DNA of 64,000 nt from Eledone cirrhosa. Lineage: Eukaryota. The notes under the pieces were generated by a model. That model did no database searches, had not been told where the DNA came from, and saw only the letters and a list, made by a program, of their open reading frames with translations. The first letter of the stretch is position 1. Every line of letters begins with the position of its first letter. This document shows positions 1-64,000 of this stretch, one piece after another. Made by a program: the position numbers and the translations under genes. The stretch covers positions 195,486,001 to 195,550,000 of the forward strand of contig OZ024742.1 in NCBI GenBank assembly GCA_964016885.1. The letters are read 5' to 3'.

Positions 1-3000
1 CAACAACAGCAGCAACAGTAATAACAACAGCAACAGTAACAATAACAACAACAACAACAGCAGCAACAGTAATAACAACAGCAACAGTAACAATAACAAC
101 AACAACAGCAGCAACAGTAAAAACAACAGCAACAGTAACAATAACAACAACAACAACAGCAGCAACAGTAATAACAACAGCAACAGTAACAATAACAACA
201 ACAACAACAGCAGCAACAGTAAAAACAACAGCAACAGTAACAATAACAACAACAACAGCAGCAACAGTAATAACAACAGCAACAGTAACAATAACAACAA
301 CAACAACAGCAGCAACAGTAATAACAACAGCAACAGTAACATAACAACAACAACAGCAGCAACAGTAATAACAACAGCAACAGTAACAATAACAACAACA
401 ACAACAGCAGCAACAGTAACAACAACAGCAACAGTAACAATAACAACAACAACAGCAGCAACAGTAATAACAACAGTAACAGTAACAATAACAACAACAA
501 CAGCAGCAACAGTAAAAACAACAGCAACAGTAACAATAACAACAACAACAGCAGCAGCAACAGTAATAACAACAGCAACAGTAACAATAACAACAACAAC
601 AGTAACAATAACAACAGCAACAGTAACAACAACAACAGCAGCAACAGTAATAACAACAACAACAGTAACAACAACAACAACAACAGCAGCAACAGTAACA
701 ACAACAGCAACAGTAACACAACAGCAACAGTAACAATAACAACAACAACAGCAGCAACAGTAAGAACAACAACAACAGTAACAATAACAACAACAACAGC
801 AGCAACAGTAATAACAACAGCAACAGTAACAATAACAACAACAACAGCAGCAACAGTAATAACAACAGCAACGGTAACAACAACAACAACAGCAGCAGCA
901 ACAGTAAAAACACAACAGTAACAATAACAACAGCAACAACAACAGCAGCAACAGTAATAACAACAGCAACAGTAACAACAACAACAACAACAACAGCAGC
1001 AACAGTAACAACAACAGCAACAGTAACAATAACAACAACAACAGTAACAATAACAACAGCAACAGTAACAACAACAACAGCAGCAACAGTAATAACAACA
1101 GCAACAGTAACAATAACAACAACAACAACAGCAGCAATAGTAATAACAACAGCAACAGTAACAACAACAACAACAGCAGCAACAGTAATAACAACAGCAA
1201 CAGTAACAACAACAACAACAACACCAGCAGCAACAGTAATAACAACAGCAACAGTAACAATAACAACAACAACAACAGCAGCAACAGTAATAACAACAGC
1301 AACAGTAACAATAACAACAACAACAGCAGCAACAGTAAAAACAACAGCAACAGTAACAATAACAACAACAACAACAGCAGCAACAGTAAAAACAACAGCA
1401 ACAGTAACAATAACAACAACAACAACAGCAGCAACAGTAATAACAACAGCAACAGTAACAATAACAACAACAACAACAGCAGCAACAGTAATAACAACAG
1501 CAACAGTAACAATAACAACAACAACAACAGCAGCAACAGTAATAACAACAGCAACAGTAACATAACAACAACAACAGCAGCAACAGTTATACAACAGCAA
1601 CAGTAACAATAACAACAACAACAACAGCAGCAACAGTAATAACAACAGCAACAGTAACAATAACAACAACAACAACAGCAGCAACAGTAATAACAACAGC
1701 AACAGTAACAATAACAACAACAACAACAGCAGCAACAGTAATAACAAGACCAACAGTAACAATAACAACAACAACAACAGCAGCAACAGTAATAACAACA
1801 GCAACAGTAACAATAACAACAACAACAACAGCAGCAACAGTAATAACAAGACCAACAGTAACAATAACAACAACAACAACAGCAGCAACAGTAATAACAA
1901 CAGAAACAGTAACAATAACAACAACAACAGCAGCAACAGTAATAACAACAGCAACAGTAACAATAACAACAACAACAACAGCAGCAACAGTAATAACAAG
2001 ACCAACAGTAACAATAACAACAACAACAACAGCAGCAACAGTAATAACAACAGAAACAGTAACAATAACAACAACAACAGCAGCAACAGTAATAACAACA
2101 GCAACAGTAACAATAACAACAACAACAACAGCAGCAACAGTAATAACAAGACTAACAGTAACAATAACAACAACAACAACAGCAGCAACAGTAATAACAA
2201 CAGAAACAGTAACAATAACAACAACAACAACAGCAGCAACAGTAATAACAAGACCAACAGTAACAATAACAACAACAACAACAGCAGCAACAGTAATAAC
2301 AACAGCAACAGTAACAATAACAACAACAACAACAGCAGCAACAGTAATAACAAGACCAACAGTAACAATAACAACAACAACAACAGCAGCAACAGTAATA
2401 ACAACAGAAACAGTAACAATAACAACAACAACAGCAGCAACAGTAATAACAACAGCAACAGTAACAATAACAACAACAACAACAGCAGCAACAGTAATAA
2501 CAAGACCAACAGTAACAATAACAACAACAACAACAGCAGCAACAGTAATAACAACAGAAACAGTAACAATAACAACAACAACAGCAGCAACAGTAATAAC
2601 AACAGCAACAGTAACAATAACAACAACAACAGCAGCAACAGTAAAAACAACAGCAACAGTAACAATAACAACAAGAACAGCAGCAACAGTAACAATAACA
2701 ACAACAACAACAGCAGCAACAGTAAAAACAACAGCAACAGTAACAATAACAACAACAACAACAGCAGCAACAGTAAAAACAACAGCAACAGTAACAATAA
2801 CAACAACAACAACAGCAGCAACAGTAATAACAACAGCAACAGTAACAATAACAACAACAACAACAGCAGCAACAGTAAAAACAACAGCAACAGTAACAAT
2901 AACAACAACAACAGCAGCAACAGTAATAACAACAGCAACAGTAACAATAACAACAACAACAACAGCAGCAACAGTAATAACAACAGCAACAGTAACAATA

Positions 3001-6000
3001 ACAACAACAACAACAGCAACAGTAAAAACAACAGCAACAGTAACAATAACAACAACAACAACAGCAGCAACAGTAATAACAACAGCAACAGTAACAATAA
3101 CAACCACAACAACAGCAGCAACAGTAAAAACAACAGCAACAGTAACAATAACAACAACAACAGCAGCAACAGTAATAACAACAGCAACAGTAACAATAAC
3201 AACAACAACAACAGCAGCAACAGTAATAACAACAGCAACAGTAACAATAACAACAACAACAGCAGCAACAGTAAAAACAACAGCAACAGTAACAATAACA
3301 ACAACAACAGCAGCAGCAACAGTAATAACAACAGCAACAGTAACAATAACAACAACAACAGTAACAATAACAACAGCAACAGTAACAACAACAACAACAG
3401 CAACAGTAATAACAACAGCAACAGTAACAATAACAACAACAACAACAACAGCAGCAACAGTAAAAACAACAGCAACAGTAACAACAACAACAACAACAAC
3501 AGCAGCAACAGTAAAAACAACAGCAACAGTAACAATAACAACAACAGCAGCAACAGTAATAACAACAGCAACAGTAACAACAACAACAACAACAACAGCA
3601 GCAACAGTAATAACAACAGCAACAGTAACAATAACAACAACAACAGCAGGAACAGTAATAACAACAGCAACAGCAACAGTAACAATAACAATAACAGCAG
3701 CAACAGTAATAACAACAGCAACAGTAACAATAACAACAACAACAGCAGCAACAGTAACAACACCAACAACAACAACAGCAGCAACAGTAACAAAAGCAAC
3801 AGTAACAATAACAACAACAACAGCAGCAACAGTAATAATAACAGCAACAGTAACAATAACAACAACAACAACAGCAGCAACAGCAATACAACAGCAACAG
3901 TAACAATAACAACAACAACAACAACAACAACAGCAGCAACAGTAATAACAAGACCAACAGTAACAATAACAACAACAACAACAGCAGCAACAGTAATAAC
4001 AACAGCAACAGTAACAATAACAACAACAACAACAGCAGCAACAGTAAAAACAACAGCAACAGTAACAATAACAACAACAACAACAGCAGCAACAGTAATA
4101 ACAACAGCAACAGTAACAATAACAACAACAACAACAGCAGCAACAGTAATAACAACAGCAACAGTAACAATAACAACAACAACAGCAGCAACAGTAAAAA
4201 CAACAGCAACAGTAACAATAACAACAACAACAGCAGCAGCAACAGTAAAAACAACAGCAACAGTAACAATAACAACAACAACAACAGCAGCAACAGTAAT
4301 AACAACAGCAACAGTAACAATAACATCAACAACAACAGCAGCAACAGTAATAACAACAGCAACAGTAACAATAACAACAACAACAACAGCAGCAACAGTA
4401 ATAACAACAGCAACAGTAACATAACAACAACAACAGCAGCAACAGTAATACAACAGCAACAGTAACAATAACAACAACAACAACAGCAGCAACAGTAATA
4501 ACAACAGCAACAGTAACAATAACAACAACAACAACAGCAGCAACAGTAATAACAACAGCAACAGTAACAATAACAACAACAACAACAGCAGCAACAGTAA
4601 TAACAAGACCCACAGTAACAATAACAACAACAACAACAGCAGCAACAGTAATAACAACAGCAACAGTAACAATAACAACAACAACAACAGCAGCAACAGT
4701 AATAACAAGACCAACAGTAACAATAACAACAACAACAACAGCAGCAACAGTAATAACAACAGAAACAGTAACAATAACAACAACAACAGCAGCAACAGTA
4801 ATAACAACAGCAACAGTAACAATAACAACAACAACAACAGCAGCAACAGTAATAACAAGACCAACAGTAACAATAACAACAACAACAACAGCAGCAACAG
4901 TAATAACAACAGAAACAGTAACAATAACAACAACAACAGCAGCAACAGTAATAACAACAGCAACAGTAACAATAACAACAACAACAACAGCAGCAACAGT
5001 AATAACAAGACTAACAGTAACAATAACAACAACAACAACAGCAGCAACAGTAATAACAACAGAAACAGTAACAATAACAACAACAACAACAGCAGCAACA
5101 GTAATAACAAGACCAACAGTAACAATAACAACAACAACAACAGCAGCAACAGTAATAACAACAGCAACAGTAACAATAACAACAACAACAACAGCAGCAA
5201 CAGTAATAACAAGACCAACAGTAACAATAACAACAACAACAACAGCAGCAACAGTAATAACAACAGAAACAGTAACAATAACAACAACAACAGCAACAAC
5301 AGTAATAACAACAGCAACAGTAACAATAACAACAACAACAACAGCAGCAACAGTAATAACAAGACCAACAGTAACAATAACAACAACAACAACAGCAGCA
5401 ACAGTAATAACAACAGAAACAGTAACAATAACAACAACAACAGCAGCAACAGTAATAACAACAGCAACAGTAACAATAACAACAACAACAGCAGCAACAG
5501 TAAAAACAACGGCAACAGTAACAATAACAACAAGAACAGCAGCAACAGTAATAACAACAGCAACAGTAACAATAACAACAACAACAACAGCAGCAACAGT
5601 AATAACAACAGCAACAGTAACAATAACAACAACAACAGCAGCAACAGTAATAACAACAGCAACAGTAACAATAACAACAACAACAGCAGCAGCAACAGTA
5701 ATAACAACAGCAACAGTAACAATAACAACAACAACAGCAGCAACAGTAAAAACAACAGCAACAGTAACAATAACAACAACAACAACAGCAGCAACAGTAA
5801 TAACAACAGCAACAGTAACAATAACAACAACAACAACAGCAGCAACAGTAAAAACAACAGCAACAGTAACAATAACAACAACAACAGCAGCAACAGTAAT
5901 AACAACAGCAACAGTAACAATAACAACAACAACAACAGCAGCAACAGTAATAACAACAGCAACAGTAACATAACAACAACAACAGCAGCAACAGTAATAA

Positions 6001-7410
6001 CAACAGCAACAGTAACAATAACAACAACAACAACAGCAGCAACAGTAACAACAACAGCAACAGTAACAATAACAACAACAGCAGCAACAGTAATAACAAC
6101 AGTAACATTAACAATAACAACAACAACAGCAGCAACAGTAAAAACAACAGCAACAGTAACAATAACAACAACAACAGCAGCAGCAACAGTAATAACAACA
6201 GCAACAGTAACAATAACAACAACAACAGTAACAATAACAACAGCAACAGTAACAACAACAACAGCAGCAACAGTAATAACAACAACAACAGTAACAACAA
6301 CAACAACAACAGCAGCAACAGTAACAACAACAGCAACAGTAACACAACAGCAACAGTAACAATAACAACAACAACAGCAGCAACAGTAAGAACAACAACA
6401 ACAGTAACAATAACAACAACAACAGCAGCAACAGTAATAACAACAGCAACAGTAACAATAACAACAACAACAGCAGCAACAGTAATAACAACAGCAACGG
6501 TAACAACAACAACAACAGCAGCAGCAACAGTAAAAACACAACAGTAACAATAACAACAGCAACAACAACAGCAGCAACAGTAATAACAACAGCAACAGTA
6601 ACAACAACAACAACAACAGCAGCAACAGTAACAACAACAGCAACAGTAACAATAACAACAACAACAGTAACAATAACAACAGCAATAGTAACAACAACAA
6701 CAGCAGCAACAGTAATAACAACAGCAACAGTAACAATAACAACAACAACAACAGCAGCAATAGTAATAACAACAGCAACAGTAACAACAACAACAACAGC
6801 AGCAACAGTAATAACAACAGCAACAGTAACAACAACAACAACAACACCAGCAACAGTAATAACAACAACAACAGTAACAACAACAACAACAGCAGCAACA
6901 GTAACAACAACAGCAACAGTAATAACAACAACAACAGTAACAACAACAACAACAGAGCAGCAACAGTAAAAACAACAACAGTAACAATAACAACAGCAAC
7001 AACAACAGCAGCAACAGTAACAACAACAGCAACAGTAACAACAACAACAACAACAGCAGCAACAGTAACAACAACAGCAACAGTAACAATAACAACAACA
7101 ACAGTAACAATAACAACAGCAACAGTAACAACAACAACAACAACAGCAGCAACAGTAACAATAACAACAACAACAGCAGCAACAGTAACAATACAACAAC
7201 ATCAGCAACAGTAACAACAACAGCAACAGTAACAATAACAACAACAACAACAGTAACAGTAACAATAACAACAACAGCAGCAACAGTAACAACAACAGCA
7301 ACAGTAACAATAACAACAACAACAACAGTAACAGTAACAATAACAACAACAGCAGCAACAGTAACAACAACAACAGTAATAATAACAGCAACAGCAGCAG
7401 TAATAAAAAC
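1..7410. repeat. Compound trinucleotide satellite (CAA/CAG/TAA), ~48-51 bp monomer with higher-order structure
   Basis: Monomer ACAACAGCAACAGTAACAATAACAACAACAACAACAGCAGCAACAGTAATA; rare variants recur at offsets of 2859 bp (2151/5010) and 5626 bp (871/6497). Runs off the left edge. Confidence 0.97.
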
Positions 7411-7981
7411 AACTACTTTAGGCACAAGGCCAGCATTTACCCAGTGTATTACTGGTACTTTATTTTATCGACCCCGTAAGGATGAAAGGCAAAGTTAGCC
7501 TCAGTGGGATTTGAACTCAGACTGTAAAGGGCCGTAACTCTATGCTGCAAAGCAAGGTGTCCGACTCTCTACCGATACTACCAATCCACCATTGCCAATC
7601 CATACTGCCAATCCACCATCCAACAACAATAATAACAACATCAACAATAACAACAACCACAACAAGAATATGGATAATAATTGTTTCTACTTTTGGCACA
7701 AGGCCAGCAATTAACCAGTGTATTACTGGTATTTTATTTTATCGACCCCGTAAGGATGAAAGGCAAAGTTAACCTCGGCGGGATTTCAACTCAGAATGGC
7801 ATGGGCCGTAACTCAATGCGTCAAAGCATGGTGTCCGACCCTCTACCGATACTGTATGGATAATAATTGTTTCTACTTTAGGCACAAGGCCAGCAACTTT
7901 AACCAGTACATTACTGGTACTTTATTTTATCGACCCCGTAAGGATGAAAGGCAGAAGTTAACCTCGGCGGGATTTGAACTC
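7411..7981 (-). mobile_element. Three tandem copies of a tRNA-derived SINE (about 7411-7590, 7680-7852, 7867-7981)
   Basis: Minus strand shows A-box-like TGGCAGTATCGGTAG, B-box GAGTTCAAATCC and core GCCTTTCATCCTTACGGGGTCGATAAAATAAAGTACCAG; at least 12 copies in the window. Confidence 0.88.
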
Positions 7982-8024
7982 ATGGATAATAATATATAAA
8001 AATTATGAATATATCAGTGGCTGC

Positions 8025-11158
<3,134 letters not shown>

Positions 11159-11190
11159 TATAACCTTCGTTTTGTGTAGAAAATTACACT

Positions 11191-11257
<67 letters not shown>

Positions 11258-11472
11258 AGTATGTATGTATACGTACATACATATATGTATACAGACGTAC
11301 AGTAGCATGTATATATATACATACAGGCACACATATATACATGCACGTATCAGTTTACCGAACATTTATTATAATGCTCGGTTTGTTCGTTTGTAAAGAA
11401 ACAAACAGCCTGAATTACGCCGTACAGTGTTTAGGCAACTACGTCACCTTTTTGTTCAACACTGACACAAGA

Positions 11473-11515
11473 ACGATGTACTAGTTTCAAGCTTATTAGC
11501 TATCGTCAGCACCGT
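11473..11515 (-). ncRNA. Minimal type I hammerhead ribozyme
   Basis: Minus strand: acggtg-CTGACGA-t-agct-aata-agct-t-GAAA-ctag-TA-catcgt; stems I and II pair, stem III is a palindrome. Confidence 0.75.
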
Positions 11516-11654
11516 ATACCTTTAAGTAAGTGCCGTACTAAGAGTGAGAAATGAAATTTCGTTTCATTATATTCCATTTATATATATATATAAATATATA
11601 TATTAGTTTTGGGAGGTTTTTTATATGAAATCATGTGTCGAAACAAATATTGTT

Positions 11655-13897
11655 ATACTTGGAGAGGGCCATATTTGTGGAATAATATTGCCAGAATTAA
11701 TAACAGAACACACTCACTGCTAATTTAATTTATTCGGTCCTCAATGTTACCAGTGACTGACTAACGGTCAAAAATACAGATACAATATAGACACAAACAC
11801 ATATATAGTCTAACAAAGTTCTTTCGTTGCACATCTGCAACATCGTCAGTGGTGCTATTATGTTTCCTCCTGTTGTATTGTATGCCTACGCCATCTTTAT
11901 TTATTTACCTATGACACTGACTACCTAGACAGCCATGACCTTAGAGGTTTCTGCCCCAGTAGACCCATAAGAGGTAGACCCCCCACCATAACCTCAATGG
12001 CAAAAAAGACTCCCATGGGAAGGTGGATTGGGTTGACCAAAGCTACACGGACCCTCCAAAACAATGATCAGGTAAGAAAAATGGTCGCACATGCAATAAG
12101 GGCTAGTATCAAAACTACCCTAAAGGGCCACATATTCAAATTCAATGAGAATATCTACACCCAAAATGAAGGAGCAGCCATTGGCGTCAGCATAGCTGGT
12201 GACGTTGCCAACCTTTTTATGGTATGGTGGGAAAGGAGACTTAAAGATCTCCTTGATGAGAGCTCCATAGACCTCATCATGTACTCTCGTTACGTAGACG
12301 ACATCAATATAGTAATAAGGACATCCCCACAAAAGAGTACTAACAAGTTTGATTTAGAACGTAGCACAATGGAAAGCATCCAGCAGATAGCTAATTCCAT
12401 ACACCAGAGTATAACTGTAACTATCGACTACCCTTCCAAACACCCTAACAATAGACTACCTGTATTAGACACGGAACTCTGGATTAACCCTTTAGACGAG
12501 AGTGCCCAAATTCTCCACTCACACTACGCTAAACTCATGGCCTCTAAATACCTGATACTCAAAAACTCAGCAATGTCCAGTAGTGCTAAGTTTAATATTC
12601 TGATCGCTGACTTGGTACGAGTGATGAAGAACGTGTCCCGCATGTGCGACCCAACAGAAATGGAAAGACACATCCAACACTTCATCAACCGCGTGCAGTT
12701 CTCTGGCTACAACCAAAGAGACAGAATCAGAGTATACGAAGGAGCCACGGAGAAGTATAAGACCCTCATAGAACTGGACATGAAAGGAATTTGGCCATTA
12801 TACAGGCGCAAATTATGGAATAGCTTAGATAGGGCTAGACATAAGATAGGGAAAGCCACCTCGTGGTACGACAACCAGAGAACACAGAGTGACATGTTTG
12901 TGGACGCTACCCCTGGAGGGAATTTAGCTAACCAGTGTAGAAAGGCCCTAAGAAAGACCCACTTAAAGATTAAGGTGGTAGAAAAGCCAGTAACCACCAT
13001 CAAATCCCTGATCAGCAAAACCTACCCTTTTAAGAAAACGCACTGTACTAATAGGAAATGTATTATATGTAAAGTAAACCTCCGGATGAACTTTAAAACT
13101 AGAAACGTAGTCTATAGCATAAGATGTACAGAGGGTACTTGCAGAAACATGACAACAACATACATAAGCGAGACAGCTCGTAGCATAGGTGAAAGGATAG
13201 ACCAACACTGGGGGGAACTAAAAGGACGAAAAAACGGTTCAGTACTATACGAACATGCCAAACAACAACACGACGGTAACATAGACAACATAGAAATTAG
13301 AATAATATCTAAACATAGAAATGACCCAGCAGATAGGCAAATCAGAGAGGCCAGCGAAATAGAACTTAGAAGGCCAAGGCTAAACAGAAAAAATGAGTGG
13401 AATAACAACACCCAAACAAACAATACTGACCTAAGAGAAGTATAAATAAATAAATAAATACATACACAAGCACAATAACAACAAACACATATAAACACAC
13501 ACTAGTAAACTAAGATAGAATACAATAACCAATACACAGTCACCCAAACACGAACACACATCAAACGCATGCGCAGAGAAGACAAAAAATAAATAAATAA
13601 ATAAATAAACAGACTAAATAAAGATGGCGTAGGCATACAATACAACAGGAGGAAACATAATAACACCACTGATGATGTTGCAGATGTGCAACAAAAGAAC
13701 TTTGTTAGACTATATATATGTGTTTGTGTCTATATTGTATCTGTATTTTTTACCGTTGGTCAGTCAATGGTAACATTGAGGACCGAATAAATTAAATTAA
13801 CCGATATAAAAGACACAGAAGCGAAAACCAACCAAACAGTGAGTGTGTTCTGTTATTAATTCTGGCAATATTATTACACAAATATGACCCTCCCCAA

Positions 13898-13900
<3 letters not shown>
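11655..13900 (+). mobile_element. 5'-truncated Penelope-like element with inverted pLTR
   Basis: About 11655-11905 is the reverse complement of about 13615-13900. Both carry a hammerhead-like core CTGA(C/T)GAtgttgcagatgtgcaac(G/A)AAA and flank an RT plus GIY-YIG ORF. Confidence 0.88.
11997..13445 (+). CDS. Penelope-like reverse transcriptase (partial) plus GIY-YIG endonuclease, 482 aa
   Basis: RT motifs YTQNEGAAIG and YSRYVDDI; C-terminal NVVYSIRC...YISETARSIGERIDQH...REASEI...PRLNRKNEW. Confidence 0.88.
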   Translation: MAKKTPMGRWIGLTKATRTLQNNDQVRKMVAHAIRASIKTTLKGHIFKFNENIYTQNEGAAIGVSIAGDVANLFMVWWERRLKDLLDESSIDLIMYSRYVDDINIVIRTSPQKSTNKFDLERSTMESIQQIANSIHQSITVTIDYPSKHPNNRLPVLDTELWINPLDESAQILHSHYAKLMASKYLILKNSAMSSSAKFNILIADLVRVMKNVSRMCDPTEMERHIQHFINRVQFSGYNQRDRIRVYEGATEKYKTLIELDMKGIWPLYRRKLWNSLDRARHKIGKATSWYDNQRTQSDMFVDATPGGNLANQCRKALRKTHLKIKVVEKPVTTIKSLISKTYPFKKTHCTNRKCIICKVNLRMNFKTRNVVYSIRCTEGTCRNMTTTYISETARSIGERIDQHWGELKGRKNGSVLYEHAKQQHDGNIDNIEIRIISKHRNDPADRQIREASEIELRRPRLNRKNEWNNNTQTNNTDLREV

Positions 13901-13965
<65 letters not shown>

Positions 13966-13974
13966 AAGAAACAT

Positions 13975-14290
13975 AGACACAAGACTCTCTCATTGGAATT
14001 TACACAACATCAACTCGGTAGATATGTATGTATGCATGCATGTGTAGATATGGATGTTATTGTATGTGTGGATGTGGATGTTTTGAGTTGTATGTGTGCA
14101 TGTGTATATGCTTTGCATCTGTATACATAGTTATTAGATGCAACATTTTTGGAATGTCTTACATATTTTTACTGTTCCATTAATGGATTGTACTTGTAAT
14201 TTCCTAACTAGTTGTGTTCTTTCTGTTCCTGTGAAGCCTAGCTTCTCAAGATTTGTATTGGGGCAGTTACTAACATATCCCAGTGCCCCA
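13975..14290 (-). mobile_element. Short 3' fragment of an R4/Dong-like non-LTR element
   Basis: Closely similar to about 49470-49775; truncation point abuts (TATG)n at 14291. Confidence 0.7.
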
Positions 14291-14329
14291 TGTATGTATG
14301 TATGTATGTATAGAAATCGTTACTACATG

Positions 14330-14517
14330 ACTAGAATTGTTTTATTCAAAAGAAATCATCAGGAAAGCCAACTCTCATTGTCAATGAGAGTTTGCTTTCC
14401 TGATGAAACGGTTCTAGTCCTGTAGAAGCCATTTCTATATTAAATTTTGTATATACCCTATTAATATATTGAGTACCTCACTTAATGTGGTTACCCACGA
14501 TTGAACCCGGGATACGC

Positions 14518-14583
<66 letters not shown>

Positions 14584-14930
14584 TGTAGGTGTATTGACAT
14601 ATAAATTACAGTACAGAGGCATCAGAATGTGCAGTAGTATGTGCACATATGTATGCATGTGTGCAAGTATGTATAATACCTACATATTGACAGATAGATA
14701 TGAGATGAGATGTCATGATCATCTGTAAATATTGGTAGACATTTCAGCCATTCAAGCATTATTTGGTGTTTTCTCTCAACCCATTGATAAAGATGTTCGT
14801 AAAGTTCATTGCACGAAACCTCTAGCTAGGGGCCTTTAATCGTGTTTACTTTACAAATAATACACACACAATCGATTTTACCCGCTTTATATCGTGGTTA
14901 TATTGATGACGTTTATTTGATCAATGAAAG

Positions 14931-14999
<69 letters not shown>

Positions 15000-15157
15000 A
15001 TAGAAGGAGCTTCTACAGGACTAGTACTGTTTCATTCAGATGAAATCTTCAGGAAGCACAGTGTAGAAGCTCCTTCTATAAAATAAAAAAATTTTACTCT
15101 ACCATGCATTGAGTACCTTACTTACTGTGGTTATCCCCGACTCAACCCGGGACCTAC

Positions 15158-15160
<3 letters not shown>
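14330..15160. mobile_element. Two related fold-back mini-elements (about 14330-14517 and 14998-15158), probably Penelope pLTR derivatives
   Basis: Internal inverted repeats, shared ctagtcctgtagaagc-type and ttgagtacct...aacccggga segments; hammerhead-like CTGAAGA...GAAAC on the minus strand near 15020-15055. Confidence 0.55.
14518..14583. repeat. (GATA)n microsatellite without a LINE insertion
   Basis: Direct reading. Confidence 0.95.
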
Positions 15161-15233
<73 letters not shown>

Positions 15234-15729
15234 TTTGTTTTACAAGATCCTTGATGTGAATCCGTGTATTTAAACAAATTGTTATACTTTGAGAGGGTCA
15301 TGTTGCCAATAATAAAACACCTGTTGTATTACACTGCATGACAAAAGGGTGGTTTCAGTTAGATTTAGGGTGCTCTTTCTGAATGTGTGTGAGTATGTAT
15401 GTCCGTCAGTTTTGCTCCATCACATCTAGATTTTGATCTACAAGATCTCCACCCTATATACCAAATTTACAAAACTGTAATGTAGTATGCAGTACGTCAA
15501 GTGTTATTTTAAGAATGCCTTTGATTGTTCCTTTTGTGACAAACTTTAATGAGAGAACTGTAAAAGTAGATATAACGCATCATAGGTCATTTGATGTCTT
15601 AGTCCAAGGAACCAAAACAACGTACAGGCACCCAAAGAAGAAATTTATTGAATGTTTCGTCAAACATGTTGAACTGGGTTTGGCTTATTGCAAGAATAAT
15701 GGTTTGATGGTGGTACTGGGAATTTCCTC

Positions 15730-16526
15730 TGGCATGGCATATTGATGGTTATTCATTGATGGTAGTGTTTCTATCTTAAAAGTAGTCCTGGGAATGAGTA
15801 CCCAGGAATTCCAGTGGGTTATTCGAGGAAGGCAAAAGAGTCATAAGACACTGGATCAGATTTGATGATTTCAAGTAGAAAGCTGGAGGTGACTTGAAGA
15901 TCATACGTTTTTTAACTAGAATGCAAAAGAGGTACATGAAGATTTTCTGATTCTTGTCTCTATGGGACAGCTGGGCTCGAAATGAGTACTAAAGTCAGCA
16001 CAATTGGCCAGCACATTATGAATGAAGATCAAGGGATAAAAGCGTTCAATGTGTACCACTAGTTTCACCTGAGCTAATTGTGTTACCATCACTACATATT
16101 AAATTTAGAATCTTCAAAAATGTTGTGATGTCTGTGGACCCTGAGGGGCAACTAACCAAGTTGCTTAAATATATATTTCCTTGATTAAGCGAAGCAAAGA
16201 CTAAAGAAGACGAGTTCGTTGGACGCAAATTGATGAAAAATCAAATGTTCAGAGATTCGTTATTGAATGAGGTTGAACGACGATTTTATGATGTGTTAAA
16301 GACAGTTGAAAACGTAAGAAAGACCCGAAGCCCGAATTATAAGGCAATGATAGTTAATCTAGATTCATTCGATGCACAGAGTGTCAAAATGTCCTTGAAG
16401 ATTCAATTTTTAAAGAGCCACTTGGATTTCTTTCCTTTGGCCTTGAGGAAGATTAGAGATGAGCATGGTGAGAGGTTTCATCAGGTGATCACTACTGTTG
16501 AAACAAGGTATCAATTTCGAGTATAA
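15730..16526 (+). pseudogene. Decayed DNA-transposon transposase
   Basis: Broken frames with WLFIDGS, GDLKII, LWDS, LPSLHIK, MSLKIQFLKSHLDFFP and DEHGERFHQ. From memory these match a widespread invertebrate transposase family (TcMar-m44-like); family assignment is tentative. Confidence 0.65.
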
Positions 16527-16530
16527 ATTA

Positions 16531-16561
<31 letters not shown>

Positions 16562-16676
16562 TATATATATATTATATATACAATTGAATATTTACTCCAG
16601 TAAACTGTTGAGTGCTCTAAATCAGTTATAAACATTTATATTTGTCGGACTTCCAACAAATTAAATACCACTTCTA

Positions 16677-16736
<60 letters not shown>

Positions 16737-16737
<1 letters not shown>

Positions 16738-16926
16738 CGAAGGAAATGTGGTAGGGAACCAGGTGGACCATAACGCACCAAAGTACTCAATACTTAGGGT
16801 AGTAGAGTGGGTAATAGGAACCAGTAAGACCCCGACGACTGAGCTCAAGCCGTTTCGACGGCTAATTCTGAGTCCAGAATTAGCCGTCGAAACGGCTTGA
16901 GCTCAGCCGTCGGGGTCTTACTGGTT

Positions 16927-16930
<4 letters not shown>
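16737..16930. mobile_element. Palindromic mini-element inserted in (TA)n
   Basis: Near-perfect ~115-bp inverted repeat at 16815-16930; related copy at about 52112-52305 and a fragment at about 22880-22950. Confidence 0.7.
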
Positions 16931-16969
<39 letters not shown>

Positions 16970-17148
16970 TATACCTAAGACGCGTGAAAGATAATTAAGT
17001 ATTGCATATGATTGAACTGTATACATTGCAGTCAGCATATATTAGACTACTAAAAAACGCACAGAAACATATGTTAAAGCCAATAAATTCTTCTACTATT
17101 TCCTCTCACCGAAGTCTATATTTGTCTTAGTGCTACACTTGCTTATAT

Positions 17149-17242
<94 letters not shown>

Positions 17243-17697
17243 TGGTTCGTGTGTGTGTGTGTGTGTATGTGCATCTACTGATATACAAGCGCCTTCACGC
17301 ATGCATATATACACACAATACACACATATAATATATGTACACATATAAACATATGTATACTCCCTTATCTACTACGTGTAAGTATTTCCACATGTATGCA
17401 CAGACATGTTAAAGGTTTAGCTATATGTCAGATCCTAAGACTAATCAGGCATGGACTTCATTAAAACATTTTGACCCACAATACGGACTGTTCAAATTAA
17501 CAGGAAGAACTAGTAATATCTCCAGTGCAACTAATTAAGTGTCGTAAGCTGAAGAGACGGGTTCTCAATTAGTGTATATGATGAATGTCTAATTAGAATT
17601 AACCAGGTTCAAGTGTCTTATAAAAGAAGGAGTGGAATGTTCTATGTGGACATAAAGGGTAGTTTTAGAGGTTATTATTTCCAATGTTTCTGTCAAG

Positions 17698-17733
<36 letters not shown>

Positions 17734-17822
17734 CATGTGTGTGCGTTTATGTGTGTATGTGTATTATTCAGTTATAATAGAATTATGTAATAAAATGGAG
17801 ATGTACGAATAAAACCGTCTCT

Positions 17823-17883
<61 letters not shown>

Positions 17884-17953
17884 TGTGTCCTAAAAAATGT
17901 ATACACACTTCAACACCATTGTAATCAAAATGTGTATATATTTGGTGGGGGGG

Positions 17954-18088
<135 letters not shown>

Positions 18089-18275
18089 AGTATATATATG
18101 TGTGTGTGTGTGCGTGTGTCTACAATATACATCAGGTTTTAGCCTATTAGCAGCTTAAGAGGGACTATATTTCACATCCCGCCATGGTATGATAACAGCT
18201 TTCCACAAGCCTTTATTGGTGTAAACAATTATACCTTCAGTTTCTCTGGTTGTCTGACTATTTTAACAAACATTA

Positions 18276-18460
18276 GGATTGGCAGTATCGGTAGAGGGTC
18301 GGACGCCATACTTTCCAGTATAGAGTTACGTCCTTTTACGGTCTGAGTTCAAATCCCGCCGAGGTTAACTTTGCCTTTCATCCTTACGGGGTCGATAAAA
18401 TAAAGTACCAGTAATGCACTGGGATAATTGCTGGCCTTGTGCCAAAAGTAGAAACAATTA
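18276..18460 (+). mobile_element. tRNA-derived SINE (same family as 7411)
   Basis: GGATTGGCAGTATCGGTAG...GAGTTCAAATCCCGCC...GGCCTTGTGCCAAAAGTAGAAACAATTA. Confidence 0.88.
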
Positions 18461-18494
18461 TTATTTTGCAACAGTTTGGAACAATAGAATGGAT

Positions 18495-18840
18495 ATGCGT
18501 CGGTTTTTACGATGATTGTTCCAATTGTTCGATATGCTGAACAGCGTGCTCATGAAATTAACATGCTAATGGCTGAGTATACCGTATACACGTGTACTTT
18601 TCATGCAGTTCTCGGAGAGATTCGGCGTTATACAGCCTGTGAAAAGCTGACCCCTTTGAATTACAAGTGCACTTCATCCAATTGGGCTTCCAAACCGTTT
18701 CTGTCTACCCAATTGCAGTCACAAGGTATGGATCGACATGAAGCTATGTTAAATGTCACTTGACCACGACTCCACGCAATGTAATCGAACCCGAGATCTA
18801 ATCATTGCGAGACGGACTCCTTTATGACTCAGTCATGTTG
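18495..18840 (-). mobile_element. Old SINE of a second family (CORE-like)
   Basis: B-box relic GGTTCGATTAC on the minus strand; 3' half resembles the reverse complement of about 20680-20845. Confidence 0.5.
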
Positions 18841-19289
18841 TGTTCACTAAAACAATTTAATATTAAATTGAACACTTCAAAAATCAATAATGTTCTACAT
18901 TAAAAATGTTTTCTTTTCTTTGTTTGTGTTTTTGTTGTTGTTGTTGTGTTTTTGTGTTTTTGTGTTTTTTTTTTTTGTTTTTACTTAACGAAGGAATAAC
19001 TCTAATGAAGGGTGTTCTTAATTAATTTATTAATTAGATGGTATTTGATATTGTATAGCAATTACTTGTTAGATTTTATTTGGGAAAGTTCACATGATGA
19101 TGTACTGGCTCTATTTCTCAGAAGTACAAAATACGAGATATTGGTTTACAACAGTAGTGTGATGGGGACGGTGAGGGAGTATACGATCGTGCAAAACATC
19201 ATGTAATGTTGGGTTGCACTAATTGTCCCACCAAGAGCATAAAATAACACGTGGTATTGTGCTGTGTTAGTAACAAGCCGCGAAAAGCT

Positions 19290-19965
19290 AGTAATGTAAA
19301 ATAGAGGTCCATGCCAAGCTGGTAACAGACCCTGGACAGATATAACATATAGGCTCGAAGATAGCTGGTATTATGCCCAAGACAGATATAAAATGTAGGC
19401 CCATTCAAAGCTGGCATTATGCCTCGGACAGATATAAAATGTAGGCCCATTCAAAGCTGGCATTATGCCTAGAACAGATATAAAATGTAGGACCATTCAA
19501 AGCTGGCATTATGCCTAGGACAGATATAAAATATAGGCCCATTCAAAGCTGGCATTATGCCTAGGACAGATATAAAATGTAGGCCCATTCAAAGCTGGTA
19601 ATAGGCCCAGATCAGATGTAAAATGTAGACCCGTTCAAAACTGGTAATAGGCCCAGGCTAAATGTAGATACGTGTAAAGTTGTTAATAGGCCCAAGCCTG
19701 ATGAAGAATATAGATACGCGTAAAGCTGGTAATAGGCCCAAGCCTGATGTAGAATATAGATACGTATAAAGCTGGTAATAGGCCCAAGCCTGATGTTGAA
19801 TATAGATACGTGTAAAGCTGGTAATAGACCCAAGCCTGATGTTGAATATAGATACGTGTAAAGCTGGTAATAGGCCCAAGCCTGATGTATAGTGTAGGTA
19901 CGTATAAAGCAGATAATAAGCCTAGGCCAGGTGTAGAATGGAAGCCCGTGCAAAGCAAGCAATAG
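19290..19965. repeat. 46-bp minisatellite, about 14 units, two variant blocks
   Basis: AGGCCCATTCAAAGCTGGCATTATGCCTAGGACAGATATAAAATGT grading into AGGCCCAAGCCTGATGTTGAATATAGATACGTGTAAAGCTGGTAAT. Confidence 0.92.
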
Positions 19966-20337
19966 GTCCCATTTCTAACTGAAAATTAAGTATTTTAATA
20001 ACTAGTACTAAATACATACGATTTATGTTTCGGGTATATACGTGGGCATATAGTATGGGTTATGTCCTTACATGTAGCAAAATAGATTGAAAGAACTAAA
20101 ACTTGAAATAGAGTAGGCCTTCCCAAAGACCCAAGACATGCCGTTCAGTCATCCTGCTTTACATCTGTTCTGATCTGGTGATAATTGAAGACTTGGAAAA
20201 CTTTGTGTCTGTGGGGTGTACGGAATAGCGAGAGGGAGTGGGGACAAGTATGCCAGTGGGAATGGGACTAAGATTATGAGCTGACCTACTTACCTTAAAG
20301 TGAAGGCTAAGTGATTATTGTGATCAGCTCCCTAAGG

Positions 20338-20540
20338 GAGTATCGGTATAGAGTCGGACACCATGCTTTGCAGCCTAGAGTTACGGCCCTTTATGGTCTG
20401 GGTTCAAATCCCGACGAGGTTAACTTTGCCTTTCATCCTTACTGGGTCGATAAAATGAAGCACCAGTAACGTACTGGGGTCGATTTAATCGACTTTTCCT
20501 TCCCCCAAATTACTGGCCTTGTGTCTATAGTAGAAATCAT
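20338..20540 (+). mobile_element. tRNA-derived SINE, long variant
   Basis: Same family; retains the GGTCGATTTAATCGACTTTTCCTTCCCCC segment that most copies lack. Confidence 0.85.
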
Positions 20541-20544
20541 TGTG

Positions 20545-20848
20545 TTCAGTTCCCTATCTTAGGATAGTGAGTTTAATTTTCGGAGGATAATAGTACTGTG
20601 CCCTTGAGCAAAACGCTGTCTTTGCCGTAGCTCATACCCACTCAACTGGATAAAATGAGTCGTACGTGTTATGTTAAGGACCAGCCTTGTCACACAACGT
20701 ATCACGTTGAATCTCCCTGAGAACTAAGTTAAATTTATACGTGTCTATGAAATGCTTAGGTACTTGTAAGTAAAGTTTTACGAGCAAGCTGTTCGATTGA
20801 TCGAAACAATTGGAGCACTCATCGTTAAAACCGATGGAGGTCCAACAC
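20545..20848 (+). mobile_element. Old CORE-like SINE
   Basis: CORE-like TGTGCCCTTGAGCAAAACGC; tail shared with 18495-18840. Confidence 0.5.
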
Positions 20849-21034
20849 ATTTGCCTTAAATGCCGTGAGGGGGTTCATTGATAAAAATGACTGTATCGAT
20901 CCCCCTTCCATCTAGCCATATTCTGTCCACAGAAAGAAAAAAAATCAATATTTCTTTATCCAGGCATATCAGGTCAATTAAATGTTAATATTATTATTAT
21001 TATTGTGGTTGTTTGTGTGTGTAGGGAGGAGGGA

Positions 21035-21741
21035 TAATGGTGGTGGTGGTAGTGGTAGTGGTAGTGGTGGTGGTAGTGGTGGTGATGGCGATTGTAATGA
21101 TGGTGGTGGTAGTAGTGGTGGTGATGGTGGTGATAATGACGCTGGCAGTGTCGGTGGTAGTTCTGGAGGTGGTGATGTTGGTGATGATGGTGGTGGGGGG
21201 TAGTGCTGAAGGTGGTAGTGGCGGTGGTAGAGTTGGTGATGGTCATTGTAATGATGGTGGTGGTAGTAGTGGTGGTAGTGGTGGTGGTGGTGGTAGTAGT
21301 AGTGTCGGTGGTAATGGTAGTGATAGTAGTGGTGTTGGTGGTGGTGGTGGTGATCGTGGTGGTGTTAGTGGTGGTGGTGGGGGTTGTGGTGATCGTGGTG
21401 TTGTTGGTGGTGGTGTTGTTGGGTTGGTGGTAATTATGGTGATAGTGACGGTGGTAGTGGTGCTGGTGGTGGTGTAGGTGGTTGTGGTATTAGTAGTGCT
21501 GATGATGGTAGTGGGGGTGTGGTGATAGGGGTGGTGCCGCAACATACAAACAGTGCAGCAGTTAATTTTAACAACATAACTCACATGTTGGGGAGAAATC
21601 ATTGATATTCACCACATTGTTTTTTCACATTTCTCATTGCAATCACATGCACGTATATATGTGGAGGGGAGGGGAGCGTGTTTCTATGTGTGTGTGGGTG
21701 TGGGTGGGTGGGTGTGGGTGTGTGTGTGTGTTTGTGTGGGT

Positions 21742-21820
<79 letters not shown>
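21035..21820. repeat. Degenerate (GGT)n tract followed by (TG)n
   Basis: Direct reading. Confidence 0.9.
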
Positions 21821-21823
<3 letters not shown>

Positions 21824-21904
21824 GTAATAACAAAATAACAAAAACAAACGGAACAGTACATAGAAGAAATATATTAGTTTAACGCTTGAAATAGCAGGAA
21901 GAGA

Positions 21905-21941
21905 GACGTAACGTTTCAGACATTAGTCCTTCATCAGAAGA
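21905..21941 (-). ncRNA. Hammerhead ribozyme core (stem I uncertain)
   Basis: Minus strand: CTGATGA-a-ggac-taat-gtct-GAAA-cgtta. Confidence 0.5.
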
Positions 21942-22079
21942 TTTAAAAATAGAAGATAAATAGAAAGAAAAGATTGGTGAGAAGAAGGACGGGGAAAATG
22001 AGAAAAGAATTGGTGAGAAAAAAAACCACGTGCGTATTCAGTCGGCCATCTTGGACATACATATATATATATATATATA

Positions 22080-22545
22080 TGATGATTGCTTCATTTTTGC
22101 AGATGATTGCCGTCTCCCTATACACCCATCACCAACTGCAAACGTCCGTCCATGGCCCCTTAGGTGGCTTTTAAGAGTGATGTACCCAGGTTTAGAGAGC
22201 AGTAAAAGACCACAACTCACAACTCGAGTAAACTCAACTCACAACTCAAGCTCCTTATGTTCTTAAGTGTTTCATGATCAAGACATCTCTCTTTAAATAT
22301 TCTGCAGCCTTGCTTCACATGTCCTCTCCATTCAACTCTCTTTAAAGCAAGCACTTCCCAGTTCTGAACTTCAAACTGTAGATCTTTAAGGTTGTTTTTT
22401 ATGCAATCCTTATATCTTTTTCTTGGTTTGTGCTGAGGGTGTTTCCCAGTGTACAATGACTGTAAAATAGTTGTTTTGGGAGTCTTTCCTCATTCATGCG
22501 CACAACATGGTCTACCCAACGCATTTGAAAGGATATGATGGTAGA
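22080..22545 (-). pseudogene. RTE-clade LINE 3' fragment
   Basis: QMRWVDHVVRMNEERLPKQLFY...KPRKRYKDCIK...WEVLALKRVEWR, typical of the RTE C-terminus. Confidence 0.8.
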
Positions 22546-22550
22546 TTCAA

Positions 22551-22606
<56 letters not shown>

Positions 22607-23141
22607 ACCCCCCCCCCACACACACACACACACACTACCAGTTCAATACTAACTCACATATTATCTCACTCTATCTCATTCTCTCTCTCTCGGCAAAATA
22701 TTACCTCGAAGGACAGAAATCAGCGGCTCGATATGATTTGATTCGAAGAAATGATAGGAAGGCAGAAATAGACTGGATGAATGAGAAGAGGTCAGACGAT
22801 TTTAAATCAGGATGGATTCAGTTTGAAACGGGTTAGATCATTACTCAACAGATACTGGAGATAGTAAAGTATGGTTATATTAAAACCCCGACTATACGGT
22901 CTGGAACTAGCTGTTGAAACGGCATGAGCTCAGCTGTCGGATTCCGACTCTTTATAATATATACATATATATATATATAAATTAATATATATAAATTTTA
23001 AATCGGTGGTTAGTCGAGGGACAGAGTTGTATCGGGTTCCAGTTGCTAATGGTTTTACCGTGTCGGTTGTCACAAACAGTCATGACCGGCATTGGCTGGG
23101 GTTTGGATTCTGTCGATCGATTGGTTATTGATTAGGCGATA

Positions 23142-23252
23142 CCCGCTGATGAAGCCGCATAAGCCGATTGTGCATTGTTGCATAATATATGCAGACGGAT
23201 GGTGCACTGCACCTTACTGCTGCATTAAGTGCGGCCGAAACTCGAGTCCGGG
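23142..23252 (+). ncRNA. Type I hammerhead ribozyme with extended stem II
   Basis: cccg-CTGATGA-a-gccgca...tgcggc-c-GAAA-ctcgag-TC-cggg; GUC cleavage triplet and palindromic stem III. Confidence 0.75.
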
Positions 23253-23657
23253 AACTATTATAGGCACCCGTTTTACGTGTGTTGTACTGAAGCGAATAAC
23301 TATGTGTATACTCTGGGAATGTATCCTACATTACCTATTGAGTACGCTGAGATACAACCGGTCCTGGCATTGATAAATTTGCTGGGTCCGTCAACTCCTT
23401 ATTATATATAGAGATATATAGATAGATAGATAAATAGATATATTTCTTTATTTACCATAAAGGCATAAAAAGAAGGGACAAATACAAAGGGGGAGTTTAC
23501 ATAAAACCGAGTAAAAAGGGTATAAAATGAAAATAATCAAAAACAACCTCAAAAGGGAGGGGACGTGATGGGGGTTGCACACACCCCCGAAAAAGTGTGC
23601 AATCCTTTGCCCGGGGAGCACATGGAGAATGTGCTCCCCTCTCCTTCACTTCTTTAC

Positions 23658-26600
23658 CTACAGGATGGTATACAGAGAAGGCCCATTTACACGAGCCATT
23701 CTCGCCACTATCACCCACCTTTCATAAAACTGCCTGTGGCCAAGCACCTCTCTCTCCATTCTTATCCTTCTTCCGAAGTGATATCGGAAGAAGTAGACCA
23801 GACTATGACCAGAGAGGAAGTTGCCTGACCTCAGACCTTTCAATTGTGTCCACCAAATAACCTCTTTCAACATGGCTATTACGCACAGAAAAACCACCTT
23901 TGCTTCCTTTGTGAAGAGGGGAGGCGGCTTGATTGTCATCACGGACTCGGCGGTCAATCGAATAGGCGCCACCCGCGACAGCAGTCGTTCGGCGTAGCCC
24001 CACAGATCAGCCACGCCCGGACATTGCACCAATGCGTGCGCAACGGTTTCTTCGTGACGCACGCATCTAGGGCAAATGTTTTCGAGGGATCCCTACCCGA
24101 GCGCCCGTGTCTGTAGAGCTTTTCTCGAACGGGTAGAGCCCCCCGATAGCACTGCCAGGCCAGGGACTTCTGGAAGTTGTCCATTGATCCCGGGCCGAAA
24201 GTCCTACCGAACAGGCTGGCCAGTTCGTCCTTTTCCATGTCCAGCGACTCTCCAAGGGTGTCATTGCCCCTGCTAGCCACCAGCCCTCTATAGAATGACG
24301 AGGTGGATTCTCCACCGATGGCCGGGTCCGCTTGCCAGAGAGCCCTGAGCGCCTGGGCACACTCAGTGTGCCAGTCGCCCGGTTTCCCGGATCTTTTCTT
24401 GACCCAGGACTGCAGCTCGGTGAGCGAGACGAGTCTCGGAAAGGCTCGTCTCACGAACGGAGCCCACACCGGTTGACCAGTGAGGAATACCTGTAGGTGC
24501 CGTAGCCTTACTGCGTGCCTACGCATCATCAACCACGGCATCCCCAGCCCTCCTTTCGAAGGTTGTTGGCAGCAGATGGATCTTCTCACCATAGGGGGGC
24601 ACTTTTTCCAAAGAAATTGAAAGAGCATGCGTTCCATGGTGGTGAGTGTTTCCTTAGGGCAAGGCACGACAGTCAGGCGGTAGTAGGTGACGGACGCTAT
24701 GTAAATGTTCGCCACCTCCACTCGACCTTTCAGGGATAGCTTACACTTGGCCCATTTCTGGGTCAGTGCAAACACCTTGCTCGTAACCTCGCCCCAGTTC
24801 TTTTCCACCTGGAGGTCCGGTCCAAACCAGACCCCAAGCAACTTCACCGGGCCCTCCGTGAAGTGTCCGACGACACCGTCGGGAGGCATCGGTCTGCCTC
24901 TCCACGTTCCGAGTTGCAGCCCGATGGATTTTTCCCGGTTCAGTTTCGCTCCTGACAACCTTTCGTATTCCTCGAGTAAGGTGCCAATCGCCTCGATCTC
25001 CGAGTCGGTCGATACCATTACTGTTACGTCATCGGCGTAGGCCGACACCGCTTTTCTCAATCTTGGTTCCAGGGGGATACCTTGCAACAACTCCAACTTC
25101 CTCAGTAAAGGCTCGAGAGTCAATGCGTACAGAAAGGAGGAGAGAGGGCACCCCTGTCGAATGGATCGTGTGATTTCGAACGGCTTCGAAAGGTAGCCGT
25201 TCACCTTGATCCTAGAACAGATGTGGTTGCTATGTAAGGCAGTGATCCAGCCTCTGAAAACAGGACCGAACCCAGCCGCCGCTAGCACCGCATCCAGGTA
25301 ACCATGGTCGACCCTATCGAACGCCTTAGACTGATCCAAGTTGATCAGGGCCCCACCGAAGCCGGGTTTGTTGCCAACCCTCTCTATGATGTATCGCATG
25401 AGGTGGAGGTTGTCGTGAATGGACCTGGATGGGATAGCACATGTCTGCGCATCTCCCACCAGGCTACCCACGACAAGCGCCAACCTCTTTGCTAACACCT
25501 TGGCCAAAATCTTTAACTCTGTGTTTAGCAGGGTTATGGGCCGAAAATTATTTATACTATCCCCTTGTTCTCGTCCTTCCTCACCAGCGAGACTACGCCC
25601 TTGACTACAGAACAAGGAATTCTCCCGTTCTGCTGCCAATTGCAGTAGACTGCTTCGAGGAGTTCGGAGAAGAAGACCGGCATTGCCAAATAAAGTTCGT
25701 AAGGTATACCATCGAGACCTGGAGATTTGCGTCTGCTGCATTGGCTCAACGCATCCCCGATCTCATCAGCCGAGATTGGTCCCTCGCAGGACTCTGCCTC
25801 TTCGCTCGTGAGACGCGGCAGGCCGTCGAGGTATGGACCGAAATCCACGTCCTCGCCCGGACCCCCGCCTCCCCCGAACAATCGGGCAAAGTGCCTTTGA
25901 AAGGCCTCGCACATCTGCTTAGGCTCCCGGATCACCCGTCGATTTCCACTCTTAGATCGATTTCCACTCTTAGCTTCTGTCACGCGGGCCCATCCAACGG
26001 CTTTGGCCCCCTCATTACCTAGAGCACGTATTTTACTTCGAATGGCGCAGCCTTCGTGCTTTGCATCGAAAAACTGGCTCAAGGCCGTCCTCGCTGCCAG
26101 CACTCTAGCCACATCTTCGCTCTTGATTGCCTCTTCTAATTTACCTGTTAATTCTTTCTCGTTCCTATTCCTATCGGCAGCTAACATCTTGCTATAACTT
26201 ATTGATTCTGTTCTAATCTCTCTTTTGAGAGATGCCCACCATCGGTTGTTGACGATTGCACCCGTCAACCTCTCTTTAACTAATCTGCTAATCCGGTCTC
26301 TGTAAGCCTCTTTTGCCGGTAAAGACAAATTAAGTTTCCAGTAACCGGGACCCTGTCTATGTGTTCTCTCGAGGTTGACTACGCAGGTCACTAATTTGTG
26401 ATCTGTATAGCCAACCGTGAGCATTTCTGGACAGCTTAATATGTCCCTATCCTTACTTCTAACTAAGAATCTATCTAAGTACGATCTAGATTGACCACTG
26501 TGGTTCGTCCAAGTCCAGGTTGGCACAGTTGGAAAATCCAGTCGATATCTATCGACCAAGTTAAAACGGTCGAGTAACCCCTTGAGGCTGTTATACCCCC

Positions 26601-27078
26601 CTCTATTAGGACATGCTTCTGCATAGTCCCAACGTGCATCTAGGATGTCATTCCAGTCCCCCGCTAGAAGCAGGGAACGCGACGTTCCCAGAAAAGTCTC
26701 CAGACGACGGAAGAAGTCGGGTCGTTCAGCTCCGAAAGGGGAGTAGACGGCGACCAGTCTCAAGGCCACACCTCCACTACTGCCAACGTCTAGCACCAAC
26801 AAACGACCTTCCGGGTCCGAGTGAACAACCTGTACGGCGAGACCCAGGTGTTTTTCCAGCAGTACGACAACCCCACCCCCACCTCCAGGTTGACAGAGAG
26901 ATGCGTGCACCTCAAAGTCATCGAAGGTAGGGGCCAGCTGCCGCACGACGCTGATCCGAGTCTCACAGATAACCATTACATTTATACCACGTGACCTGAG
27001 GTCATTTAGAAGCTTTGCTTGCTTACAAGTTGAGCCCAGGCCACGTGCATTCAAACATCCTACTCTTAACACATCCAT
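23658..27078 (-). pseudogene. Copy A ORF2 (APE endonuclease, RT, Cys-His domain) split over three frames
   Basis: LNARGL, GDWN, YLDRF, TDH; LDQSKAFDRV, RQGCPLS, AYADD; frameshifts near 25560 and 24075. Confidence 0.92.
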
Positions 27079-27111
27079 GTGGGCAGCAAAGCCAAAGGAG
27101 AGTGTAGAGAC

Positions 27112-28962
27112 CTACCTTTCTGCTTCCAGGGGTTCGGGTCGCACGACTTCCATGGGGTCGGGGATGTTGGGTGAAGGGGTGTCTTGTGGTGGTGTGGGGT
27201 CGTCAGTGTGTGGTGGGGTTGGGGTGTTTGGAGTTGCGTTGTGGAGGGGAAGGGGAGGGGGAAAGCTTTTTAGGAGGACACGGTTTATGGGTTTGACAGA
27301 GGGTGGTCCTACGTCCTCCTTAAAATCCTTTTTTAGTTTTTGGTAGAGGTTCATTGGGACCTTTATTAATTTTAAATGTGGGTAGTTTTCTGAAGAAACA
27401 AAGTTTACCCCTTCGGTTTGTACCGTTTATGAGTTAATTTAATTTATTATTGTTTCTGTTGATGTAAGTATAGTGTAATGTCTTTTTTTCGGATGGTGTG
27501 AGTGTTTCGAAGAGGGGAGGGGCAGGTTTGGTTTTGTTTGTTGCTGGAGGGGGGTTTTCTGTTTTGTTGGATTGTGTTGAGATTTGGGTGGTGGTTGTTT
27601 GGCCTTGTGTGTTTTGCACATGTTTTCTTTTTTTTCCTTTTAATCTGTCTGAAGGACTCCGTTTCTTCCTCCGAATTCGTTGGGTTATCTTCAGTGTTGG
27701 AGGGAAGAGGTATGTTTGCTGGTAATGTTTCCGTGTTAGTTTTCTTTGTGGGGGAGATGGATGTCACTATGTTAGACTGTGTTGTGTGTTGTGGCTGCGG
27801 TGGTTGTGTTGTTTAATTGAGTGAGGGGTTGGGTGGGACTGTGTTTTGTTTTGGGGTAATGTGTTGTGTCTGTTTGTGCTGTGGTGGGGGTGTAGTTTTA
27901 CTGAGGGACGGGTTGGGTGGGACTGAGTTTTGTTGTTTGTTTATCTGTTGTGGTGGTGGTGGAGCTGGTGTTGGTAGCAGGGTTTTCTTCTTGTTGAGTT
28001 GGGGACAAGCCGCCTTCAGGTGCCCTCTGCCTGCACAGATATGACAGGACGGTATTCTCCCCTCCACGCTAATGTTTATATACCCGTGGCCCTCTAATAG
28101 GATTCTGTCGGGTATTTGGGCAATGCGTTCAGGCTTCATTTGCACTACAAGTTCTATACCTGTTCCACTGAACGCATTGCCTGTGGTTTTCCCAATGGAA
28201 ATCACGTTGTCATTCGCTGGATCGATGAAGCCAGCTATGAGCCAGCAGTAGTCCATATCTGGCATCATCGCATCCAGCCATATGCGCTGAGTTCTTTTAC
28301 CCATATAAGGTAAAATTTGTCGAACGAATCGGCGACAAAGCATATTTTTTTGCCGCCGATTCGTTGTTCATAATAATGGCTAGGCTTCCATAGAGCCTGT
28401 CGCTTTAATTTCTGCTTGTGTTGGTTGTTGTGGCTTTTTTGAGATGCTGTTGATGGTGCGGAAAACGACCGTCCGACTTTCAATATCTTTGGTGAGTTCT
28501 TGGGGCATTTTTACTGACAAGGCTCCATTTTCCCCTTGAGTTATGAATTGTTTGGCGTTTTTTATTCTTTGTGCCACATGTGAAATATTTTCAGGTATGT
28601 ATGTTAAAGATTTTTTTGTTGTTTGTGCAAATGAAATGTTATTGGTGTTGACTTTGTCGTCTGTTTTGCTTTCTGTTATGATGTTGCTGTTTTCAAATGT
28701 CATTTTTGTGTTTGTTGTTTCTTTGTTTGTGGTATTAATATTGTCATGCAATTCTTTCATATTTTTTGTTGTTGTTGGAATCAATCTCCAGACCTGTGTC
28801 CTCGTCCACATTTTTCTCCGCACATTCGTCTGTTTTTATTTTATTTTTTCTTTCCTTCTCTATGACGTTAGTTGGGAAGGAATGGGGGACTAAAGCGTGC
28901 GAGCTTACAACTCTTACCGCTGCCCCCCCCCCCCCACTATTTTCGTTAGCTTCGTTTAACAT
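27112..28962 (-). pseudogene. Copy A ORF1, disrupted
   Basis: Fragments collinear with the 625-aa ORF1 of copy C, including the zinc knuckle CHICAGRGHLKAAC. Confidence 0.88.
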
Positions 28963-29173
28963 TTCTTCCAGACGATTGAAATAATTTTATGCAACAAATT
29001 TTTAAAAACAGATTTTTGAGCTGACCCACCGCCTGACAGTTCAGACGGGGGGTCAAGCTACACAATAGTATCAAAATTAAAATTAAACTTACAGAATTTC
29101 CGTAATAAATTGGAACAAAACTTCTGCGCGAAGTGAATTACGTCTACGCTATCGAACAGACGACAGCTAGATT

Positions 29174-29186
29174 AATAGATAGATAA

Positions 29187-29265
<79 letters not shown>

Positions 29266-29266
29266 T
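29174..29266. repeat. (GATA)n spacer between LINE copies A and B
   Basis: Direct reading; equivalent tracts at 23419-23441, 35110-35143, 40939-41020 and 46783-46866. Confidence 0.97.
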
Positions 29267-29504
29267 ATTTCTTTATTAGCCACAGGGGCACAAAAGAAGG
29301 GGACAAATACAAAGGGGGAAGTTTACATACAATAAAAACGTGTAAAATGTTATCACAGATGGAATTTAAAAGTTAGTCGATTTTCCCCAATAGAGGGAGA
29401 CAGTTTATATGGGTAACACATACCCCCGAAAAAAATGTGCAACCCTCATCTCCAGGAGTACGAAGAGCTTGTACTCCTTTCCTCTCCTCCTCCTTTTCCT
29501 CAAT

Positions 29505-32500
29505 CTACAGGCTGATATAGAGAGAAGGCCCATTCACTCGGGCCATTCTCGCCACTTTCACCCACCTTTCATAAAACTTGCTGGGGTACAGCACCTCTCT
29601 CTCCATCCTGATTCTTCTTCCAAAGTGGTATTTGAAAAAAAGAATCAGTTGTTGGCCGGAGAGAAAGGTGTCTGACCTCAGCCCTTTCAACCTTGTCCAC
29701 CATACAACCTCTTTCGCCATAGCTATCACACAAAGGAAAACCGCCTCTCCTTCGTTTTTGAAGGAGGGTGGCGGTTTGATCATGACAATGGACTCGGTGG
29801 TCAACCGGATTGGTCCCACCCGCGACAATAGTCGTTCTACATATCCCCACAGGTCAGTGACGCCCGGGCAGTGTATGAATGCGTGCGCGACGGTTTCTTC
29901 GTCTCGCACGCACCTCGGACAGATCTTTTTTGCAGGGTCCCTGCCCGGGCGCCCATGTCTGTAGAGCTTGTCTCGAACTGGTAGAGCTCCTCGGGAGCAC
30001 TGCCAGGCCAGGGACTTTTGGAAGTTGTCCATCGGTCCCGGGCGGAAGGTCCTACCGAACAGACTGGCCAGTTCATCTTCCTCCACGCCCAGAGTTTCAC
30101 CGAGCGCGTCGTCGCACTTGCTGCGGACCAACCCTCTATAGAATGACGAAGTGGAGTCTCCACTGATCGCCGGGTCCGCCTGCCAGAGGGCTGTGAGCGC
30201 CTGAGCACATTCGATGTGCCAGTCGCCCATTTTCCTCGGTCTCTGCTTGACCCAGGACTGCAGCTCGGTCAGTGAGACGAGTCGTGGGAAGGCTCGCCTC
30301 ACGAACGGGGCCCACACCGGTTGTCCGGTGAGGAATACGTAGAGATGCCGCAGCCTGAGCGCGTGTTTGCGCATCGTCAACCACGGCATCCCCAGCCCTC
30401 CGTTAGAAGGGTGTTGGCAGCAGATGGATCTTCTTACCAAAGGAGCCCGCCTTTTCCAAAGTAATCGGAAGAGGGCGCGCTCCATTTTGGCGAGCGTTTT
30501 GGCTGGACAAGGCACGACGGTCAAGCGGTAGTAGATGGCGGACGCTATAAAAGTGTTCGCCACCTCCGCTCGACCTTTCAAGGATAGTTTGCACTCGGCC
30601 CACTTCTGGGTGAGTGCAAACACCTTGGCCGTCACTTCGTTCCAGTTCTTCTCCACCTGGAGGTCCGGACCAAACCAGACCCCGAGCAGCTTTACCGGTC
30701 CTTCCGTCCAGCGTCCGACGACGCCATCGGAAGGCATCGGTTTGCCTCTCCACGATCCGAGTTGCAAACCGATGGACTTGTCCCGGTTCAGCTTCGCTCC
30801 TGTGAGACTTTCGTATTCCTTTAGTAAGGTGCCGACTTTCTCGATTTGCGAGGCGCTCGACACCATTACTGTCACGTCGTCGGCGTAGGCCGACGCCGCT
30901 TTCCGCAGTCCCGGTTCCAGAGGGATGCCCTGCAATAGCTCCAGCTTCCGCAGTAGTGGCTCGAGAGTCAGTACGTACAGAAGGGAGGAGAGAGGGCATC
31001 CCTGTCGAATGGATCGCGTAATATGGAACGGCTCCGAGAGGTAACCGTTCACCTTGACCCTTGAGCAGATGTTGCTGTTGTGCATTGCAGCAATCCAGCC
31101 CCTGAACACGGGTCCGAAGCCTGCCGCCTCGAGCACCGCATCCAGGTAACGATGGTCAACCCTATCGAAAGCCTTAGACTGATCCAAGTTGATCAGGGCC
31201 CCACCGAAGCCGGGTTTACACCCTACCCTCTCTATGATGTATCGCATGAGGTGGAGGTTGTTGTGTATGGACCTGGTCGGGATCGCGCATGTCTGCGCTT
31301 CTCCCACCAGGTTCTCGACGACAAGCGCCAGCCTCTTTGCCAACACCTTGGCCAAAATCTGTAACTCTGTGTTTAGCAGAGTTATGGGCCGGAAGTTGCC
31401 TATGTCATCCCCCTTATTCTCGTCCTTCCTGATTAGTGTGACCACGCCCCCGGTTACAGAATTGGGAATTCTCCCGTTCTGTTGCCAGTTGCAGTAGACC
31501 GCTTCCAGGAGACCGGAGAATAAGTCCGGCATTGCTACGTAAAATTCGTAGGGTAGACCGTCGAGACCTGGAGATTTGCGTTTGCCGCATTGGCTCAGCG
31601 CGTCCCCTATCTCAGTGGCTGAAATCGGCTTTTCGCAGAACTTCGCCTCGCTGTCCGAGAGTCGCGGTAGGCCGTCGAGGTATGGACCGAAATCCATAGC
31701 CTCTCCCGGCGCGCCGCTCCCCCCGAACAGCCGAGCAAAGTGCCGCTGAAAAGCCGCACACATCTGCTTCGGCTCACGTATCACGCGTCCGTTTTGGTCC
31801 TTCAAAGACCGAATCGTGGACTTGTTGCCACTTTTTGCCTCCGTCACTCGGGCCCAGCTAACAGCTTTGGCTCCCTCGTTTCCCAGAGCACGTATTTTGC
31901 TTCTGACAACGCAGCCCTCGTGCTTTGCGTCGAAGAACTGGTCCAAGGCCGTTCTCGTTGCTAGCACGCTGGCTACGTTGCCACTTCTAATAGCCTCTTC
32001 TACTTTATCTACCAGTTCCTTCTCGGTTCTATTTCTATCTAACGCTAATTCTTTACTAAAAACTATCGAGTCTAATCTAACTGCCCTCTTGAGAGAGTAC
32101 CACCATCTGTTGTTGACAATGGCCCCTGTCAAGTGCTGTTTAACTAAAGTGCTAATCCGTCTACTGTAGGCTTTGCTTGTCGGTAACGACAAGTTCAGCT
32201 TCCAGTAGCCGGGTCCTTGTCTATGGGTTCTATCAAGGTTGGCCATGCAGGTCACTAGTTTGTGATCTGAATAGGCAACCATGAACATTTGTGGACAGCT
32301 TAACATGTCCCTATCCTTATTTCTAACTAGAACCCTATCTAGGTACGATCTAGATGTTCCGCTACGATTACTCCACGTCCACAGTGGCGCAGTCGGAAAA
32401 TCTAGTCGATATCTATCGGCCAGGTCAAATCGGTCGATTAACTGTTTGAGGCTGTTACACCCCCCTTTATCGGGACATGCTCCCACATAGTCCCAACGTG

Positions 32501-32942
32501 CATCTAGGATTCCATTCCAGTCCCCCACTAAAAGCAAGGAGCGGGACGTTCCCAGAAAAGTCTCTAGACGTTTGAAGAAGTCTGGCCGCGGTGTCCCGGA
32601 TGGGGCATATGCGGCCACCAGCCTGAAGGCTCCACCTTCACTACCGTCAACGTCTAGGACCACCAGTCGACCCTCCGGGTCCAGATGTACCGTCTGTGTT
32701 ACGAGGCCCAGGTGTTTCCGCAGCAAAACGGCAACTCCGCCCCCACCCCCCGGTTGACAGAGAGATGCGTAGATCTCAAAGTCATCGAAGATGGGGGCCA
32801 GCTGTCGCTCGCCGTGGATCCTGGACTCGCAAATGGCTACCACATCCAAACTGTGCGACCTGAGGTCGTTTAAGAGTTTGCCCTGTTTCCAGGGCATCCC
32901 CAGGCCGCGTACGTTCACACATCCAACTCTTATATTGGCCAT
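29505..32942 (-). CDS. LINE ORF2 protein: APE endonuclease, reverse transcriptase and zinc-binding domain, 1145 aa
   Basis: VNVRGL, GDWN, YLDRV, YSDH, GPGYWKLN (Tx1/L1-type), KSPGLDGLP, FRPITLLN, KAFDRVDH, RQGCPLS, AYADD, CPRC...ETVAHAFIHC. Confidence 0.97.
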   Translation of the reverse strand: MANIRVGCVNVRGLGMPWKQGKLLNDLRSHSLDVVAICESRIHGERQLAPIFDDFEIYASLCQPGGGGGVAVLLRKHLGLVTQTVHLDPEGRLVVLDVDGSEGGAFRLVAAYAPSGTPRPDFFKRLETFLGTSRSLLLVGDWNGILDARWDYVGACPDKGGCNSLKQLIDRFDLADRYRLDFPTAPLWTWSNRSGTSRSYLDRVLVRNKDRDMLSCPQMFMVAYSDHKLVTCMANLDRTHRQGPGYWKLNLSLPTSKAYSRRISTLVKQHLTGAIVNNRWWYSLKRAVRLDSIVFSKELALDRNRTEKELVDKVEEAIRSGNVASVLATRTALDQFFDAKHEGCVVRSKIRALGNEGAKAVSWARVTEAKSGNKSTIRSLKDQNGRVIREPKQMCAAFQRHFARLFGGSGAPGEAMDFGPYLDGLPRLSDSEAKFCEKPISATEIGDALSQCGKRKSPGLDGLPYEFYVAMPDLFSGLLEAVYCNWQQNGRIPNSVTGGVVTLIRKDENKGDDIGNFRPITLLNTELQILAKVLAKRLALVVENLVGEAQTCAIPTRSIHNNLHLMRYIIERVGCKPGFGGALINLDQSKAFDRVDHRYLDAVLEAAGFGPVFRGWIAAMHNSNICSRVKVNGYLSEPFHITRSIRQGCPLSSLLYVLTLEPLLRKLELLQGIPLEPGLRKAASAYADDVTVMVSSASQIEKVGTLLKEYESLTGAKLNRDKSIGLQLGSWRGKPMPSDGVVGRWTEGPVKLLGVWFGPDLQVEKNWNEVTAKVFALTQKWAECKLSLKGRAEVANTFIASAIYYRLTVVPCPAKTLAKMERALFRLLWKRRAPLVRRSICCQHPSNGGLGMPWLTMRKHALRLRHLYVFLTGQPVWAPFVRRAFPRLVSLTELQSWVKQRPRKMGDWHIECAQALTALWQADPAISGDSTSSFYRGLVRSKCDDALGETLGVEEDELASLFGRTFRPGPMDNFQKSLAWQCSRGALPVRDKLYRHGRPGRDPAKKICPRCVRDEETVAHAFIHCPGVTDLWGYVERLLSRVGPIRLTTESIVMIKPPPSFKNEGEAVFLCVIAMAKEVVWWTRLKGLRSDTFLSGQQLILFFKYHFGRRIRMEREVLYPSKFYERWVKVARMARVNGPSLYISL

Positions 32943-32975
32943 GTTGGTGCTGAAAAGTTAAAAGAGGAAAAGAGA

Positions 32976-34892
32976 TCACTCACCCTTCGCCTCCTGGGGA
33001 CCAGGCCGCACGATTTCCATGGGGGTGTTGGAGGGGTTGTCTGGATGGGTGGTGGTTTCCGGCGGGGTGGGGACGCAGATGTTTGGTGGGGTGGGGTCTG
33101 GTGGGATGGGGGTGTCTGGGGTGGGGAGGCATTTGAGAAGGACGCGGTTGAGTGGTTTCACGCAGGAATTCCCCACATCCTTCTCAAATGTTTCTTTTAG
33201 GGACCTATAAGTTTGTATAGGGACCCTAATCAGTTTTAGGTTCATTTTTTTGCTATTTTTTATAGAGTGGGCGAAAGTTTTCCCTTCGGTGAAAACCGAA
33301 GGGTCGTTCGTAATGGTCTCCATTAGTGTTTTGTTTTCAGTGTTTATGTAAGTGTAAGTGTAATTTTCTTGTGTTGTGTTTGTTTTTGTCTGTAGTTCTT
33401 GTGTGTGCTTTCGTTTTGTTGTAGGTATTTTGTTTTCAGGAGGTGGGGGTTTTGTTTGTGATATTTTTGTTGTTTGTGTTGGTGGTTGTATGTTTGTGGT
33501 AGTGTTTGCTGGTTTTTTGCTTTTGTGATGTCTTTTCTTTCTTTTCGAGCGATGGGGTTCTCCCTCGTCTTCACTGGGTGATGGCGAGATAGCCTCATCT
33601 GTTGTATCGTCTGTGTGATTGGGGAGGGGTATGTCTTGGGGAGTTGTTGTGTCTGTATGTGATTTTGCAGTGGTTTTAGGTGGAGTGAGGTTGGGTGGGA
33701 CTGTGTTTGTTGTGGTTATTTTTGTGTGTTGGTGTTGTTGTTGTAGTGGTAGTGTTGGTGGTTGTGTTGTTTTGATGGGTGTTGGCAGAAGAGCCTTTTT
33801 TTGGTTCATTAGTTTAGGACAGGAAGCCCTCAGGTGACCCCTGCTAAAGCAATGGTAACATGAAGGCCGCCTACCCTCAACCGAAAGGTTTATGTAGGTA
33901 AGTCCGTCCAGGAGTACACGCTGTGGGATCATAGCTATTCGCTCTGGGCTCATTTGCACCAGAACTTCAATGCTAGTCCCATTGAATACATTTCTGGGGG
34001 ACTTGCCTACTGACAGTATTCTGTCTTCATCAAAATTGATGAAGCCGCACAGTATCCACCATATGTTCACCTTTGGTGTGACACTTGTGATTCTGATCTT
34101 TTGTGTCCTTTTTCCCATGTATGTAGGGAAAAAGGTGTACAGGTTGGATACAATTGGCGACACAGAGTAATTTTGGGCCGTCAATTGATCCTTCATCAGT
34201 ACCGAAATACTCCCAAAAAGTTTGCTTCTTTGAATGAATGCAATATCATTCATTGAATCTTTGAAAACCAGTTCAATATCTTTCTGTGACAATTGGACTG
34301 GTTTTCGGGTAGAATTGGAAACTGTCCTAAAAACTATCGTTTTGAGAGCAGTTTCCTTGCGAATTTCTACCGGAGAATTGATGCTGAAAGCACCATTTTT
34401 TTCGAAGGTGACATATCTCTTAGCGTCCTTTAAAAGGTGTTCAGCATTTGTTATGTCGAGATATATCAATTGTTCTTTCTTTTGAACTTTCTCCGCAAAG
34501 GAGATTTTTGGTTTCTTTGTGGAATCCGTATTGGTGGTGTTGTCATTATTGTTGTTATTCTTGTTGTTATTCTTGTTGTCACCGATGTTGGTATCATCCG
34601 TATTTTCCTTGGTGTTGTTGTTGTCTTTGATGCTGGTGTTATTGGCGTTGTCTTTATTTTTTTCTTTGTTGTTGTTATCATTGTTGCTTTTATCATCATT
34701 ATTGGTTTTGCTGTTATTTTTGTTGTCATTGAGCTGTTTGGTGTCATTTGTGTTGTTTGGATGTGAATTCGTTTTTTTATTTTCATTTTGTCTTTCCATC
34801 TCTATAGTATCTAGTGAAGAAGACGTTGTTGACTGCGAGCTTTGTAGTCTTACCGCCTCTCCACCACCATTATCGTTGGACGCAGCGTTCAT
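32976..34892 (-). CDS. LINE ORF1 protein (gag-like, CCHC zinc knuckle), 638 aa
   Basis: Upstream of ORF2; CYHCFSRGHLRASC; Asn-rich N-terminus and Pro/Thr-rich linker. Confidence 0.92.
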   Translation of the reverse strand: MNAASNDNGGGEAVRLQSSQSTTSSSLDTIEMERQNENKKTNSHPNNTNDTKQLNDNKNNSKTNNDDKSNNDNNNKEKNKDNANNTSIKDNNNTKENTDDTNIGDNKNNNKNNNNNDNTTNTDSTKKPKISFAEKVQKKEQLIYLDITNAEHLLKDAKRYVTFEKNGAFSINSPVEIRKETALKTIVFRTVSNSTRKPVQLSQKDIELVFKDSMNDIAFIQRSKLFGSISVLMKDQLTAQNYSVSPIVSNLYTFFPTYMGKRTQKIRITSVTPKVNIWWILCGFINFDEDRILSVGKSPRNVFNGTSIEVLVQMSPERIAMIPQRVLLDGLTYINLSVEGRRPSCYHCFSRGHLRASCPKLMNQKKALLPTPIKTTQPPTLPLQQQHQHTKITTTNTVPPNLTPPKTTAKSHTDTTTPQDIPLPNHTDDTTDEAISPSPSEDEGEPHRSKRKKRHHKSKKPANTTTNIQPPTQTTKISQTKPPPPENKIPTTKRKHTQELQTKTNTTQENYTYTYINTENKTLMETITNDPSVFTEGKTFAHSIKNSKKMNLKLIRVPIQTYRSLKETFEKDVGNSCVKPLNRVLLKCLPTPDTPIPPDPTPPNICVPTPPETTTHPDNPSNTPMEIVRPGPQEAKGE

Positions 34893-35358
34893 AACGTAAT
34901 CAAAATTTTACAATATTTTTTCCAAGATTCGATGGAGAAAAATTTTTTAAATGGATATTCCGCCCCTGAAGGGGCGAAAATGAGTTGACCCACCACCTGA
35001 AGGTCCAGACGGGTGGTCAAGTTACACAATGATATAAAATTGAACTAAAAACTCACGTTTTTTCCTTACATAAATTAACGGAAACTTCTCCGCGAAGTGA
35101 CACACGACTGATAGAGAGATAGATAGATAGATAGATAGATAGATTTCTTTATTTACCATAAAGGCATAAAAAGAAGGGACAAATACAAAGGGGGAGTTTA
35201 CATATAATCGAGTAAAAAGGGTGTAACATGAAAATAATCGAAAATAACCTCAAAAGGGAGGGGACGTGATGGGGGTTGCACACACCCCCGAAAAAGTGTG
35301 CAATCCTTTGCCCGGGGAGCACATGGAGAAGGTGCTCCCCTCTCCTTTACTTCTTTAC

Positions 35359-38300
35359 CTACAGGATGGTATACAGAGAAGGCCCATTTACACGAGCCAT
35401 TCTCGCCACTATCACCCACCTTTCATAAAACTGCCTGTGGCCAAGCACCTCTCTCTCCATTCTTATCCTTCTTCCGAAGTGATATCGGAAGAAGTAGACC
35501 AGACTATGGCCAGAGAGGAAGTTGCCTGACCTCAGACCTTTCAATCGTGTCCACCAAACAACCTCTTTCAACATGGCTATTACGCACAGAAAAACCGCCT
35601 TTGCTTCCTTTGTGAAGAGGGGAGGCGGTTTGATTGTCATCACGGACTCGGCTGTCAATTTAATCGGCGCCACCCGCGACAGCAGTTGTTCGGCGTAGCC
35701 CCACAGATCAGCTACGCCCGGACATTGCACCAATGCGTGCGCCACGGTTTCTTCGTGACGCACGCATCTAGGGCAAATCTTTTTTGAGGGATCCCTGCCC
35801 GGGCGCCCGTGTCTGTAGAGCCTCTCTCGAACGGGTAGAGCCCCTCGGTAGCACTGCCAGGCCAGTGACTTCTGGAAGTTGTCCATTGGTCCTGGGCCGA
35901 AAGTCCTACCGAACAGGCTGGCCAGTTCGTCTTCTTCCATGTCCAGCGACTCTCCAAGGGTGTCATCGCCCCTGCTAGCCACCAGCCCTCTATAGAATGA
36001 TGAGGTGGATTCTCCACCGATGGCCCGGCCCGCTTGCCAGAGAGCCCTGAGCGCCTGAGCACACTCAGTGTGCCAGTCTCCCAGTTTTCCGGATCTTTGC
36101 TTGACCCAGGACTGTAGCTCGGTGAGTGAGACGAGTCTCGGAAAGGCTCGTTTCACGAACGGAGCCCACACCGGTTGACCAGTGAGGAATACCTGTAGGT
36201 GCCGTAGCCTTAATGCGTGCCTACGCATCATCAACCACGGCATCCCCAGCCCTCCTTTCGAAGGTTGTTGGCAGCAGATGGATCTTCTCACCATAGGAGG
36301 ACGCTTCTTCCAAAGAAATTGGAAGAGCATGCGTTCCATGGTGGTGAGTGTTTCCTTAGGGCAAGGCACGACAGTCAGGCGGTAGTAAGTGACGGACGCT
36401 ATGTAAATGTTCGCCACCTCCGCCCGGCCTTTTAGGGACAGCTTACACTTGGCCCATTTCTGGGTTAGTGCAAACACCTTGTTCGTAACCTCGTTCCAGT
36501 TCTTTTCCACCTGGAGGTCCGGTCCAAACCAGACCCCAAGCAACTTTACCGGGCCCTCCGTCCAGTGTCCGACGACACCATCGGGAGGCATCGGTCTGCC
36601 TCTCCACGTTCCGAGTTGCAGCCCGATGGATTTTTCCCGGTTCAGTTTCGCTCCTGACAACCTTTCGTACTCCTCCAGTAAGGTACCGATCGCCTCGATC
36701 TCCGAGTCGGTTGATACCATTACTGTTACGTCATCGGCGTAGGCCGAAGACCGCTTTGCTCAATCCTGGTTCCAGGGGGATACCCTGCAACAACTCCAAC
36801 TTCCTCAGTAAAGGCTCGAGAGTCAATACGTACAGAAGGGAGGAGAGAGGGCACCCCTGTCGAATGGATCGTGTGATTTCGAACGGCTTCGAAAGGTAGC
36901 CGTTCACCTTGATCCTAGAACAGATGTGGTTGCTATGTAGGGCAGTGATCCAGCCTCTGAAAACAGGACCGAACCCAGCCGCCGCTAGCACCGCATCCAG
37001 GTAACCATGGTCGACCCTATCGAAGGCCTTAGACTGATCCAAGTTGATCAGGGCCCCACCGAAGCCGGGTTTGTTGCCAACCCTCTCTATGATGTATCGC
37101 ATGAGGTGGAGGTTATCGTGAATGGACCTGGATGGGATAGCACATGTCTGCGCATCTCCCACCAGGCCACCCACGACAAGCGCCAACCTCTTTGCTAACA
37201 CCTTGGCCAAAATCTTTAACTCTGTGTTTAGCAGGGTTATGGGCCGAAAATTATTTATACTATCCCCCTTTTTCTCGTCCTTCCTCACCAGCGTGACTAC
37301 GCCCTTGGCTACAGAACAAGGAATTCTCCCGTTCTGCTGCCAATTGCAGTAGACCGCTTCGAGGAGTTCGGAGAAGAAGACCGGCATTGCTAAATAAAGT
37401 TCGTAAGGTATACCATCGAGACCTGGAGATTTGCGTCTGCTGCATTGGCTCAGCGCATCTCCGATCTCATCAGCCGAGATTGGTCCCTCGCAGGACTCCG
37501 CCTCTTTGTTCGAGAGACGCGGCAGGCCGTCGAGGTATGGACCGAAATCCACGCCCCGGCCCGGACCCTCGCCTCCCCCGAACAATCGGGCAAAGTGCTT
37601 TTGAAAGGCCTCGCACATCTGCTTAGGCTCCCGGATCACTCGTCCATCTTCGTCTTGCAACGACCGGATGGTGGATCGATTTCCACTTTTAGCTTCTGTC
37701 ACGCGGGCCCATCCAACGGCTTTGGCCCCCTCATTACCTAGAGCACGTATTTTACTTCGAATGACGCAGCCTTCATGCTTTGCATCGAAAAACTGGTTCA
37801 AGGCCGTCCTCGATGCCAGCACTCTGGCCACATCTTCGCTCTTGATTGCCTCTTCTAATTTACCTGTTAATTCTTTCTCGTTTCTATTCCTATTGGCAGC
37901 AAACATCTTGCTATAACTTATTGATTCTGTTCTAATCTCTCTTTTGAGAGATGCCCACCATCGGTTGTTGACGATTGCACCCGTCAACCTCTCCTTAACT
38001 AATCTGCTAATCCGGTTTCTGTAAGTCTCTTTTGCCGGTAAAGACAAATTAAGTTTCCAGTAACCGGGACCCTGTCTATGTGTTTTCTCGAGATTGACCA
38101 CGCAGGTCACTAATTTGTGATCCGTGTAGCCAACCGTGCGCATTTCTGGACAGCTTAATATGTCCCTATCCTTACTTCTAACTAAGAATCTATCTAAGTA
38201 CGATCTAGATTGACCACTGTGGTTTCTCCAAGTCCAGGTAGGCACAGTTGGAAAATCTAGTCGATATCTATCGACCAAGTTAAAACGGTCGAGTAACCCC

Positions 38301-38797
38301 TTGAGGCTGTTACACCCCCCTCTATTAGGACATGCTCCTGCATAGTCCCAACGTGCATCTAGGATGTCATTCCAATCCCCCGCTAGAAGCAGGGAACGCG
38401 ACGTTCCCAGAAAAGTCTCCAAACGCTGGAAGAAGTCGGGCCGTTCAGCTCCGAAAGGGGAGTAGACGGCGACCAGTCTCAAGGCCGCACTTTCACTACT
38501 GCCAACGTCTAGCACCAACAAACGACCCTCCGGGTCCGAGTGCACAACCTGTACGGCAAGACCCAGGTGTTTTTGCAGCAGCACGACAACCCCACCCCCA
38601 CCTCCAGGTTGACAGAGAGATGCATGCACCTCAAAGTCATCGAAGGTGGGGGCCAGCTGCCGCATGACGCTGATTCGAGTCTCACAGATAACCATTACAT
38701 TTATACTACATGACCTGAGGTCATTTAGAAGCTTTGCTTGCTTCCAAGTTGAGCCCAGGCCACGTGCATTCAAACATCCTACTCTTAACACATCCAT
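35359..38797 (-). pseudogene. Copy C ORF2 with a single +1 frameshift just before AYADD
   Basis: ORFs 36731-38797 and 35359-36720 join; ggccgaagaccgc here versus ggccgacaccgc in copy A, near 36748. Confidence 0.92.
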
Positions 38798-38830
38798 GTG
38801 GGCGGCAGAGCCAAAGGAGAGTGTAGAGAC

Positions 38831-40708
38831 CTACCTTTCCGCTTCCCGGGGTTCGGGTTGCACGACTTCCATGGGGTCGGGGGTGTTGGGTGAAGGAGTG
38901 TCTTGTGGTGGTGTGGGGTCGTCGGTGTGTGGTGGGGTTGGGGTGTTTGGAGTTGTGTTGGGGAGGGGAAGGGGAGGGGGAAAGCTTTTTAGTAGGACGC
39001 GGTTTATGGGTTTGACAGAGGGTGGTCCTACGTCCTCCTTAAAATCCTTTTTTAGTTTTTGGTAGAGGTTCATTGGGATTTTTATTAGTTTTAAATGTGG
39101 GTGGTTTTCTGATGAAACAAAGTTTACACCTTCGGTTTGTACCGAAGGATTATTGTATATGAGTTCATTTAATTTATTATTGTTTCTGTTGATGTAAGTA
39201 TAGTGTAATGTCTTTTTTTCCGATGGTGTGAGTGTTTCGAAGAGGGGAGGGGCAGGTTTGGTTTTGTTTGTTGCTGGAGGGGTGTTTTCTGTTTTGTTAG
39301 ATTGTGTTGCGATTTGGGTGGGGGTTGTTTGTCCTTGTGTGTTTTGCACATGTTTTCTTTTTTTCCTTTTAATCTGTCTGAAGGACTCCGTTTCTTCCTC
39401 CGAATTCGTTGGGTTATCTTCAGTGTTGGAGGGAAGAGGTATGTTTGCTGGTAATGTTTCCGTGTTGGTTTTCTTTGTGGGGGAGATGGATGTCACTATG
39501 TTAGACTGTGTTGTGTGTTGTGTCTGCGGTGGTTGTGTTGTTTTATTGAGTGAGAGGTTGGGTGGGCCTGTATTTTGTTTTGGGGTAATGTGTTGTGACT
39601 GTTTGTGTTGTGGTGGTGTTGTGGTGTTACTGAGGGACGGGTTGGGTGGGACTGAGTTTTGTTGTTTGTTTATCTGTTGTGGTGGTGGTGGTGGAGCTGG
39701 TGTTGGTAGCAGGGTTTTCTTTTTGTTGAGTTGGGGACAAGCGGCCTTCAGGTGCCCTCTGCCTGCACAGATATGGCAGGACGGCCTTCTCCCCTCCACG
39801 CTAATGTTTATATACCCGTGGTCCTCTAATAGGATTCTGTCGGGTATTTGGGCGATGCGTTCAGGCTTCATTTGTACTACCAGCTCTATACCTGTTCCAC
39901 TGAACGCATTGCCTGTGGTTTTCCCAATGGAAATCACGTTGTCATTCACTGGATCGATGAAGCCAGCTATGAGCCAGCAGTAGTCCACATCTGGCATCAT
40001 TGCATCCAGCCATATGCGTTGAGTTTTTTTCCCCATATAAGATGGATAAAAGGTGAAATTTTTCGAACGAATCGGTGACAAAGCACATTTTTTTGCCGCC
40101 GATTCGTTCTTCATGATAATTGCTAGGCTTCCATACAGTCTGTCTTTTCTTATGAAAGTTGTTTCATTCAGTACTTCTGCGAGTACTGTTTTGATATCTG
40201 CTTGAGAAGGCTGTTCAGGTTTTTTTGTACTGTTGTTGATGGTCCGAAACTTGACCGTTCGGCTTTCAATGTCTTTCGTGAATTCTTGTGGCATTTTTAC
40301 CAATAAAATACCATTCTCACCTTCACTTATGTATTGTTTTGCGTCCGTGATCCTTCGTACCACATCTGAAATGTTTTCCGCTATATAAGTCAAAGATTTC
40401 TTTGTTTTCTGTGCAAATGAAATCTGGTCGTCTGCTTTGTTTTCTGATATGATGTTATTTTCAACTGTTATTTTTTTGTTTGTTGTGTCTTTGTTTGTGT
40501 TATTAGTATTGTCATGCAATTTTTCAAATTTTTTTTTTTCGTTGTTTTCGTCATTTAATTTTTCCTCCGCAGATTCGTCCGTTTTTATTTTCATTTTTCC
40601 TTCCTTCTCTATGACGTTAGTTGGGAAGGAAGGGAGGACTAAAGCGTGCGAGCTTACAACTCTTACCGCTGTCCCCCCACCACTATTTTCGTTCGCTGCG
40701 TTCAACAT
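38831..40708 (-). CDS. LINE ORF1 protein, 625 aa
   Basis: CHICAGRGHLKAAC knuckle; homologous to copy B ORF1 (YMGKKTQRI, NISVEGRRPSC, VKPINRVLLK). Confidence 0.92.
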   Translation of the reverse strand: MLNAANENSGGGTAVRVVSSHALVLPSFPTNVIEKEGKMKIKTDESAEEKLNDENNEKKKFEKLHDNTNNTNKDTTNKKITVENNIISENKADDQISFAQKTKKSLTYIAENISDVVRRITDAKQYISEGENGILLVKMPQEFTKDIESRTVKFRTINNSTKKPEQPSQADIKTVLAEVLNETTFIRKDRLYGSLAIIMKNESAAKKCALSPIRSKNFTFYPSYMGKKTQRIWLDAMMPDVDYCWLIAGFIDPVNDNVISIGKTTGNAFSGTGIELVVQMKPERIAQIPDRILLEDHGYINISVEGRRPSCHICAGRGHLKAACPQLNKKKTLLPTPAPPPPPQQINKQQNSVPPNPSLSNTTTPPQHKQSQHITPKQNTGPPNLSLNKTTQPPQTQHTTQSNIVTSISPTKKTNTETLPANIPLPSNTEDNPTNSEEETESFRQIKRKKRKHVQNTQGQTTPTQIATQSNKTENTPPATNKTKPAPPLFETLTPSEKKTLHYTYINRNNNKLNELIYNNPSVQTEGVNFVSSENHPHLKLIKIPMNLYQKLKKDFKEDVGPPSVKPINRVLLKSFPPPLPLPNTTPNTPTPPHTDDPTPPQDTPSPNTPDPMEVVQPEPREAER

Positions 40709-40938
40709 TTCTGTTAGACGATTGAAATTTTTTACACAAAATTTTTTAAAACAGGTTTTTCACCTCTAGGAGGGGTAAAGATGAGCTGACCCACCGCCTG
40801 ACAGTTCAGACGGAGGGTCAAGCTACACAATTGTATCAAAATTAAGTTTGAACTCACAAAATTTCCTCAATAAATTTGAACAAAACTTCTGTGCGAAGTG
40901 AATGACATCCACACTGTAGAACAGACGACAGCTAGATT

Positions 40939-41019
<81 letters not shown>

Positions 41020-41021
<2 letters not shown>

Positions 41022-44000
41022 TTCTTTATTTGCCACAAGGGCGCACAAGAAAAGGGGACAATACAAAGACATGCCGGGGATTTTACATACAATCGTGTAA
41101 AAAATATAAAACAAACAAACAATTATAACAATCGAAATCCCCAATAGGGGGGAAGCGCCACAAATGGGTTGTTTAATACCCCATCGATAGAACAACCCTC
41201 AACTTCAGGAGTGTGTTGTGCAAGTGCCCCTTTCTTCCTTTTGCTCTCTTCTTTAACCTAGAGGCTTATAAACAGAGAAGGCCCAATCAACCGGGCCATT
41301 TTTGCCACATTCACCCACCTTTCAGTAAATTTACTGGGGTGCAGTGGCTCTCTCTCCACTCTGATTCTCCTTCTAAAGTGATACTTAAAGAAGGGAATCA
41401 ATTGTTGTCTGGAGAGAACGGCATCTGTCCTCAGTCCTCTCAATCTCGTCCACCATATAACCTCTTTAACCATAGCCACTGTACAGAGGAAAACCGCCTC
41501 TCTTTCGGTTTTGAAAGAAGCTGGCGGTTTGATCCTTACTATGGACTCGTCAGTCAACTGGATTTGTCCCATACGCGACAGCAGTTGTTATAAAGGTCGG
41601 TTACGCCCGGGAAGTGTACAATTGCGTGCAGGACGGTTTCAATGTCCTGCGCGCATTTTGGACACGTCCTCTTGGAAGGTTCCCTGCCTGTAGATCTTCG
41701 ACACGTCCTCTTGTAAGGATCCGTGCCTGTAGATCTTGTCATGAACTGGTAGAGCTCTTCTGAAGCACTGCCAAGCCAGGGACCTCTGGAAGTTGTCCAT
41801 AGATCCCGGGCGGAAAGTCCTACCAAACAGACTGGTGAGCTCATCGTCTTCGACGCCCAGAGTCTCTCCGAGCACGTCGTCGCCCTTGTAACGTACGATC
41901 CCTCTATAGAATGTCGAAGTGGCGTCTCCACTGATTGCTGTACCCGCTTGCCAGAGGACTGTGAGCGCCTGAGCACATTCAATGTGCAAGGCGCCCTTCG
42001 TTTACGGTCTTTTCCTGACTAAGGACTGCAGCTCCGTCAGCGAGACGAGCTGCGGGAAATCCTGTCTCACAAACGGTGCCCACACCGATTGGGGGTCGGT
42101 GAGGAATACCTGGAGATGCCGCAGCCTCAGCGCATGTTTACGCATCATCAGCCACGGCATTCCCAGCCCTCCGTTGGAAGGGTGCTGCCAGCAGACGGAT
42201 CTCCTCACCAGCGGAGCCTGTTTCTTCCACAGAAACTGGAAGAGCATGCGTTCCTTCTTGGCGAGATGTTCACGGGGACAAGGCTCGACAGTCAAGCGAT
42301 AGTAGATGACGGACACTATGAAAGTGTTCTCCACCTCCGCTCGACCTTTCAAGGACAGTTTGCACTCTGCCCACTTCTGGGTGAGCGCAAACACCTTGGC
42401 CGTGACCTCGTTTCAGTTTTTCTCCACCTGGAGGTCTGGACCGAACCAGACCCCGAGCAATTTCACCGGTCCGTCCGTCCAGCGCCCAACGACTCTGTCA
42501 GACGTCATCGGTTTGCTTCTCGACGTACCGAGTTGCAAACCGACAGACTTGTCCGGGTTTAGTTTTTCTCCCGTCAGCGTTTCGTATTCTTTCAGTAAGT
42601 TGCCGATCATCCCGATTTCCGAGGTGCTCGACACCATTACCGTCACGTCGTCGGCATAAGCTGACGCAGTCCCGGTTCTAGAGGGATGCCCTACAACAGC
42701 TCCAATTTCCGCAGTAGTGGCTCTAGAGTCAATAATACAGAACGGAGGAGAGAGGGCATGCCTGTCGAATGGAACGCGTGACTGCGAACGGCTCCGATAG
42801 GTAGATTTTTACTTTGACCCTCGAGCAGATGCTGGTGTGCATCGCCTCGATCCAGAATCTGAAAACGGGACTGAAACCGGCCGTCTTGAGAACCGCTTCC
42901 AAGTATCGATGGTCGACCCTATCGAATGCCTTAGACTGATCCAAATTGATCAGAGCGCCACCGAAGCCGGGTTTAGTACCCACCCTCTCTATGATGTATC
43001 GCATGAGGTGGAGGTTGTCGTGTATGGACCTGGTCGGGATTTAACACGTTTGCGCTTTCCCTACCAGGTTCTCGACGACAAGCGCCAACCTCGTCGCTAG
43101 CACGTTGGCCAAAATCTTTAACTGTGTGTTGAGCAGAGTTATGGGCCTGAAGTTGTTAATTTCGTCCCCCTTGTTCTCGTCTTTCCTGATCAGCGTTACT
43201 ACGCCCTTGCCTGCAGAACTGGGAATTCTCCCGTTCTGCTGCCAATTGCAGTAGACGGCTTCGAGGACGCCAAAGAACAAGTCCGGCATGCCCATGTAAA
43301 ACTCATAGGGTAGACTATCTAGACCGGGGGACTTGCGTTTCCCGCAGCGGCCCAGAGCGTCCCGTATCTCAGTGTCCGTGTTCGAGAGACGCGGCAGGCC
43401 GTCGAGGTATGAACTAAAGTCCATTGCCACGTTCGGTTCACCGTCGTTCTGCTCAAACAGTTGCGCAAAGTGCTGCTGAAAGGCCGCGCACATTTGGTTG
43501 GGGTCAAGTAGCACGCGTCCGTTTTGGTCTTTCAAAGACCGAATCGTAGACTTTTTGCCTCCGCCACTCGGGCCCAGCTGACAGCTTTCGCTTCTTCGTT
43601 TCCTAGAGCACGTGTTTTGCTTCTGACCACGCAGCCTTCATGTTTCGTATCGAAGAACTGGTCCAGTGCCGTTCTCGACGCTAACACTCTAGCCGCGTTG
43701 CCACTTCTAAGTGCCACCTCTACCTTGGCTACTAGTTCTCTTTCTATTTTGTTTTTCTATAAGGCTAACTCTCTGCTAAACCCTAACGATTCTACTCTAA
43801 TTGCCTTCTTGAGAGAGTACCACCTATTGTTGACGATGGCTCCCGTTAACTGTTGCTTGACTAGTCTACTAATGCGTTCACTGTAAGCTTTACGTGCCGG
43901 CAACGACACGTTCAGCTTCCAGTATCCGGGTCCCTGTCTATGTGTTCTATCACGGTTGACTAAGTAGACGACTAATTTGTGATCTGAATAGGCAACCATG

Positions 44001-46201
44001 CGCATTCGTGGACAGCTTAACATCTCCTTGTCCCTTTCTCTAATGAAGAACCTATCTAAATACGATATAGATGTCTGTCCCGCTGCGGTTTGCCCACATC
44101 CACTGTGGTGCATTCGGGAAATCCAGTCAATACCTATCGGCCAGTTGGAATTGGCCGATTAAAGTTTTGAGGCTGTTGCACCTCCCTCTACTGGGACAGG
44201 CTTCCCCATAGTCCCATCGTGCATCTAGGATACCATTCCAGTCCCCCACTAAAAGTAAGGAGCGAGACGTTCCCAGAAAAGACTCTAGACGCTTGAAGAA
44301 GTCTGGCCGCGATTGCCCAGTCGGGACATAAACGGCCACCAGTCTGAAGGCTCCACCTCCAACACTGTTCACGTCTAGGACTACCAGTCGACCCTCCGGG
44401 TCCAAATGTATTTGTTGTATTTCGATGTCCAGGTTTTTCCGAAACATGACAGCTACTTCCCCTCCACCTCCTGGCTGGCAGAGAGATGTAGATCTCAAAG
44501 TCGTCGAAGATGGGGGTCAGCTGCTGTCTGTTGTGGATCCTGGACTCGGTGATGGCTATCACATCTATATCGTGTGACCTAAGGTCGTTTAAGAGTTTGC
44601 CCTGTTTCCAGGGCATCCCTAGACCACGCACATTCACACTTCCAACTCGTAAATCAGCCATGTTGGTGTAGAAGAGTTGGCAAAACAAGGACGAAAGGAT
44701 GCACTTACCTTTCCGTTTCCTGGAGATCGGGTTGTTGGATCTCCTTTTCAGTTTTGGTGGGGGTGTTTCGTGGGGGTGTTGGGGGATGTTGCCAACGTCC
44801 TGTGAAAATTTGTTCTTTAGTTTTTGGTAGGTTTCTACCGGAACCATTATGAGTTTGAGGTGTGGTGCAGTGTCAGATTTTACAAATGTTTTCCCCTTAG
44901 TTTCCACTTTGGGGTCCTGGGAGATGATCTCCATTAAATTTTTATTGTCGATGCATGTATATTGTTGTTTTTGTTTTGGTTGTGTTGTTTTAGTTTGTTG
45001 TTCGTGTGTGAGTTTTCTTTTTTGTGTTTGGAGTGGTGTTGGTGTTTGTTTTGTTGGTAGTGGGAGGTTTGGTTGTGGTGTTGTTTGTGTTGTTGTTTGT
45101 GGTTGTGGTTGTGTGTTGGTGCTGGTGATTGGAGTTTTGGGGGTTTTGCGGTGTCTCTTTTTTGTTTTGTTTTTATTTCTGAGGCTCTTCTTCTTCGCTT
45201 AAAGAAGGAGAAGCAACCTCATCCCTCGTTGAATGAGCATCGTCAGGAGTGTGGGGTAGGGGAATGTTGTGTGGTGATGGTGTTTCGGTGTGTGCGTTTG
45301 TGGTAATGTTTGATGGAGTGGGATGGGGTGTGGTTGTGTTCTTCAGAGGTGTTGTCTGTGATTTTTCTGTTGTTGTTGGTTGAGTGTCTGTTTGTTTTGG
45401 TGTGTTTGATCTTTCGTCTGTTGTTGTACTTGTGGTGGTAGTTGTTTTTGTGGTGGTGTTGGTAATAGTGTTGGTTTTTTTAATGATGTTGTTGTGGTGT
45501 GTTTGTGAAGGACAGGAGGCCTTTAGGTATGTTGTGCTACCACAGCGAAAGCAATGAGGTTTGCGACCCTCAACCGAAATGTTTATCTTGTTGTTGTCGT
45601 CGTTGACGACTTTTTCGGGTATTAGGGGGATTCTCTCCGGCCTCATCTGCATCAGAATCTCCAAATCAGTACCCGCCCACCTTTGTCTAATAGACTTCCG
45701 TATCGAAAGAATAGCCTCAGTCTCTGGCTCCACGAAGCCAGCCAAGATCCACCAGATGTTAATGTTTGGTGGTATATTTTTTATTTTTATTTTTTGTGTC
45801 CTTTTTCCCATGTACGTAGGGAAAAAGGTGAATGCTTTTGACACCATTGGTGTCACAGAATGCCATTTAAACTACGGAAATACTTCCGTACTGTCTTCCT
45901 CGTTGAAGAAAGTCAATATTTTCTAGAGTCTTCTTCAATGTGGCTTCTATGTCTCCTTGACTCATAAATACTGGCTTTCTCATTGTGTTTGAGACAGTCC
46001 TGAAGGTCACTGTCCTTCGAACCGTCTCTTCTTTTATTTCGAGGGGTGAGTTGATTCTAAACCCACCCTTGTCTCCGAAAGTTACAAATTTTCTCCCTTG
46101 CTGGAGCATATCCCTTGCATTAGAGATGTCAAGATTTATAAAATCTTATTTTTTGTTCACTGTTTCAGCGAAAGACATTTTTTTTGTGGTGTTGCTGTTG
46201 C

Positions 46202-46240
<39 letters not shown>

Positions 46241-46782
46241 CATTGTCAGCCTCGGTGTTAGAAATCGCAATTTCTTGAGGTGAAACTTTATCTATAGATG
46301 TATCTATGGAGTTGTTGTTGTTGGCTTTTTCATGTGTATGTATATTAATAGGTTTAATTTCTGTGTTTTCTGTGTTTTCCTGTGTATGTTGTGTGTTATT
46401 TTTCTCCGCTTCGACGGTAGAAATTTTAAAATGTTCAAGTGGCAATATTTTTTTTCTTTGTTGACAGTCGTATCCATGACGACGTCCATAGTGGCAGAAG
46501 CAGATATAACGTTAATATCTGCCTCTCTTCTCTCTGTTAATATCCTTCGGCGTTCTTTCTGAGTCACTCATTTTTTTATGGTCGGCAACATTTGATTTTT
46601 TTTTTTAACAATTTTTAAATTAAATGTTCGCCCCTTTAGGGGCGAAAGATTGGATTAGCACCCAGCTGACAATTCAGCTTGGGGGTTAATCTACAAAATG
46701 ATATGTTTTTTCAAACAATTAGTTCAGTTTTTTGTATAGAAATTTACAAAAAAGCTTACCAGCGATGTTCCACGCGCCAAGC
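41020..46782 (-). mobile_element. Tx1-like LINE copy D, third family, heavily decayed
   Basis: Many fragmented ORFs collinear with copy B (MADLRVGSVNVRGLGMPWKQ, KAFDRVDH, CFRCGSTTYLKASC); same 3' terminus; flanked by (GATA)n. Confidence 0.92.
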
Positions 46783-46812
46783 AGATAGATAGATAGAGAG
46801 ATAGAGAGATAA

Positions 46813-46867
<55 letters not shown>

Positions 46868-46989
46868 TGATCTGCGTGTGTTTAGTTGTGTATACTTCGT
46901 GTGTATGTCAGTGTGTGATTGGATTTGCGCGTGGGGTGTACGTGCCTGTGCATGCGTATATGCGCGTGCACGTGTAGTCGTAGGCGTGT

Positions 46990-46995
46990 GTATGC

Positions 46996-47032
<37 letters not shown>

Positions 47033-47261
47033 TATGTGTGATATATGTGTGTGTATATATATATATGTGTGTGTGTGTGAGTGTGTGCATATATATGTGT
47101 GTGAGTGTGTGTGTGTGTGCGTGTGTGCGTGAATATGGTATGTTCGTGTATGCAATGTCTTGTCATCGTGTCATTAATTCACCATTAATAAAACAACGGG
47201 ATCAACTCTGTGATTTCGTTCAACATCCTGACAAACGTCCATTACTAATTAATTTCTCATC

Positions 47262-47318
<57 letters not shown>

Positions 47319-47745
47319 ACTCACTGACTCACTCACTCTCTCTTTCTCTTTCTCCCTCTTTCTCTCCCTGTGTATATGTATGTGTGTTTATATCTGTATG
47401 TACGTTGGTATGCATGTACACATGTATCCAAACACACATATATATATTTATATGCATACATATGTGTACATACACACAAACATATATACACACATACACA
47501 CACACATACACACACACATACACACACACATATACACACACATACACATACACATACACACACACTTTCACACACACATACACACACACATTCACACACA
47601 CACACACACACACATACACACACACATACACACACACATGCATATTTATATAGACATTTGATAGGAAACAAGCCTGAAATGAAAGCCATTTTAATTTACG
47701 AGGGAAAAACGAAGATAATTTGAGATACAGACAGATAAAGTCAGC

Positions 47746-47817
<72 letters not shown>

Positions 47818-48934
47818 GCGTGCGTGCATGTGTGTGAGAGAGATAGAAAAAGAGAGGATGTGTGTGAGAGAGAGAGAGCGTGTGTACGTATGAGAGAGAG
47901 CGTGTGTACGTGAGAGAGAGTGATAGAGAGAGGAGGTATGTGCGTGTGTGTGTTCGTGTGTGAGAGATAGAAATAAAGAGTACGAGTGTATATGTGTGGG
48001 AGAGAGAGAAAGGGAAAGAAAGAGTGTGGGAGAGAGAGAAAGGGAAAGAAAGAGTGTGTGAGAGAGAGAAAGGGAGAGAAAGAGTGTTGAAGAGAGAGAA
48101 AGGGAAAGAAAGAGTGTGTGAGAGAGAGAAAGGGAAAGAAAGAGTGTGTGAGAGAGAGAAAGGGAGAGAAAGAGTGTGCGTGTGAGAGATACAAAGTGAG
48201 AGAATGAATGCGTGTGTGTGTGTGTGTAATAGAAAGAGAGAAAAAGAGAGTGTGTGAAAGAGAGAGAGAGAGGGGGAGAGAGAGAGAGAGAAAGGGAGGG
48301 GAAGAGTGTGTATGTGTGTGAGGGGTACAAAGATTGAGAAAGGGTGTGTGTGTGTGTGAGAGAGAGAAAGGGAGTGAATGTGATAAGAAAGGGAGATTAC
48401 GTGAGAGACAAGAAGTTTATTAGTAATTAGGAAAGTTTATGACGTCATAAGACCATTGGATCAGTTAGTAACGGTGATTTAATGGGAGACAGGAACATTT
48501 ATGAGATAGAGAAGATACATGAATATATGTCATTGATGGATTAATAGTGTCGCTATGTATGTATGTATGTATGTATATATGTATGTTTGTTTGTATGTAT
48601 GTATGTACGTATGTATGTTTGTTTGTATGTACGTATGTATGTATGTTTGTTTGTTTGTATGTACGTATGTATGTATGTATGTATGTATGTATGTGCGTAT
48701 GTATGTTTGTTTGTATGTACGTATGTATGTATGTATGTACGTATGTATGTATGTACGTATGTATGTATGTACGTATGTATGTATGTATGTATGTATGTTT
48801 CTCTTACTCTTAATTTCCAGTACATTTTTGACCGGCCAACTTCCTGGTGGCAAGGTTGTAAAAAAAAAAGAAATTGTCATCCCTTGAATCGCAAGAATGT
48901 TTTGCAAATTTTGAAGGTGCCAGCAATCGCAGCC

Positions 48935-48965
<31 letters not shown>

Positions 48966-48990
48966 TGTATGTATGTATGTATGTATGTAT
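46990..48990. repeat. Microsatellite field (TA, TG, CT, CA, TATG) with a 30-bp purine-rich minisatellite at about 47995-48180
   Basis: Direct reading; minisatellite unit GAGAGAGAGAAAGGGAAAGAAAGAGTGTGT. Confidence 0.92.
48798..48936 (-). mobile_element. 3' tip of R4/Dong-like family 2, flanked by (TATG)n on both sides
   Basis: Homologous to 49996-50133; encodes AIAGTFKICKTFLRFK. Confidence 0.7.
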
Positions 48991-48999
48991 TTATATATA

Positions 49000-49390
49000 G
49001 GGAGAGATGACCCCTTAGCCATTGTCAAGGCAGAATTCTAGGAGAAGGAAAACCTGCAACTCTGATGGTATCCAATGATGTTGACTTGTTCATCCTTTTG
49101 GTAAATATCATCTTGGTTAAGAGAGTGGGACTGGCTTTGTGCAGTGCCTTTGCTCACGATAAAAGCTTCACGGCACAGGCATCTGGATATCTCTCTGCAC
49201 TTGTCGTCACATGGTACCATGAGCCCAGCACTATGTTTCAGTAATTGTCAGAAGTGTAGTGTTTGTACCAGAGTTTTCAAGTCGCTGGCTGGACTAAAAA
49301 GTCACACTCGTTCAGCGCATCGGTAGGGGTTCTCTTACATGGATATAAAAATAGTGGCCGTACTCAAAAACGAGTTGGCAGCCACCACCA
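49000..49390 (+). pseudogene. RTE-like LINE 3' relic
   Basis: C-terminal zinc finger CSVCTRVFKSLAGLKSHTRSAH followed by a short UTR and (TATG)n. Confidence 0.55.
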
Positions 49391-49404
49391 TGTATGTATG
49401 TATG

Positions 49405-49965
49405 TTCTGGTTTTTATAATTTCACAAATGTTTACCAATAGAGAGAGAGAGAGTCGGTTTCTAACATAGTCACAAGACTCTCTCGTTGGAATTTACACAT
49501 CATCAACTAGGTAGATATGTATGCATGTCTGCATGCATGCATATGTAGATATGAATGTTATTGTATGTGTGGATGTGGATGTTTTGAGTTGTATGTGTGC
49601 ATGTGTATATGCTTAGTATCTGTACATGTATATATGCAGTTATTAGATGCAAAATTTTAGGAATGTTTTACATATTTTTACTGTTCCATTAATGGATTGT
49701 ACTTGTAATTTCCTAACTAGTTGTGTTCTTTCAAGATTTGTATTGAGGCAGTTACTAACATACCCCAGTGCCCCAATAATCACAGGCATAAATCTGAAGG
49801 TATAGTCAGGGTGGAGTATCTGTAGATTTCTCATTAGTTCTGCATAAATATTCTCCTTTTCACTAATCTTTGATATTATATTGGCATCTGCTGGACAGCT
49901 AACTTCCACTACTGTGCATGCTTTCTTCTCCCTGTCCCATATCATAATATCAAGGCTGTTATGCC
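49405..49965 (-). mobile_element. R4/Dong-like non-LTR element family 1, 5'-truncated, restriction-like endonuclease domain
   Basis: DIMIWDREKKACTVVEVSCPAD...EKENIYAEL...PVIIGALG; (TATG)n on both sides. Confidence 0.8.
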
Positions 49966-49995
49966 TGTATGTATCTATGTATGTATGCGCGTAAG

Positions 49996-50342
49996 CTTCT
50001 CTTGCTATTAATTTCAAGTACATTTTTGACCAGCCACCTTCTTGGCGGCAAGGTCGTAAAAGAAAAGAAATTGTTATCACTTGAATCGCAAGAATGTGTT
50101 GCAAATTTTGAAGGTGCCAGCTATCGCAGTCTATGAATTAGGGAGCTGCGCTCTTTATGCACAAATCCAAGTTCAGTTATACTTTGATCCAAGCCGGCTG
50201 GTATATAACCTATAGCTCCAATAATGATGGGTATGAAGCTGAAGGTGTATCTTGGCTACTGGATCTGCAAACTCCTCATCAATGGTCCGTATTTTTCTTA
50301 CAATGTTGACATCAAGTGGACAGCTGATCTCAACAACAGAGA
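49996..50342 (-). mobile_element. R4/Dong-like family 2, 5'-truncated and decayed
   Basis: Minus-strand relics VVEISCPLDVNI, PIIIGAIGYIP, AIAGTFKICNTFLRFK-stop. Confidence 0.7.
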
Positions 50343-50387
50343 TGTATGTGTGTGTGTCTGTATGTGCTTGTCAGAATTTGCTCTTCA

Positions 50388-50925
50388 GCGCTACTGGTAA
50401 CATCTAACCCAGTACAACCTGTGCATGGTCGGGTCGTCGGTGACTAAACTGGCAACCCCACCAAGCTTGCTTGGTGAGGACGGTGAAATTGGACACGCTG
50501 CGGGATGAAAAGCAAAACCCGTCAAAGGGTGGATGAACTCGGCAGAATCAACGGCTATACAATAAAGTTTTTTGTTTTTTTTATTTTTGAGTGAAAGACT
50601 CCGAGTCTTCATTAAGACATCTCACTAGGAGAAGGTCACTCTGATACAAAACCTGCGACTTCGATTGCATCCAATAATGTAGACCAGTTCTTCTTTTGGG
50701 GCAAATGCATCCGATGTTCAGAGAGCGGGATTAGCGCCGTGCAAAGCCTTTTCTCATTTAAAGCAGCTTGTAGCAGAGGCGTCGCTTGACATGTGACATT
50801 TTTTGCGATGCATGACATTGCTGGCTATGGGCAAGTCCTTAGCAGGACTAAAGAGCCACGTCCATGATGCTCATGCTTAAGTATCAAGCGATGGCATTAC
50901 TTAAAATCGAGTTGCAGCCATCATG
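50388..50925 (+). mobile_element. Probable internally deleted RTE-like element (5' region joined to 3' end)
   Basis: 5' part is similar to 60397-60565; 3' part encodes GKSLAGLKSHVH and ends like the relic at 49390. Confidence 0.45.
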
Positions 50926-51045
50926 TATGTATGTATGGATGTGTATGCATGCATGGATGTACGTATGTGTGTGTTTGTGTGCATATATGTGGGTGTGTAT
51001 ACATTCGTGTGACTGGGGCCCTAGATTTGTACACACAGAGACACA

Positions 51046-51392
<347 letters not shown>

Positions 51393-51870
51393 CAGCGGCC
51401 TGTGGTCAACAGAGAGACAATCCACAAGGTGGGCGACAGACAGACGAAATACAGAAAAGATTGAAAGAGAAAGAGGACAGGGAGAAGTGCATTGGCGCAC
51501 AAAAGCGACTGGGAGAAGGAAACAAAGAAAGGCGATGCAGAAGACACGTTTACACACACAGACATCCTCACCCTCATCAGCTCTCACACCACCAAAATGG
51601 TTTCGCACAATTTAATTGAGAGTACCATTTTAAAATGCCAGATCGTGCAACAGAAAAATAAATCTTTCTGTTGGTATGATGTGTGTTGGATAAAACAAAA
51701 ACATCACAGATAGAAGGACGGAAGAAAACAAATAAGATAAAATAATGTGATAGTGGATCTCAAGCCATGGTGTCTGTTCTAGATAGAGAACTAATCATAG
51801 CTATGATTAGCACACCATTCTTTATCTTCACTTTATCAACTCAATGATTCGTAAAAGTCCGAGAGATCGG

Positions 51871-51917
<47 letters not shown>

Positions 51918-51918
<1 letters not shown>

Positions 51919-52100
51919 CTGTTTCTACTTTAGGCACAAGGCCAGCAATTACCCAGTGCATTACTGGTACTTTATTTTATCGACCCCGTAAGGATGAAAG
52001 GCAAAGTCAACCACGGTGGGATTTGAACTCAGATTGTAAAGGGACGTAACTATGCTGGAAAGCATGGTGTCCGACCCTCTACCGATACTGCCAATCCACC
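51918..52100 (-). mobile_element. tRNA-derived SINE
   Basis: Same family as 7411. Confidence 0.88.
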
Positions 52101-52111
52101 ATATATATATA

Positions 52112-52301
52112 ACAAAGGAATTCTGGTAAGGAACCAGATGGACCATAACGCACCAGAGTACTCAATACTTAGGGTAGTAGAGTGGGAAATAGGAAAAAGT
52201 ATGACCCCGACGGCAGAGCTCAATCCGTTTCGACGGCTATTTCTGGACTCAGAAATAGCCGTTGAAACGGCTTGAGCTCTGCCGTCGGGGTCATACATTT
52301 T

Positions 52302-52305
<4 letters not shown>
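52112..52305. mobile_element. Palindromic mini-element in (TA)n, second copy
   Basis: Homologous to 16737-16930; inverted repeat centred near 52247. Confidence 0.7.
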
Positions 52306-52366
<61 letters not shown>

Positions 52367-52506
52367 AATTTCGAATATTAATAATAATATTCGATTTGTT
52401 TGCAATTATGCAAACAGCTTCTATAAAACCATGTAAGTAGACTGAGCCCCTCATTCTTGCTCTTGTGTTGGCATGTAGAGCGATAACTTATATGTATACA
52501 CATACA

Positions 52507-52664
<158 letters not shown>

Positions 52665-52667
52665 CTG

Positions 52668-52699
<32 letters not shown>

Positions 52700-52959
52700 A
52701 TATATATATAAAATAACATGTAGCATGACATTAACGCTGACTTGTCTTCCTCTTCCTTTCTGTTTTTCTTCTCTTTAACCGGGAGGTTAGTAGCACACTA
52801 TAAGCTTTAGCCCCCTCACCACATGGCCTTAAGTAGGCCGAATGGGCAGCACTTGAGGGCGACCGACTAAAGTGGAAGGTGCTAGATGGTCGGTCGTCCT
52901 TGGGTCTATGACTTTCAGCCCCATGGATTTGATCTATTACATTCATTTATTATATTTCG

Positions 52960-53019
52960 AATACCTGATGATATCACCGGATTCATACGGAACCCGGTCA
53001 TTGAAATGATCATAGTATT
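52960..53019 (+). ncRNA. Type I hammerhead ribozyme
   Basis: aatac-CTGATGA-(accgg...ccggt stem II)-GAAA-tgatca-TA-gtatt. Confidence 0.75.
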
Positions 53020-53221
53020 TACACAAGTGCAGCCTCCTGTTATTTTATTATAATAATCAACTCCGTACCTGCACCACCAACTACAAAAACGAAGACGGTT
53101 GAACTGCTTTACGTTGAGTACTCTCCATATTATTACATCAGATTGACCATACGGAATTGACCAGCTCTATCCAGTGGTGAACCTTCAAACCTAAATAAAT
53201 ATATATATATATAATAATAAT

Positions 53222-53521
53222 AATAATATTGCCAGAATTAATAACAGATTAAATAAAGATGGCGTAGACATACAATACAACAGGAGGAAACATAATAACA
53301 CCACTGACGATGTTGCAGATGTGCAACGAAAGAACTTTGTTAGACTATATATATGTGTTTGTGTCTATATTATTTCTGTATTTTTTACTGTTGGTCAGTC
53401 AATGGTAAACATTGAGGACCGAATAAATTAACTGATATAAAAGATACAGACCAACCAAACAGTGACTGTGTTCTGTTATTAATTCTGGCAATATTATTAT
53501 AACATGACCCTCCCCAAGTAT

Positions 53522-53527
<6 letters not shown>
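53222..53527 (+). mobile_element. Solo pLTR of the Penelope family at 11655-13900
   Basis: Closely similar to 13615-13900, preceded by a short inverted copy of its own end (aataatattgccagaattaataacaga). Confidence 0.82.
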
Positions 53528-53589
<62 letters not shown>

Positions 53590-53617
53590 GTGGTTACACA
53601 ACAGTTAGTTCACCATA

Positions 53618-53657
53618 CCGAGAACAATTGTTTCACCTTAGCGGATCCTCAGTTCGG
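53618..53657 (-). ncRNA. Hammerhead ribozyme in the 3' region of the Naiad-like element
   Basis: Minus strand: ccgaa-CTGAGGA-tccgctaaggt-GAAA-caattg-TT-ctcgg. Confidence 0.6.
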
Positions 53658-55215
53658 AATGGGATTGGTTATAGGAACAGGAAGGACAACCATATGAACG
53701 CGCATGCGTAGAAACCCGTCACTTCACACAGGCAATACTAGACTGCGTGCGAGAGGTATAAGGGAGATAACTGCGAAAGTCCGAAAAGTTTCTAGGTTGA
53801 AAATAAAATTACAAAGAATCAGTCCGGAGCCTTGTAGTTATGCAATAGGTGTTTGGCGACGTGTGGACAACGTGTGAAAAATTCATTTCTCGTGTTTAGG
53901 CAATCACTATTGCGTAATCTCTTTAGAATAGTTATTCGTTCGTCAATACATAAGCCACACGTCGGATTTCCCCTTGCGTATGGCTTGGCCTTAGTGATGG
54001 CTTTCCATTGAATGGAGTAGTCTATACTTGATTCCTTGAGGGACCATACGTGGCACGCGAGTTTCGTGGATGAACGTCTGTCCGGGTACCTGAAGGTAGA
54101 CTGGTGGTTCAGGAAACGTTCCTTAAATCGGCCCACATAGGATTTGACCTCCTGTGGTTCGTTTGGTCGGTTGAAAGTGACCACAGCTTCATAAATTACA
54201 GCTGGTGTGTTGCATTGCTGTTGAAGGAGGCAAGCCTCAGGCTTACGGCAATAGCACCCTGGTGGGGTGTTGATCCTAGGGCTGCTGGTGATGTGGGCCT
54301 TCATGTTCTTAGCGCAGGAGTATCCTAGTTTAACTTTGTGTCGGTTAAAGATGGAGCGGTATTTATGACCTATGAGAAAGTGTCTATCTAAGAGGGCTAG
54401 AAATGTTTTTCCTACATTGGTTTTAATGTTGAGTGAGAAGGGAGGAGAGAACCAGATAGTTTGTCTATTGTTGCGCTTACTTTTCTTAATGGTGTTGTTG
54501 CTAGTGGGAGACTAAGTGATAGGCTGTGAGAAGTCTCTGTTAGCTAACGCCGTGTTATAGTAGGGTGCCGCGCTGTCAAAGATAGCCTTATTAGAGGAGA
54601 GGTTTGAGATTCTAGTACTGGTATTCTTAACGAAGTTTCTAAAAACAGTGGGAGCGTGGCATGAGTCCTTGTGAATGTAATTGAGTTTCTCCTTTAGCTT
54701 ATGGAAGGGTCTGTGGGTGGGTGTGCGAAGGTTTAAATTAATGTCTAAGAAATCTACGCTAGAATGGCTGGTGGCTACTGTTATCCTAAGTCCTAACTCA
54801 TTGAAGGTAGAAGCTAAGTCTTTTTTAAACCGGTCGAGGTCGTGACCACTTTTATGGCTCGATAAAGTCAGTCCATCGTCGCGGTATATTCCCGTGTGGA
54901 AGTCCAGGAATCTAACACGTAATATGTCTAAGATAAAAAGGCCAACCAAGTCACATATGTCAGCACTGTCAAACGATCCCATGGAGACGTCGAATAGGTC
55001 TGAAGTTGTAGACTTCTTTGCCCAGGCTACTCCATCGTTGAAGAGGGGGGTTTTCCGGCAGTGAGCGATGATTTCCCTGTCTAAACCATCGACGGTGGTA
55101 TAAGTGGTAGCGAAGTCCAACGCTTTGTTTAACAGGGTCTCTGAGATCGACGGGTAAAAATCGACAATGTCAAACTGTGTGAACTTCGCTTTTGGGGATT
55201 TTAAGTAGTTAAACC

Positions 55216-57909
55216 TGTAGTGACCTACATTCCGCGGGCTCACATACATTCTCTGTGCGTGATTTGGCTCAGTTCAGCCAATCAGCGCCAGTAGAAGAGG
55301 ATGTATCCCTACGCGCCCTGAGGAAGAAATTCCCCGCGAAGATTTGAAGAATCTCTCTCTTGTACCAGAAACTTCGAGCCAGCAACACGCATAATGTAGC
55401 AGTGAGATATTGCACCCCTAGCCTCGCCGGCTTAACGGCGCAATGGCACATTCCCTTTTGTAACCTCTTTTTATCTGTAACTTCAACCATATAAATAAAC
55501 AAACATTTCATCTCTAATTACTGCGGTTGAAGTCGTTATTATGTTACTCGTGTCTCAATAACATCTTTAATCCATGCTGCTGGAATTGGCGACCTGACGA
55601 AAGGAATATTGTAAATAGATGGTAAATAGATCGAGGGACCTTCCCTCACGTCTATGTCAACAAGATAATCCAACGAGGATACTATCACTTACCACACTGG
55701 CAACTAACGACCACTGATTCTGCCACCCTGCTAATGTGGCGATAGCATCAATAACTAATTACTGCTAAAGTGGTGACCGACGTAAGAATATCACGCAGCC
55801 CTTCTTATTCATTCAGTTTAACTTTTGTTGCCACGTCGCAACTTGCGAAAATCCAGAATATTCCTTTTAAGATTTTTGAAAAATTAGCAGTATTTCGAAA
55901 ACTTTTTCGCCACGAAAAAATTTCAAGATGGCTACCGACATGTCATGGCTACGCTTGACAACAACAATGACAGCAGCAGCGACAGCGTTGTTTAACCACT
56001 GACCAATACAGGGAACAGTGAGTGGCAGCTTCATAACCTTACCGACGCCAACCACCACACATCGGAAATTTCGAAACGGCTTGTAACTTTACCGACGCAA
56101 CCACCATACCTTCTGTCTCGTTACCACAGGGACGCGAGAAATTGAGACAGTAGTTTTCTCACCATTATGGCGTCAGACGTGACTGCCATATTTGGTGACT
56201 CCTACTCTACAGAAGATTCTTTGACTTTGCTTTAACAATAAGCAACAAAACCTTCGGGACGGTAAAATGGCCACGAAATCTCACAAAAACACCATACATC
56301 TAACCCCTAACGGCATTAACAAACTTCTTTTTCAGTTTTCAGATAGAACTAGTGTCTGTACACTGGTGATGTGTGAACTATTTGACTTTGAAAAACTTTG
56401 AACTTATTGAGCAATTTCTCTGCTCCCCTAGATTGACTTTGAATTATCAGTTTGTTACATTCACATATTTCTTTATAGAATGCATTTACTTGTTTTGTGC
56501 TCTTTTGCTATTTGCTTGCTCATGGTTTTTGTTCATTCACATTCTTTGCTGTTTTACATGCCTGCATATGCACACATTTTTTTTATCACACACCAACATG
56601 TTGTTCTTGGTATATGTTCTTCAAACGTAATATTCTGCGAGTCCCTTTTCACCTGGTTGAGGTGCTGTCACATGCTAGCAGCTCACAGAGCTTAATCCAC
56701 TGGATTCAAACAGTCACCGCAACACGAGAATACTAATTGCAGCTGAACTCAAACAGCTTCGCATCTCGTTGCACACTGATCGTCCATGACGGCCATCCGT
56801 CTTGTTGTTTTTGCCCGACTCGCTGGGAAAGCAACAAATTGAACTGGACTTGTTAGCATTTCGGCCACTTCTGTGGATTCGCCCGAATTATGGAATTTAC
56901 ACTGCAACCCACCTACAGATTAAACTTGCCTTTTGTTCTTTACAAAGCAACTAGCCATTTTTTCCTGGCTCCACAGCACATTCGACGATACATCTGGGGG
57001 CCATCATTTTCTCGCCAGCACTGGTAAACTACCATAATAGCTTCGTTCACAGCTACTGGTACAACGCTTACCATTAACATTTAATGCAAGAACAGCAACC
57101 TCGCCCATGTCAGACTTTATCCGTTTTTTTGTTAGACCTTTGGCGGTCACGTATAAACAACAAAACAACTGGTCATTTGACACAGCGGCTCAACACGGCC
57201 CGTAGCGCCTCATTTTTTGTTCTTGCATGCAACCTTCTGCTCAATTATTTTTTCACTGATGTGCTCTTTCAGCATTTGTTCTTGCTGATTTAATAATATG
57301 TGGATCCTTGGTTTCTTCGTTATCGATTTTCGGCTGAAAATCTGGTTGGAGGTGATGTAGTGACCTACATTCCGCGGGCTCACATACATTCTCTGTGCGT
57401 GATTTGGCTCAGTTCAGCCAATCAGCGCCAGTAGAAGAGGATGTATCCCTACGCGCCCTGAGGAAGAAATTCCCCGCGAAGATTTGAAGAATCTCTCTCT
57501 TGTACCAGAAACTTCGAGCCAGCAACACGCATAATGTAGCAGTGAGATATTGCACCCCTAGCCTCGCCGGCTTAACGGTGCAATGGCACATTCCCTTTTG
57601 TAGCCTCTTTTTATCTGTAACTTCAACCATATAAATAAACAAACATTTCATCTCTAATTACTGCGGTTGAAGTCGTTATTATGTTACTCGTGTCTCAATA
57701 ACATCTTTAATCCATGCTGCTGGAATTGGCGACCTGACGAAAGGAATATTGTAAATAGATGGTAAATAGATCGAGGGACCTTCCCTCACGTCTATGTCAA
57801 CAAGATAATCCAACGAGGATACTATCACTTACCACACTGGCAACTAACGACCACTGATTCTACCACCCTGCTAAAGTGGCGATAACATCTATAACTAACC
57901 TACTGCTAA
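55216..57909 (+). mobile_element. Non-autonomous LTR retrotransposon, 2.7 kb
   Basis: Direct repeats 55216-55768 and 57356-57909; 5-bp target-site duplication AAACC (55211-55215, 57910-57914); PBS TGGTGACCGACGT at 55771 resembling the tRNA-Trp PBS; purine-rich GGAGGTGA before the 3' LTR; no long ORF. Confidence 0.9.
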
Positions 57910-58469
57910 AAACCACTTAATTACGGAGTCGCTGTTCACCCACTGGGGCTGGTTGGACTTGGTCCTAATGGTCTTAACTATGTTTCTAAGATTGGCCTTA
58001 CTTACTAGTCCCATATCTGTGCGTGACGCGTTTAATAGTCTACATGTGGGGTTAGAAGTAAAGTCTACCTTGTGATCTTTCAGGGTGAGGAACGCCTCCC
58101 GCTTAGCTAGAGATTGTAGCTTCTTATCTACCTTAAGGTCGGCGGCAAGTTCCTTGGCTTCTGTATTAATGTCGTGGTAGGCCATAGGGTTAGCTTTCTT
58201 ATATTTAGAAGTAATAGCGTTATGGGCCAGGTGGCGGAAAGTGGTGTTGTCGACTTCGTAAATATTACTAGTTTTGTCGGAAAGAACGAAGGTGTTATTA
58301 GAAGACCTAAATTTCTTAATATCATTTCTAAGTTTCGTTTGAAATGTGTTAGTGTGTTTGCGAAAGGAAATGTTAGCGACTAAGTCAAGAAGGTCCGTCT
58401 CGAAAGGAGCAAGTACAGTTACCTTAGGAGGGTAGGCTCTCGATTTCAGGTTAAAGGTGTTGTTGGTGC

Positions 58470-58552
<83 letters not shown>

Positions 58553-58553
<1 letters not shown>

Positions 58554-58932
58554 GTAAACATACCGTATTTCTTTAGGAATACGAAATTCTAATACATATC
58601 TGTATACAACTATGCATGAAGTTAAATCCTAATTCTATTCTATTATAAGTTAAGCAGCTTCATATGCAAATGAGATTAATTACCTCATTTACACAGACGA
58701 GAAAACCATATATTCTCGCCTGTTTTCAAGTCCATCAGTCGCAAGTGAGGGAGAGATCGTCCTGATGAGAACCAGTTAAGCTCGAAATGCATCGATGATT
58801 GTCCCCCTTGCTTCTACTGGACTCCACCAGAGAGCGTTAGCTCCGGTGTTTTGCATAGCTACGACTTTCTAAATGTTTACCTGTAAACATACCGTATTTC
58901 TTTAGAAATACGAAATTCTAATACATATCTGT
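58553..58932 (+). mobile_element. Retrozyme-like element: 329-bp monomer plus 51-bp terminal redundancy
   Basis: Direct repeats 58553-58603 and 58882-58932 enclose a hammerhead ribozyme. Confidence 0.65.
58755..58800 (+). ncRNA. Minimal type I hammerhead ribozyme
   Basis: gatcgtc-CTGATGA-ga...tc-GAAA-tgca-TC-gatgatt; 7-bp stem I, AUC triplet. Confidence 0.78.
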
Positions 58933-59591
58933 CTACTAATACATATCTGTCTCTCTCTCTCTCTCTATATATATATATACATATAAACACACACACACAT
59001 ATATATACGATATATATATACACACTTAATTGTATACCCATACATATATACAGACATGTAGATCGCTACACTTAAAATCTCTGTTTACTCATGAATATAT
59101 TCTTCTGTAGACACTGTCATAAATATATTGTGTTGAATAGATGACGGAATGGTAGCTTTTACCGCCGCCACCACCACCACAACCACAACCCCCCACTACT
59201 ACTATCACCACCCCAACCACCACCACTATCACCGTCACAACCATAACTGCCAACATCATCATCACCACCACCACCACCACAGATACCGCCGCCACTACCA
59301 CCACATGGCAGGAGAAAGGAACCTCTCGTCAGAATCGGTCAAGGAAACAATGTTTCCATTAGTCTTTCCGTTGCTGATACTTTCTGTCGGTCGCAATCAG
59401 CGACATGAAATAAAATATTTTGCCGCCCGGTCAGACCTTGAACCTGCAATCTTAAGATCCCAAGTTCAACATCTTGGCTACGTGCCTTCACATCGATATT
59501 GATACATTTAATGTTCAGCTTTAAGTTTTGGCTGCAGGGTGTATGTGGGTCCAAACTCGGACAAGGACTTTCAGAGGCGTTCATTTCTATC

Positions 59592-60258
59592 TACTCTCGG
59601 GTCCCAAATAATAGGCAAGACGGGAATTAGCAGGGAGAGGTTGAAATAAGTGGGGGAATTGGAATAAGCGGGGCGGGCTATCGGTAATTTTTTCTAAGTT
59701 GTCTCCCATGATATTTAAAAAAAACAGAATTAGTCGTTTTGTTTACATATTGAGACCCCCCAACCCATCCTATTTATTTTATAACATTTATTTATTTCAA
59801 ACACGTCTTTACTCTCAATCTTTACCTTACCTTGTCGCAAATAAAGAAACATATCTTTACCTTTCCTTGACCCATTACTGCTGATACTCTCGGGTCCCAA
59901 AGAATAGGGGTGGAATAAGCGAGTGGGGGGGGGGGGGTCGGTAATTTGTCTAGGATGTCTCCGTTTATTTTTTTTTAAACCAAATTAGTCGTTTAGTTTA
60001 CATATTGAGACCCCAATCCATCCTATTTATTTTATAACATATGGGATTTATACTAATGTACTTTTTTTTGTCATGTATAATGTTTTTTTTTATTGTATAA
60101 AGAAAATGAATTGTCATAGGAATGATACCACTTAAAATAAAATTTCACCAGAGATAGGTTAGCCAAATTTATTAAGTGGGAGGGTGTAAGAGCGTGGGTG
60201 AGAGATCTGACAAATTAATAAGCGTGGTGGGGGGGTTGATTATTCGAGACCCAAGAAC
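59592..60258. mobile_element. Possible MITE with a duplicated left end
   Basis: TACTCTCGGGTCCCAAA begins two similar blocks (about 59592 and 59886); imperfect inverted match TTATTCGAGACCCAAGA near 60240. Confidence 0.4.
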
Positions 60259-61463
60259 ATGTATTTTGTGATTTGTGTTATTTTGTGGGTGAGGACTAGA
60301 TGTGTATGTAGAGTTTGTGTTGCGTGGACTGTGTAATTTTGTTGGATAGTAAACTGTTTCGTATGAACTGTTCGATTGGTTTTATATGTTTTGAGTGCTA
60401 CTGGTAAGCCAGTACAACCTGTCGCATGATCAGGTCGTCGGCAACTAAACCGGCAACCCCACTAAGTTTACTTGGTGAGGAGGGTGATTTTGGACACCCT
60501 GCAGGACAAAAAACAAAACCTGACAAACAGCAGAAGAACTCATAAAAGTCAACGGCCATCTAAAAAAAAAACAAGAAAAAAACAGCCAAACCAATAGGTG
60601 GCAGTAGTTCCAGCTGCACGCATAGAAAGACTGGTGTATGGGTTCTGAGAACAATGTGGCTTTACAGGTGATCAATGCAAATTGACAATGGAAAGGCACT
60701 CTCGTTCGAGTTAGAAGAGAACTATTGACCTTGAGGAGAAGCAGCGATCCCTGATTGTATTCAACAACCGAAACAAATATGAAGTACACCAAATCCAATG
60801 CTCCTAGGGGCGGCCCTGGTTCTTCTTATTTGCGAGTGTAAACTCGGCCAGATTAGATTAGAGTAGTATAAGACAGTGATAGAGCATGTGATGTGTGGTT
60901 TGTGTAGCATTAATGGATGGCAATTGAATAGAATGTGAGTGGTGTGGAATTTTGGTTTTATAGTGTCATGTACTGGTTACATAAGTGTGTGTTGTGTTAT
61001 ATTATGTTGGTTCCATACATACCACACCAGAATTTACAACACTACATATTATCCAACAAAATAGCTCTTTTAGGAACAGCCCACATCCTGTGAAAGACTA
61101 ACAATTGAATAGTGCACCTCAAATGGAACAATCTTTACACACATTACACTGTAATTAACAGCTAATAAAATAAAACAGCTCAATTCACACAACATATATT
61201 CTACAAGATTAGTACCCAATAAAATTACACAACTCATATTACACATATCATACACAACATAACAAACAATAAAATAACGCAAGAAATCTAGAAGTTAACA
61301 CCACCCATAACAGAACAACACTGAGGCAGTACACTAACAGGAAGAATCACACCAGGCGCCACAAAATTAAGAACACAATGCTGCACAGACACTTCATAAA
61401 CATGGGTGTGCACAAAGTGATGCGGTAGAAACTCGCATGAAACCATTGAAAAAAATAATAATA

Positions 61464-62127
61464 GTTGTTTCTACTTTTGGCACAAGGCCAGCAATGACCC
61501 CAGTATATTAGTAGTTCTTTATTTTATCGACCCTGTAAGGGTGAAAGGCAAAGTTAACCTCAGCGGGATTTGAACTCAGATCATAAAGGGCGTAACTCTA
61601 TGCTACAAAGCATGGCGTCCAACGCTTTACCGATACTGCCAATCCAATAATAATTGTTTCTGATTTAGGCACAAGGCCAATAATTTGGAGAGAGGGGAAA
61701 GTCGATTAAATCGACCCCAGTGCATTACTGGTACTTTATTTTATCAACCCTGTAAGGATGAAAAACAAAGTTAACCACGGCGAGATTTGAACTTTAAAGA
61801 ACCATAAGTCCATGCCGCAAAGCAGGGTTTCCGACGCTCGACCGATACTGCCAGTTCACTGTAATAATATTCTATATTATAATAAGAGCGCTATCCATCC
61901 GTCAGTCCCTCCGTCAGTCACGCTCAATTTATATTGAGAGGAGCAACGCCAAGCGAGAGATATGTATTTAGACAGGGAGAGAAAAGGGAACGCCGTGTGT
62001 TTTCGAGGCAACAGAAAGAGGTAGATAGACAGAATATTATGACGTCGCCCTCATCCATATAGAGAAAGGGGGTGCCAAGCGAAAGATGTACATAGAGAAA
62101 AGAAACGTCATTTGTTAAGAGAGAGAG

Positions 62128-62208
<81 letters not shown>

Positions 62209-63112
62209 GTGTGTGACAGAAAGAGGGAGAATACGTCGCCCTCATCTAGTAATAATAATTGTTTCTACTTTTGGCACAAGGCCAGCAATTATCCCAGTAC
62301 ATCACGGGTGATTTATTTTATCGACCCCCAAAGTTAACCTCGGCGGACTTTGAACTCAGATCTTAAAGGGCGGTAACTCTATGCAGCTAAGCATGGCGTC
62401 CGACACTCTACCGATACTGCCAATCTACCGCTACAGTAATAATTGTTTCTACTTTTGGCAAAAGGCCAGCAATTACCCAGTACATTACTAGCGCTTTATT
62501 TTATCGACCCCGTAAGGATGAAAGGCAAAGTTAACCTCGGCGGGATTTGAACTCAGAATGGCAAGGGCTGTAACTCTATGCGTCAAAGTATGGCGTTCGA
62601 CCCTCTACCGAAACTGCCAATCCACCGCCCTCATCTAGTAATAATAATGTCCTGAGAAGGACATTATCAATTTAAAAACCTTCCAAAGGCATTTACTGTT
62701 GTTTGTGCCCTCGTAACATCATTGTATAACAGTTGATTGCAAAACGTGTGTATTATCAAATTTTGCCTCAGCAGAATTCAAAGAAGTTTCAAACAACAAT
62801 GATTTCTTATATAGGCACAAGGGCAGCAATTTTGGGGAGGGAAAGTCGATTAAATCGACCCCAGTGCGTGACTGGTACTTTATTTTATCGACCCCCTAAG
62901 GATGAACGGCAAAGCTAACCTCGGCTGGATTTGAACTCAGATCATAAAGGGCCGTAACTCTGTGCTGCAAAGCATGGTGCACGACTCTCTACCGATACTG
63001 TCAATCCGCAATAATTGTTTCTACTTTTGGCACAAGGCCAGCAATTATCCAGTGTATTACTGGTACTTTATTTTATCGACCCCTTAAGGTTAACCTCGGC
63101 GGGATTTTAACT
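61464..63112 (-). mobile_element. Cluster of six co-oriented tRNA-SINE copies
   Basis: Copies at about 61464-61647, 61654-61858, 62259-62430, 62443-62626, 62800-63009 and 63014-63112, joined by short AAT runs. Confidence 0.88.
61871..62249 (+). mobile_element. Probable non-autonomous Helitron
   Basis: Starts TCTATATTATAATAAGAG, followed by (CCGT/CAGT) microrepeats; ends CTAG before a T. Confidence 0.5.
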
Positions 63113-63139
63113 CGCCGAGGTTAACACAATAATAATAAC

Positions 63140-63795
63140 AAGTGCAGCGTGATTTCCTTGCCCTGTGAACTTCTACTACATGCCCAGCGGACGACACATC
63201 CGTAGAGTTTGCCTCGAACCAGCAATATCCCTTTCCCCATTAGCATTGCCAATCGAGAGATTTCTGAAATGTATCCATAGTTTCCAGCCCGGAGGTTCTC
63301 TGGAATAGACAATCTAGTTTATTATCATTGATGTCCTGACCTTTCAAATCGTTCTTTTCTACCATTAGACCTCTATAGAATAAGTTCCATCGACCGCAAT
63401 GTCCAACTGGTAGAGAGCTGCGAGCGCTTGGCAATATTTCGTATGCCAATGTCATGTACGACGGTCATAGGATAAAGCTCTACTTTTCAGAGATAACATT
63501 CTCTTAGTTCATTTCTGGGTGAGCCTGCATAGTCTGCTATTCCTATCCTACTGGATGTCTGGATTGAACTGAAACCAAAGCAACTTAAATGGTTCATCTG
63601 TCCAGTACACAACAACACTGTCCAATGGCATGGATTTGTTCCACTAGGTGCCAAACTCCAAGTTCACTGACTTGTCCAGGTTGATTTTTGCACCAGTCAC
63701 TGCCTCGTATTCCTTTAAAACAGAGCCAACCCCCTTGATTTCTGTGGTGACTGACACCATTTGGGTGACATCGTCTCCATAAGCTGACAGGGCGA
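63140..63795 (-). pseudogene. Old fragment of a related Tx1-like ORF2
   Basis: SAYGDDVT...LKEYEAVTGAKINLDKS and FYRGL...LFQRT...MDTFQKSLDWQC match the ORF2s of the array. Confidence 0.78.
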
Positions 63796-63915
63796 GATTT
63801 GAAATTTGCTTGTCATCCTTCCGGGGTCTTTAAATTAAAGTGCGTCAAATACTGTACTCAGTTTAATACAAAAAAAAACAAAAAAAATTGCTAGGCTTGC
63901 GTCTAAATTGGAAAT

Positions 63916-63916
63916 C

Positions 63917-63987
<71 letters not shown>
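63916..63987. repeat. (AGT)n microsatellite
   Basis: Direct reading. Confidence 0.95.
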
Positions 63988-64000
63988 CAATACATATTTT

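Follow-up and report, generated by a model that had tools for sequence, protein, structure and literature searches.

The window analysed here, a 64-kb stretch (64,000 nucleotides) of Eledone cirrhosa contig OZ024742.1, contains four head-to-tail L1/Tx1-type LINEs (A, B, C and D), all on the minus strand and inserted in (TCTA)n. A preliminary description noted splice-like signals at the stop codons of both open reading frames in every element, and this raises the question addressed here: could the whole of ORF2 be removed as a single intron, so that a spliced transcript would code for ORF1 only?

Four L1/Tx1-type LINEs in a microsatellite

Element B (29270..35108) is full length, belongs to a very young family, and is the only intact copy among the four. 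Element C (35145..40930) is full length with a single ORF2 frameshift, element A (23443..29175) is full length with several frameshifts, and element D (41020..46782), also full length and frameshifted, is decayed; the earlier assignment of A and C to one family holds. The (TCTA)n target microsatellite at the C/B boundary (35110..35144, no strand) has similar tracts at 46783-46867, 40933-41021, 29175-29265 and 23403-23443. Across the genome, 7895 3' ends have the (TCTA)n form and the lineage has at least 20,000 3' ends (7895 + 12,374), which enter (TCTA)n or (ATT)n and so exhibit a target preference for repeats. The best 40 genomic matches of element B are all 100% identical over 601 nt, and its type of ORF1/ORF2 junction is present in 297 genomic copies.

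ORF1 of element B (32976..34892, minus strand) codes for 638 residues with one CCHC knuckle, a Tx1 trait. The knuckle, C-x2-C-x4-H-x4-C, is invariant across seven aligned ORF1 proteins, and its matches to the zf-CCHC profile are weak. Relatives of ORF1 are present in Octopus and Argonauta records, as found by HMMER search; word-index searches gave none. ORF2 (29505..32942, minus strand; 1145 residues) contains, by Pfam, an AP endonuclease (PF03372, E 2e-12), a reverse transcriptase (PF00078, E 2e-26) and a C-terminal zf-RVT domain (PF13966, E 5e-6, 27.4 bits against a cut-off of 27.5). Compared with solved structures, its reverse transcriptase is nearer to human L1 ORF2p (E 5e-51) than to R2 (E 3e-22), the only two clades among those matches, and plant 'Transposon TX1' and 'LINE-1' proteins, 22-24% identical, are among its named matches. 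The 3' UTR (29270..29504, minus strand) has a purine-rich start and an AATAAA at 29277. By ORF2 domain order and reverse transcriptase affinity, the elements classify as L1/Tx1-clade non-LTR retrotransposons.

A conserved donor at the ORF1 stop

All four elements carry a splice donor motif at the ORF1 stop where it had been described on the minus strand: AAG/GTAGGT at 27115 in A, AGG/GTGAGT at 32983 in B, AAG/GTAGGT at 38834 in C and AAG/GTAAGT at 44708 in D. Across families the motif is conserved, with the GT retained in 99 of 103 distinct genomic copies sampled, among which the donor classes are GTAAGT, GTAGGT, GTGAGT, GTATGT and GTAATT. The motif corresponds to the U2-type consensus MAG/GTRAGT; under approximate scoring matrices not fitted to this genome, it is the top-scoring GT, out of about 260, in 13 of 17 families, and is among the best three in 16. 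All counts leave out clusters F22 and F35, which are false starts in microsatellite, and keep F18, one decayed copy whose donor carries a G-to-A substitution. An equally good donor is found at only 25 of 1314 stop triplets elsewhere in eight elements, and in 1 of 26 distant relatives. On the tree, donor positions -1 to +6 changed 0, 1, 0, 1, 3, 1 and 0 times, against 4-9 times for positions -24 to -4. Families of either ORF1 phase retain the donor, and its distance from the ORF2 ATG ranges over 21-53 nt. Thus, the donor at the ORF1 stop far exceeds chance.

A candidate acceptor at or beyond the ORF2 stop

The corresponding acceptors end in TAG at 23658 (A), 29505 (B), 35359 (C) and 41258 (D), at the coordinates first given, and delimit predicted introns of 3458 nt in A (23658..27115), 3479 nt in B (29505..32983), 3476 nt in C (35359..38834) and 3451 nt in D (41258..44708), all on the minus strand. 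Individual copies can score highly at both ends: a B-family copy (L063) has the first-ranked donor of 253 GT and the second-ranked acceptor of 262 AG, and a C-family copy (L070) the first of 262 and the second of 258. Over the 14 TAG families, the acceptor is in the top four of about 260 AG sites in eight and ranks between 7 and 39 in the other six. The acceptor exceeds chance only partly and is weaker than the donor.

The claim that ORF2 always ends in TAG fails beyond the window, since the active G lineage ends in TAA and has lost the AG at the ORF2 stop. Nor does conservation of the TAG itself argue for splicing, an argument that has been dropped: it lies within synonymous drift, since on the tree used for the donor 32 of 67 two-fold A/G sites show no more than a single change. 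In the TAA lineage (F0, F6, F30), the rank-1 acceptor of the element is instead a CAG located 151-178 nt into the 3' UTR. The TAG-bearing sister family F8 has CAC at that position, and one related copy (L198/L244) has the TAG and the 3' UTR CAG together. No strong branch point consensus is present, and the region from -35 to -28 forms the loop of a 5-6 bp hairpin. A purine-rich run following the acceptor was weighed as a possible splicing enhancer, but it can also base-pair with the UTR's 3' end (whole fold z -1.1), and RNA pairing could instead account for this run and for part of the pyrimidine tract.

Reading frame across the predicted join

Joining donor to acceptor in silico reproduces E-R-stop for A and C and K-D-stop for the window copy of B. 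The TAG/A acceptor behind the latter is real in that copy but is a minor variant, not the family state: the 10 B-type ends listed read TAG/G, so that the family join gives K-G-stop. For D, both outcomes originally left open (K-G-stop or a tail of 28 residues) are obtained; intact D-type copies (L070, L078) place its ORF1 in phase 2, and the join therefore adds the 28-residue tail to ORF1.

An immediate stop after the join, proposed as a general property, does not hold throughout: eight of 14 families stop within two codons, whereas five, including D and the abundant F3, would acquire tails of 28-80 residues, one of them hydrophobic. A stop within two codons occurs in 8/14 families in the true phase, compared with 4/28 in the other phases and 51/1232 for joins deeper in the UTR (Fisher p 0.009 with families treated as independent); since the families are related, about two independent states underlie the phase match, and the acceptor swap counts as a single event. 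The phase of F25 in these counts was set by homology, not by the longest frame of that copy. All five phase-1 families stop at once, and the phase-2 families A/C, E and F13 carry a matching +2 stop.

Search for spliced copies

Genomic probes for the B, A/C, G-to-CAG and F2/F3/F5 junctions found no precise ORF2-less copies; the positive control is for B, with its 297 unspliced junctions. The suggestion that spliced RNA could seed HAL1-like elements is unsupported: for B, not one joined copy stands against 297 unspliced junctions, and three further junction searches were likewise empty. A deletion scan of 250 loci that partly overlap gave 40 rows, none of them an ORF2 deletion at the predicted sites; one row was rejected, as it shows GT-AG only after a 6-nt shift and has a low-identity ORF1 alignment. 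There is likewise no spliced join in 91 ORF1-end contexts, and none of 148 HMMER hits to ORF1 relatives matched the translated 3' UTR at E 0.01.

In one sequencing run (X4, not recorded as RNA), 0.39 of the words of element B are present, compared with 0.40 expected from its exons alone. That this run holds only spliced RNA was considered and failed, because its contigs also cover ORF2. Neither predicted junction is among 15 of 206 joints listed, which come from contigs only, in runs not recorded as RNA.

Alternative roles for the conserved motifs

The donor could instead bind U1 snRNP without productive removal of ORF2, suppressing premature polyadenylation or steering RNA export or stability, in which case the acceptor features would be inherited by-products. 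PMC5580714 describes a role of this kind for U1 in the plant element EVD, and such binding would suit a donor conserved far better than the acceptor and spliced retrocopies that junction probes do not find. Most 5' UTRs also carry a second, intron-like GT-AG unit of 60-69 nt on the minus strand: 60 nt in A (29033..29092), B (34997..35056) and C (40798..40857), and 69 nt in D (46691..46759), where the UTR sequence differs from that of the other elements. None of 41 full-length B copies has lost this unit exactly, as for a site that is bound but rarely used, and it is likely to represent either a second retained intron or a U1 site. However, 9 of 17 families have no AATAAA or ATTAAA between the donor and the ORF2 stop and would have nothing to suppress, and U1 binding leaves unexplained both the phase-matched stop (8/14 against 4/28) and the new rank-1 acceptor of the TAA lineage. 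We consider it unlikely that U1 binding is the whole role of the donor.

Splicing of the donor to another site is far less probable. Candidate acceptors are an AG a few codons into ORF2, giving a mini-intron of 41-76 nt and an ORF1-ORF2 fusion, an internal ORF2 site, or a downstream exon of the host or of a tandem element. The inter-ORF spacers are 71-84% pyrimidine in all 29 clusters listed, and that of B (32943..32983, minus strand) has an AG resembling a strong acceptor (score 12.6) 7 nt upstream of the ORF2 start codon. In-frame AGs lie 14-23 nt into ORF2, and most families have AGs within ORF2 that score higher than the one at the stop. Against this, no in-frame AG scores above 4.2 and most are below 0 (the misplaced start of F36 aside), the mini-intron would measure just 41-42 nt in F2, F3 and F5, and the 91 ORF1-end contexts include no join of the kind that cis copying of a fused RNA would leave.

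A translation signal (a strong stop context for termination and ORF2 reinitiation) or plain inheritance, unrelated to splicing, is equally improbable, for although the stop codon sits inside the motif in phase-2 families, the spacer is short and AUG-free with a Kozak-like end, and the tree gives all families one common ancestor, the motif stays when the stop shifts out of it (ORF1 of phase-1 families terminates as G-K-stop, G-E-stop or G-R-stop), the non-coding GT at +5/+6 and synonymous positions are fixed while their flanks turn over, and the motif variants follow the known donor consensus with which they were compared.

Proposed splicing of ORF2

Excision of the whole of ORF2 as one intron by the host spliceosome, yielding an ORF1-only mRNA, is probably the function of these sites. 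The near-universal donor, the phase-matched stop in 8 of 14 families and the replacement acceptor of the TAA lineage lend the original proposal of a removable ORF2 comparative support at the sequence level. The spliceosome would pair the ORF1-stop donor with an acceptor that coincides with the ORF2 stop or lies shortly after it, producing a polyadenylated ORF1-only mRNA alongside unspliced RNA, and the unspliced RNA would make ORF2 and be copied into the genome. Spliced RNA would not be copied, as no ORF2 would be made in cis. Under the 50-nt rule of nonsense-mediated decay, placing the donor on the stop codon would keep the junction out of reach of that pathway.

LINEs need ORF1p in large excess over ORF2p, and the usual explanation for this balance is that ORF2 is translated inefficiently from a single bicistronic RNA. 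Splicing may raise the ORF1p:ORF2p ratio and throttle retrotransposition. If so, the balance has been handed to the spliceosome, a convergent copia- or retrovirus-like solution in a non-LTR element, and the host gains a splicing switch over retrotransposition in this large lineage. Read counts of cephalopod RNA on these LINEs may then reflect ORF1-only, non-mobile RNA rather than activity.

More tentatively, with the chances somewhat short of even, this octopod LINE lineage may have come to balance its RNAs by splicing, as retroviruses do, and keep two introns, one of about 60 nt in the 5' UTR and one spanning ORF2. Excision of both would yield a dedicated ORF1 mRNA, and ORF2 production and mobility would be confined to fully unspliced RNA. 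As ORF1 changed frame, selection would have re-created the acceptor and the stop that follows the junction.

Comparison with known systems

The coding content of the predicted mRNA equals that of HAL1 (half-L1), which is ORF1-only; in the part of PMC5753468 available, HAL1 are genomic non-autonomous elements, whereas copies with the predicted junctions were not found in this genome. Kibi and Koshi of the Tx1 clade also insert in simple repeats (PMC4494074), as this AP-endonuclease LINE does in (TCTA)n and (ATT)n. They differ in targets and host group, and splice-site architecture is unmentioned in the accessible text of that paper.

Human L1 has functional donors and acceptors, including a 5' UTR donor, and yields the spliced products SpORF2 and SpIREs, with cis preference deciding which spliced RNAs are copied (PMC2896524, PMC5860796). 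The products described in the available portions of these papers lose 5' UTR or ORF1 sequence and keep ORF2, and SpIREs are called dead ends. Unlike these, the product predicted here lacks precisely ORF2, its donor is conserved throughout the lineage, and a spliced retrocopy was not found.

A close parallel is with Drosophila copia and the plant Ty1/copia shGAG elements EVD and BARE1, in which, in the available text of PMC5580714 (citing Yoshioka 1990), the catalytic ORF lies in an intron of about 3 kb and splicing generates a structural-protein-only mRNA. As in those elements, the whole catalytic ORF would be intronic and the predicted mRNA would encode the structural protein only. However, copia, EVD and BARE1 are single-ORF LTR elements with RNA evidence, whereas the LINEs are bicistronic non-LTR elements for which splicing is predicted. 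Unlike copia, the LINEs already have a separate ORF1 stop, and the predicted splice sites coincide with both stop codons. Two ORFs, an AP endonuclease and an AATAAA end running into microsatellite place them outside Ty1/copia. These LINEs are thus not members of Ty1/copia, and their predicted architecture works in the manner of copia gag-only splicing.

Organization of the LINE lineage

The genome around the window is that of an animal, 3.0 Gb in size and rich in microsatellites. Four full-length minus-strand LINEs (A to D) are arranged head to tail from 46782 to 23443, and all four terminate in AATAAAGAAA followed by (TCTA)n. Element B is intact, with a 638 aa ORF1 containing one CCHC knuckle and a 1145 aa ORF2 with AP endonuclease, RT and zf-RVT domains, whose nearest solved structure is human L1 ORF2p. 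B is both young (100% identity in all 40 best genomic matches) and abundant (its ORF1/ORF2 junction is present in 297 genomic copies); 3' ends of the lineage number at least 7895 plus 12,374 genome-wide. In the protein search, the ORF1 relatives with organism names belong to Octopus sinensis, O. vulgaris, O. bimaculoides and Argonauta hians, which points to an octopod host. A very active sister, the G lineage (loci L154-L183 and L214-L243), targets (ATT)n in place of (TCTA)n, and the microsatellite target has thus switched within one lineage. The lineage commonly shows large internal deletions, with microhomology at the ends slight or absent; 40 rows were recorded across 250 loci (L054, L244, L324 and L345 among them), and one fuses mid-ORF1 to the end of ORF2.

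The remainder of the window includes a triplet satellite of degenerate (CAA/CAG/TAA) type, 7.4 kb long and extremely skewed between strands (1-7394), two adjoining 46-bp minisatellite arrays with unlike units of ~6–7 copies each (19334-19939), and a short minus-strand ORF2 fragment of a more distant LINE, 50% identical to B, that adjoins an (AGT)n tract (63476-63793). Penelope-like-looking fragments lie at 9016-9762, 11814-13445, 53819-55273 and 57895-58572, on the basis of a GIY-YIG match, a weak RT match, and RT-like and GIY-YIG-like motifs seen by eye.

A conserved splice donor at the ORF1 stop

The preliminary description proposed that ORF2 can be removed as one intron, with a donor at the ORF1 stop and an acceptor at the TAG ending ORF2; both sites are present as described in all four elements. 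Copies were sampled with family-agnostic motifs and protein searches, yielding 209 ORF2 starts in 37 clusters, two of which are false starts. GT at the ORF1 end is retained in 99 of 103 distinct copy contexts, taking the best 9-mer within a 47-nt window, and 76 contain G|GTAAGT. Among the 17 families for which both ends were recovered, scored with an approximate donor matrix, the donor is the best of ~260 GT sites in 13 and within the top three in 16. Changes on the ORF2 tree number 0, 1, 0, 1, 3, 1 and 0 at donor positions -1 to +6, and 4–9 at positions -24 to -4. The motif persists in both ORF1 phases and at spacer lengths of 21–53 nt, so that neither the protein nor the stop codon accounts for it; a translation signal or inheritance is accordingly a poor candidate.

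Comparably good donors occur at 25 of 1314 stop triplets elsewhere, and at the ORF1 stop in one of 26 distant metagenome relatives, whose best segments are mostly 21–33% identical to the search query. ORF2 stops among 35 such relatives comprise 12 TAG, 12 TAA and 11 TGA. The donor is thus real, lineage-wide, well beyond chance and specific to this LINE lineage, and its sequence very likely reflects a U1-type function. The ORF1 end of family F0 (L159 and other copies) resembles a chimera of F8-type and F6-type ends, with the donor displaced ~43 nt downstream.

The predicted acceptor and the reading frame after the join

The acceptor is weaker than the donor, ranking in the top four of ~260 AG sites in eight of 14 TAG families and 7th to 39th in the remaining six. 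On the same tree as the donor, no more than one change is seen at 32 of 67 two-fold A/G sites; conservation of TAG is therefore no evidence for an acceptor. The preliminary description took TAA-ending relatives as counting against an ORF2 intron, and such relatives exist: the very active, (ATT)n-targeting G lineage, with an ORF2 69% identical to that of B, keeps the donor and ends ORF2 in TAA. Its element-wide best acceptor is a T-rich tract plus CAG, 151–178 nt into the 3' UTR. The TAG-bearing sister family F8 has CAC at this position, and one related copy carries both TAG and the 3' UTR CAG. This single event reads as a new acceptor having arisen before the old one was lost. The final ORF2 codons also contain a 5–6 bp hairpin (29526-29545, minus strand), paired in nearly all 17 families and showing one compensatory change only; its loop holds the likely branch-point region.

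A stop follows the join within two codons in eight of 14 families in the true ORF1 phase versus 4 of 28 in other phases, and in 51 of 1232 joins placed deeper in the UTR. All five phase-1 families stop immediately, and in three phase-2 families the stop comes one base earlier. This phase-matched non-coding sequence after the ORF2 stop is the best sign that the donor pairs with this acceptor; because the families are related, it represents about two independent states, and its p-values are too small. The K-D-stop join proposed for B holds for the window copy and not for its family, in which TAG|A is a minor variant; ten printed B-type ends read TAG|G, giving K-G-stop beside an unspliced K-G-E-stop. 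For D, previously left between K-G-stop and an extension, other copies place ORF1 in phase 2, so the join adds 28 residues. Predicted tails of 28–80 residues in five families, and of 20 or more in the TAA lineage, count against the pairing. U1 binding that leaves ORF2 in place is a less likely alternative. Joining to another acceptor, for example in a mini-intron fusing ORF1 to ORF2, is improbable, as in-frame AGs score poorly.

Searches for spliced copies

ORF2-less copies were found neither by four genomic junction probes (for the B, A/C, G-to-CAG and F2/F3/F5 joins), nor among the 40 deletion rows in 250 loci, nor in 91 ORF1-end contexts, leaving the suggestion that splicing seeds HAL1-like elements without support. 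None are expected if ORF2 acts in cis, as passages of PMC5860796 indicate. Among ORF1 relatives, the 2209-nt contig of P0116 encodes a complete 603-aa ORF1 and is close in length to the predicted spliced mRNA, but the C-terminal G-K of this ORF1 is that of unspliced phase-1 ORF1s. P0115, an O. sinensis model, has a short basic tail, and P0117, from Argonauta, ends in E-G-K-S, which is compatible with a donor in that genus.

A GT-AG unit in the 5' UTR

An AT-rich GT-AG unit of 59–69 nt lies upstream of ORF1 in 12 of 13 5' UTR types, which represent about three unrelated UTR classes. In the window it lies on the minus strand at 34997-35056 (B), 40798-40857 (C), 29033-29092 (A) and 46691-46759 (D), and it recurs outside at L315, L326, L335, L325, L347 and L254. 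Taken individually the units are weak: between 2 and 92 of 300 shuffles reach the same score, and the search imposed a length of 55–75 nt; with free length the same unit is best in 6 of 12. From 60 B 5' regions, 4 start past the unit, 15 are without a 5' UTR, and none of the 41 full-length copies shows precise loss, so the copied RNA retains the unit. A strong acceptor (scores 10.9–13.2) is also located 5–9 nt upstream of the ORF2 ATG in B (32943-32983, minus strand), F10/F30 and F23/F25/F27 (L244, L241, L320). Joined to the 5' UTR donor, it could generate an ORF2-only RNA resembling human SpORF2.

Proposed mechanism and comparison with known systems

ORF2 is a probable intron, and the spliceosome probably removes it from part of the transcripts. 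Splicing would yield an ORF1-only mRNA with its 3' UTR and poly(A) signal intact, and unspliced RNA would serve as the source of ORF2 and the template for insertion. With the donor placed on the stop codon, the spliced RNA would carry no exon junction well beyond a stop, the arrangement that triggers NMD.

The human L1 splicing described in PMC2896524 and PMC5860796 takes out 5' UTR or ORF1 sequence, and TART introns are found in antisense RNA (PMC1636488). An Octopus vulgaris repeat paper describes 13 recently active L1-Tx1 families, and its main text has no occurrence of "splic" (PMC13282606). No conserved ORF2-spanning LINE intron appeared in a search of openly accessible literature at the level of listings and abstract openings. 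The intron of Drosophila copia spans all of pol (PMC5580714). The predicted LINE scheme would work alike, although the LINE is not a copia element, and an ORF2-spanning intron would represent a known strategy in a new form.
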